A stretch of DNA of 34,491 bases from the NCBI GenBank assembly GCA_964479015.1, contig CAYZJM010000002.1, forward strand, positions 1-34,491, given 5' to 3'. Below are positions 1 to 34,491 of this stretch, one piece after another. A program made the position numbers and the translations under genes. The stretch comes from Candidatus Woesearchaeota archaeon. GTDB lineage: Archaea > Nanobdellota > Nanobdellia > Pacearchaeales > GW2011-AR1. Each line of letters opens with the position of its first letter. Positions within the stretch are counted from its first letter, which is position 1. The notes under the pieces are model-generated. The model worked only from the letters and a program-made list of their open reading frames with translations, was not told the DNA's origin and did not search any database.

Positions 1-60
1 GCCTGTGAAGATTCCAAAAAGTATACCCAGAAAGAAAAATAAAATTATTTCTGCAAGCAT
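1..60 (-). CDS. N-terminal fragment (20 codons) of a membrane protein that continues beyond the left edge
   Basis: The reverse complement of 58..60 is ATG and reads MLAEIILFFFLGILFGIFTG, one hydrophobic helix, with no stop before position 1. An A/T-rich TATA-like run at about 78..90 lies roughly 25 nt upstream on the minus strand. The ORF is truncated, so it is absent from the ORF track. Confidence 0.4.
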   Translation of the reverse strand, partial: MLAEIILFFFLGILFGIFTG

Positions 61-243
61 GTAACTGATAGAACAACTTTATTATTATACTTTTTGAAAA
101 GATTATTTTTAATTTTTTATTGAGGATCTTATTTTGATTTTAGATATTTTAAATTAATGAGATATTAGTTTTTATTTTGAACAAATTGGAGAATATGAGA
201 AACTTTTTAAGCATTATTCTCTTAATTAAAAGATTAATAGAAA

Positions 244-3200
244 ATGTCATACAAAAGAGAATTTATATTTGGAGTTTTGTTTTTGATTATCCTTATTGTT
301 TCTAATCAAGTTTGTGTAGGTTTTGAGAACCCCAATATTCTGGAAGAGGATTCAGGAGAATTATCTCCAGAATCTTTATATGGTGAGAACAGAGAAGATG
401 TTGAAACCCTTGAAAAGCCAAAATCTTTAGGATACATTGTTCAATTTGATGAAGAACCTGTAATGAGGAAGAAATTAGAAGTGGAAGAAGTAGCGGAAAA
501 AAATCAAAGATACATCGATGAAAGATCTTCTATAAGTCCAATGAGGATTTTATATTCAAACTTTGCTATAACCCCTGAAAAAGTGGGAGGGGAATTAGAA
601 GAGTATAGTAATAAAATTGAGGACCAACATGAAGATATTAAGAATAGAATTATAAATAAACTGGAAGAAGAAGAGAAGAATATATTCACCGGAAGGATAA
701 TAAATATTATCACAGGGAAGAGTGTTGAAAAGAGTAATGAAGAAGACCATGAAGAAATAAAGATAACAAACGAATTTAAATTTTCTTTTAATGGGATTGC
801 ATTGAATATTTCTGATGAAGAGGCTAAAGAAATTGAAGATATTAAGGGTGTGAAAAAAGTTTGGCCAAATAGAGAAGTTGAAGCTCTTTTAATGGATTCA
901 GTTCCCCTTATTCAAGAAGGGATTTCAGCAGGACAGCTAGATGAAGATGGGAATGATTGTTTAGTTACGGGGAAAGAGTGTTTAACTGGTGAAGGGATAA
1001 AGATTGCAATAATAGATACAGGTGTAGATTATACTCATCCCGATCTTGGAAATTGCACTTCCGAAGAATTTTTGGAAGGGAATTGTGAAAAGGTGATTGG
1101 GGGATATGATTTTATAAATTATGATGAAGATCCAATAGATGATCAAGGGCATGGAACCCATGTTGCTGCGACTGCTGCTGGGAATGGAGAAGGAGGATTA
1201 AAAGGAGTTGCCCCTAATGCAAAAGTTTTATCTTATAAAGTTTTGAGTTCTGAAGGTTTTGGAAATAATGCAGGAGTTATTGCAGGAATTGAACAAGCTG
1301 TTATTGGTGGTGCAGATATTTTAAGTTTAAGTTTAGGGGGTTGGGGAGATCCTGACGATCCTGGTTCACAAGCTGTTGATAGTGCTGTTTTAAGTGGAAA
1401 AGTTGTTGTAGTAGCTGCAGGGAATTCTGGACCATCAGAACAAACAATTGGTAGTCCTGGAACTGCAAGAAAAGTGATTACTGTTGGAGCTACAAATAAT
1501 ATAAATAAGGAAGATAGAGTAGCAGGGTTTAGTTCAAGAGGTCCTGTTATTTGGAAAGATGGAGAGGGAAATAAAAAAATTATCAATAAACCAGATATTC
1601 TTGCCCCAGGTGTTAATATTTGTGCTGCACAATATGATTCTGCTTGGGAAGATAGCCAATGTCTAGATGAAAAACATACCTCTATTTCAGGAACTTCTAT
1701 GGCTACACCTCATGTTGCAGGAGTAATTGCTTTATTGAAACAAAAACATCCAGATTGGACCCCTGAGGAGATAAAAGCGAGTATTAAAGGAACTGCAATT
1801 GATTTGGATTATTCAGCAATTAAACAAGGTGCTGGGAGAATTAATGTTAGTGCATTGGTTAAGTTAGAAGTTCCTTATCCTTTAGTAGAACCTATTGTTT
1901 CTTATGGTGAGAAAGAAATTAATATCTCAAGTGATTTTTATTCTTCAGAAGGATTATCTTATGTTAAACTTTACTTAAATGAAGAACTTTTAGTAGAATT
2001 AGATAATCCAGATAAAACCTCTTTTTCTTATAATTTAGATATTTCAAATTATTTGGATGGAGATTATTTTGCAACATTGGAAGCGAAATCTAAAAACGAA
2101 AAGATTTCTGTCGAAAAAGATATACCAATTCAGATTGAAAATTTTGTTATCTCTTCTTTACAGTCTTATGATGTTTACAGAACAGGGAGCATTATTGACA
2201 TTAATTTAGATAAAATTGTTCGTTCAGATTTTGATTGTAATATCTTTTACTCCTTACAAAATGAAAAAAATTGGGTTCCAGCAAACTTTATCGAACAATT
2301 AGATCCAGAAACCGGTTTGATTGGTTTTTTGAATACTTCTTCTTTAAAAGATGGAGTTTATGAATTTAAAATTGTTTTTGATATCCCTGGAGTGGGTTCT
2401 TTTGAAAAGGAAGTGGAAAAAGTTTATTTTGATTCTTCATTAAAAGAAGGATGGCCCCAAAGGGTTGAAGATGATTATGTTTGCGAAAATTTTGCAAATG
2501 TTAATTTAAATTATTTAACATCAAAAGATGGCAACATTCTTTTTAAGGCATTTCAAAACGATTTAGACCCTCGTTATTTTGATGGTTTTAACCCTGAATT
2601 AATTTATTTTAATAAAAATGTCTTGAATAAGAGTAGCTTTTATTCTATTCTTTCTGGAGGGCAGGTTTCTCAAATGAATAATTGCAGATATTATTCGGTG
2701 GGGTATATTGAGCCAGTAGTGGAAGATTTAGATAATAATGGGGATAAAGAAATAGTTATTTATAAAGGAGGGGCCCCACCAAAAATTGTTGTTTATGATG
2801 TTAACGGAAACATAAATTGGGAAAAAAAGGTAGGAGATCAACCGATACCAGGAGGGAACCTACATATTCCTTTAGTAGGGGATTTAGATAAGGATGACAA
2901 TAAAGAAATTATCGTTTTTAGTTACGAGGATACTACAAGTGGAATTTCTTCCCAAATTTCTGCATTTAAACATGATGGAACTCTCTTTTGGGAAACCGAG
3001 ATTCCCCCTCATTTGATGGTAACAATGTTAATGGCGGATTTAAATAATGATGGGGTTAATGAGATTGTAATTAAAGGGAATTCTGGATCTGAAAGAAAGA
3101 TAATCATTTTATCACCAAAGGGAGAAATAATTTCTTTAATTGATTTACATAAAACATCTTGGGGTGCAGCTATTGAAAGTTCATTGGCAGTAGGAAATTT

Positions 3201-5646
3201 TGATAATGATTTAGATTTAGAAATTGTAAATGCAGATCCAAGTGAAGGGGCTGGAGGGGTATATGATGATGAACATATTAATAATACTGGTAGAATTGAT
3301 GTTTTCAATTTAGATGGAACTTATGTTGATGGTTGGCCTGTTTTTACAGAAGGAGTTGTATTCTCTTCTCCTGTTGTTGGTGATTTAAATAATGATGGAG
3401 AAGATAATCTTTTAGTTGGGTTGATGTATGGGTCAGATTCTTGGCCAGATGAAGATTATGGGGGGGTTTATGCTTTTGATAGAAACGGGAATATTTTAGA
3501 GGGTTGGCCTGTAGAAAGAGGATATGAATTCTGGAGTAGTCCTGCATTGGGAGATATTTCAAAGGATGAAGGATTAGAAGTTGTAATTAGTTCTTTGAGT
3601 GGAAAAACTTATCTTTTTAATCCTTCAGGAGCGATTTTAGAAAATTGGCCACAAAGTACAAGTGGGCTTAGCTTTTATTCAAATCATCTTGTGGACATAA
3701 ACAATGATAGAAACCTAAATGTATTAACAAGAGCTGGAAGTAACCAAAATGGAGGGGGTGTTTATGTTTGGGATTTAAATGGGAACATTTTGGAAGGATT
3801 CCCAAAAACAATTGAACAAGGAATTGCTCCTTTAGCTATCTATGAAGACAATGGAAAAATAAATATTGCTACAAGTTCTTGTTGGGATGGTAGCGAGTAC
3901 AAAAATAAATTTAGGGGATCTGTTTATGTATGGAAGTTGGATGCTTCTTATAATTCAGATAAAATGGATTGGCCATTGTTTCAGTATGATAACCAAAACA
4001 CAGGAAGGTATAATAAAAGTCTTGAGAGTCCAGTTTTAAATAACCCTCCAGAGATAACTTCTTCACCAATTACAGATATCAATGAGGGAGAAGCTTACAG
4101 TTATCTAGTGGAGGCAGTAGATGATGATGGAGATGATTTAGAGTATTCATTAAATGAATCTCCTGATTGGGTATCCATAAATTCAACAACCGGTTTGATA
4201 GAAGGAACAGCTCCTATGATTGATGAAGATACCGGCTCTGATGTTGAGCCTAATGTTAAGTTTGATGTAACAATAAGGGTTTATGATAGGATTAATTATA
4301 CAGAACAATCTTATACTCTTATTGTTTTTAAAGAGAGCACATTAATAAGAGGAGATATTGGGAAATGGAAGGTTGAAAAAGTTGATCGTCTTTTAAACAC
4401 AGAAGATTGTACTCTTGGAGGGACATGCAATTCTTTTGTTGTAAATTATTCTAATAGTGTCTTAAAAGTTCAAGAGGTATCTGTGCTGTTAGAAGAGTAT
4501 TCTTCCTTAAATCTTAATGAAGAAGAATTTTTAGAGAGTTTTGAGGATTCTTTTGGCATTGTTTTAAGCGAAACAAGAATCATAGATGGAAAATATTATT
4601 TTTATAAAGATCTAGAAAGAGATAAAGAAGATTCTGTTTCATTGATCTCTTGGTATAGTGACAATAAAATGGTATTAATCGTTGCTCATTGGGATAAAGA
4701 ATTTTATTCAAAAATAACAGAAACATATTTTTCTAGATATCCTTCTAAATTAATTGTTAAACCAGATATTTTAGATACATTTGATGGAGATACAACAGAT
4801 ATTAATGAAATAAAAAAAGAAAGCATTAAAGGTTTAATATTAGAAAAAAAGAATCAAGGAAAGATAGTTTTCAAAGATTCAGTGAATATTAGTGGTTTCA
4901 AAAAGAATACAAAATTATTGACAGATAATGTGGATATTACTTCTAAAAAGATTAGTATAAATACAAAAAGTCTTCCTAGATTAAAGAATTCAAAGGCAGT
5001 TTTAACATTCAAGGAGATTGATTTTAAGCAGCCAATTGTTCTTCATAATGGAGAGAATTGTTCTGATGAAGTATGTTTAGATATGAAGTATCTTAATTCA
5101 ACAAATACTCTTACTCTTAATATCTCTGGATTTTCAACTTTTGAAGTTGTTGAAGGTTATGAAGAAGAGCCAGAAGAAACTACAAATCCTTCAGATGAAG
5201 AAGAGCCAGAAGAAACTACAAATCCTTCAGATGAAGAAGAACCAAAAGAAGAACCAAAAGAAGAGCCTACAGATTCTGGAACAACAGGGCATGGAACATG
5301 CACTCCTGAATGGGAGTGTGACAATTGGGAAATTTGTATAAATGGTTCTCAAGAAAGAGATTGTGAAGATGTAAATGAATGTGGAACTTATACTGGAAAA
5401 CCTGAAACTAAGAGAGATTGTATCGCTGCGGTCGAGATCAATACTGAAAATGAAGACCCTCAAAATCTTGATCAAGATCCTAGTTTTTTAAAGATGTATG
5501 AAGAAGAAAATCGGCCAAAAATATTTTTTGTGTTAATTGCTATTTGGGTCGTGCTTATCTTAATAGGCATGATTTCAATTTTCAAACACATGAAAAGTAA
5601 TACTAAGCGAATTCGCCGTGGACGTTCAAAGAAAGGCTCAAAATAA
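244..5646 (+). CDS. Giant (1800 aa) membrane-anchored surface protein: S8 subtilisin-like protease, FG-GAP/VCBS-like beta-propeller, cadherin-like module, acidic repeat linker, 6-Cys module and a C-terminal TM anchor
   Basis: There is an N-terminal signal/anchor helix (FIFGVLFLIILIVSNQVCVG). The subtilase triad motifs are IAIIDTGVD (Asp codon 1015..1017), HGTHVAATAAG (His 1150..1152) and SGTSMATPHVAG (Ser 1696..1698). About seven D-x-[DN]-x-D-G-x-x-E blades (DLDNNGDKEIVI, GDLDKDDNKEIIVF, ADLNNDGVNEIVI, GNFDNDLDLEIV, GDLNNDGEDNLLVG, GDISKDEGLEVVI, VDINNDRNLNVL) alternate with [EDN]GWP motifs across roughly 2700..3960. A cadherin-like segment follows (PPEITSSP...DDLEYSL..PDWVSINSTTGLIEGTAP). 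A P/E/T linker then leads to CTPEWECDNWEIC..C..C..C, a TM helix (IFFVLIAIWVVLILIGMISIF) and a basic tail. Confidence 0.85.
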   Translation: MSYKREFIFGVLFLIILIVSNQVCVGFENPNILEEDSGELSPESLYGENREDVETLEKPKSLGYIVQFDEEPVMRKKLEVEEVAEKNQRYIDERSSISPMRILYSNFAITPEKVGGELEEYSNKIEDQHEDIKNRIINKLEEEEKNIFTGRIINIITGKSVEKSNEEDHEEIKITNEFKFSFNGIALNISDEEAKEIEDIKGVKKVWPNREVEALLMDSVPLIQEGISAGQLDEDGNDCLVTGKECLTGEGIKIAIIDTGVDYTHPDLGNCTSEEFLEGNCEKVIGGYDFINYDEDPIDDQGHGTHVAATAAGNGEGGLKGVAPNAKVLSYKVLSSEGFGNNAGVIAGIEQAVIGGADILSLSLGGWGDPDDPGSQAVDSAVLSGKVVVVAAGNSGPSEQTIGSPGTARKVITVGATNNINKEDRVAGFSSRGPVIWKDGEGNKKIINKPDILAPGVNICAAQYDSAWEDSQCLDEKHTSISGTSMATPHVAGVIALLKQKHPDWTPEEIKASIKGTAIDLDYSAIKQGAGRINVSALVKLEVPYPLVEPIVSYGEKEINISSDFYSSEGLSYVKLYLNEELLVELDNPDKTSFSYNLDISNYLDGDYFATLEAKSKNEKISVEKDIPIQIENFVISSLQSYDVYRTGSIIDINLDKIVRSDFDCNIFYSLQNEKNWVPANFIEQLDPETGLIGFLNTSSLKDGVYEFKIVFDIPGVGSFEKEVEKVYFDSSLKEGWPQRVEDDYVCENFANVNLNYLTSKDGNILFKAFQNDLDPRYFDGFNPELIYFNKNVLNKSSFYSILSGGQVSQMNNCRYYSVGYIEPVVEDLDNNGDKEIVIYKGGAPPKIVVYDVNGNINWEKKVGDQPIPGGNLHIPLVGDLDKDDNKEIIVFSYEDTTSGISSQISAFKHDGTLFWETEIPPHLMVTMLMADLNNDGVNEIVIKGNSGSERKIIILSPKGEIISLIDLHKTSWGAAIESSLAVGNFDNDLDLEIVNADPSEGAGGVYDDEHINNTGRIDVFNLDGTYVDGWPVFTEGVVFSSPVVGDLNNDGEDNLLVGLMYGSDSWPDEDYGGVYAFDRNGNILEGWPVERGYEFWSSPALGDISKDEGLEVVISSLSGKTYLFNPSGAILENWPQSTSGLSFYSNHLVDINNDRNLNVLTRAGSNQNGGGVYVWDLNGNILEGFPKTIEQGIAPLAIYEDNGKINIATSSCWDGSEYKNKFRGSVYVWKLDASYNSDKMDWPLFQYDNQNTGRYNKSLESPVLNNPPEITSSPITDINEGEAYSYLVEAVDDDGDDLEYSLNESPDWVSINSTTGLIEGTAPMIDEDTGSDVEPNVKFDVTIRVYDRINYTEQSYTLIVFKESTLIRGDIGKWKVEKVDRLLNTEDCTLGGTCNSFVVNYSNSVLKVQEVSVLLEEYSSLNLNEEEFLESFEDSFGIVLSETRIIDGKYYFYKDLERDKEDSVSLISWYSDNKMVLIVAHWDKEFYSKITETYFSRYPSKLIVKPDILDTFDGDTTDINEIKKESIKGLILEKKNQGKIVFKDSVNISGFKKNTKLLTDNVDITSKKISINTKSLPRLKNSKAVLTFKEIDFKQPIVLHNGENCSDEVCLDMKYLNSTNTLTLNISGFSTFEVVEGYEEEPEETTNPSDEEEPEETTNPSDEEEPKEEPKEEPTDSGTTGHGTCTPEWECDNWEICINGSQERDCEDVNECGTYTGKPETKRDCIAAVEINTENEDPQNLDQDPSFLKMYEEENRPKIFFVLIAIWVVLILIGMISIFKHMKSNTKRIRRGRSKKGSK
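5161..5232 (+). repeat. Perfect 2 x 36-nt in-frame tandem repeat (EEEPEETTNPSD x2), followed by degenerate EEP-K units up to about 5270
   Basis: gaagaagagccagaagaaactacaaatccttcagat occurs at 5161..5196 and identically at 5197..5232. The following sequence, gaagaagaaccaaaagaagaaccaaaagaagagcct, is a decayed continuation. Confidence 0.9.
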
Positions 5647-6036
5647 AGAGAGAGTTCTTGAGAGAGTGGCTACTCAAACAATGGAAAGATTAAGAGAAGG
5701 TTCTTCAGAAGAATCTCAAGAAAGACTAGAGGATGCTTTTGAAAGATTAGGAAGGGGGGAGATTTTAGAGAAGTAGAAGAACCGAAAATAGAAGAAGAGG
5801 CTCCGGGAGAGTTCCTAACAGAAGAACAAGAAGAAGTTCAAGAAGAAGTTCAAGGAGAAAATTCAAGTATTCCTATTTAATTTTTCTTTAATCCCAATTT
5901 AAATTAACAATTTTGTTCCCAATTTGATAATTCTTTTTATAATGTTTCTTGTATAAATTTTGATACTAGTAGTATAAAGAATCTAATGGAAAAGGTAAAA
6001 GAAAACATTTAATAATTGTTAGTTTTTTATTTTTTA

Positions 6037-7053
6037 ATGGATAATTATAAATTAGTTACAAGAAATCTTCAAGAAATATTAGGGAATGAAGATTTAAAGA
6101 GATTATTAAAAGAAAAAAAAGAGCCAGTAGTTTATTGGGGGACTGCACCAACAGGAAAACCACATGTAGGGTATTTTTTGCCTTCTTTGAAAATTGCAGA
6201 TTTATTAAAAGCTGGGTTTAAGGTTAAGGTTCTTTTAGCAGATTTACATGCAGTAATGGATAATGTTCCTTGGACCCTTTTAGAAAGGAGATATGATTAT
6301 TATGAAAAGATTATTCCGTTGATGATTCAGGCAATTGGAGTGGATACAAAAAATCTCGAGTTTGTTAAAGGTTCTGAAATGCAATTAAAACCAGAATATA
6401 TGTATGATGTTCTTCAAATGTCAAGTGTTGTTTCTTTAAGAGATTCTAGAAAAGCTGCATCAGAGGTAGTAAAAAGTATTGAAGGAGACTCTGCAAAACT
6501 TTCTGGATTTGTTTATCCTTTGATGCAAGCAGTTGATGAGGAATATCTCAAAGTAGATGCTCAGCTTGGAGGAATGGACCAAAGGAAGATTATGGTTTTA
6601 GCAAGAGAGAATTTACCTAAAATAGGATATAATTCAAGGGTTGAATTAATGAATCCTATAATCCCTGGGTTAATTGGAAAAAAGATGTCTTCTTCAAATG
6701 AGAAAACAAAGATTGATTTGCTTGATGATAATTTAACAGTTAAACAGAAGATAAAAAGGGCAGATTGTGTTCAGGGAGATCCAAATAATGGGATAATGGC
6801 TTTTTTAAAATATGTTCTAATGACAATTAAATCCGATAAAGGGGAAAAATTGGTTATTGAAAGGGATGAGAAATATGGGGGAAATTTAGAGTATAGTAAC
6901 TTTGAGGGCATAAAAAAAGATTTTATTAGTAAGAAGATTCATCCTTTAGATTTGAAGAATGCTGTTGCGAAAGAAATTTCAAAATTATTAAACTCAATTC
7001 AAAAACATAAAGAAGAATTAGAAAAATTGTCAAAAAAAGCCTATAAGAATTGA
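6037..7053 (+). CDS. tyrS: Tyrosyl-tRNA synthetase, archaeal type
   Basis: The HIGH-type motif is TGKPHVGYF and the KMSKS-type motif is KKMSSS. ADLHA, GGMDQRKI and the C-terminal HPLDLKNAVAKE match what I recall of archaeal TyrRS. The track starts at TTG 6016, but ATG 6037 (MDNYKL) sits 26 nt after an atttaataa TATA box (6007..6015), so I prefer 6037. Confidence 0.9.
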   Translation: MDNYKLVTRNLQEILGNEDLKRLLKEKKEPVVYWGTAPTGKPHVGYFLPSLKIADLLKAGFKVKVLLADLHAVMDNVPWTLLERRYDYYEKIIPLMIQAIGVDTKNLEFVKGSEMQLKPEYMYDVLQMSSVVSLRDSRKAASEVVKSIEGDSAKLSGFVYPLMQAVDEEYLKVDAQLGGMDQRKIMVLARENLPKIGYNSRVELMNPIIPGLIGKKMSSSNEKTKIDLLDDNLTVKQKIKRADCVQGDPNNGIMAFLKYVLMTIKSDKGEKLVIERDEKYGGNLEYSNFEGIKKDFISKKIHPLDLKNAVAKEISKLLNSIQKHKEELEKLSKKAYKN

Positions 7054-7080
7054 ATCAACTTTTTATCTTTATCACATTTC

Positions 7081-7995
7081 TTATTTTGTTTTGAATTCTA
7101 TAGTATCTAAGTCTTTTAGTTTATGCTTTAAGCCCACTGTTTGCTTAAGAAATTTTCCAGAAGGGCCCGTTATCCTCGCTTCCTTTACTTTATTAGAGAA
7201 TCCTTTAAGAATTTTTTCAGCTACGTCTTTAACTGTTGAGTTTGGTTCTAAAATCATCGGTTTTTCATTTTTTTTGTTTATCTTTTTCCCAGGTTCTCTT
7301 GTATAAACTCTTATTTTATCAAAACTTTCAAAAATTTTAGTTTTAAGATTTTTAATACCTTCGCCATTTTTTGTAGATATTAAAACAAAATTGTATCTTT
7401 TTGATTGTAACGTTGAAGAAATTTTTCTTTTTTCTTTAAAATTTAATTTATCTGATTTATTTAGAATGATTATCCTTTTTCCTTTAGATTTTTTCAAATC
7501 ATCTTCAATTTCTTTAATTTGGGAGATGTTGTTTATTAAAATGAGAATAGTGTCTGCACTATTCACCAGTCCTTTATCATAATAATTGGATTCAAATGCA
7601 GGTACTTCCATCAGTTGGATTTTTACATTCTCATAATCCATCATTCCTAGTATTGGTTTTTTTGTAGTAAAATCATAATCTGCGATTTCAGGATTGGTAT
7701 TTGTTAATTTTGATAAAAGAGAGGATTTGCCAGTATTTGTTAATCCTATAATAACTGCTTGCATTTCTTCTTTCTTTATGCCTTGTTTTTTAGAAGAAGA
7801 TTTCTTTGATTTTGAGATCTCTTCTTTGAGTTTTTTATATCTTGTTTTTAGTTGAGCTCTAAGATTCTCCGCACCTTTGTGTTTTGGAACAAAAGAAAGC
7901 ATTTTTTCTAAGGCTTTTAGTTTTTCATCTGAGCCATAAGCTGAATGATACTCCTTCTCTGCTTCTAGATATTCGGGATGGGCATTTATTGGCAT
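7081..7995 (-). CDS. DRG-family GTPase with a C-terminal TGS domain (G3 motif atypical)
   Basis: G1 is GLTNTGKSS, G2 is YDFTT and G4 is NKSD. The N-terminal helical KHKGAENLRAQLKTRYKKLKEEI resembles DRG. The C-terminal RVYTREPGKK...VGLKHKLKDLDTIEF is TGS-like. The G3 position reads QLMEVPAF instead of D-x-P-G. Confidence 0.7.
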   Translation of the reverse strand: MPINAHPEYLEAEKEYHSAYGSDEKLKALEKMLSFVPKHKGAENLRAQLKTRYKKLKEEISKSKKSSSKKQGIKKEEMQAVIIGLTNTGKSSLLSKLTNTNPEIADYDFTTKKPILGMMDYENVKIQLMEVPAFESNYYDKGLVNSADTILILINNISQIKEIEDDLKKSKGKRIIILNKSDKLNFKEKRKISSTLQSKRYNFVLISTKNGEGIKNLKTKIFESFDKIRVYTREPGKKINKKNEKPMILEPNSTVKDVAEKILKGFSNKVKEARITGPSGKFLKQTVGLKHKLKDLDTIEFKTK

Positions 7996-8187
7996 TTTAG
8001 TCAGCTAATTTGATTAGTGTTTATTTAATTTATTTTATCTAATTCATATAATTCATATTTATTTTATAGAAAAGAATTGATTGTTTTATTTATCAAATTT
8101 TCTCTTATTGATTGTTTTTCTATTTTTTATCTAAATGATTTAATCTTTACGAGTTTATTTTATAAACAATAAGGACATTATCTCTTA

Positions 8188-8871
<684 letters not shown>

Positions 8872-8882
8872 TAAAAAATAAA

Positions 8883-9710
8883 ATGGGTAAAAAGAATAAA
8901 ATAAACAAAAGAGATAAAATAGGCAAGATGGACAAAGGGGAGATTATTAAAAAGATAACCCAAAAGAAAGAATTTTCTAAAATCCCTCAGGGAGATATTC
9001 AAAGAGTTTTAAATAAATTTTATAAAAAAGATTTATCTGGAGAAGAAATTGTAAAAAGCACGAGAGATTCGTTAAGAAAGATTTTTTCAGGATTTTCAGG
9101 AAGAAAGTTAATGGGGTGGAAAGAAAAATCTGCAGAAGATATTTTGAGAAAACATCTTTCAACAAGAGAGAGATATGATAATTATAAGGAGATATATGAA
9201 AGAATCTTAAAAGGATTGCCAGAGGAGCCAAATAAAAAATTAAGCATTATTGATTTGGGGGCAGGAGTGAATGGGATGAGTTATAATTTCTTTGAAAAGA
9301 TGGGCAAGGAGGTAGATTATCGTGCAGTAGAAGCTGTTGGTCAGTTTGTTGAAATGACTAATCAGTATTTTAAAAGAGAAGGTTTAAACGGGAAGGCGTT
9401 TCATATAAGTATTTTTGATTTGGAGGGTGTTAAAAAAGTTATAAAGAATACAAGAAAACCGAGAGTGCTTTTTTTGTTTAAAGTCGTTGATTCTATAGAG
9501 AAGGTTGAAAGGGATTATACAAAAAAGTTGTTAGATAAAATTGTTCCTTTTGTAGATAGAGTTATAATTAGTTTTGCAACAGAATCTTGGGTTAGAAGAA
9601 AAAAGTTTCACGTGCAAAGAAAATGGCTTACAGATTTTATAGATCAGAGATGGCAGTTTACCGATGATTTTAATATTAAAGGGGAAAGATATCTTGTTTT
9701 TGAAAAATAA
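8883..9710 (+). CDS. SAM-dependent methyltransferase resembling the ArmA/Rmt (FmrO-family) 16S rRNA m7G1405 methyltransferases
   Basis: From Met16 (ATG 8928) the protein reads MDKGEIIKKITQKKEF. It continues KHLSTRERYDNY, then LSIIDLGAGVNGMSY (the SAM motif I position), VLFLFKVVDSIEKVE, VIISFATESW and GERYLVFEK. These are collinear with my recollection of ArmA (MDKNDVVKKILESKKY, HSSTNER, ILDFGCGFNP, VVFLLKMLPVL, FVISFP, NELVYI). The true start could be 8883 or 8928. Confidence 0.55.
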   Translation: MGKKNKINKRDKIGKMDKGEIIKKITQKKEFSKIPQGDIQRVLNKFYKKDLSGEEIVKSTRDSLRKIFSGFSGRKLMGWKEKSAEDILRKHLSTRERYDNYKEIYERILKGLPEEPNKKLSIIDLGAGVNGMSYNFFEKMGKEVDYRAVEAVGQFVEMTNQYFKREGLNGKAFHISIFDLEGVKKVIKNTRKPRVLFLFKVVDSIEKVERDYTKKLLDKIVPFVDRVIISFATESWVRRKKFHVQRKWLTDFIDQRWQFTDDFNIKGERYLVFEK

Positions 9711-9806
9711 CTCTCTTTAACTATTTTTAGGATATTTTCTTAACTCTCTTTTAACATAAAGAAGTAGTATCATTAATTTTATATATGCTTATAATTTTTT
9801 CTAAAG

Positions 9807-11009
9807 ATGGTTAAGTTTTATAGAGAGGTTTTAGATAATGGTATGACAGTCCTATTTGAAAAAAGAGATATCCCAGTGGTTAGTGTTGCATTTGCTGTCC
9901 GGGGTGGAGGAATCAATGAGAAGAAAGAAGAGAAAGGGATCTCTCATTTTATAGAACATATGTTGTACAAAGGGACAGAAAAAAGAAATGCCCTCCAAGT
10001 GGCTAAAGAAATTGAAGAAAAAGGAGGAGTTTTAAACGGTTTTACAGATGAAGAAATTACTGCTTATTGGTGTAAGATGCCAAGCGAGTATCTTAAAACA
10101 GCAATGGAGGTATTAGGTGATTTGGTGAAAAATCCAAAATTTGATGAAAAAGAATTAGAAAAAGAAAGAAATGTAATTTTTGAAGAAATTAAAATGAGGA
10201 GGGATAACCCCTCTATCTATGTTTTGGATAAGATCACAAGTTATCTTTATGAAGAACCTTTAGGGATTTCTTTAATTGGAGATGAAAAAACATTAAAATC
10301 CATGGATAGAGAGGCGATTGTTAATAGATTTAATCAGATGTATTCTCCAAATAATCTTATTTTATGTGTTGTGGGAAATGCAAATTTTGAAGAGATATTG
10401 GATTTTTCTAAAAATAATTTTGGAAATAAAAAAGGAAAGATTCCGGAATTAGAAGTTAATAAACGAAATAACAATGGGGTAGAAAAGAGGAAGGGTCTTG
10501 ATCAAGCTAATCTTATATTTGCACACCATGTCCCTTTTGAAAAAGAGAAAGAGATTTATGCTGCAGAAATATTAAGCGAAATTATGGCTGGGGGGATGTC
10601 TTCAAGATTATTTCATGAAATAAGAGAAAAAAGAAATTTAGCATATTCCATCAAAGGGGCATCAGACATTAATAAGAATTTTGCATTCAATTTAATTTAT
10701 GCTGGGACTACTAAAAAGAATGTAGAAAAAGTAAAAAATCTTATTATTGAAGAATTCAAAAAAATAGAAAAAGATTTATCTGAAGAAGAATTAGAAAGCA
10801 TGAAAAAACAAATAATAGGGAACCATAAGATTTCAATGGAAGACTCTCAAAATCAGATGGATCACTTGTTGAGATACGAAATTTTAGGGGATGCTAAAAA
10901 GTTTTATGATTTTGAAGAGAATATGAAGAGTGTTAAGTTAGAAGATGTAAAAGAAATTGCAAGAAAAGCTATAAAAGACCACAGTTTTTTTGCATTACTC
11001 CCAGATTAG
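9807..11009 (+). CDS. M16-family (pitrilysin-like) zinc peptidase
   Basis: The inverted zincin motif HFIEHMLYKGT (HxxEH) lies near the N-terminus, in a two-lobed protein of about 400 aa. A ttttatatat TATA box (9777..9786) lies 26 nt upstream. Confidence 0.75.
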   Translation: MVKFYREVLDNGMTVLFEKRDIPVVSVAFAVRGGGINEKKEEKGISHFIEHMLYKGTEKRNALQVAKEIEEKGGVLNGFTDEEITAYWCKMPSEYLKTAMEVLGDLVKNPKFDEKELEKERNVIFEEIKMRRDNPSIYVLDKITSYLYEEPLGISLIGDEKTLKSMDREAIVNRFNQMYSPNNLILCVVGNANFEEILDFSKNNFGNKKGKIPELEVNKRNNNGVEKRKGLDQANLIFAHHVPFEKEKEIYAAEILSEIMAGGMSSRLFHEIREKRNLAYSIKGASDINKNFAFNLIYAGTTKKNVEKVKNLIIEEFKKIEKDLSEEELESMKKQIIGNHKISMEDSQNQMDHLLRYEILGDAKKFYDFEENMKSVKLEDVKEIARKAIKDHSFFALLPD

Positions 11010-11044
11010 AGAAAAGAGTTTTAAATAAATCTAAAGAAATTAAA

Positions 11045-11851
11045 ATGTTTGTAGTAAAAGTTCCGGGGTTGGATGGCGAAGGAAAAACAAAAGGTTGTGA
11101 AAAGGCGGGTATCGAAGTTTTAAAATCTTTGAAAGAATTATCATTCAATGAAGAAGGAGAAGAGATTGATACTAAAAAATTAGATTTGGAAGAGATTCAT
11201 CTTGATAATTCTAATCTTGAGTTAAGCAATCGGTTGATATACAAAAATGCATTCAATGCATTTGAAGAAAAACCAAAAACAATCTTTTTAGGGGGGGACC
11301 ATTCCATTACACATTCTTTAGTAAAATCTTTTTTTGATTATTGTGGGAAAGAACACAGAGACCCGTGTTTGATTGTTTTTGATTCAACTCCTAATTTAAA
11401 AAGTATGGATAAAGAAGGGTACCCTTCAAATCATTGTTGGTTGAGAAGTTTGATAGAATTAGGATTCCCCCCCAAAAATATTTTATTAGTAGGAATTAGA
11501 AATTTTAATCCTGAAGAAATTGAATTTATGCATGATAAAAAAATAAGAAATATTTCAATGAACCAGATATTAGAAGATATTTCAGATACTGCAGATATAA
11601 TAACAGAATTTTCAAGAGGGAGAGAGCTTTATGTTTCAATAGATTTTAGTTTCATTGATCCTGTTTTTGCCCCAGGAGTTTTAGATAGTAATGTTGGAGG
11701 CGTTAATTCAAGAGAATTCATTTATCTTATCCAGAGAGTGAATAAAATAAAAAACTTAAGAGCTATAGATTTAGTAGAGATTAACCCTGAAAAAGATAGT
11801 AGTGGAAAGAGTGTTAAGTTAGGTGCAAAAATTTTAGGGGAGTTGGTGTGA
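11045..11851 (+). CDS. Arginase/agmatinase-fold protein with an incomplete Mn-ligand set
   Basis: The family motifs appear in order: GGDHSIT, VFDSTPNL (the DAHxD position), SIDFSFIDP (the SxDxDxxDP position) and IDLVEINPEKD. Confidence 0.65.
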   Translation: MFVVKVPGLDGEGKTKGCEKAGIEVLKSLKELSFNEEGEEIDTKKLDLEEIHLDNSNLELSNRLIYKNAFNAFEEKPKTIFLGGDHSITHSLVKSFFDYCGKEHRDPCLIVFDSTPNLKSMDKEGYPSNHCWLRSLIELGFPPKNILLVGIRNFNPEEIEFMHDKKIRNISMNQILEDISDTADIITEFSRGRELYVSIDFSFIDPVFAPGVLDSNVGGVNSREFIYLIQRVNKIKNLRAIDLVEINPEKDSSGKSVKLGAKILGELV

Positions 11852-11857
11852 GGATAA

Positions 11858-12424
11858 ATGGAAAAGATTAGGGCATTTGTTTCTATAGATATCCCTCAAG
11901 AAGTTAAAAAAGAGATATTTAAAATTCAAGAAAAAATTCCTTTTTTTAAAGGAAAGTTCACAAAGATAGAAAATTTACATCTAACACTAAAATTTCTTGG
12001 AGAGTTAGAGGAAAGAAAAATAGAAGAAATTAAAGAAAAATTAAGGGAAATTGATTTTAAGAAATTTAAAATAAAAACGGATTTTATAGGGTTGTTTGAT
12101 AATAGAAAATCAAAAAGTCATGAGAGAAAGTATCAAGGAGGGCTTATCATCTGGTTGCATCTAATCAATTGCGAGAAGTTACAAAAATTGGTTGATGAAA
12201 AGCTTTCAGGGTTGGGTTTCCAAAAAGAGAAAAGGTTTATGAGTCATCTAACAATCGCAAGAGCAAAGGAGATTTTTGAGAAAAAAGAGGATTTCTTAAA
12301 TGAAATACAAAAGATAGAAATTCCTGAGATGAGCTTTGAAGCTAATGAGTTTAAATTGAAAAGTTCAACTTTAACCGAAAACGGCTCTGTTTATGAAACT
12401 CTTGAAACTTTTTATTTGAATTAA
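11858..12424 (+). CDS. 2H phosphoesterase (LigT-like RNA 2',3'-cyclic phosphodiesterase / 2'-5' RNA ligase)
   Basis: The two H-x-T-x motifs, HLTLKFLG and HLTIARAK, are spaced as in LigT. The protein is 188 aa. The sequence tgagga lies just upstream of the ATG. Confidence 0.75.
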   Translation: MEKIRAFVSIDIPQEVKKEIFKIQEKIPFFKGKFTKIENLHLTLKFLGELEERKIEEIKEKLREIDFKKFKIKTDFIGLFDNRKSKSHERKYQGGLIIWLHLINCEKLQKLVDEKLSGLGFQKEKRFMSHLTIARAKEIFEKKEDFLNEIQKIEIPEMSFEANEFKLKSSTLTENGSVYETLETFYLN

Positions 12425-12439
12425 ATTTAAACATAAAAT

Positions 12440-13186
12440 TTAGATATAATTTTCTCCAACAATTGAAAAAATCTCTGCTTTTTTTCCAATAATTTCTTTT
12501 AATTTCTCTTTAGGGGTAGTTATTATTTTCTTGATTGATCCAAAATTGTTTAACAGTTTTTTTGCAGTTTTAGGGCCTATCCCAGGGAAACCTTCAATAA
12601 TAAACTGCATTTGTTCTTTTTTGTTTAACGATTTCTTTTTGGCATTGAGTGAATTTTCTTTAGGGTCTTGTTTTAATAAAACAGCCATAAAATTTGCAGT
12701 GTCTTCTGCATCTTTTGTGAATATTATTGGAACTTTGTAATTTAGTATTGTAGACAATAGAAAACCCCTGATTGAATTTGGATGCATTTTGGGCTTATTT
12801 ATTTTTAAAGAAGAATCTTCAAATGAATTCTCAAATGGATTTTCAAACGAATTTGTTGAGTATAACTCTTGTTCATCTATGCCCTCTATTAAAAGTAATC
12901 TTTTTTCATATTGTTGCAATCCTACTAATTGTCTTTGAAGCCTTTTGTTTATCATAGAATTTATAAAATCTGAAACTGTTTTTCTTTCAATTGCGGTGTT
13001 GTTTAAGATATAATCTGCAACATCAAGATTTTTTATCTCTGTTTTTAATCCTAAGTTTATTAATTCAGAATATACAAGAGAGTTTTTCTCCCTATAATCT
13101 ATTAGGATCTTTGGATCAGAGTGTTTTTTCTTTTCTTTTCTCTCCTCTTTTTCATCTTTTTTTAAAACTGGTATCGTTGGTTTCAT
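12440..13186 (-). CDS. XPF/ERCC4-type structure-specific nuclease with a C-terminal (HhH)2 domain (the nuclease half of Hef)
   Basis: ERCC4 core: ILIDYREKN ... DVADYIL ... AIERKTVSDF. HhH: GFPGIGPKTAKKLLNNFGSIKKI. It starts 11 nt after the stop of the Hef-type helicase on the same strand. Confidence 0.8.
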   Translation of the reverse strand: MKPTIPVLKKDEKEERKEKKKHSDPKILIDYREKNSLVYSELINLGLKTEIKNLDVADYILNNTAIERKTVSDFINSMINKRLQRQLVGLQQYEKRLLLIEGIDEQELYSTNSFENPFENSFEDSSLKINKPKMHPNSIRGFLLSTILNYKVPIIFTKDAEDTANFMAVLLKQDPKENSLNAKKKSLNKKEQMQFIIEGFPGIGPKTAKKLLNNFGSIKKIITTPKEKLKEIIGKKAEIFSIVGENYI

Positions 13187-13197
13187 ATCTTTTATTT

Positions 13198-14760
13198 TTA
13201 AAATTTATCTAATCTTTTTTGAGAATATAATCCCCCATTTTGAGATAATTCTTTTTTTATGGAATCTATCGCCCCAGACATACTTTTTTCTCTTCTTCTT
13301 GAAATATAATAAGAAGTTTCATCTTTTGTATTTTTTGTTATCAAAATAATTAACTTTCCTTCCTTTAATCTTGCAGTCCTTCCTGTTCTTTGTATGGCTC
13401 TTATTGCTGAAGGAACTGGTTCGTAGAAGAGGACTGCATTTACTTCAGGGATATCGAGTCCTTCTTCTCCTATTGAGGTTGCACAAAGGACGTTTATTTC
13501 CCCCTCCGAGAATTTTTCTATTGTTCTTCTTTGTTCTTTTTGACTCAGCCCCATTTCATTTTTCTTTAACTGCCCTACAAAAACACTTGCATTTATTCCT
13601 TCCAGTGTATTAAGTTTTTTAACAATTATTTTTGCTGTTTCCCTAAATTGTGTAAAAACAATAATCTTTGTATTAACATTATCCTGATTTTTTTCTTTTT
13701 CTCTAAAAACAATCTCAGAAACTTTATCTACTTTAGGGTGCTCTATCTTGTTGCTTATTAATTCTTCTGACTTTTTGAAGATTATATTAAAATGGGGTTT
13801 TTTTACTAATTGTTGAATCCCTTTACTCTTTGAATCTGAGGCTTGTTTAAATAAATCCTTAAGATAATTATGAAACCCAATTATTGTTTGAGTTTCAAGA
13901 AGTTCAAGTGCATGTTGTAATTTTAATGCATTTGCACACACAGATAAACCTCTAAGAACATTAAAGTTTTTTTTACCTCTTGAAATCTGAGAACCCATGC
14001 TTTTTTGAAGTTTGATAAGATTTATTTTGGTAGGAGGATCAAAAAGGAGATTTCTTGATTTTAATTCAGAGATGTAATCATTAAGAACTTTTTTTAATAA
14101 TTGTCTTATTTCTTCAAATTCAGGGGGAAGGTCAAGAGTTACTTTCTCAAATTTTAATTCTTGTATGTTTTTTTTCACATCTTCACTTTCTCTTGTTCTT
14201 AATTCTACTTCTTCGATTGAAAGATTTTTGCATATCTCTCTTATTTTTTTGGTATCATTCCCTGGGGAAGCAGTTAATCCAATAATCCTTCTGTTTTTTG
14301 ATTGTTTTCCATATTGTTGTACAATATAATTATAATCATAATTTTTTATACATCTATGAGCTTCATCTTCTATCAATAAACTGACTTCTTCCAAATTATA
14401 GAGGTTGTTTTTTATGTCGTTAGCGATGCATTGAGGGGTTGAAAAGATAATATCTGCACTATCCCATATTTTTGTTCTCTTTTTTGAATTAATCGCTCCG
14501 GTGAATAATTGTATATCTGCAAATAGTTCTGGAAGATGTTTTTTAAAGAAATTGAGATGTTGTTCTGCAAGGGGTTTTGTTGGAGCCAAGATAAGGTTTT
14601 TGCTTCCAGGAAATTTCTGTAATCTTTCTATAGAAAGCATTAGAGCAATCATCGTTTTTCCTAAACCCGTGGGTAAAACCACAAGGCAATTCTTTTTTTT
14701 GCATGTTTCAAATATATCTTTCTGATAGTTTCTGGGCTCAATCCCTTTTAGAAATTCCAT
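13198..14760 (-). CDS. hef: Hef/FANCM-type superfamily 2 helicase (helicase half only)
   Basis: Walker A is VLPTGLGKT, the DEAH box is IEDEAHR and motif VI is QRTGRTAR. The N-terminal PRNYQ and an inserted helical domain fit the Hef family. Confidence 0.8.
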   Translation of the reverse strand: MEFLKGIEPRNYQKDIFETCKKKNCLVVLPTGLGKTMIALMLSIERLQKFPGSKNLILAPTKPLAEQHLNFFKKHLPELFADIQLFTGAINSKKRTKIWDSADIIFSTPQCIANDIKNNLYNLEEVSLLIEDEAHRCIKNYDYNYIVQQYGKQSKNRRIIGLTASPGNDTKKIREICKNLSIEEVELRTRESEDVKKNIQELKFEKVTLDLPPEFEEIRQLLKKVLNDYISELKSRNLLFDPPTKINLIKLQKSMGSQISRGKKNFNVLRGLSVCANALKLQHALELLETQTIIGFHNYLKDLFKQASDSKSKGIQQLVKKPHFNIIFKKSEELISNKIEHPKVDKVSEIVFREKEKNQDNVNTKIIVFTQFRETAKIIVKKLNTLEGINASVFVGQLKKNEMGLSQKEQRRTIEKFSEGEINVLCATSIGEEGLDIPEVNAVLFYEPVPSAIRAIQRTGRTARLKEGKLIILITKNTKDETSYYISRRREKSMSGAIDSIKKELSQNGGLYSQKRLDKF

Positions 14761-14785
14761 TTTTAATTTAAAATTTAGTACTCTT

Positions 14786-15415
14786 TTAAAATGTGAGTAT
14801 TATTAACATCAGACCTATGAAGATTATTGAAGCAAGGAAACTCCAAAGGGTATTATTTCCAAAGAAGATTTTGTTTCCATCAAGGTTTGAAATGGGGAGA
14901 ATATTGAAAAGCGCATAATAAAGATTTATTCTTGCAAATTCTGGGAATTCTATGAAGTACCCTAGTATTGCAAATAAGATATTCATCGCAATCCCTGAAG
15001 CAGCAATTAATCCAATGTGGTCTTCAGTCATCTCAGAGAATGTATAAAGCCCATGTTTTCTTGCTGCTCTATAAACAGAAGGTTTTACTTCAAATACAAG
15101 AGAAGCCATCCATACAAAATTTTGTATTGGAAATAGAAGGATTTTTGAGATTAATGGTAAAAATGTTCCAGCAACAAATGGTTTTTTAAAATGTTCATTT
15201 GGACTTAATCCGTATCTTTGAAATTCCCAAAGCCCAATGTTTATTTCAGATTCTAAATAAAAACTAGTGACCTTTTTTGCTAAGATATTTAATAATACTA
15301 CTATTGAGATGATTAGGAGTATCTTAAAAAAATTATGAAGATTGTTCAGCGATATTGAGAGCGCTATTATAAACACTGCAATTATAATGGATATAATCTC
15401 TTTTTTGTTAAACAT
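14786..15415 (-). CDS. Polytopic membrane protein, site-2-protease (M50)-like but lacking HExxH
   Basis: A C-terminal NILPISNLDGNKIF matches the M50 NxxPxxxLDG motif. The position where HExxH is expected reads VVLLNILAKKV. Confidence 0.45.
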   Translation of the reverse strand: MFNKKEIISIIIAVFIIALSISLNNLHNFFKILLIISIVVLLNILAKKVTSFYLESEINIGLWEFQRYGLSPNEHFKKPFVAGTFLPLISKILLFPIQNFVWMASLVFEVKPSVYRAARKHGLYTFSEMTEDHIGLIAASGIAMNILFAILGYFIEFPEFARINLYYALFNILPISNLDGNKIFFGNNTLWSFLASIIFIGLMLIILTF

Positions 15416-15573
15416 TTTTTAATGGTGCTTTTTAGAGTTATAAGTTTTTATATTTATCTTCTTTAAGATTCTATTAAGAATGATGTTTCTTTTTTTTAGG
15501 GTCAATTTAACTAAAAATGAAATATAAGTTAAATAACGGAAAAGTATTTAAATGATTTTACTTAAAACAGAGT

Positions 15574-15852
15574 ATGAGAATAAAGAAAATAACAGAGATT
15601 ATTGGTTCTAGGGTGTACACAGATAATGGGGATTATTTTGGAGAGATAGAAGAATCAAATCTTCATGAAAATAAAATTTCTGGATGGAAAATTAGAGTAG
15701 GAGGAAGTATTGCTTCTTTGATTGGGGGCGCGAGAGGAGTGATAATTCCCCATCAATTTGTTAAAGCAATAAGTGATATAGTTATAATAAACTCTTCTGC
15801 CTTGCCAAAAACCGATCAAGGATCTGAGGGACCTTCTGAAGAGTTAATGTGA
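15574..15852 (+). CDS. PRC-barrel domain protein
   Basis: The 92-aa protein has GSRVYTDNGDYFGEIEESNL...ISGWKIRVGG...GVIIPHQFVKAISDIVIIN, which is typical of small archaeal PRC-barrel proteins. A tatttaaat TATA box (15545..15553) lies 25 nt upstream. Confidence 0.6.
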   Translation: MRIKKITEIIGSRVYTDNGDYFGEIEESNLHENKISGWKIRVGGSIASLIGGARGVIIPHQFVKAISDIVIINSSALPKTDQGSEGPSEELM

Positions 15853-15858
15853 TTTAAA

Positions 15859-16362
15859 ATGGCTGAAGAAGAAATTTTTTTACAGCACTGGATATTTACG
15901 AGATTTGCCCTACCTTTTTTGTTAGTTTTTGCGATAACTTATGCTGTTTTAGAGAAAACGAAAGTTTTAGGAGAAAACAAACAAGTTAATGCTCTTGTGT
16001 CTTTTGTTATTGGACTTATTCTTATAAGTGTTGTATACCCTCAAATTGTGATAACTAATTTAATATTATTTTTAAGCGTTGCACTGATAGTAGTGTTTGT
16101 TGTTTTGTTGATTTGGGGATTTATTTCAGGAGGAGAGGTAAAATTACCAGAAAGTAAAGGGTTAAAAATCCTTATCGGGGTTGTTCTTATCATATCTGTA
16201 GGAATTGCACTTCTTTGGGCAACAGGCGCTCAAGAATCAACCACTAATTTTTTATTTTTTGAGGAGTGGAGTAGTCAATTATGGACTAATCTTTCTTTTG
16301 TGGTTCTTATCGCGATTGCTCTTGCATTAGTTCTAAAGGGATCTAAAGACGGGAAGAGTTAA
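15859..16362 (+). CDS. Multi-pass membrane protein, unknown family (paralogue of 16418..16993)
   Basis: It has four to five hydrophobic helices. PFLLVFAITYAVLEKTKVLGENKQVNALVSFVIGL aligns with PFLLIFSLVFGILTQLKIFKENKSINAIIALAVGL of the next gene. Confidence 0.6.
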   Translation: MAEEEIFLQHWIFTRFALPFLLVFAITYAVLEKTKVLGENKQVNALVSFVIGLILISVVYPQIVITNLILFLSVALIVVFVVLLIWGFISGGEVKLPESKGLKILIGVVLIISVGIALLWATGAQESTTNFLFFEEWSSQLWTNLSFVVLIAIALALVLKGSKDGKS

Positions 16363-16417
16363 GAAGTGGCTAGTTATTTTAGAAACATATTTAAATATCT
16401 CTCTCTAAATTACATTT

Positions 16418-16993
16418 ATGATTAAAGAGGCATTACTTTTACAGTCCGCTTCCCTTTATGGGTCGGGGGGTTTTGGGAATATTTTAGATGCTTGGGCAAA
16501 AGCAGGTGTTTTTGATTATATGATTCCTTTTCTTTTAATATTTTCACTTGTGTTTGGGATATTAACCCAGTTGAAGATTTTTAAGGAAAACAAGTCTATT
16601 AATGCAATTATTGCATTAGCTGTAGGGCTAATGTCTTTACAGTTTGGTTTTGTTTCTGCATTTTTTTCAGAAATTTTTCCAAGGCTGGGTGTAGGATTGG
16701 TCATTCTTTTAGTTCTTATGATCTTATTTGGGTTGTTTGCCCCTAGTAAAACATGGGTGACTTATACCTTTGTAATAGTTTCGCTGATTGTCTTTGTTGT
16801 TGTTTTAGCTAATAGTGCTGATTCAGTTCAATGGATGTCTACAGGGGTTTTAGCAGAGATAAATTGGGATGTTTATCTTCCATGGATAGTTCTTGGGATT
16901 ATGATTGCAATAGTTATTGGAGCATCAAAATCAAAGTCTCAAACGCAAGATGCAAGCTCAAAGTTTATGAAAGCGCTTGCAGAAAGTAGTTAA
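16418..16993 (+). CDS. Multi-pass membrane protein, unknown family (paralogue of 15859..16362)
   Basis: See the paralogue alignment above. It has its own agaaacatatttaaata BRE/TATA (16381..16397) 26 nt upstream of the ATG. Confidence 0.6.
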   Translation: MIKEALLLQSASLYGSGGFGNILDAWAKAGVFDYMIPFLLIFSLVFGILTQLKIFKENKSINAIIALAVGLMSLQFGFVSAFFSEIFPRLGVGLVILLVLMILFGLFAPSKTWVTYTFVIVSLIVFVVVLANSADSVQWMSTGVLAEINWDVYLPWIVLGIMIAIVIGASKSKSQTQDASSKFMKALAESS

Positions 16994-17005
16994 AATTCAA
17001 GCTGA

Positions 17006-17770
17006 TTATTTTTTTGATTTTTTAGAAGTCTTCTTTTTTGGAGCTTTTTTAGAATTTGATTTTTTAGAAGTGTGTTTTTCAGAGTGCTTTTTATTTGTTG
17101 TTTTGTGGGTTGAAGAAATCACCTTATTAAAAGAATCTTGCATCATAGACATCTCTTTTTTTATACTTTCTATATTATCCCCATAAGAACCAACTTTATC
17201 AAGAATAGAGATTTGTAGTTTATCGATAATTGTTTCGATTCTCTTAAGCCTTTCTGATAGATTTTTGATTTTTGTTTCTGAAAGAGTTTTAAATTCTTCA
17301 ATATCTTCTATCTTTTTTCTTATTTTTTCTATGTTTTCTGAAAAAACTTGTTCAGATATTTCAATCACTGTCCCAGTACTTATCCCCCCAGAACCATAAT
17401 ACTGTTGAGAGGAATCATATCCCCCACTTTGTTTAGGATAATATTCATCATAATCTTGTTGGCTTGGTTGTGATTGTTGCATTTGGTATCCGTTGGAAGG
17501 TTGAGGAGTATATGTATCATCTTCTGATATCTCCTGACTTTTAGGAGAAGAATTCCCAGGAGGGTTTTGTGAATCTTGATATCCGTATTCTGGAGGAGCA
17601 CCGTATTCGTCATTTTCTTCCCCTTCTGATACTGCATTTTTTATTTGAGCTTGACTGAATGCCTCATTTATTTCTTTAGGAGTTATCCCTTGTTTTTTTA
17701 ATCCAGAAACTATTTCTTCATCTGATTGACCCTCATTTCTCATTTTTGAAATTTTGTCTAGTATTCCCAT
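17006..17770 (-). CDS. Hypothetical protein: short helical N-domain, Q/S/Y/G/P-rich low-complexity region, coiled coil and Lys-rich tail
   Basis: This is a 254-aa ORF. It begins MGILDKISKMRNEGQSDEEIVSGLKKQGITPKEINEAF. A stretch of about 75 aa follows (YGYQDSQNPPGNSSPKSQ...QQYYGSGG). A heptad-like region comes next (KIRKKIEDIEEFKTLSETKIKNLSERLKRIETIIDKLQ). The protein ends in KKHSEKHTSKKSNSKKAPKKKTSKKSKK. Confidence 0.6.
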   Translation of the reverse strand: MGILDKISKMRNEGQSDEEIVSGLKKQGITPKEINEAFSQAQIKNAVSEGEENDEYGAPPEYGYQDSQNPPGNSSPKSQEISEDDTYTPQPSNGYQMQQSQPSQQDYDEYYPKQSGGYDSSQQYYGSGGISTGTVIEISEQVFSENIEKIRKKIEDIEEFKTLSETKIKNLSERLKRIETIIDKLQISILDKVGSYGDNIESIKKEMSMMQDSFNKVISSTHKTTNKKHSEKHTSKKSNSKKAPKKKTSKKSKK

Positions 17771-17777
17771 TATCTTT

Positions 17778-18095
17778 TTATTTTTTTTCTAGTTTATTTG
17801 GTTGGAACATTTTTGCTTGTTTAGCCAGAATTTCTAAATCATCTTTTCTGGCAAATTTTGAAAATTCATCTGAAGCCATTTCTAAAAAAGACATTAATCT
17901 TTCTACATTTTGTTTAATTGTTTCTAATTCCTTTTTTATCCCAAGAATATCCTCATTATTTTTTTCTCTAACTTCTATGAGGTTTTTTCCAATCAAAAGG
18001 ATTTGATTTCTTAAGTTCCTATTTCTTTCTTCCAAGTCTCTTATTCTTATATTCAAATTAGAAGATGAATTTGGATTTAGATTCTCTTTTTCCAT
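17778..18095 (-). CDS. Small coiled-coil protein, unknown function
   Basis: The 105-aa protein is almost entirely heptad-like (IRIRDLEERNRNLRNQILLIGKNLIEVREK...KKELETIKQNVERLMSFLE). A leaderless-type TATA box lies 25 nt upstream on the minus strand. Confidence 0.55.
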   Translation of the reverse strand: MEKENLNPNSSSNLNIRIRDLEERNRNLRNQILLIGKNLIEVREKNNEDILGIKKELETIKQNVERLMSFLEMASDEFSKFARKDDLEILAKQAKMFQPNKLEKK

Positions 18096-18116
18096 AAAAA
18101 GGAGAAGTTAGTGTGG

Positions 18117-18151
18117 TTTAAAATTGTTTTGTTCAACATAAAGATTTTAAA
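18117..18151. promoter_or_regulatory. Back-to-back divergent TATA boxes in the 77-nt gap between the coiled-coil gene and the pilus ATPase
   Basis: tttaaaat at 18117..18124 (aattttaaa on the minus strand) is centred about 25 nt from the minus-strand ATG at 18095. attttaaa at 18144..18151 is centred about 25 nt from ATG 18173. Confidence 0.5.
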
Positions 18152-18172
18152 CAGTGCTTGTTTGTTTTGGTT

Positions 18173-20461
18173 ATGCAATTTAATAAAGAAACACCTTTAT
18201 TTGCTTATGAAACTCAAAGAGAGGGGGGAGAAGATATTTTATACATCAATTGTATTGGAGCACAATATGTACCAAGTATTATTGATTCTCCAGAGATTAT
18301 GGAAAAGACCTTTGACATTTTGATGGAAAACCCAAATGTTTCCAGGGTTGTTTTTGTTCAACAAAAAAATTATAGTTATGGTTTTGAAGAAACTTCTTTA
18401 TTGATTGAGATTGCCCAGCTTTATGTGTATCTATTCAAACAAGAAAAAGTTCTTTCTAAAGAGAAACTTTCTCCAAATTATGACGATTTTTTTAACCAGA
18501 GATATAATCAGATTTTTTCATTTTTATTTTTATTAAAAAGAGATCCTCTTGCAGCTTATTTTGATTTGAAAAGAATAATTATTGAATCTAAAATGAATCT
18601 TGATAATCTTGGAGGGGGATACAAACTTGATCAAAATAATTATATTCTTTTTTTAGAGAAAATTTTTTCTTTATTAGAGAATACAAAATTGATAAAATCT
18701 CTTTTACCCTATTCCAATGATTATAGAAAAAGAGATAGAGAGATTTATCATAAAATATTCAAACCAAATATAATCCCTAATTTTACATTTACAAGATTAG
18801 TATCTGAAATTCCTAATGATGCAGAAATTGTAGACCAGTATAAAATCTCAAATGAAGGGGATGATGAATCTGTTGTGACTATTCTAAAAAAGAAAAATGA
18901 GTCTAAATATATCTATCATTTGGTTCCCCCAGAAAATTCTTTAAATGAAGAACAGAGCATGCTTTTGAATTTAGCCAGAGGAGTTTTGATGGAACATCAA
19001 CCAAAAGCAGAAGAATTTACTGAGGCAGAAAGAACAAGGCGGGTTTTTTTTAATATTTCTAAAGATCTTCTCCAAGATTTAGCAAAAAGTAAAGGAATCA
19101 GTATAGATTATGCTGGGTTAAATAAGTTAGCAACGATAATTGTGAGGCATACAATTGGTTTTGGATTAGTGGAGGTTTTATTGCAGGACAAAAGATTACA
19201 GGATATTGTTTTAAATGCTCCAATCCCGTCAACTAATATCTTTTTGAGGCATCAGGATTATGATGAATGTTATACCAATATCCTTCCAAGTCAAGAAGAT
19301 GCAGATTCTTGGGCGGCTAAGTTTAGAATGATTTCTGGAAGGCCTTTAGACGAAGCAAATCCTGTTCTTGATACCCAATTAGAGATTGGGAATATTAGTT
19401 CAAGAATTTCAATTATACAACAACCCCTTTCACCAAAAGGATTATCATATGCAATTAGAAGACATAGAGAAGAACCTTGGACTCTTCCTCTTTTTGTTAA
19501 GAATGGGATGATGAATTCTTTTGCAGCAGGATTACTAAGTTTCTTAGTTGATGGTTCTAGAACAATGTTAGTTGCAGGGACAAGAAGTTCAGGTAAAACC
19601 TCTCTTTTAGGTAGTTTGATGTTAGAGATATCTCCTAAATATAGGATGATTGTTATAGAGGATTCCTTAGAACTCCCATTAAATTCTTTAAGAAATCTCA
19701 ATTATGATACTGTTAGAATGAAGGTTAAATCTGCACTTTCAAGTACAAGTAATGAAGTCTCTGCAGATGATGGTATAAGGACAAGTTTAAGATTAGGGGA
19801 TAGTTCATTGATAGTTGGAGAAGTTAGAAGTACTGAAGCAAAAGCATTATATGAAGCGATGAGGGTTGGAGCACTTGCAAATGTTGTTGCCGGGACAATT
19901 CATGGGGCAAGCCCTTATGGTGTTTTTGATAGGGTTGTTAATGATTTAGAAGTTCCTGCTACAAGTTTTAAAGCAACAGATATCATTATGGTAGCAAATC
20001 CAATAAAGTCTCCAGATGGGTTACATTCTTGGAAAAGACTTTTACAGGTTTCAGAAGTTAGAAAACACTGGAAGAAAGACCCTTCTCAAGAAAATGGATT
20101 TGTAGATTTATTAAGATATAACGTTGAAAAAGATCAGTTAGAACCAAGTGATGATTTAATTAATGGAAATAGTGAGGTTATAAAAGAGATAGCTTCTAGT
20201 GTTAAAGGTTGGGCCGGCAATTGGGATGCTGTTTATGATAATATTCAACTTCGTGCTAAAATTAAAGAAGAATTAGTTAATGCGGCAGAAAGAACAGGAG
20301 ATGAAAGACTTTTAGAAGCAGAATTTACTGTTTTATCTAATGAGGTTTTTCATAAAATTTCAGAAAAAGTAAGAAAAGAAGAAGGATTACCAAAATCAGA
20401 AAAAGTTTTTCCAGAGTGGAAAGAATGGCTAAATAAAGAGATAAAAAAAAGAAAATCTTAA
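18173..20461 (+). CDS. Type IV pilus/archaellum-class secretion ATPase (FlaI/PilB/VirB11 superfamily), 762 aa
   Basis: Walker A is AGTRSSGKTS. The Asp box/Walker B regions are MIVIEDSLEL and LIVGEVRSTEA. The His box is AGTIHGASP. The N- and C-terminal extensions are long. The track starts at TTG 18158. ATG 18173 fits the TATA spacing better. Confidence 0.85.
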   Translation: MQFNKETPLFAYETQREGGEDILYINCIGAQYVPSIIDSPEIMEKTFDILMENPNVSRVVFVQQKNYSYGFEETSLLIEIAQLYVYLFKQEKVLSKEKLSPNYDDFFNQRYNQIFSFLFLLKRDPLAAYFDLKRIIIESKMNLDNLGGGYKLDQNNYILFLEKIFSLLENTKLIKSLLPYSNDYRKRDREIYHKIFKPNIIPNFTFTRLVSEIPNDAEIVDQYKISNEGDDESVVTILKKKNESKYIYHLVPPENSLNEEQSMLLNLARGVLMEHQPKAEEFTEAERTRRVFFNISKDLLQDLAKSKGISIDYAGLNKLATIIVRHTIGFGLVEVLLQDKRLQDIVLNAPIPSTNIFLRHQDYDECYTNILPSQEDADSWAAKFRMISGRPLDEANPVLDTQLEIGNISSRISIIQQPLSPKGLSYAIRRHREEPWTLPLFVKNGMMNSFAAGLLSFLVDGSRTMLVAGTRSSGKTSLLGSLMLEISPKYRMIVIEDSLELPLNSLRNLNYDTVRMKVKSALSSTSNEVSADDGIRTSLRLGDSSLIVGEVRSTEAKALYEAMRVGALANVVAGTIHGASPYGVFDRVVNDLEVPATSFKATDIIMVANPIKSPDGLHSWKRLLQVSEVRKHWKKDPSQENGFVDLLRYNVEKDQLEPSDDLINGNSEVIKEIASSVKGWAGNWDAVYDNIQLRAKIKEELVNAAERTGDERLLEAEFTVLSNEVFHKISEKVRKEEGLPKSEKVFPEWKEWLNKEIKKRKS

Positions 20462-20523
20462 GGTTTTTTATTATTCTACTTTTAATCTGATAATTTTATA
20501 AAGTTTGAAATTCTTTAGGATAT

Positions 20524-20784
20524 ATGGAAAAATTAAGTAAAAAAAGGGAATTTAAGAAATTTAAAAGAACTATGTTTGCATATATCTCGATAGGGTTGCT
20601 TGCATCTTCACTTGTTTTTACCTCTTCAGATATTACAGGGCATTCTATTGCATCAACTTCCCAATTGTCTAATACTATTGGGGTTATTCTTTTTTTAGGG
20701 GGATTAGTTTTTGCTTATGTCCATTTGAGATATGAAAATTTTAAAGTCCGTAGAAACAGCAGAAAAATTAAGAAGAGTTCTTAA
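20524..20784 (+). CDS. Small two-TM membrane protein, unknown function (pilus locus)
   Basis: The 86-aa protein has a basic N-terminus, two hydrophobic helices and a basic tail. A ttttataaa TATA box (20494..20502) lies 26 nt upstream of the ATG. Confidence 0.5.
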   Translation: MEKLSKKREFKKFKRTMFAYISIGLLASSLVFTSSDITGHSIASTSQLSNTIGVILFLGGLVFAYVHLRYENFKVRRNSRKIKKSS

Positions 20785-20856
20785 TTTTAAACAGATATGT
20801 AACCTCAGAAATTAGTTCTCCAAACATTTATTAATTTAGTTTTTCTTCTTTTTAAA

Positions 20857-20863
20857 GAGGTGA
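20857..20863 (+). promoter_or_regulatory. Shine-Dalgarno-like site (gaggtga) for the platform-protein gene
   Basis: aaagaggtgaggatATG. GAGGTGA is complementary to the conserved 16S 3' end and ends 4 nt before ATG 20868. Confidence 0.6.
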
Positions 20864-20867
20864 GGAT

Positions 20868-23054
20868 ATGTCAAAAAAGAGACCAAACAGAAAAGCAGAT
20901 GTTAAGGACATTTTGGATAAATATGGAAAAAAGATAGAGAATCAGATGAATACTTCTCGTCCAGTGAGAAAAAAAGATATAAAAAAAAGTTATAGCAAAG
21001 AGTATACTCTTTTTAAAGAAGAGATGGCCCCTCAATGGTCAAGGTATGAAAAATGGTGCCATAGTTTAGGAAAAATTATAAAGGTTAATGCTTCTGAAAA
21101 AGATAAGAAGGAAATACAAAGAAATCTTGAAATTGCCCATCTTGATGTAGAACCATGGCAATCTTTATCCTTAAGCATCATCGTTTTTTTAATAATTTTT
21201 CTTTTAGGAATCTTTAGTTCTATAGGGGTTTTTCTTATTACTGATTCTTTTCCAGTATTGTTTTTTCTTTTAACAGTCTCTATGTCTTTATTCCTTTTTT
21301 ATTATATGAAAAATTATCCTAAAAGACTTGCAAATAAGTGGAGACTTAAGGCTTCTAGTCAGATGGTTCCAGCAATACTGTATATTGTTGTCCATATGAG
21401 GCACACTCCAAATCTTGAAAAAGCAATTTCATTCGCATCTCAACATTTAGAGTATCCTTTATCTTTAGATCTAAAAAAAGTATTTTATAATGTTGAAGTT
21501 GGGAAGTTTTCTACAATAAAAGAGAGTTTGGAAAATTATTTACAAGGTTGGAGAGATTATTCTCAAGAATTTATAGAATCTTTTAATCTTATTGAAAGTA
21601 GTTTATTCGAGCCAGATGAATCAAGGAGAATTGCTACTCTTGAAAGATCTTTGCAAGTTATTCTTGATGGCGTTTATGATAAAATGCTTAAATTTGTCCA
21701 TGATATTAAGAGTCCTATCCAAAGTACATATATGCTCGGAACAACTCTCCCTGTTTTGGGTTTGGCTTTATTGCCTTTAGCTTCAATAATGGTAGGAGAT
21801 TTTCTTAAAACGGGTCATGTATTCTTTTTATATAATCTTCTTATCCCATTTATTGCCTTTTTTTTAATGAGCAAGTATATGATGATGCGTCCTGGAGGGC
21901 ATGGGGAGACAAATCTTTTAGAAAGAAATCCTCTTTATTCAGAATACAAGAAAAATGATCATTATTTCAAATCATTTTTAATCTGCTTGCCTTTGTTTAT
22001 TTTAGGATTTTTGCCATTTATATTTCAGTACACTCCTTTACCCGAAATTTTGAATTTATCAAGAGATTTTACTTTTTCCCAGATAGGGATGAATTTCTTT
22101 GGGGATGTGAAATTTTTTGGTTTTGTCCAGGAAGGAGGAGAAACTTATGGCCCATTTGGAATTGGATCTTTGATATTAGGAATGTTTATCCCTTTAGGGA
22201 TGGCTTTGTTTTTTTCTTTAGCATATAAGGGAAAGACAAAAGATCTTATAAAAGAGAGAGAAAATACAAATAAGTTAGAGAGCGAGTTTAAAAATTCATT
22301 ATTTCAGTTAGGAAATAGGATAGGAAATGGAGACCCTCCAGAAGTTGTTTTTGGAAAAGTTGCAAGGTCTTCAAAAGGGCTGAATTCTGCGGATTTTTTT
22401 AAAAGAGTAGATTATAATATAAGACAAATGGGGATGAATGTAGAAAGAGCTATTTTTGATAAAAACAGAGGAGCGATAAATCATTACCCTTCAGATTTAA
22501 TTTCTACAAGTATGAGAATTCTTGTTGAAGCTTCTAAAAAAGGATTAAAGATTGCTGCAGTTAGTCTTATGAGTATTTCACAATATGTTAAAAATATTCA
22601 GAAAATTACTGCAAGACTAAGAGATATGCTCGCAGAGATTATTTCTGATATGAAAAGTAATATGACTTTTCTTGCACCATTACTTTCTGGAGTTGTTGTA
22701 GGTTTAGCAATGATGATAAGTTCTATTTTAGGGAAAATCGCTGGTTTTGAAGAGTTAGGAGGGAGTGCGGAGATAGGATTAGGAGGTGTTGAGGAGATAA
22801 TGGGGGTTTTTAGTCAAAATGTGATGATCCCTCCTTATTTTTTACAAGTTGCAATAGGGATTTATCTTATTCAAATAATTTTTATTCTTACAGATACTTT
22901 AGTGACTATAGATTCAGGAGAGGATAGATTAGAAAAGACAAACCAAACAGGAAAGAATTTAGTTAAGGGAATCTCTCTTTATACTGTTGTTGCTTTAATT
23001 TCTACAATCGCGTTGTTTATTCTCTCTTCGGTTGTTTTAGGAAATTTAGGGTGA
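20868..23054 (+). CDS. Polytopic pilus platform protein (FlaJ/TadC/T2SS-F-like), 728 aa
   Basis: TM bundles alternate with two soluble helical domains of about 130 aa (about residues 150-290 and 460-600). This is the duplicated T2SS-F architecture. The gene lies just downstream of the ATPase, after one small membrane-protein gene. No single diagnostic motif can be read by eye. Confidence 0.65.
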   Translation: MSKKRPNRKADVKDILDKYGKKIENQMNTSRPVRKKDIKKSYSKEYTLFKEEMAPQWSRYEKWCHSLGKIIKVNASEKDKKEIQRNLEIAHLDVEPWQSLSLSIIVFLIIFLLGIFSSIGVFLITDSFPVLFFLLTVSMSLFLFYYMKNYPKRLANKWRLKASSQMVPAILYIVVHMRHTPNLEKAISFASQHLEYPLSLDLKKVFYNVEVGKFSTIKESLENYLQGWRDYSQEFIESFNLIESSLFEPDESRRIATLERSLQVILDGVYDKMLKFVHDIKSPIQSTYMLGTTLPVLGLALLPLASIMVGDFLKTGHVFFLYNLLIPFIAFFLMSKYMMMRPGGHGETNLLERNPLYSEYKKNDHYFKSFLICLPLFILGFLPFIFQYTPLPEILNLSRDFTFSQIGMNFFGDVKFFGFVQEGGETYGPFGIGSLILGMFIPLGMALFFSLAYKGKTKDLIKERENTNKLESEFKNSLFQLGNRIGNGDPPEVVFGKVARSSKGLNSADFFKRVDYNIRQMGMNVERAIFDKNRGAINHYPSDLISTSMRILVEASKKGLKIAAVSLMSISQYVKNIQKITARLRDMLAEIISDMKSNMTFLAPLLSGVVVGLAMMISSILGKIAGFEELGGSAEIGLGGVEEIMGVFSQNVMIPPYFLQVAIGIYLIQIIFILTDTLVTIDSGEDRLEKTNQTGKNLVKGISLYTVVALISTIALFILSSVVLGNLG

Positions 23055-23076
23055 AAGATTTATTAATCTTTATTTT
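23054..23076 (+). promoter_or_regulatory. BRE/TATA promoter element, copy 1 of a 23-nt near-identical pair
   Basis: aaagatttattaatctttatttt. The core tttattaa (23059..23066) is centred 25-26 nt upstream of ATG 23088. The second copy at 25153..25175 differs at one base and has the same 11-nt spacing to its ATG. Confidence 0.6.
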
Positions 23077-23087
23077 CTTTACATTTT

Positions 23088-23237
23088 ATGGAAAAAAGAG
23101 GGATTGTTTCAGATTATCTTCCATGGGTACTGATTGCAATTGCAGTTCTTACAATTGTTTTAGTCTCTATTTTTTTGATGAAGGATACCGGTTTTGAACT
23201 AATTGATAGAATTAAAAATTTGTTTGTTGGGAGATAA
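23088..23237 (+). CDS. 49-aa pilin-like protein with a class III signal peptide (not in the ORF track)
   Basis: My own translation is MEKRGIVSDYLPWVLIAIAVLTIVLVSIFLMKDTGFELIDRIKNLFVGR. It has a KRG motif followed by a hydrophobic helix. The stop TAA overlaps the next ATG (TAATG at 23235..23239). The promoter and first codons are paralogous to the gene at 25187 (MRKRGN). Confidence 0.6.
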   Translation: MEKRGIVSDYLPWVLIAIAVLTIVLVSIFLMKDTGFELIDRIKNLFVGR

Positions 23238-23611
23238 TGGCAGAACTTACAATCGGACAGTTGATTAAAGTAATCCTTGGGGTTTTAGTTGTAGTTGTAG
23301 TCATGATAGGGCTTTTTGTATTTTTTAAAGGGCAAGTTTTTGGTATTTTTGAGGGTTATGGTGGTGAAGATATGGGGCTCATTCCTTCAGAAGAATCTGA
23401 AGATGAAACAATGTATGAAGAGGATAAAGAGGGAATAACCGAAGAGGAAGATGTAGAAGAAGGGAGTAACGATTGTTTAGAAGGAGGAGTACGGGTTTAT
23501 AAAAAAAAGGAGCCTCAAGTTTCAGAGTGTTGTTATGGTGATTATTGTTCAAAAAAAGTTTTGTTTTTCTGCACTGAAAGGAGATGTTGTTCTGTTGAAC
23601 AAGGATGTTAA
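23237..23611 (+). CDS. Small membrane-anchored Cys-rich protein (pilus locus)
   Basis: The 124-aa protein has an N-terminal hydrophobic helix (LIKVILGVLVVVVVMIGLFVFF) without a clear [KR][KR]G site. An acidic linker follows. The C-terminal 45 aa carry 8 Cys (C..CC..C..C..CC..C). Confidence 0.6.
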   Translation: MAELTIGQLIKVILGVLVVVVVMIGLFVFFKGQVFGIFEGYGGEDMGLIPSEESEDETMYEEDKEGITEEEDVEEGSNDCLEGGVRVYKKKEPQVSECCYGDYCSKKVLFFCTERRCCSVEQGC

Positions 23612-23613
23612 AA

Positions 23614-24267
23614 ATGGATAAAAAAGGATTTTTGTTAGGTGAAGAGACAGTTAAAATAATTATATCTGTGATTGTGATTGCTTTTTTGATTTATTTTCTA
23701 ACTTCTCTCTATTTCGCACATGAAAAAAATAAGGATTTAGAACTTGCTGAAAGTTCATTAGACCAATTAGTTTCTTCTATAAATGAAGGGGCATCTTCTG
23801 TTGAAATTTATAATCCTACTAACAAAGTTCTTTTTACATGGCCGATGTATACCGAGATTGATGATGAAATAGAGGAGGTTATGCCTCAATCTTGTGAGAT
23901 AAAAGGTTGGGATAATTGTATTTGTATTTGTGGTGTAAATCATCTTAAACAAAATATAGAGAGTGAAGAAGAAAGGAGATGGTGGGAGAAAGCTCTTGAT
24001 GTTGTGACGTGGGTTCCTAGGAAAATAGTAGACTATGGAGTAAGACCTCTAGCAGAATATTTTGGGATTTGGGATAATGAAATTATAGAAATGGCAGAGA
24101 GGTGTAGTTCTGATTGGGTTTGCAAGGAATCTCAAGGAGAAGTAATAGCAGGGGTTAAAGATGATGGCGATTTTGAAGGGAGGCTTTTGATTATAGAGAA
24201 CCCCCCGTTAGAATTAAATCTAAAATATGAAGATGAGGGGGTTTTAATAATAAAAGATAATGGATGA
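23614..24267 (+). CDS. Pilin-like protein with a class III signal peptide and a Cys-containing C-domain
   Basis: MDKKG|FLLGEETVKIIISVIVIAFLIYFL. The track starts 3 codons earlier at 23605 (MLKMDKKG), and either start is possible. The mature part has the Cys clusters QSCEIKGWDNCICICG and ERCSSDWVC. Confidence 0.65.
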   Translation: MDKKGFLLGEETVKIIISVIVIAFLIYFLTSLYFAHEKNKDLELAESSLDQLVSSINEGASSVEIYNPTNKVLFTWPMYTEIDDEIEEVMPQSCEIKGWDNCICICGVNHLKQNIESEEERRWWEKALDVVTWVPRKIVDYGVRPLAEYFGIWDNEIIEMAERCSSDWVCKESQGEVIAGVKDDGDFEGRLLIIENPPLELNLKYEDEGVLIIKDNG

Positions 24268-24355
24268 TTTGATAAAATATTTAATCTGGATTGTATTCTT
24301 TGGAGTGGTGTTAACAGGAGTAATTTTAATGTTAAAGAGGTTTGGGATCTTATGA
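24260..24355 (+). CDS. Possible 31-aa single-TM micro-protein
   Basis: My own translation is MDDLIKYLIWIVFFGVVLTGVILMLKRFGIL. Its ATG overlaps the preceding stop (ATGGATGA). It fills the only otherwise empty gap in this operon. There is no other support. Confidence 0.25.
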   Translation: MDDLIKYLIWIVFFGVVLTGVILMLKRFGIL

Positions 24356-24364
24356 GGTTTTAAT

Positions 24365-25147
24365 ATGGAATTGAGAGATAAAAAAAGAGAAAAGAAAGGA
24401 GAAATAACAACAAAACAATTAGTCACAATAATAATCCTAATTGTGAGTTTTACAGTAATTTTATATTTCATATTCAGATTGAATCTAACTGGAACAACAG
24501 ATAAAGAAATTTGCCATAACTCTGTTGTTTTGCAAGCAAAATCTTTTGGTATTGCTGGTTCCTTAGATTGTAAAACTAGTTATGTTTGTATCTCTGGAGG
24601 AGGGGGATGTGAAGGGATTTTAGAAGACAGTGTTGTAGAAGTTAATCCTGAAGATAAAAATGAAGTTTTTAAAGCAATTGCTGATGAGATGGCTGATTGT
24701 TGGTGGATGTTTGGAGAAGGGAAATTAGATTATACCTCTAAGAATATTGTATCTGATAAAGTAGGATGTGCTATTTGTTCCGTTATAAAATTTGATGAAG
24801 AGATTATCGATAGATATAGTGAAGAAGGAATTAGGTACCAAGAACTTTTAGAATTTTTAGAAAGAGAAAAAGTTAGTGATGATGAAACATATCTCCATTA
24901 TCTTACTTCTTACTATAGTCTGGAAGATCTTTTTGGAGATTTTGAAGAGATTAATGGATATAGTCAGAGGCTAATTTCATTAGAAGAAAAACATATTATT
25001 CAAACTGTTCAGGCAAAAGAATCCTTGATTAAAGAAATTTTGAAATGGAAACTTAATGATTACTATATGATTCCTCCATTTTTATATGAGATTGGGGAAA
25101 GTCCTTTAGGAGTAGATGGCTGTGATGAATATGTCACAAATGCATAA
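24365..25147 (+). CDS. Pilin-like protein with a class III signal peptide and a Cys-rich C-domain
   Basis: MELRDKKREKKG|EITTKQLVTIIILIVSFTVILYFIF. There are 9 Cys in the mature part (EICHN, LDCKTSYVCISGGGGCEG, ADCWW, GCAICS, GCDEY). gaggt lies 6 nt upstream of the ATG. Confidence 0.65.
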   Translation: MELRDKKREKKGEITTKQLVTIIILIVSFTVILYFIFRLNLTGTTDKEICHNSVVLQAKSFGIAGSLDCKTSYVCISGGGGCEGILEDSVVEVNPEDKNEVFKAIADEMADCWWMFGEGKLDYTSKNIVSDKVGCAICSVIKFDEEIIDRYSEEGIRYQELLEFLEREKVSDDETYLHYLTSYYSLEDLFGDFEEINGYSQRLISLEEKHIIQTVQAKESLIKEILKWKLNDYYMIPPFLYEIGESPLGVDGCDEYVTNA

Positions 25148-25152
25148 TTTCT

Positions 25153-25175
25153 AAAGTTTTATTAATCTTTATTTT
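25153..25175 (+). promoter_or_regulatory. BRE/TATA promoter element, copy 2 of the 23-nt pair
   Basis: aaagttttattaatctttatttt. The core tttattaa (25158..25165) is centred 25-26 nt upstream of ATG 25187. Confidence 0.6.
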
Positions 25176-25186
25176 TTATTCTATTT

Positions 25187-25657
25187 ATGAGAAAAAGAGG
25201 GAATATTCTTATAGAGAATGTTATTTTTATAATTTTAAATGTTGTTTTTATATCTATTCTGATCTTTTTTGTTCTTTCTAAAGCAAATGATGCTTCAGTT
25301 ATGGAAGAAGAGTATGCAAAACAAATTGCACTAATGATTGATTCTGCAAGACCTGGGATGATAATTAATTTAACAATGGAAAATGCAATTGAAAAGGCCA
25401 AGGAGAATTTTGGAGAAGAAGATTTTGAGAAGATGATAAATATAGATGGAAACAAGGTTACTGTAGGTTTAAGAAAAGACGGGGGTTATAGTTACTCTTT
25501 TTTTAATGATGTGGAGGTAAGTTATTACCCTCTTGATGATAAGAATTACATTTTTATTATAGATGAAAAAGAGAATCGTGAAGAGATTCAAGAAGAAACT
25601 ATAGAAGAAATTCAAGAAGAAAATGTAGAGGAGAATTTAGGAGATTCAAATGAATAA
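25187..25657 (+). CDS. Pilin-like protein with a class III signal peptide and an acidic repeat tail
   Basis: MRKRG|NILIENVIFIILNVVFISILIFFVL. The C-terminus is EEIQEETIEEIQEENVEENL. Confidence 0.65.
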   Translation: MRKRGNILIENVIFIILNVVFISILIFFVLSKANDASVMEEEYAKQIALMIDSARPGMIINLTMENAIEKAKENFGEEDFEKMINIDGNKVTVGLRKDGGYSYSFFNDVEVSYYPLDDKNYIFIIDEKENREEIQEETIEEIQEENVEENLGDSNE

Positions 25658-26189
25658 AAAAGCTACAGAAAAGGTTGTTTCAGTTTATTGGTTTTTTATT
25701 TTATTTATTGTAGCAGGAGCAGTGGTATTTATGGTGTCTGCTTTTTATGGTTCACCTTATGATGTTAGAGAGATGGAGGAGAAGATTCTTTCAGATAAGG
25801 TTGCAGATTGTGTTTCTTCAGGAGGTTACATCAATTCAGAAATTTTAGAAGACGAGAATTTTAAAAATAATTTTTTAGATAGATGTGATTTAACATTTGA
25901 AGTTGAAGACCAGTACGGTTGGAGCGAAAGTTCAGAATATTATCTCAATATAGGAATTTATGAATTTAATTATGAATCTGATTTTGATAGAATCCAAGAA
26001 GATGAAGAAGTCCAATTAGGAGAGAAGTTATTTGAAGTGGAAGAAGGGAGTATTAATCTAAAATCATTTTATAATTCAGATTCTAATGATAACTCAAAAG
26101 AGAGAAAGATGTATGTTCTTGATGAGGAGGGGAATCAGTATGTAATTAAAGTTTTATCAATAGTTAGAAAAACAGAAAAAAATGAATAA
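25650..26189 (+). CDS. Pilin-like protein with a probable class III signal peptide
   Basis: MNKKA|TEKVVSVYWFFILFIVAGAVVFMV. There is an 8-nt overlap with the upstream gene (ATGAATAA), and aggag lies 7 nt upstream. Confidence 0.55.
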   Translation: MNKKATEKVVSVYWFFILFIVAGAVVFMVSAFYGSPYDVREMEEKILSDKVADCVSSGGYINSEILEDENFKNNFLDRCDLTFEVEDQYGWSESSEYYLNIGIYEFNYESDFDRIQEDEEVQLGEKLFEVEEGSINLKSFYNSDSNDNSKERKMYVLDEEGNQYVIKVLSIVRKTEKNE

Positions 26190-26715
26190 AAAAATAGGAA
26201 ATCTTGCAAAGATAAATAAGAAAGGTCAAGCAAGCGATGCAGTAGTATGGATTGTCGCAACAGCAATAATTGCCACAATTCTTTTGATTTCAATTTCAAT
26301 TTCGATTGATTTAGGCGGGAATAAAACATTCAACCAAGATACAGAATTTGATTTGTTCGCTAAAAAATCTTTGACCAGTTATTTATTAACACAGGGACAA
26401 TCAGGAGATATAATTTTTGAAGAGTTGAAAGAAGAAAACAATTTTAACGATTTTAATAAAAATCTTGCAATCGGGATTTTTAAGGGATTTTATGAAAGAG
26501 ATTATTTGTATGGAAAAGTTTGGTTAGGGTTCAATTCTGAGGGAGGATGGAATTGGAATATTCCAGGTAATAATCCTTTTGGGGAGAAACCCCTTATAGA
26601 AACAGAAGGAGGGGTAGGAATGAAGGTTGGTTCGTTACCACTTTTAGAGATGATTCATTTAGAAGAGAGTCAAGGGAAAAATAACTGGATTGAATTAATC
26701 TTATCACGAAATTAA
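26182..26715 (+). CDS. Pilin-like protein with a class III signal peptide
   Basis: MNKKIGNLAKINKKG|QASDAVVWIVATAIIATILLISISI. It has the same 8-nt ATGAATAA overlap junction as the previous gene. Confidence 0.6.
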   Translation: MNKKIGNLAKINKKGQASDAVVWIVATAIIATILLISISISIDLGGNKTFNQDTEFDLFAKKSLTSYLLTQGQSGDIIFEELKEENNFNDFNKNLAIGIFKGFYERDYLYGKVWLGFNSEGGWNWNIPGNNPFGEKPLIETEGGVGMKVGSLPLLEMIHLEESQGKNNWIELILSRN

Positions 26716-26729
26716 GGGAGAAATAAAAG

Positions 26730-27095
26730 ATGGAAAAATTTTTATCAAATAAAAAAGGAGGAGCGCCTGTTTTTATTTTAGTTATAGGAGTAGTTGCTAT
26801 TTGTATCCTAGCTTTGTTTAGTTTTATTTCTTTTGAAATTAAGGGGCCAAGTAAAGAAATCGGATTAGAGGCATTTGAAGGGATTTCTTCAGATGTCGAA
26901 TCCTTTGAGTTTTACCTTAATGTAGGTTTTAGTGAAGAAGAATCTCTTAAAAAAATGGTTTATTTTCAAAAAGATGCTATATCTAAGATGAGGTCGAGAG
27001 GGGGAGATTTAGAAGCAGAGATTGATGGAGAGAATTTAGTAATAAAAAGAAAAAGCAATAATCTTGAAGTTACTTACTACTATTCTCTAGATTGA
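26730..27095 (+). CDS. Pilin-like protein with a class III signal peptide
   Basis: MEKFLSNKKG|GAPVFILVIGVVAICILALFSFI. agggag lies upstream of the ATG. Confidence 0.6.
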   Translation: MEKFLSNKKGGAPVFILVIGVVAICILALFSFISFEIKGPSKEIGLEAFEGISSDVESFEFYLNVGFSEEESLKKMVYFQKDAISKMRSRGGDLEAEIDGENLVIKRKSNNLEVTYYYSLD

Positions 27096-27160
27096 ATAAT
27101 TTTTATTAAAATAATAGAAATATATTTTAGATTTTTTAGATTCTTTTCTTTATTAGGTCA

Positions 27161-27328
27161 TTTAAAAAGAAACATTTATAAATAAAAAGATCATAATCCA
27201 GATATGATTGGTAAAAGAGGTCAAGGTTTAAGCACTAATGCAATTATTCTTATAGTTCTTGGAGTTATTATATTAGCAGTTTTAGTTGTAGGATTTACAA
27301 TTGGATGGGGCCAGATAGCTCCTTTCAT
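27161..27328 (+). repeat. Duplicated segment, copy 1 (promoter plus the first 125 nt of the pilin gene)
   Basis: An ungapped by-eye alignment with 27686..27853 gives 34 of 43 matches upstream of the ATG. All 125 of the first coding nt (27204..27328) match. Confidence 0.9.
27166..27182 (+). promoter_or_regulatory. BRE/TATA promoter of pilin paralogue 1
   Basis: aagaaacatttataaa. The core tttataaa (27175..27182) is centred 25-26 nt upstream of ATG 27204. The same element recurs at 27691..27707. Confidence 0.6.
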
Positions 27329-27569
27329 CTCGCAGACAAATGTAGATACAATCCAAACTAGTTGTGAAACAGCCTGTGTTCTTGAAAGTAATTATGGATT
27401 TTGTGCCGAAGAGAGAGAATTAAGATGGGATGGAAAGACTCTTGAGGGGACTTGTAACGACTTTTCAATGAATAACACTCTTATAGCGAATGGGATAACA
27501 ATTTCTAGTTGTCCTGGAATAACTTGCGAGGGAGTTGTAGAAAAAAGTAGCGAAGAAGAAAGTGAATAA
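27204..27569 (+). CDS. Candidate major pilin, paralogue 1 (121 aa, class III signal peptide, 6-Cys C-domain)
   Basis: MIGKRG|QGLSTNAIILIVLGVIILAVLVVGF. It is monocistronic with its own TATA box and a T-rich downstream region. The mature domain has 6 Cys (C-x3-C-x8-C ... C ... C-x5-C). Confidence 0.8.
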   Translation: MIGKRGQGLSTNAIILIVLGVIILAVLVVGFTIGWGQIAPFISQTNVDTIQTSCETACVLESNYGFCAEERELRWDGKTLEGTCNDFSMNNTLIANGITISSCPGITCEGVVEKSSEEESE

Positions 27570-27632
27570 GAAATTTAGAATTAATTTTAAAAATTTTTAA
27601 TTTATTTTGAGTAGATGGTATTTATTTAATCA

Positions 27633-27659
27633 ATTATTATTATTATTATTATTATTATT
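27633..27659. repeat. Perfect (ATT)9 microsatellite in the inter-pilin spacer
   Basis: I counted nine uninterrupted ATT units, followed by AT. The tract ends 41 nt upstream of the TATA box of pilin paralogue 2. Confidence 0.95.
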
Positions 27660-27685
27660 ATGTGTTTTATTTTTATAATTAATGG

Positions 27686-27853
27686 TTTGAAAAGAAACAT
27701 TTATAACTATAAAAATCATGATATAGATATGATTGGTAAAAGAGGTCAAGGTTTAAGCACTAATGCAATTATTCTTATAGTTCTTGGAGTTATTATATTA
27801 GCAGTTTTAGTTGTAGGATTTACAATTGGATGGGGCCAGATAGCTCCTTTCAT
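27686..27853 (+). repeat. Duplicated segment, copy 2 (promoter plus the first 125 nt of the pilin gene)
   Basis: See copy 1. The coding part 27729..27853 is identical to 27204..27328. Confidence 0.9.
27691..27707 (+). promoter_or_regulatory. BRE/TATA promoter of pilin paralogue 2
   Basis: aagaaacatttataac. The core (27700..27707) is centred 25-26 nt upstream of ATG 27729. Confidence 0.6.
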
Positions 27854-28154
27854 TTCTACAAGTAATGTAAATGCAATTAAAATTGAGTGCCAAAATGCTT
27901 GTGAGCTTGAAAGTTTTTATGATTTTTGTTTAAAAGATAGAGAAGTTAAAGCAGAGGAGTATAATAGCCCTAAAGATGCTAGTTGTTTTATTCTTTCAGA
28001 GGATTATAGTAATCTCGGGATAGAATCTTGTCCTGCTTTAGATTCAGAATGTGAGGATTTTTTCTCAGACCTCAAAGAAGAAGAAAATGAACTTCCAAAA
28101 GCAGAGGAGTCTCCAATAGTAGTAGAGGTGCCTGATCCTAAAACTGAAGATTAG
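27729..28154 (+). CDS. Candidate major pilin, paralogue 2 (141 aa, class III signal peptide, 6-Cys C-domain, acidic/Pro tail)
   Basis: The first 43 aa are identical to paralogue 1. The six Cys positions are conserved in an otherwise diverged C-domain. The track's start at 27660 would add 23 residues that run through the promoter element, so ATG 27729 is preferred. Confidence 0.8.
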   Translation: MIGKRGQGLSTNAIILIVLGVIILAVLVVGFTIGWGQIAPFISTSNVNAIKIECQNACELESFYDFCLKDREVKAEEYNSPKDASCFILSEDYSNLGIESCPALDSECEDFFSDLKEEENELPKAEESPIVVEVPDPKTED

Positions 28155-28357
28155 AATTTATAAAATTGATATTTTTAAAATGGATTATAGTGTTGGTTCT
28201 GATAAAAGGAATAAAGGGAAGGATAAAAAGAGAGAGAAAAAGAAACACCCTTATAAAAAAGGCGGGAAAAAAAGAAGTGAGAAAAAGACAAATCAAAAGA
28301 GATAGGTTTTGGGGTTATAAAAAATAGTTTTATAAAGAATTTAATTCAATTTTATTT

Positions 28358-29209
28358 ATGGAGGGGGTAATATTCTTATTTGTTCTTGCTTTAATCTGGA
28401 TAGTCTTTGCAGTTGTGGGGGATTGGAAAAATTCAGAGATCCCTAACTGGTTAAATTTTTCTTTAATCATTTTTGCATTGGGATTTAGGTTTTTTTATCC
28501 TTTTTTTTCAGAAGCAGGATTCTCATTTTTTTATCAAGGTTTATTAGGATTAGGATTCTTTTTTATTATGGGTAATCTTTTTTATTATTGTAAAATTTTT
28601 GCAGGAGGAGATGCAAAATTAATGATTGCTCTTGGACCCATACTCCCAATGTGTAATAATTTCTTTTCTAATTTAGATATCTTTTTCTTTTTTTTACTTG
28701 CTTTCCTATTTTTTGGGGCGATTTATGGGATGATATTTAGCGGGTATATGGTTTTTAAGAATTTTGGCATATTTCGTAGGGGTTTTAATAATTATTTAAA
28801 AAAGAATAAGACAATTTTAAAAATATCGACTACTACGGGATTCATTTTTATAGCTCTAGGTTTGATAGATTTTGTTTTCATTTTTGCAGGTTTTTTTATA
28901 TTAATAACTTCATTGTTGGTTGCATCAGCAAAATCAATCGATGAGCGCATTATGGTTAGGGAAGTTCAACCAAACAAATTAAGGGAAGGAGACTGGTTAG
29001 AAAAAAGTGTAAAGTGTAAAGACAAATTGATTAAATCAAATTGGGAAGGGCTTAATAAAGAAGAAATTATGTTATTAAAAAAGAGAAATAAAATTGTTAA
29101 GATTAAAGAGGGATTGCCTTTTGCACCGGTTTTTCTTTTTAGTTTCTTATTTATTGGTTATGCTTATTTTTTTAATGAAGAATTATTCTCTTTAATTGGT
29201 TTAATCTAA
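28358..29209 (+). CDS. Prepilin/preflagellin peptidase (A24 family, FlaK/PibD/EppA-like)
   Basis: The first catalytic Asp is in VGDWKNSEIPN (D22, 28421..28423) and the second in FAGGDAKLM (D85, 28610..28612). The protein is polytopic with a soluble insert before the last helix. A ttttataaa TATA box (28328..28336) lies 26 nt upstream. Confidence 0.8.
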   Translation: MEGVIFLFVLALIWIVFAVVGDWKNSEIPNWLNFSLIIFALGFRFFYPFFSEAGFSFFYQGLLGLGFFFIMGNLFYYCKIFAGGDAKLMIALGPILPMCNNFFSNLDIFFFFLLAFLFFGAIYGMIFSGYMVFKNFGIFRRGFNNYLKKNKTILKISTTTGFIFIALGLIDFVFIFAGFFILITSLLVASAKSIDERIMVREVQPNKLREGDWLEKSVKCKDKLIKSNWEGLNKEEIMLLKKRNKIVKIKEGLPFAPVFLFSFLFIGYAYFFNEELFSLIGLI

Positions 29210-29902
29210 TTAAGGAATCCTTACCGGCAACCATGTATTCTCATCAGTAATTTTGGGTTCTATATCACTTTCTTCTTTTTGGGTGTTTTTATTATCTTTC
29301 TGAATTTTTTCATCTGTTTCTTTATCTTTTTGTTCTATTGTTTTATCTTTTGTTAAAATTTCCTGGAGCTCTTTTAATTCTTCTTCTGTTGCTTTTTTTC
29401 TCCCTGAATTGGAATCTTCTTCATTATAAATTGGGAGAACATTAACAATTTTGTGTCCAAATATTTCTGTAGCAAATAGTTTTACTTCTTTCGGAGAGAG
29501 CTCTTTTCTTATTCTTTCTGAAATTTTTTCTGCAAGGTTTTTAGTTTCTTCATCTATTTTTTCTATATCATGCTTTAGAGGGATTATGAGAGAGTGACCT
29601 TTTGAAATTGGATTTAACTCTAAGATAGCAATTGCTTTTTCATCTTCCCCTATTTTATAACTATTGATTTCTCCAGAAATGATTGAACAAAAGAGACATC
29701 CTCCATTTTTTTGAGAATTTGAAGGATTAGGAGAATCAGAAGAGTCTTTTATTAGGTTATTCTTTTTTAAAAAATTTTCAAGAGTTTCAGAATCCATTGA
29801 GAGTATTTGTTTTTTTGCTTCTTCTCTTTTTTCTTCAGGGAAGTTTTCAATTTGTTTAAGAAGTTGTTCTTTAATCTTTTCTTTTTGTTCCTCACTGAGC
29901 AT
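29210..29902 (-). CDS. HIT-fold protein with a degenerate histidine triad and charged N- and C-terminal extensions
   Basis: The core CLFCSIISGEINSYKIGEDEKAIAILELNPISKGHSLIIPLKH matches the HIT N-terminal half. The triad position reads FGHKIVNVLP instead of H-x-H-x-H-x-x. Confidence 0.6.
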   Translation of the reverse strand: MLSEEQKEKIKEQLLKQIENFPEEKREEAKKQILSMDSETLENFLKKNNLIKDSSDSPNPSNSQKNGGCLFCSIISGEINSYKIGEDEKAIAILELNPISKGHSLIIPLKHDIEKIDEETKNLAEKISERIRKELSPKEVKLFATEIFGHKIVNVLPIYNEEDSNSGRKKATEEELKELQEILTKDKTIEQKDKETDEKIQKDNKNTQKEESDIEPKITDENTWLPVRIP

Positions 29903-29987
29903 ATCCCTTAAAGATAAACATTTCTTTTATATTTAACTATTATCTAAATTTTATGTCCAGAAAAAGATTTGTTTTAATTTTTTTCAT

Positions 29988-30512
29988 TCATCGATTATCT
30001 TTAATATAATTAGAGATATAATTTTCATATTTTCTTACAGAATCTAATTTTGGGATTGTTTCATCAGGGATTCTTATTCCAAACTTTTGTTCTACAGTAT
30101 AAGCTACTTCATGTATATCTAAAACATCCATTCCCATCTCTTCGAAACTCTGGTTGGGCATTACCTTTCTAGGGTCTTGTTCAAAGATATGATTGACTAA
30201 GATTCCTTCTAATTTGCTTGAAATTTTTGTTCTATCAAAGTTATTTGATGTTTCTTGTGTTTTAGAGATATAATCTTCATATTTTTTTAGAGAATCTAAT
30301 TTAGGAATTGTTTCATCAGGAATTTTTATTCCAAATTTTCCTTCTATCATATATGCTATCTCATGTGTATCCAAACTATCCATCCCCATCTCTTCAAAAC
30401 TCTTATTTGGATTTATATTTATTGGATTGTATCCAAAGATATGTTCCACTATAATTCCTTCTACTCTCTTTGAAATTTCTGTTTTATTAGATTCATCTGA
30501 ATTTTCTTTCAT
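29988..30512 (-). CDS. Tandem acyl-carrier-protein (ACP-like) didomain protein
   Basis: There are two 71-aa repeats. Repeat 1 is ISKRVEGIIVEHIFGYNPININPNKSFEEMGMDSLDTHEIAYMIEGKFGIKIPDETIPKLDSLKKYEDYIS. It aligns without gaps, by eye, to bacterial ACP (IEERVKKIIGEQLG...LGADSLDTVELVMALEEEF..EIPDEEAEKI...AIDYI). Repeat 2 has GMDVLD at the same place. Confidence 0.8.
   Translation of the reverse strand: MKENSDESNKTEISKRVEGIIVEHIFGYNPININPNKSFEEMGMDSLDTHEIAYMIEGKFGIKIPDETIPKLDSLKKYEDYISKTQETSNNFDRTKISSKLEGILVNHIFEQDPRKVMPNQSFEEMGMDVLDIHEVAYTVEQKFGIRIPDETIPKLDSVRKYENYISNYIKDNR
30012..30476 (-). repeat. Internal tandem duplication encoding the two ACP-like domains (30264..30476 and 30012..30224)
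   Basis: Residues 13-83 and 97-167 of the protein are collinear repeats separated by a 13-aa linker. Confidence 0.85.
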
Positions 30513-30627
30513 TTTATTTGGGGTGGTAAGGGATTTATAAAATCTCTGGTTTTATTTTAATTAATTTTTAAGGGTGATTAATTCTCTAAAGAATCAAAAG
30601 AGGGTGTTGAAGCCTTTTAGAGTATTT

Positions 30628-30900
30628 TTATCCTATTGCTTTCCTTATATCAATGATAGATGTAGAGTTAATTTCTTCTATTTTTTCAATTTTTTCTTGT
30701 AAACTTTCAAGTTCTTTATCTTCAGCACACTCAAATGAGGCAATTATCGCTTTTAATCCAAATGCTATTGGTTCTTCTGTAAAGTTAGGGTTATTAATCC
30801 CTTCTTTTTCTAATATTTTTTTTATTTCTTCTTTAATTTTTTCCAGATTAACATCTGGAGAAGAAGGCATCATTTTCATTTTTATTGCTGTTATTCCCAT
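30628..30900 (-). CDS. Translation elongation factor aEF-1 beta
   Basis: The 90-aa protein has MKMMPSSPDVNLEKIKEEIKK ... EEPIAFGLKAIIASF ... IIDIRKAIG, with the size and pattern typical of aEF-1beta. Confidence 0.8.
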   Translation of the reverse strand: MGITAIKMKMMPSSPDVNLEKIKEEIKKILEKEGINNPNFTEEPIAFGLKAIIASFECAEDKELESLQEKIEKIEEINSTSIIDIRKAIG

Positions 30901-31022
30901 GATTTTTTTTGTTGTCTTTGTTTTATAAATGTTTTGAGAGTTTTATGTTTAATTGAAAAATTATTGAAAAAAGACATAGCAGAATAACAATGCTTAAAAA
31001 ACACATTTGATTTCCTTTTTTT

Positions 31023-31964
31023 ATGAATGGCAATTATGAAAAAATAATCGAAAGAATTGCAAAATCTTCTGGATTAGAAAAGAATGAGATTGAAAGAAAA
31101 ATTGAAGCTAAAAGGGCAAAACTTTCAGGATTAATTAGTAGAGAGGGTGCAGCACAGGTTATTTGTGCAGAGTTAGGAATTAATTTAGATAAAGAGAAAT
31201 TAAAGATTGGAGAGCTACTTCCTAGTATGAGGAAAGTAAATACCATAGGGAAGGTGATTAGTATTTCTCCTGTAAGAAAATTTACAAGGAATAATAAAGA
31301 ATCTAAAGTAGTTAATTTATTTATTGCAGATGAATCTTCAAATGTAAGGGTGGTCTTGTGGGACGAGAATCATATAGATTTAATTGAAAAAAAGCAGGTA
31401 AAAGAAGGAGATGTTGTGGAAGTTTCTAATGGAAATATGAGAAATAATGAAATCCATCTTGGAGGTTTTTCAGAATTTAAAAAAGTAAATAAGGAATTGG
31501 GGGAGGTTGTTACAGAAAAGATTGTTAAACCAAAAAAGATTTCAGAGTTAAATGTTTCTGAAAGTGTTAGTCTTCGTGCATTTGTTGTTCAAGCATTTGA
31601 GCCAAAGACTTTTGAAGTCTGCCCAGAATGTAAAAAAAGAGCTTTCCCTCAAGATGGAGGTTTTGTTTGCAAAGAGCATGGAAAAGTTACTCCCGAGAAA
31701 AGAGCCTTAATCAATTTTGTTTTGGATGATGGGAGTGAGAGTATAAGGAGTGTTATGTTCTCTGATAATTTCTCTCAAGTAGGGATTACTGATTTAGAAG
31801 ACCCTTCATTACTTTCTCAACAAAAAAATAACCTTCTTGGAAAAGAGATGTTTTTTAATGGAGATGTGAGAAATAATAAATTTTTTAATAATTCTGAATT
31901 AATAGTTGATAGTGTAAAAGAGGTAAATCTTGATGAGCTTATTAATGAGCTAGAAAAAGGATAA
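31023..31964 (+). CDS. Replication protein A-like ssDNA-binding protein (OB folds plus Zn ribbon)
   Basis: An N-terminal helical module (ISREGAAQVICAELGINL) is followed by an OB-fold segment (VNLFIADESSNVRVVLWDE...GDVVEVSNG). A Zn ribbon (CPECKKRAF....CKEHGKV) and a second OB-like segment complete the protein. Confidence 0.7.
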   Translation: MNGNYEKIIERIAKSSGLEKNEIERKIEAKRAKLSGLISREGAAQVICAELGINLDKEKLKIGELLPSMRKVNTIGKVISISPVRKFTRNNKESKVVNLFIADESSNVRVVLWDENHIDLIEKKQVKEGDVVEVSNGNMRNNEIHLGGFSEFKKVNKELGEVVTEKIVKPKKISELNVSESVSLRAFVVQAFEPKTFEVCPECKKRAFPQDGGFVCKEHGKVTPEKRALINFVLDDGSESIRSVMFSDNFSQVGITDLEDPSLLSQQKNNLLGKEMFFNGDVRNNKFFNNSELIVDSVKEVNLDELINELEKG

Positions 31965-32422
31965 TGTTAACTAGGACTCATGTCACAATCTGTTTATTTT
32001 TTGTTTTGTTATTTCTCCCCCTTGTAGAATCCAAGGTTTCTTTTGTATTTATCTCTTTTTTTGCTACACTCTTCCCAGATATAGATTCTAGTTTTTCTAA
32101 AATTGGAAAGAAGAAGTTATTTAGACCATTACAATTTTTTGTATCTCATAGGGGATTCCTTCACAGTTTTATCTTTTTAGGATTAGTACTTTTGCCTCTT
32201 TATTTATTTGAATCCTCTTTTTTATTCCCTTTTTTTATGGGCTATTCTATTCACCTATTAAGTGATGCCTTAACCATTAGGGGGATTAGGCCTTTTTACC
32301 CATATGGAAAAAGATTTTCAGGGTTTATTAAAACAGGTGAAAGAATGGAGGTTCTTTTTTTTATTATATTTTTGATGGGTTCTTTAGTGTTGTTTTATAG
32401 ATATCTTTTAACAATTTTTTAA
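31964..32422 (+). CDS. Membrane-bound metal-dependent hydrolase-like protein (DUF457/YdjM-like)
   Basis: MLTRTH...FPDIDS...HRGFLHS...HLLSDALTIRGIRPFYP sits within four hydrophobic helices. The ATG overlaps the RPA stop (TAATG). Confidence 0.55.
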   Translation: MLTRTHVTICLFFVLLFLPLVESKVSFVFISFFATLFPDIDSSFSKIGKKKLFRPLQFFVSHRGFLHSFIFLGLVLLPLYLFESSFLFPFFMGYSIHLLSDALTIRGIRPFYPYGKRFSGFIKTGERMEVLFFIIFLMGSLVLFYRYLLTIF

Positions 32423-32489
32423 GGATATCCTTTAATATATACCTAAGAGTTAAACAATCTTTATAAACAAGCAATTTTTTGTTGTTATA

Positions 32490-33524
32490 ATGGCAATAAA
32501 AGAAGAAAGTAAGGAAGAATCTAAGAAAGAGGTTAAAGAGAATTCTGGAGAAGGAAGAGCAAAGAAAGAGTCTCAAAAAGAACCCCAATTAACAGATTTA
32601 CCGGGAATAGGTGCAGCAGTTGCATCAAAATTAGAATCCGCAGGAGTTTATGATCTTATGGCTTTAGCAGTGATGAGTCCTGCATCTTTAGGAGATGCTG
32701 CAGGAGTGAGTGCAGCTGTTGCTAGGAAAGCTATTCAAGCTGCAAGAAACATGCTTGAATTAGGGTTTATTGATGGCTCAGAGTATGCAAAAAAAAGAGA
32801 TTCTGTTTGTTATATTACTACAGGAAGTAAAAATTTAGATGAACTTCTTGGAGGTAAGGGAATAGAAGGAAGGGCTGTTACAGAAGCTTTTGGGGCTTAT
32901 GGTAGTGGAAAAACCCAGTTAGGATTGACTTTGGCGGTTAATGCTCAATTACCTGTGGAGAAAGGGGGCGCAAATGGAAAATGCGTTTTTATAGACACTG
33001 AAGGTACTTTTAGACCTTCTAGAATTAAAGAGATTTCGGGGGCTCTTGGAGCTAATCCAGAGAAAGTATTAAAGAATATTTTAGTTGCAAGAGCCTTTAA
33101 TTCAGATCATCAAATCCTCTTGTTAGATAAAATTTCAGAGATGATAAAGAATGGTGAGCCAATTAAGTTATTGATAGTGGATTCTTTAACAGCCCATTTT
33201 AGGTCAGAATATTCTGGAAGAGGACAACTAGCAGATAGACAACAAAAACTTAATCGTTATCTTCACGATTTAATGAGGTTAGCAGAGCAACACAATCTTG
33301 CGATTTATGTTACAAACCAGGTAATGGCAAATCCAGCACAGATGTTTGGAGACCCTACAACTGCGATAGGAGGAAATATTGTAGGGCATGCTTCTACATA
33401 TAGAATTTATTTGAGAAGAGGTAAGAAAGGTTCCAGAGTTGCAAAGATGATTGATTCTCCAAATCTTCCTGAGAACGAAACAATCTTTTATCTTGGAACT
33501 GATGGTGTGAAGGATGATGAGTAA
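32490..33524 (+). CDS. radA: DNA repair and recombination protein RadA
   Basis: The HhH is [17 protein letters not shown] and Walker A is GAYGSGKTQ. Walker B is LLIVDSL. The C-terminal [19 protein letters not shown] also fits. A K/E-rich N-terminal extension of about 33 aa is present. A tttataaa TATA box (32460..32467) lies 26 nt upstream. Confidence 0.92.
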
Positions 33525-33567
33525 TTTTTTAGAATTTTCTAGAGGGTATTAATTAACTTTTAAGAAT

Positions 33568-33638
33568 GCCTCCACGAGGAATCGAACCCCGAGCTCTTCG
33601 ACCGCAACGAAGTGTTTTATCCCTTAAACTATAGAGGC
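33568..33638 (-). tRNA. tRNA-Arg (anticodon GCG), no encoded CCA, no intron
   Basis: The reverse complement is GCCTCTA-TA-GTTT-AAGGGATA-AAAC-A-CTTCG-TTGCGGT-CGAAG-AGCT-CGGGG-TTCGATT-CCTCG-TGGAGGC. It folds by hand into a 7/4/5/5 cloverleaf with a TTCGATT T-loop and an anticodon loop TT-GCG-GT. A tatata box on the minus strand (33664..33669) lies about 26-30 nt upstream. Confidence 0.85.
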
Positions 33639-33717
33639 TTTATTTTAAACTATTCTTAAACTGTATATAGATTAATTAAACTTTGTAAATTTGGATAAAA
33701 ATGGGTATAAAATTTTA

Positions 33718-33751
33718 AAAGAATTTATATAAATTCTTTATATAAAGAATT
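33718..33751. repeat. Two overlapping perfect palindromes (22 nt and 20 nt) sharing the arm aattcttt
   Basis: aaagaatttatataaattcttt (33718..33739) and aattctttatataaagaatt (33732..33751) are each their own reverse complement. The arrangement is arm A, TATATA, arm A', ATATA, arm A. Confidence 0.85.
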
Positions 33752-33805
33752 ATTCTGTTTAGGGTTTATTTTAACTGTTTATTCATAGGGGATATAATTA
33801 AGATA

Positions 33806-34249
33806 TCATTCAACTAGTTCATCTTCATTAAACCAAAGTTCTATCTCTCTTTTTGCAGATTTTTGGGAATCTGATGCATGGACGATATTTTCCCAAGTTC
33901 CAGCACATATTCTCCCGTATTTCCCTCTTATAGAAAAAGGACAAGCTTGTTCAGGGTGGGTTTCTCCTGCAAGTTCCTTTACTTTTTTGATGGCATTCTC
34001 GCCTTTATACACAATTGCTATAACATTTTCATTATTATGAAGTTCTCCTGTTATATGTTTTATTAATTCATTAAAAAAAGGTTTATCTTTATGCTCAAAA
34101 TAATGTTGTTCTGCTAACTCTTTTCCAACATTAACAATCTTTATTCCAATTATTTTTAATCTGAGTCTATTCAAATCAGAAATAACATTCCCTGCAAGGC
34201 CTCTGCTCATCGCATCAGGCTTTATCAATACCAGTGTTCTTTGTTCCAT
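33806..34249 (-). CDS. ndk: Nucleoside diphosphate kinase
   Basis: RTLVLIKPDAM, the active-site NIVHASDS and a 147-aa length fit the family. The palindromic tttataaa TATA box (34270..34277) lies about 25 nt upstream. Confidence 0.9.
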   Translation of the reverse strand: MEQRTLVLIKPDAMSRGLAGNVISDLNRLRLKIIGIKIVNVGKELAEQHYFEHKDKPFFNELIKHITGELHNNENVIAIVYKGENAIKKVKELAGETHPEQACPFSIRGKYGRICAGTWENIVHASDSQKSAKREIELWFNEDELVE

Positions 34250-34441
34250 AGTTCATCTTGAAAAATTCATTTATAAACTTTACTATTGTTTTCTGTATAT
34301 TTTTGATATATTTAAGGAGAAATCTGTTTTTTGGGTTAATTTATTTTATTATAAATTGACTTTGGGGTTACCTAATAATAAGGCCATTAAAATTACAAAA
34401 TATTTCAAAAGTTTTAAATAATAGTCTTCATTAAATGTTTT

Positions 34442-34491
34442 ATGGAAAAGGGGTGTAAAAGGTTATCTTTAATTTTATTTCTAGGAATTTT
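34442..34491 (+). CDS. Start of a gene running off the right edge (signal-peptide-like N-terminus)
   Basis: ATG 34442 reads MEKGCKRLSLILFLGI with no stop before the edge. A ttttaaata TATA box (34412..34420) is centred 26 nt upstream, matching the leaderless pattern of the other genes. Confidence 0.4.
   Translation, partial: MEKGCKRLSLILFLGI

Follow-up and report, generated by a model that had tools for sequence, protein, structure and literature searches.

A type IV pilus-like gene cluster, complete yet highly divergent, that is conserved across Pacearchaeota

The window, that is, the whole 34,491-nucleotide stretch of DNA analysed, carries on its + strand a type IV pilus-like cluster (18173-29209), flanked by archaeal housekeeping genes and with a GC content of ~30%. 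Besides an ATPase, its genes specify a two-TM protein of 86 aa and a polytopic one of 728 aa, then the nine class III signal-peptide proteins together with a leaderless relative, and an A24 prepilin peptidase (Table 1). The genes are packed as in an operon, and four pairs of neighbours overlap. A previous description made from the letters only (hereafter, the sequence-only reading) had proposed that all the parts of a type IV filament are encoded here; ATPase, platform, class III substrates and A24 peptidase are indeed present in this DPANN archaeon, and every part listed was found where it had been placed. Homologues are labelled Pacearchaeota or Nanoarchaeia.

Table 1. Features of the cluster and its neighbours (slash, predicted cleavage site)
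Feature	Coordinates	Strand	Remarks
XPF/ERCC4 nuclease	12440-13186		DNA-repair neighbour, conserved synteny
Hef-like helicase	13198-14760		DNA-repair neighbour, conserved synteny
cc254, low-complexity/coiled-coil protein	17006..17770	-	adjoins cc105; 58 loci, 43% median identity
cc105, conserved coiled-coil protein	17778..18095	-	divergent from ATPase; 58 loci, 62% median identity
Assembly ATPase, 762 aa	18173..20461	+	from ATG; matches gene call on record exactly
Two-TM membrane protein, 86 aa	20524..20784	+	ORF
Platform protein, 728 aa	20868..23054	+	remote homology to TadC/FlaJ/GspF type
p49, tiny class III protein	23088..23237	+	MEKRG/IVSDYLPW...; 60 orthologue ORFs
p124, N-terminal-helix protein	23237..23611	+	MAELTIGQLIKV...; leaderless relative
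p220, minor-pilin candidate	23605..24267	+	MDKKG/FLLGEETVKI...; 58 orthologues
p260, largest minor-pilin candidate	24365..25147	+	EKKG/EITTKQLV...; 59 orthologues
p156, minor-pilin candidate	25187..25657	+	MRKRG/NILIENVIFI...; Glu at +5
p179, minor-pilin candidate	25650..26189	+	MNKKA/TEKVVSVYWF...; common short form
p177, minor-pilin candidate	26182..26715	+	...INKKG/QASDAVVWIVAT...; 30 orthologues
p121a, minor-pilin candidate	26730..27095	+	...SNKKG/GAPVFILVIGV...; 41 orthologues
BRE/TATA-like element AAAGAAACATTTATAA	27166..27181	+	~22 nt upstream of p121b ATG
p121b, candidate major pilin	27204..27569	+	MIGKRG/QGLSTNAIILIVLG...; 307 homologues
BRE/TATA-like element, second copy	27691..27706	+	upstream of p141
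p141, p121b paralogue, 141 aa	27729..28154	+	55% identity; duplicated leader MIGKRG
Class III signal (prepilin) peptidase, family A24, 283 aa	28358..29209	+	Pfam Peptidase_A24
RPA-like	31023-31964		DNA-repair neighbour, conserved synteny
RadA	32490-33524		DNA-repair neighbour, conserved synteny

The ATPase contains the motifs GTRSSGKTS and GTIHGAS, and its expected relation to Pfam T2SSE was confirmed above the cut-off (E=1.1e-14; residues 408-602 of the 767-aa ORF). In NCBIfam, FlaI was the best match (5.3e-39), followed by TadA (2.3e-35), both under the equivalog cut-offs (134 bits against 550 for FlaI) and both stronger than the bindosome ATPase BasE, which matched weakly (1.4e-19, with 70 bits where the cut-off is 1000). 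In the PDB, afGspE (2OAP, 5.5e-29) preceded CpaF (2.2e-21) and FlaI (8.7e-17), the alignments beginning at residue 221 or later. Judged by these similarities, the protein belongs to the FlaI/GspE2/TadA-CpaF clade. The ~220 N-terminal residues form a clade-specific extension, retained in 60 orthologues with a column identity of 0.52-0.72, as against 0.74-0.94 in the core, and its profile has no match in the PDB; a helical tail of ~55 aa closes the protein.

The FlaJ/TadC label given to the 728-aa protein by the sequence-only reading required indirect evidence, since the protein itself gives no sequence match over threshold in Pfam (T2SSF/PF00482), NCBIfam or the PDB. Failure to hit T2SSF had been named there as grounds for refuting the whole reading; the protein does miss this model directly, but this was overridden by the relatives and the fold. 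Of 36 distant relatives (22-42% identity), 13 match Pfam T2SSF (best 3.2e-10), and the AF2 model (pLDDT 68.6) combines two soluble bundles of helices with ~9 TM helices, the modelled soluble domain resembling the GspF-family cytoplasmic domains of OutF/EpsF in Foldseek (probability 0.97-1.0, TMt 0.66-0.71, rmsd ~3.2 A). The best PDB match of the family profile was EpsF (E=0.19), at the FQLGNR..G.P.E motif, the loop 388-433 contains a beta-hairpin, and hhalign gives only faint signs of an internal duplication (E=0.006, probability 6%). By its transitive Pfam matches and modelled fold, the protein is assigned as a divergent TadC/FlaJ-type platform. The 86-aa two-TM protein has no significant family match and finds tblastn matches in 10 of 83 loci; in L001-L003 its slot holds a gene of 125-158 aa. 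Thus, a small gene always stands at this position, though its sequence is poorly conserved.

Nine ORFs open with a [KR][KR][GA] leader, after which come ~20 hydrophobic residues, the individual motifs being MEKRG (23088, 49 aa), MDKKG, EKKG, MRKRG, MNKKA, NKKG (twice) and GKRG (twice). These class III-type N-termini, already proposed by the sequence-only reading, held up on comparison, each orthologue group conserving Lys at -3, Lys/Arg at -2 and Gly at -1; the rule used is an approximation of FlaFind, and the cleavage sites are predicted. Elsewhere in the window, a looser leader rule (ORFs of at least 60 aa) picked out only two ORFs, one an antisense shadow and the other encoding a multi-TM protein. 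Among the + strand ORFs of 46 related loci, 301 of 476 inside the block bear the strict motif, as against 10 of 718 outside, an odds ratio of ~122 which counts orthologues, and these are not independent; its frequency in the block is far above chance. The A24 peptidase, recognized by Pfam Peptidase_A24 above the cut-off (4.9e-10) as had been anticipated, keeps Asp22 (DWKNSEIP) and Asp85 (AGGDA) in 44 of 44 orthologues, is the last gene of the block in 46 loci, and would be the cluster's dedicated prepilin peptidase. The earlier count of eleven short genes stands in so far as eleven ORFs lie between 23088 and 28327. Nevertheless, the 53-aa ORF at 28166, found in 1 of 83 loci, is probably no gene, p124 bears an N-terminal TM helix with no basic-Gly site, and the most likely start of the 164-aa ORF at 27660 is position 27729 (p141), given its duplicated leader and its orthologues.

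The first of the series, p49 (median identity among orthologues 57%; -1 Gly 87%, acidic +4 82%, Tyr +5 71%), resembles Flp/EpdE-type pilins, since its predicted mature form has ~44 aa and no globular domain; Pfam Flp gives no match. Orthologues of p124, found in ~21 loci, have ~54 aa, the window copy having an additional acidic, Cys-rich tail, and its N-terminus is like the predicted mature N-terminus of p260 (ELT[TI]xQ[LI]). Glu +5 is conserved in p220 (-1 Gly 94%; Glu/Asp +5 73%), while p260, with orthologues of 201-467 aa (-1 Gly 78%, Glu +1 77%), has a head rich in Cys and conserves the motif CHNSVVL. The best 120 of 229 p179 homologues are all short-form (138-198 aa). The p177 consensus is K[KR]A/QI[AG]ETxTW, with Trp +8 in 100% of orthologues, and p121a orthologues favour Asp +1 (85%; acidic 90%). 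None of the pilin-like families, p220 and p260 included, matches a Pfam, NCBIfam or PHROG model, nor is there a recurrent Pfam match in 129 orthologues; the C-terminal domains are therefore as unassignable as the sequence-only reading had said.

The candidate major pilin, p121b, has 307 homologues, none with a Pfam domain and those named being labelled hypothetical; G6 Q7 G8 L9 S10 and six Cys are invariant in the family. The structure prediction and Foldseek search suggested earlier were run on this protein, giving a confident AF2 model (pLDDT 81.9) with a helix at 9-33 and a small alpha/beta head, putatively held by three disulfides, and no PDB neighbour. In the weighing of the filament reading, this 25-residue N-terminal helix with its small head was counted in favour, and the platform lying under sequence thresholds with a barely visible internal duplication, the pilins having no known family and the head having no PDB neighbour were counted against. 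A gap of 108 nt separates the gene from its upstream neighbour, and here the BRE/TATA-like element sits within a 259-nt duplicated segment; AAAGAAACATTTATAA occurs in two exact copies in the window and no more. Both element and leader are common to p121b and p141, whose mature N-termini (~40 aa) are near-identical and whose head domains diverge. The elements may act as promoters.

The comparison across DPANN genomes proposed in the sequence-only reading revealed that the operon is not a one-off. The order of the pilin-like series is unchanged in 43 of 46 complete loci, homologues of the platform number over 2,600, falling into 1,190 clusters at 50% identity, 468 GTDB species representatives encode it, and, among the loci compared, the pilin block is absent at the corresponding position in three marine ones. 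The cluster is complete and conserved across hundreds of tiny Pacearchaeota (DPANN). Upstream, cc105 is possibly a cytoplasmic accessory and cc254 possibly an accessory, the membership of both being uncertain; synteny is insufficient in the case of cc105, since the housekeeping neighbours are just as syntenic, and the family search with cc254 returned only coiled-coil noise.

A new finding of this analysis comes from 18 related loci, in which orthologues of the pilin-like proteins are fused to peptidoglycan hydrolases (Amidase_2, SLT, VanY); every such fusion lies inside the block. Amidase_2 is inserted in p179 orthologues in at least 11 related loci (L001 2.6e-23, L004 1.7e-23, L025 2.2e-26), and 12 of the 13 ORFs bearing it, from 12 loci, are p179 orthologues. 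In addition, p156 orthologues carry a C-terminal SLT lytic transglycosylase domain (L053 2.8e-16, L072 3e-6), and a p121a orthologue an SLT domain (L045 1.4e-15), all by Pfam. Since the window has no hydrolase-bearing pilin-like protein, its p156 copy included, and the short form is in the majority, the cell-wall link is borrowed from relatives. Nevertheless, the fusions are a specific clue to function and hint at a filament contacting bacterial hosts, which PMC8204110 and bioRxiv 10.1101/2023.06.16.545063 suspect for Pacearchaeota from murein transglycosylases, independently of the present data.

We favour, with moderate confidence, an operon for a type IV filament (archaeal T4P-like) that is inherited vertically and is characteristic of Pacearchaeota. 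The hexameric FlaI/TadA-like ATPase, with its clade-specific N-terminal domain, would dock on the platform's two cytoplasmic helical bundles, the A24 peptidase would cut the nine prepilin-like proteins after [KR][KR]G and so free them of their short basic leader, and the machine would polymerize them via their hydrophobic N-terminal helices. The shaft would probably be made from the duplicated p121b/p141, with their own promoter-like elements, or alternatively from the 44-aa Flp-like p49. The six conserved proteins p220, p260, p156, p179, p177 and p121a, in fixed order, would probably constitute a priming/tip complex, by analogy with the minor pilins of bacterial T4P and T2SS. Because of the murein amidase, lytic transglycosylase and VanY modules in sister-lineage orthologues, the filament is most likely a surface-adhesion/host-contact organelle which meets bacterial cell walls.

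The same fusions could be read differently. If the class III proteins, cell-wall hydrolases in relatives, were anchored or pushed out as 'functionalised' cargo rather than filament subunits, the machine would be a short pseudopilus for surface display or secretion, bindosome- or T2SS-like, with no long pilus. A 2026 census, which proposed a functionalisation of archaeal TFF machineries through SPIII proteins that bear functional domains, agrees with this, as do the many differing class III proteins with no clear single major pilin and the weak BasE match. However, the FlaI and TadA matches are stronger, substrate-binding-protein domains appear in none of the nine class III proteins (Pfam, NCBIfam), most loci, the window included, have no enzyme module, and p121b/p141 look like a classic small major pilin, with invariant mature N-terminus, promoter-like element and paralogue expansion; we regard the proposal as unlikely, at perhaps one chance in five. 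Only about half as probable is an Ups- or Com-like pilus for DNA exchange or uptake, which would let cells aggregate or capture DNA so as to carry out recombinational repair and to scavenge nucleotides. The operon does lie amid syntenic DNA-repair genes, in marine relatives an inserted UvrA-UvrC-UvrB separates the platform gene from the small TM gene, and PMC8204110 proposes that Pacearchaeota live on scavenged nucleotides. Nevertheless, unrelated housekeeping neighbours (HIT, aEF-1beta, a PRC-barrel protein) are equally syntenic, adjacency being weak evidence in small streamlined genomes, no DNA-binding or Ced/ComEC-like import component was found in the window, and the hydrolase fusions indicate cell walls rather than DNA.

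A degenerate archaellum (motility) operon is effectively refuted, in line with the sequence-only reading. FlaI heads the NCBIfam list and cc105 matches FlaC_arch, but the latter match is sub-threshold (1.4e-4, 22.6 bits against a cut-off of 27.8 bits) and falls on generic coiled coil, and in the PDB the non-archaellar afGspE and CpaF come before FlaI. No archaellin (PF01917), FlaF, FlaG, FlaH or FlaD/E domain was found in the window ORFs or in 129 orthologues. The archaellum identity was rejected on these missing parts and on a FlaI score far under the equivalog cut-off.

As regards known systems, the claim that the ATPase and platform sizes and the number of pilins exceed known archaeal pilus loci was overstated, since Epd-type clusters and ATPases with variable extensions provide precedents. 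In M. maripaludis, 11 genes make up the Epd pilus cluster, among them those for a peptidase of its own and for several minor pilins, and subsystem-specific N- and C-terminal extensions of the ATPase have been described (bioRxiv 10.64898/2026.04.22.720090).

An operon on the + strand of the window encodes a secretion ATPase, an 86-aa two-TM protein, a 728-aa polytopic protein, eleven short ORFs and a 283-aa A24 peptidase, a gene list which had been drawn up in a sequence-only reading and which was found to be present as described. With high confidence, the locus can be regarded as a type IV filament (TFF) operon. Its packing is tight, with four overlapping gene pairs, and the intergenic gaps widen only 5' of p121b (108 nt), p141 (159 nt) and the peptidase (203 nt), where p121b, p141 and similar names denote short pilin-like proteins by their length in residues. 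A 53-aa ORF was rejected as a gene, since it is present in only one of 83 related loci, that is, loci of other genomes which carry the platform gene. The window is archaeal, with a GC content of about 30%; the flanking products include RadA, aEF-1beta, an RPA-like OB-fold protein, an XPF/ERCC4 nuclease and a Hef-like helicase, NDK and a class Ib (Tyr/Trp-type) aminoacyl-tRNA synthetase, and the homologues are labelled Pacearchaeota, Nanoarchaeia or Nanoarchaeota.

Coordinates of the features discussed, in the window unless a related locus (L) is named; arrows mark predicted cleavage sites and motifs are those of the orthologue group
Feature	Position	Strand	Particulars
Predicted surface protease	244-5646		1800 aa
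Hef-like helicase, XPF/ERCC4	12440-14760	-
Genes beside the ATPase	15574-18095		PRC-barrel protein; two unannotated multi-TM proteins (167, 191 aa); two divergently transcribed coiled-coil proteins (105, 254 aa)
Whole operon	18173-29209	+
ATPase	18173-20461	+	762 aa
Platform	20868-23054	+	728 aa
p49		+	G↓[VI][VI]S[ED]YLPW
p124	23237-23611	+	starts MAELTIGQLI
p220	23605-24267	+	G↓FLL[AG]EE; acidic +5 in 73%; window copy G↓FLLGE
p260		+	G↓E[IL]TTxQ
p156	25187-25657	+	G↓NIL[VT]EN; acidic +5 in 60%; window copy G↓NILIE
p179		+	G↓xDK[IL]ISVYWF
p177		+	A↓QI[AG]ETxTW
p121a		+	[GA]↓D[IV]P[VI]TILV
p121b/p141		+	KRG↓QGLSTNAIILI
(ATT)n microsatellite	27633-27681		about 16 copies
53-aa ORF	28166-28327		rejected as a gene
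A24 peptidase	28358-29209	+	283 aa
Tandem ACP-like protein	29988-30512	-	174 aa
RPA-like protein, RadA	31023-33524	+
UvrA-UvrC-UvrB (L002/L003)	3674-9938
Two glycosyltransferases, 39-aa ORF (L002/L003)	12268-14358
Amidase_2 fusion (L001)	11106-12152
Amidase_2 fusion (L004)	14443-15699
Amidase_2 fusion (L025)	14540-15670
SLT fusion (L053)	7759-8799
SLT fusion (L072)	10618-11631
SLT fusion (L045)	15319-16140
VanY fusion (L033)	17991-19349

The ATPase, which starts at an ATG and whose exact product is already on record as an NCBI gene call, contains the motifs GTRSSGKTS, MIVIE/LIVGE and GTIH, read from the sequence as Walker A, Asp/Walker B and His boxes, and passes the Pfam T2SSE cut-off (54.3 bits against 24.9), the check which had been proposed for it. 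In the PDB search its closest structures were archaeal afGspE (2OAP, 5.5e-29), CpaF (2.2e-21) and FlaI (8.7e-17). Since its scores against the NCBIfam models FlaI (NF058587; 134 bits, cut-off 550), TadA (2.3e-35) and BasE (70 bits, cut-off 1000) are far below the equivalog cut-offs, the protein belongs to the GspE/FlaI/TadA clade without being orthologous to any named system. The matches all start at about residue 220, and the region before this point is conserved among 60 orthologues; a profile of this N-terminal extension (about 220 aa) found no relative in the PDB. Subsystem-specific N- and C-terminal extensions of archaeal TFF ATPases are already known (bioRxiv 10.64898/2026.04.22.720090), so the size of the enzyme is notable, not unprecedented. 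The A24 peptidase, initially assigned on its two Asp motifs, passes the Pfam Peptidase_A24 cut-off (40.2 bits against 26.5), and both Asp22 (DWKNSEIP) and Asp85 (AGGDA) are invariant in 44 of 44 orthologues.

The 728-aa protein is concluded to be a divergent platform of the TadC/FlaJ/GspF type. The sequence-only reading had named it a platform and had staked this on a T2SSF match; direct searches with the protein against PF00482 in Pfam, NCBIfam and PDB sequences gave only noise, which formally counts against that part of the claim, and the TadC/FlaJ-type identity was upheld by remote homology. The family is very large and highly conserved, with more than 2,600 matches (64-78% identity among the best 120 listed) and, in the profile search, 1,190 clusters at 50% identity. 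None of the best 120 listed carries a precomputed Pfam domain, and the named records are almost all 'hypothetical protein', two JGI records being called TadB. T2SSF was matched by 13 of 36 divergent members on their own (best 3.2e-10), these members being 22-42% identical and tied to the query profile at E <=1e-70. The best PDB match of the family profile was the EpsF cytoplasmic domain, weak (E=0.19) and on the conserved FQLGNR..G.P.E motif. In the AF2 model (pLDDT 68.6, pTM 0.66) the protein consists of helices throughout, about nine of them TM helices, and has two soluble bundles; Foldseek placed a soluble bundle on the OutF/EpsF cytoplasmic domains (probability 0.97-1.0, TMt 0.66-0.71, rmsd about 3.2 A); over the whole chain the Foldseek E-values fell short of significance, and use could be made only of matches to GspF-family cytoplasmic domains at domain level. 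Alignment of the N half with the C half (hhalign) was in register, a weak sign of internal duplication (139 columns, E=0.006, probability 6%). The 86-aa two-TM protein showed no T2SSF similarity.

In nine of the short ORFs, some 20 hydrophobic residues come directly after [KR][KR][GA], the arrangement of class III (prepilin-type) signal peptides; the rule applied is our own approximation of FlaFind, and the sites are predicted ones. Across 46 loci, the motif occurs in 301 of 476 ORFs inside the block and in 10 of 718 outside it. Each class III protein has a separate group of orthologues, recognisable by a conserved mature N-terminus peculiar to it. The nine N-termini first picked out by eye thus match the rule, with a site conserved per group, and their C-terminal domains proved as unassignable as had been stated, no recurrent family of Pfam, NCBIfam or PHROGs being found in any of the nine groups (with Pfam also run on 129 orthologues). 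Ordinary Sec signal anchors were rejected as an explanation, because [KR][KR]G↓ abuts the hydrophobic segment, is conserved within each group and is confined to the block beside the A24 peptidase. In p220 and p156, position +5 behind the predicted cleavage Gly is a conserved Glu. This residue is a hallmark of bacterial type IV pilins and pseudopilins, and to meet it in an archaeal system, here in two minor groups, is unusual. A tenth protein, p124, has an N-terminal helix without the basic-Gly leader; its start resembles the mature N-terminus predicted for p260 (G↓EITTKQLV), and it may be a leaderless pilin-like protein. The p124 orthologues have about 54 aa; peculiar to the window copy is an acidic, Cys-rich extension of some 70 aa.

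For the shaft, p121b is the candidate major pilin, with p49 as the alternative candidate; the mature p49 has 44 aa and is like the Flp/EpdE-type pilins without a globular domain. For p121b, 307 homologues were found, and in this family GQGLS and six Cys are invariant. Its AF2 model (pLDDT 81.9), made for this one of the nine proteins, consists of a 25-residue N-terminal helix and a small alpha/beta head, and Foldseek found no neighbour of this head in the PDB, solved archaeal pili included (best E=2). The p121b/p141 pair derives from a 259-nt duplication which spans the upstream element AAAGAAACATTTATAA, presumably a BRE/TATA promoter; the two duplicated copies are the only ones of this promoter-like motif, further occurrences being at chance level. 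An (ATT)n microsatellite lies immediately 5' of the p141 promoter-like element and could permit slipped-strand (phase-variable) p141 expression.

The platform is encoded in 468 GTDB species representatives, and the median identities in the 83 loci are 72% for the ATPase, 65% for the platform, 50% for the A24 peptidase and 38-57% for the small proteins. In 43 of the 46 loci with both the platform and the A24 gene, 6-13 class III ORFs stand between them in the same order. Since the surrounding housekeeping genes are also syntenic, the operon is ancient and vertically inherited in the clade. A distant relative (L084) follows the same pattern, small N-terminal-helix genes coming after the platform gene. 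Three marine loci (L002, L003, L074) have no pilin block at this position; in at least two of them, L002 and L003, the small TM gene and the platform gene are separated by an inserted UvrA-UvrC-UvrB, and two glycosyltransferases and a 39-aa ORF stand where the block would be. The pilin genes of these loci may be located elsewhere or may have been lost. Several operon-bearing contigs (L007, DATJPO010000041.1; P0023, P0051 and P0387) are publicly labelled as bacterial (Omnitrophota, Paceibacterota, Daviesbacteria), probably through binning or classification errors. The PRC-barrel, multi-TM and coiled-coil genes are kept beside the ATPase in 44-58 of the 83 loci and may be accessory machine parts or mere syntenic neighbours. 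Downstream of the operon, a protein composed of two tandem phosphopantetheine-binding (ACP-like) domains (PP-binding 5e-17), unusual for an archaeon, has a counterpart in only one of the 83 loci.

Enlarged orthologues of p179, p156, p121a and p121b were found to be peptidoglycan hydrolase fusions in 18 related loci. Amidase_2 is inserted into p179 orthologues (2.6e-23, 1.7e-23, 2.2e-26), SLT is C-terminal in p156 and p121a orthologues (2.8e-16, 1.4e-15, 3e-6) and a p121b-like protein contains VanY (5.5e-7), each of these matches exceeding its Pfam cut-off. By BLAST, Amidase_2 is present in 12 loci, SLT in 6 and VanY in 1, with both SLT and VanY in L033. The hydrolase matches on the + strand all lie inside the pilin block, nearly all with a class III leader. 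The window has no hydrolase-bearing pilin, and a large search with p179 returned only short forms among the best 120 listed, the short form being the commoner. Since the archaea of this group have, to our knowledge, no murein of their own, the hydrolase modules imply contact with bacterial walls. Elsewhere in the window, the predicted surface protease (S8 subtilase with I9 propeptide, FG-GAP repeat and He_PIG Ig-like domain) fits an extracellular-degradation or host-interaction lifestyle. Large extracellular murein transglycosylases have been noted in Pacearchaeota/Woesearchaeota, with speculation on bacterial hosts, in two papers (PMC8204110; bioRxiv 10.1101/2023.06.16.545063), and pili are mentioned in neither. 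Two archaeal TFF censuses (PMC4858521; 10.64898/2026.04.22.720090) do not mention Pacearchaeota, nor does the 2026 census (10.64898/2026.04.22.720090) mention peptidoglycan or amidase. In the literature searched, no description of peptidoglycan-hydrolase modules on pilins was found.

From these data we infer, as the best-supported mechanism, an adhesion or host-contact pilus with a conserved minor-pilin tip. A bolder version would make of it a cross-domain host-contact organelle, whose minor-pilin tip binds bacterial walls and also digests them locally where a lineage has Amidase_2, SLT or VanY modules; this is put forward only tentatively, as possible and rather doubtful. If true, Pacearchaeota would be episymbionts or predators of bacteria, 'hydrolase-tipped pilins' would constitute a new functional class of modular pilin, and the short-form proteins of the window would represent this tip in a form that only binds. 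A bindosome or T2SS-like display machine is unlikely, as the BasE score stays far below its cut-off and the nine class III proteins have no SBP domains.

The reading as a Ups/Com-like DNA-exchange pilus is suggested only by the DNA-repair neighbours and is more improbable still. DNA-repair/recombination genes bracket the operon in conserved synteny, Hef-like helicase and XPF/ERCC4 on one side and RPA-like protein and RadA on the other, a setting similar to that of the Ups pilus in Sulfolobales. Since the synteny of unrelated housekeeping genes is just as well conserved, the link may be a coincidence. An archaellum was rejected, its specific parts being absent from the window and the FlaI equivalog cut-off missed. 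Arch_flagellin was matched by no window protein and none of 129 orthologues, and no FlaF, FlaG, FlaH, FlaC/D/E or FlaX was found among the window ORFs of at least 90 aa, in line with the first impression that archaellum-specific accessory genes are lacking; a coiled-coil protein matched FlaC_arch, but only below threshold (22.6 bits, cut-off 27.8).

The T4P-like operon, complete and strongly conserved, can be counted among the hallmarks of the clade. It goes largely unnoticed in annotation, since no existing model recognises the platform or any of the pilins; HMM libraries and TFF classification gain from it nine pilin families that are new and one divergent subfamily of T2SSF. Pacearchaeota genomes are among the smallest archaeal ones, and we know of no Pacearchaeota in cultivation. 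A groundwater preprint described T4P components as 'missing in DPANN genomes' and used pili in cryo-TEM to call ultrasmall cells CPR bacteria, as distinct from DPANN (bioRxiv 10.1101/2020.05.14.094862), a criterion which the wide conservation of the operon in Pacearchaeota calls into question. Furthermore, the hydrolase fusions join two observations of the literature, murein-degrading enzymes and suspected bacterial hosts, to one concrete surface machine, and tie the operon to the question of Pacearchaeota hosts. The identity of the shaft protein, tip formation by the minor set and the cutting of murein by the modules are testable targets.

Among the known systems, the Epd pilus of Methanococcus maripaludis (archaeal TFF 'System 1') is similar in its multi-gene operon, ATPase, platform, several minor pilin-like proteins and dedicated prepilin peptidase, as well as in a very short pilin, EpdE there and p49 here, that has no globular domain. 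Some DPANN are reported to have System 1 (bioRxiv 10.64898/2026.04.22.720090). It is defined by two platform genes (EpdJ/EpdK type), whereas here one fused 728-aa platform escapes PF00482; the pilin families have no detectable similarity to any Pfam/NCBIfam pilin model, and the ATPase carries, over about 220 aa, an N-terminal domain that is uncharacterised. With ATPase extensions already known and 11 genes in the Epd cluster, the exceptional size and pilin number claimed in the sequence-only reading were overstated. The bacterial Tad/Flp pilus (CpaF/TadA, TadB/TadC, Flp, TadE/F, TadV) shares the ATPase matches to CpaF and TadA, a dedicated A24 peptidase in the operon and, in a few JGI records, the platform name 'TadB'. 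In addition, p49 is Flp-sized, with an acidic-Tyr pair shortly after the cleavage Gly, a likeness at motif level only: the pair is at +4/+5 in p49 and at +5/+6 in Flp. Flp_Fap (PF04964) was not matched by p49 and 12 orthologues, nor TadE (PF07811) by any group, and the present system differs further in its single platform gene, its archaeal host and its lack of a secretin or other bacterial envelope parts.

The Sulfolobus Aap and Haloferax PilA/PilB3C3 pili and the A. fulgidus GspE2 system have the same core of ATPase, TadC-like platform and class III pilins, afGspE being the best solved-structure relative of the ATPase, and p121b/p141 have, in KRG↓QG..., a cleavage context typical for pilins of archaea. 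Unlike archaeal adhesion pili, the modelled p121b head would be a small three-disulfide alpha/beta domain without a PDB match, and there are more conserved minor-pilin families, with the bacterial-style Glu +5 in two of them. A fixed-order, co-encoded set of low-abundance pilin-like proteins is also found in the minor-pilin priming or tip complexes and modular pilins of bacterial T4P/T2SS, namely FimU-PilVWX-PilY1, GspHIJK and the Streptococcus sanguinis modular pilins (cf. PMC7541494, PMC9934059), and the Amidase_2, SLT and VanY modules of the related loci are likewise grafted onto a pilin scaffold; the likeness is by analogy alone, unsupported by similarity in sequence or fold, and the host here is an archaeon without murein. 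Patescibacteria/Saccharibacteria offer a further parallel, as ultrasmall, reduced-genome, presumed episymbionts with conserved T4P, for which a role in host binding has been proposed and, in Saccharibacteria, tested (cf. PMC11623550); theirs are bacterial T4aP-type pili with PilB/PilT, whereas the system described here, predicted from its genes, is of the archaeal FlaI/TadA type, with a single ATPase. In its mode of working it resembles Epd, Tad/Flp and the bacterial minor-pilin tip complexes. By their specific membership criteria, it falls outside the archaellum, Epd/System 1, Tad and the bindosome. A TFF core can be recognised in it, and its unannotated parts are the platform subfamily, the N-terminal domain of the ATPase and nine pilin families.

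Follow-up and report, generated by a model that had tools for sequence, protein, structure and literature searches.

The stretch analysed here (the window, 34,491 nt in length) comes from a DPANN archaeon that is Pacearchaeota/Woesearchaeota-like, and carries a type IV filament locus. The genes follow the order T2SSE ATPase, polytopic membrane protein, seven pilin-like genes, two paralogues (gene 1 and gene 2) and A24 prepilin peptidase. The surrounding machinery consists of:

18158 to 20461, plus strand: assembly ATPase (Pfam T2SSE, E = 1.1e-14)
20868 to 23054, plus strand: polytopic membrane protein of 728 aa in the platform position (from the translation; 77% identical to its L164 neighbour)
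23237 to 27095, plus strand: seven consecutive small genes, putative minor pilins or accessory subunits (short basic leader, then a hydrophobic helix)
28358 to 29209, plus strand: prepilin (class III signal) peptidase (Pfam Peptidase_A24, E = 4.9e-10, above the curated cut-off)

The ATPase also matched FlaI/TadA-type models of NCBIfam, at scores under the family cut-offs. The 728-aa membrane protein had no match in Pfam, and its position suggests that it is the platform protein. No Pfam or NCBIfam model matched the seven small genes, whose order is kept in the closest syntenic relative, L164, with 50-64% amino acid identity. L164 is collinear with the window over 14 genes (82% amino acid identity for the ATPase), and the synteny of the locus is kept in L082, L164 and L165. 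RadA is encoded within the window, and no FlaH-, FlaF- or FlaG-type genes were evident at the locus. Between the pilin gene and the peptidase gene lies a highly conserved basic microprotein.

The two paralogues and the features associated with them are the following:

27166 to 27181, plus strand: putative gene 1 promoter, a purine-rich BRE-like block and TATA, AAAGAAAC ATTTATAA (16-mer common to both genes)
27200 to 27328, plus strand: tract copy 1, candidate gene-conversion tract (exact match extension; dS contrast)
27204 to 27569, plus strand: gene 1, ORF of 121 aa, putative major pilin (62% to P0002/P0174, in the same syntenic position)
27330 to 27566, plus strand: gene 1 head, the variable part, with C54, C58, C67, C84, C103 and C108
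27633 to 27659, plus strand: (ATT)9 microsatellite between gene 1 and the gene 2 promoter
27691 to 27706, plus strand: putative gene 2 promoter, the identical 16-mer BRE/TATA block at the same spacing
27725 to 27853, plus strand: tract copy 2 (exact match extension)
27729 to 28154, plus strand: gene 2, ORF of 141 aa, extra major-pilin paralogue with a C-terminal helix and an acidic/Pro tail
27855 to 28151, plus strand: gene 2 head and tail (from the head-only match ranking)

The family to which both genes belong is large and unannotated; its more than 300 members, Cys-rich putative major pilins, come from Pacearchaeota, Woesearchaeota and Nanoarchaeota MAGs. Their leader, MIGKRG/QGLS (the slash marks the predicted cleavage site), has R at -2, G at -1 and Q at +1. 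Across 148 sequences the GQGLSTNAIILI motif is invariant, and G6, Q7 and G8 are invariant or nearly so. This K/R-G-Q pattern fits the description of class III signals, the EppA-type sites being KGQ or RAQ (PMC4371748, Table 1). The basic leader is followed, after the processing site, by a hydrophobic helix: the AF2 models of gene 1 (pLDDT 85) and gene 2 (pLDDT 86) both contain a helix at residues 9-38 with pLDDT above 90 (93-97 over residues 11-30), which carries a small Cys-rich head. The head topology is the same in the two models, with an additional helix at residues 102-119 in gene 2. The initial annotation had called the two proteins pilins, and the class III-type leader, the long N-terminal helix and the linkage to the A24 peptidase and the T2SSE ATPase support pilin as a working assignment. 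However, neither protein resembled a characterised pilin in sequence or fold. No family model in Pfam or NCBIfam covered them, a PDB profile search returned only a weak N-terminal match to the archaeal pilin 8fjs (E = 0.77), and Foldseek against the PDB gave no match at E < 1 for either model. Moreover, the head is mostly helical with one hairpin, whereas solved archaeal pilins have a beta-rich head. Since no known pilin family, PDB sequence or fold was matched, the filament function is deduced from context, which suggests that the products of both genes would be part of extracellular filaments.

Each gene is preceded by a BRE/TATA block, AAAGAAACATTTATAA, that is identical in both putative promoters and lies at an equal distance from the ATG, with the TATA 23-29 nt upstream. 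The same motif is found at the same distance in most of the 59 related loci listed, consistent with a promoter function. The segments 27161-27203 and 27686-27728 are identical at 36 of 43 positions; thus the promoter conservation and TATA spacing described initially held on recounting, while the count of 34 of 43 did not. The region upstream of gene 2 contains a unique spacer of 116 nt that includes the (ATT)9 repeat. We placed the start of gene 2 at 27729; the longer ORF from 27660 (164 aa, present as P0007 in the public protein collection) crosses its own promoter. Scans of the surroundings for Rfam families, tRNAs and bacterial promoters or terminators returned nothing relevant.

Exact match extension showed that the segments 27200-27328 and 27725-27853 match at all 129 nt (0 mismatches), comprising 4 nt upstream of each ATG and 125 coding nt (codons 1-42 less one base). 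The identity of 27204-27328 with 27729-27853 that had been pointed out initially is therefore correct, and extends 4 nt further upstream. The reported identity of 43 residues was likewise borne out when the proteins were compared. The tract encodes the leader, the peptidase site (KRG/QG) and the hydrophobic assembly helix, and lies within the longest direct repeat of the window (D1; 259 nt, 85%, spacing 525). Its borders are sharp: mismatches amount to 7/43 upstream and 31/91 downstream, and the first nucleotide difference falls on the third base of codon 42 (ATC/ATT). Within the tract, the codons are a synonymous mix (GGT/GGA/GGC, TTA/CTT, ATT/ATA/ATC), which argues that codon optimisation does not explain it. 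An exact 51-nt piece of this cassette had no match in viral contigs.

Beyond the tract the two genes are very different. Their heads share 32% identity, a divergence on the scale of distant relatives, with G+C contents of 0.375 and 0.34. In head-only comparisons, the best match for gene 1 was P0002 (44%), with gene 2 ranking 97th of 150, and the best match for gene 2 was P0003 (45%), with gene 1 ranking 75th of 150. Conversely, over residues 6-43 (from the GQG motif to S43) the two copies are mutual nearest relatives, identical at 38/38 positions, the next best being 34/38, so that the relationships of the N-terminal part and of the heads are discordant. The cysteine pattern proposed in the initial annotation holds for the C-x3-C-x8-C part, although the last pair, described as x5/6, is C-x4-C in gene 1 and C-x6-C in gene 2; the acidic/Pro tail assigned to gene 2 is present. 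An immediate collapse of identity after codon 42, as had been described, was not observed: codons 43-72 retain 67% nucleotide and 50% amino acid identity, because they contain the conserved family-wide C-x3-C-x8-C core, and nucleotide identity drops to about 49% from codon 73 on.

The partitioned dS comparison that had been suggested gave a strong contrast. Between gene 1 and gene 2, dS was 0.033 for codons 1-42, 0.74 for codons 43-72 and 0.88 from codon 43 to the end. Among codons for identical residues, 1/42 differed in the 5' part versus 9/28 in the 3' part (Fisher p = 0.0008). The probability of 41/41 identical codons at the background rate is about 1e-7 to 1e-8, and when the 94 differences were shuffled 100,000 times, no run of at least 125 identical bases arose. 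Between orthologues, this segment evolves in the ordinary way. Over codons 1-42, P0002, P0003 and P0004 gave dS values of 0.79-1.31, with 22-32 nucleotide differences, and 13-15 of 33-36 identical-residue codons differed. In closely related locus pairs, the 5' part diverges at about the rate of the head. Since dS in the tract is about 0.03, compared with 0.74-0.88 downstream and 0.79-1.31 in the orthologues, purifying selection or codon bias is insufficient to account for the tract, and a recent ectopic gene conversion suffices.

We surveyed 80 species-representative loci, 80 JGI metagenome loci and others fetched individually, of which 113 extended 700 nt or more to each side of the gene. A pair with identical 5' ends was found in 0/163 related loci. 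The only other adjacent pairs of family members, in L027 and L080/L158, are diverged over their full length, N-terminus included. P0111 and P0173 were considered as a second case, as their N-terminal parts match at 38/38 positions and their heads share 43%, and were rejected: they come from different samples and show ordinary 5' synonymous divergence. By position and sequence, gene 1 is the orthologue of the single pilin of the closest relatives; the single-copy pilin of L164 shares 62% identity with gene 1, compared with 50% for gene 2. Gene 2 is missing from the closest relatives, L083 and L164, where its place is occupied by a 330-nt non-coding spacer in which neither blastn nor tblastn detected similarity to gene 2. 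No strain-level head replacement was seen, as in locus pairs with downstream flanks at least 90% identical the heads track the flanks. Within the 34-kb window, a repeat search and a family HMM run on six-frame ORFs revealed no cassette copies beyond the two genes, silent pilin cassettes of the kind it had been proposed to look for included. The initial annotation had also inferred an exchangeable or variable head that could serve antigenic variation; this receives no support, given that there are no extra cassettes, that none of the 163 loci repeats the pattern and that related strains keep their head. A single instance, not repeated in these loci, does not demonstrate selective maintenance of the arrangement.

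Taken together, the sharp tract of near identity, the normal evolution of the same segment in orthologues and the discordant relationships of the two parts make it probable that a recent ectopic gene conversion took place between tandem major-pilin copies of the type IV filament locus. The suggestion in the initial annotation of a recent conversion or recombination limited to the 5' part, rather than purifying selection, agrees with the dS contrast, with the diverged orthologues and with the differences at 7/43 promoter positions. As the promoters adjoining the tract differ, gene 2 existed in full before homogenisation of the tract.

Several other explanations would also produce a shared 5' end. 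The genes appear near-leaderless and strongly promoted, with the TATA fixed at -29 to -23, and conservation across the family peaks at the N-terminus, as would be expected if the block were a 5' mRNA element, a translation-initiation or membrane-targeting signal or a product of extreme codon bias, selected at the nucleotide level without recombination. The orthologues come close to refuting this, with 13-15 synonymous codons differing in the same 42 and dS of 0.79-1.31. Together with the mixed synonymous codons of the tract and the adjacent pairs of L027 and L080, which differ throughout the N-terminus, this leaves nucleotide-level selection with almost no credibility. An assembly artefact, whether through repeat collapse, bubble popping or a chimera between the pilin alleles of two strains, deserves attention because the contig derives from a metagenome assembly, both proteins are singletons in the public collection and the repeat of 129 nt is near the common maximum k-mer sizes of assemblers, which are of that order. 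De Bruijn assemblers may collapse small differences between near-identical repeats, and exactly zero differences between the tract copies may for this reason overstate their identity. However, such collapse removes few differences; it is incapable of erasing the at least 20 expected without conversion, and 22-32 separate the orthologues. Alleles of two strains would also have the same upstream gene and promoter, whereas gene 2 has a unique 116-nt spacer and 7 promoter differences. We therefore regard an artefact as very unlikely.

A mosaic generated by import, in which a laterally transferred pilin gene or head of another lineage used the conserved 5' stretch to recombine with the resident gene, leaving the block as the crossover product, agrees with the heads being no nearer to each other than to some 75-97 other family members, with the closest relatives being single-copy and with the gene 2 head being nearest to P0003, from a different sample. 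Yet gene 2 has a complete and differing family-type promoter, which implies that the whole gene was present first and not just a head, and a conversion-like step would still be needed for positions -4 to +125. The similar G+C of the two heads, the lack of mobile-element genes found nearby and the absence of strain-level head swaps in the related loci also speak against import, which we consider unlikely. Recombination of a foreign head with the resident 5' end would leave the same signature as conversion between resident paralogues. Lastly, a constant 5' end joined to a variable 3' end in a surface filament subunit recalls programmed diversification, either by pilE/pilS-like cassette conversion or by a diversity-generating retroelement acting on the head, elements that DPANN archaea are known to carry. 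Here, though, both copies are complete and have promoters, no promoterless partial copies occur in the 34 kb, and the homogenised part is the constant one, opposite to the direction in pilE/pilS. The head differences involve all base types and not adenines, and the ORFs scanned with Pfam contained no reverse transcriptase domain. With no silent copies in the window, no adenine bias and no reverse transcriptase, both mechanisms were rejected, and the chance that either operates here is minimal.

In the gene-conversion scenario, gene 1 would be the orthologue in the ancestral position, and gene 2 an additional, long-diverged copy that arose by an old duplication or as an acquired homologue, each tandem copy having its own family-typical BRE/TATA promoter. 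A short and recent conversion, by RadA-type homologous recombination between copies 525 bp apart, would then have overwritten positions -4 to +125 (129 nt). The end of the tract was probably set by the drop in nucleotide similarity, and probably also because convertants with homogenised heads would lose whatever distinguishes the two subunits. One A24 peptidase would process both subunits, and both would be accommodated by a common filament core and machinery while exposing different Cys-rich heads, with gene 2 contributing the extra helix and the acidic/Pro tail. The outcome could be mixed or alternative filaments with differing surface properties; two filament surfaces, or differential expression of the paralogues, are a reasonable inference. 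We infer conversion as the process, as well as expression of both genes, filament formation and the role of the heads. So understood, the pair is a clean but ordinary example of gene conversion rather than a novel variation system. A bolder proposal is that the promoter, the 5' cassette and the conserved downstream genes act as a standing recombination handle for pilin heads in the family, through which heads could be copied, maintained separately and exchanged again and again, both inside one genome and among strains. This would provide an episymbiotic archaeon with a simple two-cassette surface change of its attachment filament, the window being the first instance caught; we think it very improbable.

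The pair provides a clean and quantifiable case of concerted evolution restricted to one segment of an archaeal filament subunit, in which the residues that have to fit peptidase and filament core stay identical and the exposed part is free to differ. DPANN pili are thought to mediate host contact. The by-products of the analysis are possibly more useful than the pair itself: a large DPANN family of putative major pilins that neither Pfam nor NCBIfam covers with a model and whose head differs from the solved pilin folds, a strongly conserved promoter whose spacing is fixed, and the very conserved basic microprotein. These could aid the annotation of type IV filament loci in DPANN genomes.

Among known systems, pilE/pilS of Neisseria is similar in that a type IV pilin has a constant 5' and a variable 3' part and undergoes homologous conversion between copies (PMC4023411, PMC13017665). 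There, a single expressed gene frequently receives variable 3' sequence from silent pilS copies that lack a promoter and the 5' part (PMC4023411, PMC13017665), while in our case both copies are complete and promoted, the converted part is the constant 5' one and nothing points to recurrent or programmed exchange. The Epd/EppA system of Methanococcus maripaludis has a comparable leader, in which Gln at +1 follows K/R at -2 and G/A at -1 (KGQ.., RAQ..) (PMC4371748, Table 1), and likewise has numerous small genes for pilin-like proteins gathered at a single locus together with a peptidase of their own; type IV filament loci termed 'System 1' have been reported in DPANN (PMC4371748; 10.64898/2026.04.22.720090). 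The Epd pilins had no sequence match to our proteins, the NCBIfam EppA model scored E = 0.094, far below its cut-off, and the main Epd pilin has no globular head, unlike the proteins described here. Archaellin families (such as arlA/arlB of Halobacterium) are also tandem archaeal type IV filament paralogues with conserved N-termini, although they belong to a different family and a different (rotary) machine (PMC7002104); the literature searched contained no report of a conversion tract in archaellin multigene families.

The closest analogue is the PilA1-PilA6 set of Haloferax volcanii, which combines a conserved H-domain with different heads. As summarised in PMC4371748, these are major-pilin paralogues with a near-fully conserved hydrophobic N-terminal (H) domain and differing C-terminal parts (Esquivel et al. 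2013); each can form a pilus with the same PilB3/C3 machinery and PibD, and they differ in adhesion behaviour and apparently in expression. The PilA genes are dispersed, form an unrelated sequence family (arCOG02416) and have a D/R-A-V-S leader, in contrast to the R-G-Q-G found here; nucleotide-level identity or conversion does not figure in that summary. Unlike PilA, the present system comprises two copies only, in tandem inside the assembly locus, with a Cys-rich and mostly helical head. Our results carry the parallel with PilA1-6, a case studied experimentally in Haloferax, over to uncultured DPANN archaea.

The window (34,491 bp, 30.6% G+C) comes from the chromosome of a DPANN-type archaeon; its housekeeping genes include those for RadA, an RPA-like OB-fold protein, EF-1 beta and a Tyr/Trp-tRNA synthetase, and it also encodes a Hef-like helicase with an ERCC4 nuclease. 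At 244-5646 (+) a subtilase of secreted type (1800 aa) is encoded, in which Peptidase_S8 and an I9 propeptide are combined with FG-GAP-like and He_PIG Ig-like domains; near its C-terminus, at 5159-5250, a 36-nt unit is repeated perfectly in tandem (2.6 copies). The gene at 29988-30512 (-) specifies a 174-aa protein; a 252-nt tandem repeat of 77-79% identity within it gives this protein two phosphopantetheine-binding (acyl-carrier) domains, which is unusual in a genome of a type presumed to have minimal lipid or polyketide metabolism. The region 18158-29209 is a type IV filament locus, whose features are as follows:

18158-20461: ATPase of the T2SSE family (Pfam)
20868-23054: platform candidate by position, a 728-aa polytopic membrane protein with no Pfam match
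23237-27095: seven small genes, whose products begin with a short basic leader followed by a hydrophobic helix
27166-27181 and 27691-27706: copies of a promoter-like motif
27204-27569 (+) and 27729-28154 (+): the putative major pilin genes 1 and 2, between the seven small genes and the microprotein gene
28180-28305 (+): basic microprotein, 41 aa
28358-29209: prepilin peptidase (Peptidase_A24)

The same gene order is found in three relatives (loci L082, L164 and L165). The first small pilin-like gene (23237-23611, +) has a very Cys-rich C-terminus (…CLEGG…ECCYGDYCSKKVLFFCTERRCCSVEQGC), and several further proteins of the locus are also rich in Cys, a composition that suggests extensive extracellular disulfide bonding in the filament system.

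Both pilin genes are members of a large unnamed family, of which word-limited searches recovered 307 and 230 proteins, all of them hypothetical and none with a Pfam entry; scanning the products of genes 1 and 2 against Pfam and NCBIfam gave no match. The source MAGs of the homologues are labelled Pacearchaeota, Woesearchaeota and Nanoarchaeota. Two members also occur on contigs labelled as bacterial (locus L041, DATKUW010000085.1, Bacillota; protein P0117, Candidatus Daviesbacteria), which are probably mis-binned archaeal DNA, because the promoter and gene context of the family are archaeal. The N-terminus, (K/R)-G-Q-G-L-S-T-N-A-I-I-L-I..., is near-invariant in 148 family members, as are five or six Cys. 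With R at -2, G at -1 and Q at +1, the leader resembles those that EppA processes in the Epd pilins of Methanococcus (KGQ/RAQ; PMC4371748, Table 1). Run on the family alignment, AlphaFold2 gave confident models (pLDDT 85 for gene 1 and 86 for gene 2). In both, a long helix (9-38) leads into a compact head built of short helices and a single beta-hairpin; the gene 2 model has an additional helix (102-119) ahead of its tail. The predicted head, which has six conserved Cys and pLDDT > 90, does not resemble the beta-rich heads of solved archaeal pilins. Foldseek found no match in the PDB for either model (best E > 1), and the family profile matched the archaeal pilin 8fjs weakly, at the N-terminus (E = 0.77). 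The designation 'major pilin' therefore draws its support from signal-peptide architecture and genomic setting, and homology to characterised pilins lends it none.

The two genes share a 129-nt tract, 27200-27328 being identical base for base to 27725-27853. The exact 5' identity reported in the initial annotation thus holds over a slightly longer tract, comprising 4 nt 5' of each ATG and 125 coding nt. Residues 1-43 are identical, the earliest difference being the third base of codon 42. Over codons 43-72, which cover the C-x3-C-x8-C region conserved family-wide, identity is 67% (nt) and 50% (aa), and from codon 73 on the alignment drops to about 49% (nt). We found the six conserved Cys previously described in both genes, the last pair being C-x4-C in gene 1 versus C-x6-C in gene 2, and the acidic/Pro tail attributed to gene 2 is likewise present. 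We placed the start of gene 2 at 27729 (141 aa) from its identity with gene 1 and the family alignment; its public record (P0007, 164 aa) begins at an in-frame ATG at 27660, inside gene 2's own promoter region.

Could constraint account for such a tract? Nei-Gojobori dS between the genes is 0.033 for codons 1-42, versus 0.74 for codons 43-72 and 0.88 from codon 43 to the end. Where both genes encode the same residue, the codons differ at 1 of 42 sites within the 5' part and at 9 of 28 within the 3' part (Fisher p = 0.0008); when the 94 differences were shuffled 100,000 times, an identical run of 125 never arose. Over the same 42 codons the closest orthologues (P0002, P0003 and P0004, read from L083, L081 and L082) differ from gene 1 by 22-32 nt and in 13-15 of 33-36 identical-residue codons, with dS of 0.79-1.31. 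In closely related locus pairs the 5' part and the head diverge about equally (e.g., 86.6% versus 82.7% and 85.0% versus 81.1%), and inside the tract Gly, Leu, Ile and Val are encoded by mixed synonymous codons. Therefore protein-level constraint, nucleotide-level selection and codon bias all fail, and recent copying of the 5' end of one gene onto the other, the gene conversion originally proposed, is the explanation that fits. A few genuine differences between the 5' ends may have been lost in assembly, but at least 20 would otherwise be expected, so that collapse is insufficient. A mis-built tandem is less likely. Gene 2's distinct promoter and the 116-nt spacer, which is unique and contains (ATT)9, argue for a real tandem. 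The tract may instead reflect recombination with an imported homologue rather than conversion between resident paralogues.

Of the relatives, L164 (sibling of L083) is the closest found, with 14 collinear genes and amino acid identities of 82% (ATPase), 77% (platform candidate) and 60% (peptidase); its single major pilin has identities of 62% (gene 1) and 50% (gene 2). L081 and L082 also have one pilin copy, and there the microprotein gene starts 12-37 nt 3' of it. From these single copies and identities, gene 1 is the orthologue of the relatives' single pilin, and gene 2 is an additional copy that diverged long ago and has a promoter of its own. At the place of gene 2, L083 (551-879) and L164 (9373-9701) have a 330-nt AT-rich non-coding spacer, where a second pilin gene may have been lost and decayed; a search of the spacer for a remnant of gene 2 detected no similarity. 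Compared alone, the heads are 32% identical, gene 2 ranking 97th of 150 for the gene 1 head and gene 1 75th for that of gene 2; over residues 6-43 (GQG motif to S43) the genes are mutually nearest (38/38; next best 34/38). By our own count 36 of 43 positions of the 5' flanks match, and the promoters thus differ at 7. Since the promoter lies outside the tract, gene 2 must already have been complete when -4 to +125 was overwritten, which argues for conversion between two existing genes over a fresh partial duplication.

The flanks share the block AAAGAAACATTTATAA at equal distance to the ATG. A promoter-like motif, AAAAAC[A/T]TTTTTAAA[C/T]AAAATAA, occurs 5' of the major pilin ATG across the 59 related loci listed, at a fixed spacing of about 23-36 nt (Pace/Woese/Nanoarchaeota MAGs); thus the likeness of the two promoters is mostly family-wide constraint. 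Motif and spacing suggest a short leader, independent transcription and high expression of the major pilin gene. The (ATT)9 microsatellite (27633-27659) lies about 40 nt 5' of the gene 2 TATA box, and its length could shift by slippage. A longer (AAT)20 run at 8212-8273 is coding, specifying poly-Asn in a methylpurine-DNA glycosylase homologue, so triplet runs are not peculiar to the region upstream of gene 2.

The microprotein (MDYSVGSDKRNKGKDKKREKKKHPYKKGGKKRSEKKTNQKR; 28180-28305) is 35-45 aa long across loci and very basic, with an almost invariant core, KKHPYKKGG, and has no match in Pfam or NCBIfam. It lies directly 3' of the pilin gene in L001-L083, L164 and others, and between the major pilin and prepilin peptidase genes in 96 of the 164 loci examined. 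Its identity to the L164 counterpart (76%) exceeds that of the pilins and peptidase. It may be a component of the locus or an unrelated housekeeping microprotein.

We propose that homologous recombination between the tandem copies, 525 bp apart, for which the RadA encoded in the window is a candidate factor, would have produced a short ectopic conversion tract that homogenised the leader, processing site and assembly helix. The tract would end where similarity falls and where homogenisation would remove the difference between the heads. Both precursors would then be cut by one A24 peptidase and fit one filament core while displaying two different disulfide-rich heads. The two subunits may assemble together or serve as alternatives. 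By analogy with episymbiotic Saccharibacteria (PMC9894109), the heads may bind different partners, such as host cells.

The system of exchangeable or variable heads envisaged in the initial annotation is not supported. No identical-5' pilin pair recurred in the 163 related loci examined (80 from species representatives, 80 from JGI metagenomes and 3 fetched individually), 113 of which have at least 700 nt on each side of the pilin gene, and the window holds no additional cassette copies. An adjacent second family member occurs only in L027 and the related L080 and L158, and these pairs are diverged over their full length, N-terminus included. Among related loci, near-identical flanks go with near-identical heads; P0111 and P0173, with identical N-terminal parts and heads 43% identical, are ordinary orthologues from different samples. 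A diversity-generating retroelement is ruled out because the base changes between heads are of all types and the window's scanned ORFs yielded no reverse transcriptase.

The pair consists of paralogous archaeal pilins sharing an N-terminal module, together with interlocus gene conversion, both already known kinds; it is useful mainly as a neat illustration and as a way into a large DPANN pilin family that lacks annotation. In Neisseria pilE/pilS, variable 3' sequence is transferred to the expression locus (PMC4023411, PMC13017665), whereas the pair described here shows the opposite direction.

Follow-up and report, generated by a model that had tools for sequence, protein, structure and literature searches.

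Textbooks present acyl carrier protein (ACP) as the carrier that depends on a cofactor, and the fold is taken to require a phosphopantetheinyl transferase (PPTase). A tandem ACP gene in the genome of a Candidatus Woesearchaeota archaeon raises the question of what this fold does in an organism for which we could detect no such enzyme. The gene lies in the window analysed here, a 34,491-nucleotide stretch of contig CAYZJM010000002.1, and its host genome (G000) is a 955-kb metagenome bin that is 82% complete. An earlier note, made from the letters of this window, had described a tandem ACP whose second domain lacks the attachment serine, and had offered two readings of it, a horizontally acquired carrier serving acyl or aminoacyl transfer, or an ACP fold co-opted as a non-carrier adaptor.

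Two ACP folds in one archaeal ORF

The ORF (29988–30512, minus strand; the end coordinate counts the stop codon) codes for 174 residues, and the Pfam PP-binding profile PF00550 matches the whole protein twice, with 62.4 bits. Scored separately, domain 1 (aa 1–87; 30252–30512, minus strand) reaches 39.6 bits and domain 2 (aa 88–174; 29991–30251, minus strand) reaches 26.3 bits, both above the PF00550 gathering cut-off of 20.8 bits; thus, the PP-binding model, which had been proposed as a check, gives a significant match to each half. The TIGR00517 (acyl_carrier) model scores 88.4 bits on the full didomain and aligns end to end with each half. Its equivalog cut-off of 70.45 is passed only by the didomain sum, the single domains giving 49.4 and 43.4 bits, and over TIGR00517 and NF002148, both with cut-offs of about 70, single domains score 43–52 bits. 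The two halves are 63% identical over 79 residues, gap-free, and ~78% identical in DNA. The dN/dS between them is ~0.47 (pN 0.19, pS 0.35), a value that is below 1 yet relaxed. A word-index search for proteins of similar length returned the query itself as its sole match.

An AlphaFold2 model of the didomain (mean pLDDT 86.6) consists of two four-helix units, with modelled helices at residues 3–26, 46–60 and 75–86 in domain 1 and at residues 94–110, 130–144 and 159–173 in domain 2. Helix II of the model starts at residue 46 in domain 1 and at residue 130 in domain 2, that is, at the attachment position for phosphopantetheine. This position is Ser46 (codon 30375–30377), within the motif GMDSLD, in domain 1; in domain 2 the attachment serine is replaced by Val130 (codon 30123–30125), within GMDVLD. 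Every structural match returned by Foldseek is an ACP, at target-normalised TM-scores of 0.6–0.7; the E-values remain above 1e-3, an effect of the two-domain query. The closest solved sequences are AcpM, mitochondrial ACPs and AcpP, and the didomain is acidic, with a pI of about 5. Profiles, model and structural matches thus agree with the earlier description of two repeats, each ACP-like over its full length, with a serine in the first motif and a valine in the second.

The genes around the didomain gene are archaeal. The upstream neighbour encodes aEF-1beta (30628–30900, minus strand), whose EF1_GNE domain matches PF00736 with 58.3 bits. The downstream neighbour encodes a HIT-like protein (29210–29902, minus strand) that PF01230 matches in the N-terminal half only and in which GHKIVNVLP replaces the histidine triad, in keeping with the HIT fold and non-canonical active site that had been read from its sequence. 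Rad51/RadA (PF08423), an RPA-like OB protein and an archaeal-type A24 prepilin peptidase are further archaeal neighbours, and a YdjM-family membrane protein, identified with Pfam as RadA was, is also encoded near the ACP gene.

The gene had also been credited with a leaderless-type TATA box of its own. The palindromic octamer TTTATAAA is found at 30534–30541 (minus strand), 21 nt ahead of the ATG; the window contains it 15 times, and in 8 cases it sits 20–22 nt ahead of the ATG of a long ORF. Sites with this spacing include 8159, 20495, 27175, 28329, 30534, 30922, 32460 and 34270, and the ORFs that they precede include aEF-1beta, RadA and the prepilin peptidase. The looser TTTWTAWA pattern occurs 84 times in the window, which is no enrichment over the 67 ± 10 expected. 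Because 8 of 15 octamers stand at the standard spacing, the promoter claim fares better than chance, and the TATA-like box gives the ACP gene the same leaderless-type layout as its housekeeping neighbours. The regularity of TTTATAAA in the window implies that the TATA box of this genome is very regular and that its transcripts are leaderless.

A tandem of this kind in a metagenome bin could in principle reflect bacterial contamination, a chimeric join or a misassembled repeat, and the host genome, with its 110 contigs and an estimated contamination of about 3% (2.95%), is the sort of assembly in which this could occur. However, GC content is even throughout the locus, archaeal genes flank the ORF on either side, the identical gene order is found in 8 further genomes, and the repeats, at ~78% identity in DNA, are too diverged for an assembly duplication. 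Moreover, the ORF is covered by contigs assembled from DNA of two samples of one lake-water study. The second-sample contig, 610 nt in length and spanning 29965–30574, shows zero differences, and the tandem is therefore not an assembly artefact. Even GC, synteny in other genomes and the second-sample contig thus refute contamination and misassembly for practical purposes, leaving an artefact extremely improbable and the contig archaeal, as opposed to bacterial or chimeric, at this point.

A family-restricted clade beside a core HIT-like gene

The HIT-like gene is a core gene of the family, present in 192 of 201 family genomes. Its conserved surroundings comprise an RPA gene that diverges from aEF-1beta, the HIT-like gene following aEF-1beta in the same direction and a peptidase gene that converges on the latter, and aEF-1beta and HIT abut or overlap in most genomes. 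The motif G-H-x-phi-phi-N-phi-phi-P is kept in 30 HIT-like orthologues. Family-wide (L030–L059), the canonical H-phi-H-phi-H-phi-phi triad has become G-H-x-phi-phi-N-phi-phi-P-phi-Y, and also conserved in the orthologues are two N-terminal Cys residues (CxFC) and a tail rich in lysine that ends with WLPKRIP. When the motif was aligned between ACP-bearing and ACP-less genomes, no differences were seen.

An ACP gene stands between aEF-1beta and the HIT-like gene in 3 of 30 HIT-anchored loci, and a profile search of about 400 family genomes combined with inspection yielded nine genomes with this synteny (G000, G220, G295, G392, G126, G450, G214, G368 and G130). The ACPs were recovered by anchoring on the HIT-like neighbour together with profiles; a whole-protein search of 60 relatives gave only spurious matches, with E ~1e-3, within large unrelated ORFs. 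What lies between aEF-1beta and the HIT-like gene varies, with unrelated ORFs of 138–188 aa (L042:762–1175, L044:945–1508 and L054:907–1401) occupying this slot in other genomes.

When 115 ACP domains (41 of this order, 74 of named bacteria) were placed in a tree, domains 1 and 2 of the window protein came out as sisters (SH-aLRT 98). They fall inside a clade of 11 domains from 10 genomes, made up of the nine syntenic genes plus one from G061, that contains only ACPs of this archaeal family (SH-aLRT 89, no bootstrap). The tree itself, built on 88 columns, is weak, and synteny is the stronger and independent argument for the clade: the order aEF-1beta, ACP, HIT-like is held in 9 of the 10 clade genomes, with aEF-1beta as syntenic partner, over at least six genera. 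PF00550 matches 9 of the 10 clade members. Within the clade, the ACPs share 19–35% identity; for the neighbouring genes the figure is about 50% (HIT-like) and about 60% (RPA-like). The closest bacterial ACPs, found by a scan of genome contigs, are generic AcpP/AcpM proteins of many phyla at 30–43% identity, and no specific bacterial donor is indicated by that scan.

Recent transfer from a bacterium was rejected, on the basis of the family-only clade in the tree and the shared synteny. The ACP gene is a fast-evolving resident of this archaeal lineage and no recent import. The suggestion of a horizontally acquired carrier consequently finds poor support, there being a family-only clade, a single slot in at least six genera and no donor, and the phylogeny that had been proposed for tracing each repeat to bacteria instead placed the halves together inside the archaeal clade. 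The premise that ACP is lacking in this lineage was also too strong, as about 12% of sampled genomes of the order carry a PP-binding domain (6% carry AcpS). The fused form is not commonplace, occurring only in this genome among about 400 family genomes sampled. The didomain arose by internal duplication of a single-domain ACP gene located between aEF-1beta and the core HIT-like gene.

The attachment serine and the arming machinery

At the attachment position, 8 domains of the clade carry Ser, while domain 2 here carries Val, the G295 protein Tyr and the G130 protein Lys; in the last two genomes the Ser-less ACP is the sole copy. The Asp that precedes this position is invariant across the clade. 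Serine is among the better conserved positions of the clade, yet it has been lost three separate times. Its presence in 8 of 11 domains at 19–35% identity, together with the invariant Asp, has the look of a still-used attachment site and counts against an apo state of these proteins. Among the 41 distinct ACP-like domains of the family, the serine is kept in 35 and absent from 6.

Ser-less ACP domains also occur in other clades and contexts, where the fold is likewise retained. G213 (L016:1483–2129) and G317 (L068:1176–1758) each contain an adjacent gene pair in which one ACP is Ser-less (DDID or DYIH) and the other bears Ser, and both of these genomes have AcpS. The G213 pair adjoins genes for a HerA-like ATPase (DUF87), a nucleotidyltransferase and a Trm5/TYW2 methyltransferase. 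Metagenomic multi-ACP proteins with a Ser-less copy beside a Ser-bearing one include P0006, P0007, P0009, P0045 and P0083. P0006 and P0009 are 300–335 aa long, with three ACP domains, of which the third is without Ser, proline-rich linkers and a lipoprotein-like N-terminus, and they may be secreted multi-ACP proteins.

The enzymes that would arm a carrier were sought in all ten clade genomes (the nine syntenic genomes and G061), which are incomplete metagenome bins of 77–98% completeness. PF01648 (ACPS), which covers both AcpS and Sfp types, gave no match with E ≤ 1 in 10 of 10, and its only trace, in G392, is a 12.9-bit fragment carrying stop codons. A family-specific profile built from nine family AcpS proteins also found none in the 10 genomes (control G213, 3.3e-37), and an unfiltered local hmmsearch for AcpS over all six-frame ORFs of G000 gave a best score of 11 bits, which is noise. 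With gaps in the bins taken as random and independent, AcpS would escape detection in 10 of 10 genomes with a probability of ~1e-9. These searches strongly suggest that a PPTase is absent from the clade genomes.

Two relatives, G213 (L025:1429–1839) and G154 (L029:1435–1824), carry AcpS between YdjM and RadA. The same two genes of the window (YdjM, 31964–32422; RadA, 32490–33524) are separated by a 68-nt spacer (32423–32489) that is empty. The AcpS position in G213 and G154 is a few kb from the aEF-1beta/HIT locus.

The enzymes that supply the cofactor and those that work with an ACP are likewise undetectable in G000. Profile searches, with positive controls in reference archaea and bacteria, gave no match to CoaB (DFP), to archaeal dephospho-CoA kinase or to HMG-CoA reductase, and the match to CoA_binding_2 was sub-threshold only. 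No AMP-binding enzyme (PF00501), ketosynthase (PF00109), malonyl-CoA:ACP transacylase-type acyltransferase (PF00698) or PlsC-type acyltransferase (PF01553) was matched in G000 either, the controls again being positive. The earlier observation that AcpS/PPTase, ketosynthase and adenylating enzyme are missing from the window can thus be extended to the whole 955-kb, 82%-complete genome.

Relatives in the order present a different picture. Of 12 AcpS genomes in the order sample, 10 also have an ACP, and 14 of the 24 ACP genomes are without AcpS. Several loci (L012:808–3183, minus strand; also L013, L015, L017 and L076) encode an Aas-like fusion of ~790 aa that joins AMP-binding, PP-binding and PlsC-type acyltransferase domains and is followed by AcpS and a membrane gene that reads as MFS-like from its sequence only. 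The fusion is plausibly a system for re-acylating scavenged lysolipids in DPANN archaea. Other relatives have a cluster of ligase, ACP, AcpS and hexapeptide transferase, or AcpS beside an SDR and a MaoC dehydratase, and such AcpS-linked systems of the family look like real carriers. The earlier idea that the didomain serves to remodel scavenged lipids fits the Aas-like fusion of these relatives and its AcpS; the genes concerned, including the fusion itself, were not found in G000.

The order contains further ACPs in varied settings. In G364 (L070:186–1655), a 490-aa protein joins a PP-binding domain at its N-terminus to a class I/II aminotransferase. It is reminiscent of the type of alpha-oxoamine synthase that uses an acyl-carrier thioester for condensation with an amino acid, and it is unusual for an archaeon. 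Four more ACPs, L010 (G089), L011 (G171), L014 (G066) and L066 (G061), occur in a bacterial-like FabF-ACP-FabG cluster, with exosome subunit genes, with ribosomal protein genes and upstream of a proteasome beta subunit; the proteasome subunit is confirmed by Pfam, and the remaining neighbours in these four contexts were read from ORF sequences only.

The didomain may nevertheless be a true carrier. Ser46 would then receive phosphopantetheine from a PPTase encoded in unassembled DNA, too diverged for the profiles to recognise or of an unknown kind, the CoA would be imported, and domain 1 would shuttle acyl or aminoacyl groups with domain 2 as a structural or docking helper. In favour of such a function, 8 of 11 clade domains retain D-S-L at only 19–35% identity and AcpP models cover both halves along their full length, and there are two precedents among relatives: the Ser-bearing and Ser-less ACP pairs of the AcpS genomes G213 and G317, which constitute a recurring working arrangement, and the clear systems built on the Aas-like fusion with AcpS or on the cluster of ligase, ACP, AcpS and hexapeptide transferase. 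However, two profiles find no PPTase in 10 clade genomes, one of which, the six-contig G061 bin, is 98% complete, and the sole copies in G295 and G130 bear Tyr and Lys at the attachment position. Neither CoA synthesis nor an adenylating, condensing or acyl-transfer partner was detected in G000; NRPS-like, DltC-like and Aas-like carriers need an adenylating enzyme together with an acyltransferase or condensation partner, and in relatives with adenylation-dependent systems these partners are fused or adjacent and accompanied by AcpS, unlike in G000, where neither PF00501 nor PF01553 is matched. With no loading, arming or acyl-using enzyme found, the acyl or aminoacyl carrier of the earlier note is poorly supported, and we consider a true carrier unlikely.

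An ACP fold that may work without its cofactor

The reading that we prefer, and that we judge could equally well prove right or wrong, is that the didomain is a cofactor-independent, apo ACP-fold binding module and no longer a phosphopantetheine-bearing acyl carrier. The ACP of the clade would have lost its dependence on phosphopantetheine and would act in the apo state. The didomain would be a small, acidic, four-helix protein-binding module with two similar binding surfaces, in which Ser46 presumably persists as a helix N-cap or a relic and not as an attachment site. A link to the neighbouring translation and nucleotide-handling genes is possible. The 10 of 10 genomes without a detected PPTase, the three Ser losses and the ORFs that are intact in at least six genera favour this apo module, as do the empty AcpS slot, the dN/dS of ~0.47 and the housekeeping-like promoter box. 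Of the two readings originally offered, a non-carrier adaptor thus fits the better, given the lack of a PPTase in ten genomes, the three Ser losses and a CoA pathway that was not detected; that the protein is apo and that it serves as a protein-binding adaptor are steps that we infer.

Comparison with characterised ACPs helps to place the protein. Like AcpP and AcpM (PF00550, TIGR00517; PDB 1L0H, 1KLP), it has a four-helix fold of ~75–85 aa per domain and is acidic; D-S-L stands at the start of helix II in domain 1, and the profiles align end to end. Unlike AcpP and AcpM, it consists of two fused domains with Val at the attachment site of the second, shares 30–43% identity with them and falls below the equivalog cut-offs as single domains. 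Its gene is located in an archaeal translation/housekeeping neighbourhood, in a genome for which AcpS, FAS enzymes and CoA synthesis were not detected. Two ACP folds joined by a short linker are also found in the tandem ACPs of trans-AT PKS and PUFA systems, such as the mupirocin MmpA didomain (PDB 2L22), which is among the structural matches. In the PKS/PUFA tandems, every known copy keeps the serine, and the copies are charged side by side so that flux increases. Such tandems form part of megasynthases, whereas the protein here is a free-standing one of 174 aa with one Ser-less copy, and no ketosynthase was found in its genome. The Ser-less domains of the metagenomic tandems and of the G213 and G317 pairs share the retained fold, but they belong to other clades and contexts, and G213 and G317 have AcpS.

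The nearest analogy for an apo module comes from ACPs that serve as accessory subunits. These include mitochondrial ACP (NDUFAB1/SDAP) in complex I and in Nfs1-ISD11-ACP, and AcpM on EmbA-EmbB and on MmpL5; chains of these complexes rank among the best sequence and fold matches to the didomain, and in each the ACP fold is a bound subunit of unrelated machinery. By analogy, the solved structures of EmbA-EmbB-AcpM, MmpL5-AcpM, Nfs1-ISD11-ACP and complex I would also favour the apo module. In these complexes the subunit is a holo or acylated ACP, whose arm often contributes to binding. As no arming enzyme is detectable here, the accessory-subunit ACPs are imperfect precedents.

The dN/dS of 0.47 and the patchy spread, in about 10 of 400 genomes, would also be compatible with weak selection, and the clade may be a decaying relic: an ancestral system of ACP, AcpS and partners would have been lost, leaving a functionless ACP to drift on the way to deletion, with the duplication and the Ser losses neutral. 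That patchiness among family genomes, a divergence that is very fast at 19–35% identity against ~50% for the HIT-like and ~60% for the RPA-like neighbour, the relaxed dN/dS, the triple loss of Ser and the unrelated inserts that occupy the variable aEF-1beta/HIT slot elsewhere would all follow from such decay. Very small genomes usually delete unused DNA, however, and all 10 of 10 copies are intact, full-length ORFs in genomes of 0.4–1.0 Mb. The slot is conserved over at least six genera, the ACP fold is confidently predicted for both duplicate halves, dN/dS stays below 1, and the promoter box is canonical and at the standard spacing, all of which argue against a relic. We therefore regard decay as improbable, and somewhat more so than a true carrier.

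Returning to the apo module, we tentatively extend it to the clade as a whole, in a form that is possible but that we hold less firmly than the module itself. These archaea would have a phosphopantetheine-independent ACP-fold clade within DPANN, kept in an aEF-1beta/HIT-like operon. It would serve as a subunit that binds proteins, perhaps within the machinery for translation or nucleotide handling, and in the present genome it would be doubled into an adaptor with two surfaces. If true, this would mirror among prokaryotes the structural role that ACP has in mitochondria. The 14 of 24 ACP genomes of the order without a PPTase suggest that apo-ACP functions may be common in reduced archaea.

The ACP fold and family are already known, as are tandem and Ser-less ACP domains elsewhere. 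New here are a syntenic, multi-genus archaeal ACP clade without a detectable PPTase, with a CoA pathway that was not detected in G000, and, within that clade, a one-off fused Ser/Val didomain. In the literature, we found DPANN Fab-type genes and ACP-independent archaeal fatty-acid synthesis covered, and orphan, tandem or Ser-less ACPs of this lineage were not found. If confirmed, the apo module would provide a natural system for asking what an armless ACP fold does, and it would caution that ACP matches in DPANN genomes need not mean fatty-acid or acyl-lipid metabolism. The same family also has what appear to be real AcpS-linked ACP systems, such as the Aas-like fusion for lysolipid re-acylation. 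As both kinds of ACP occur in one family, they should therefore be distinguished in metabolic reconstructions of these symbionts.
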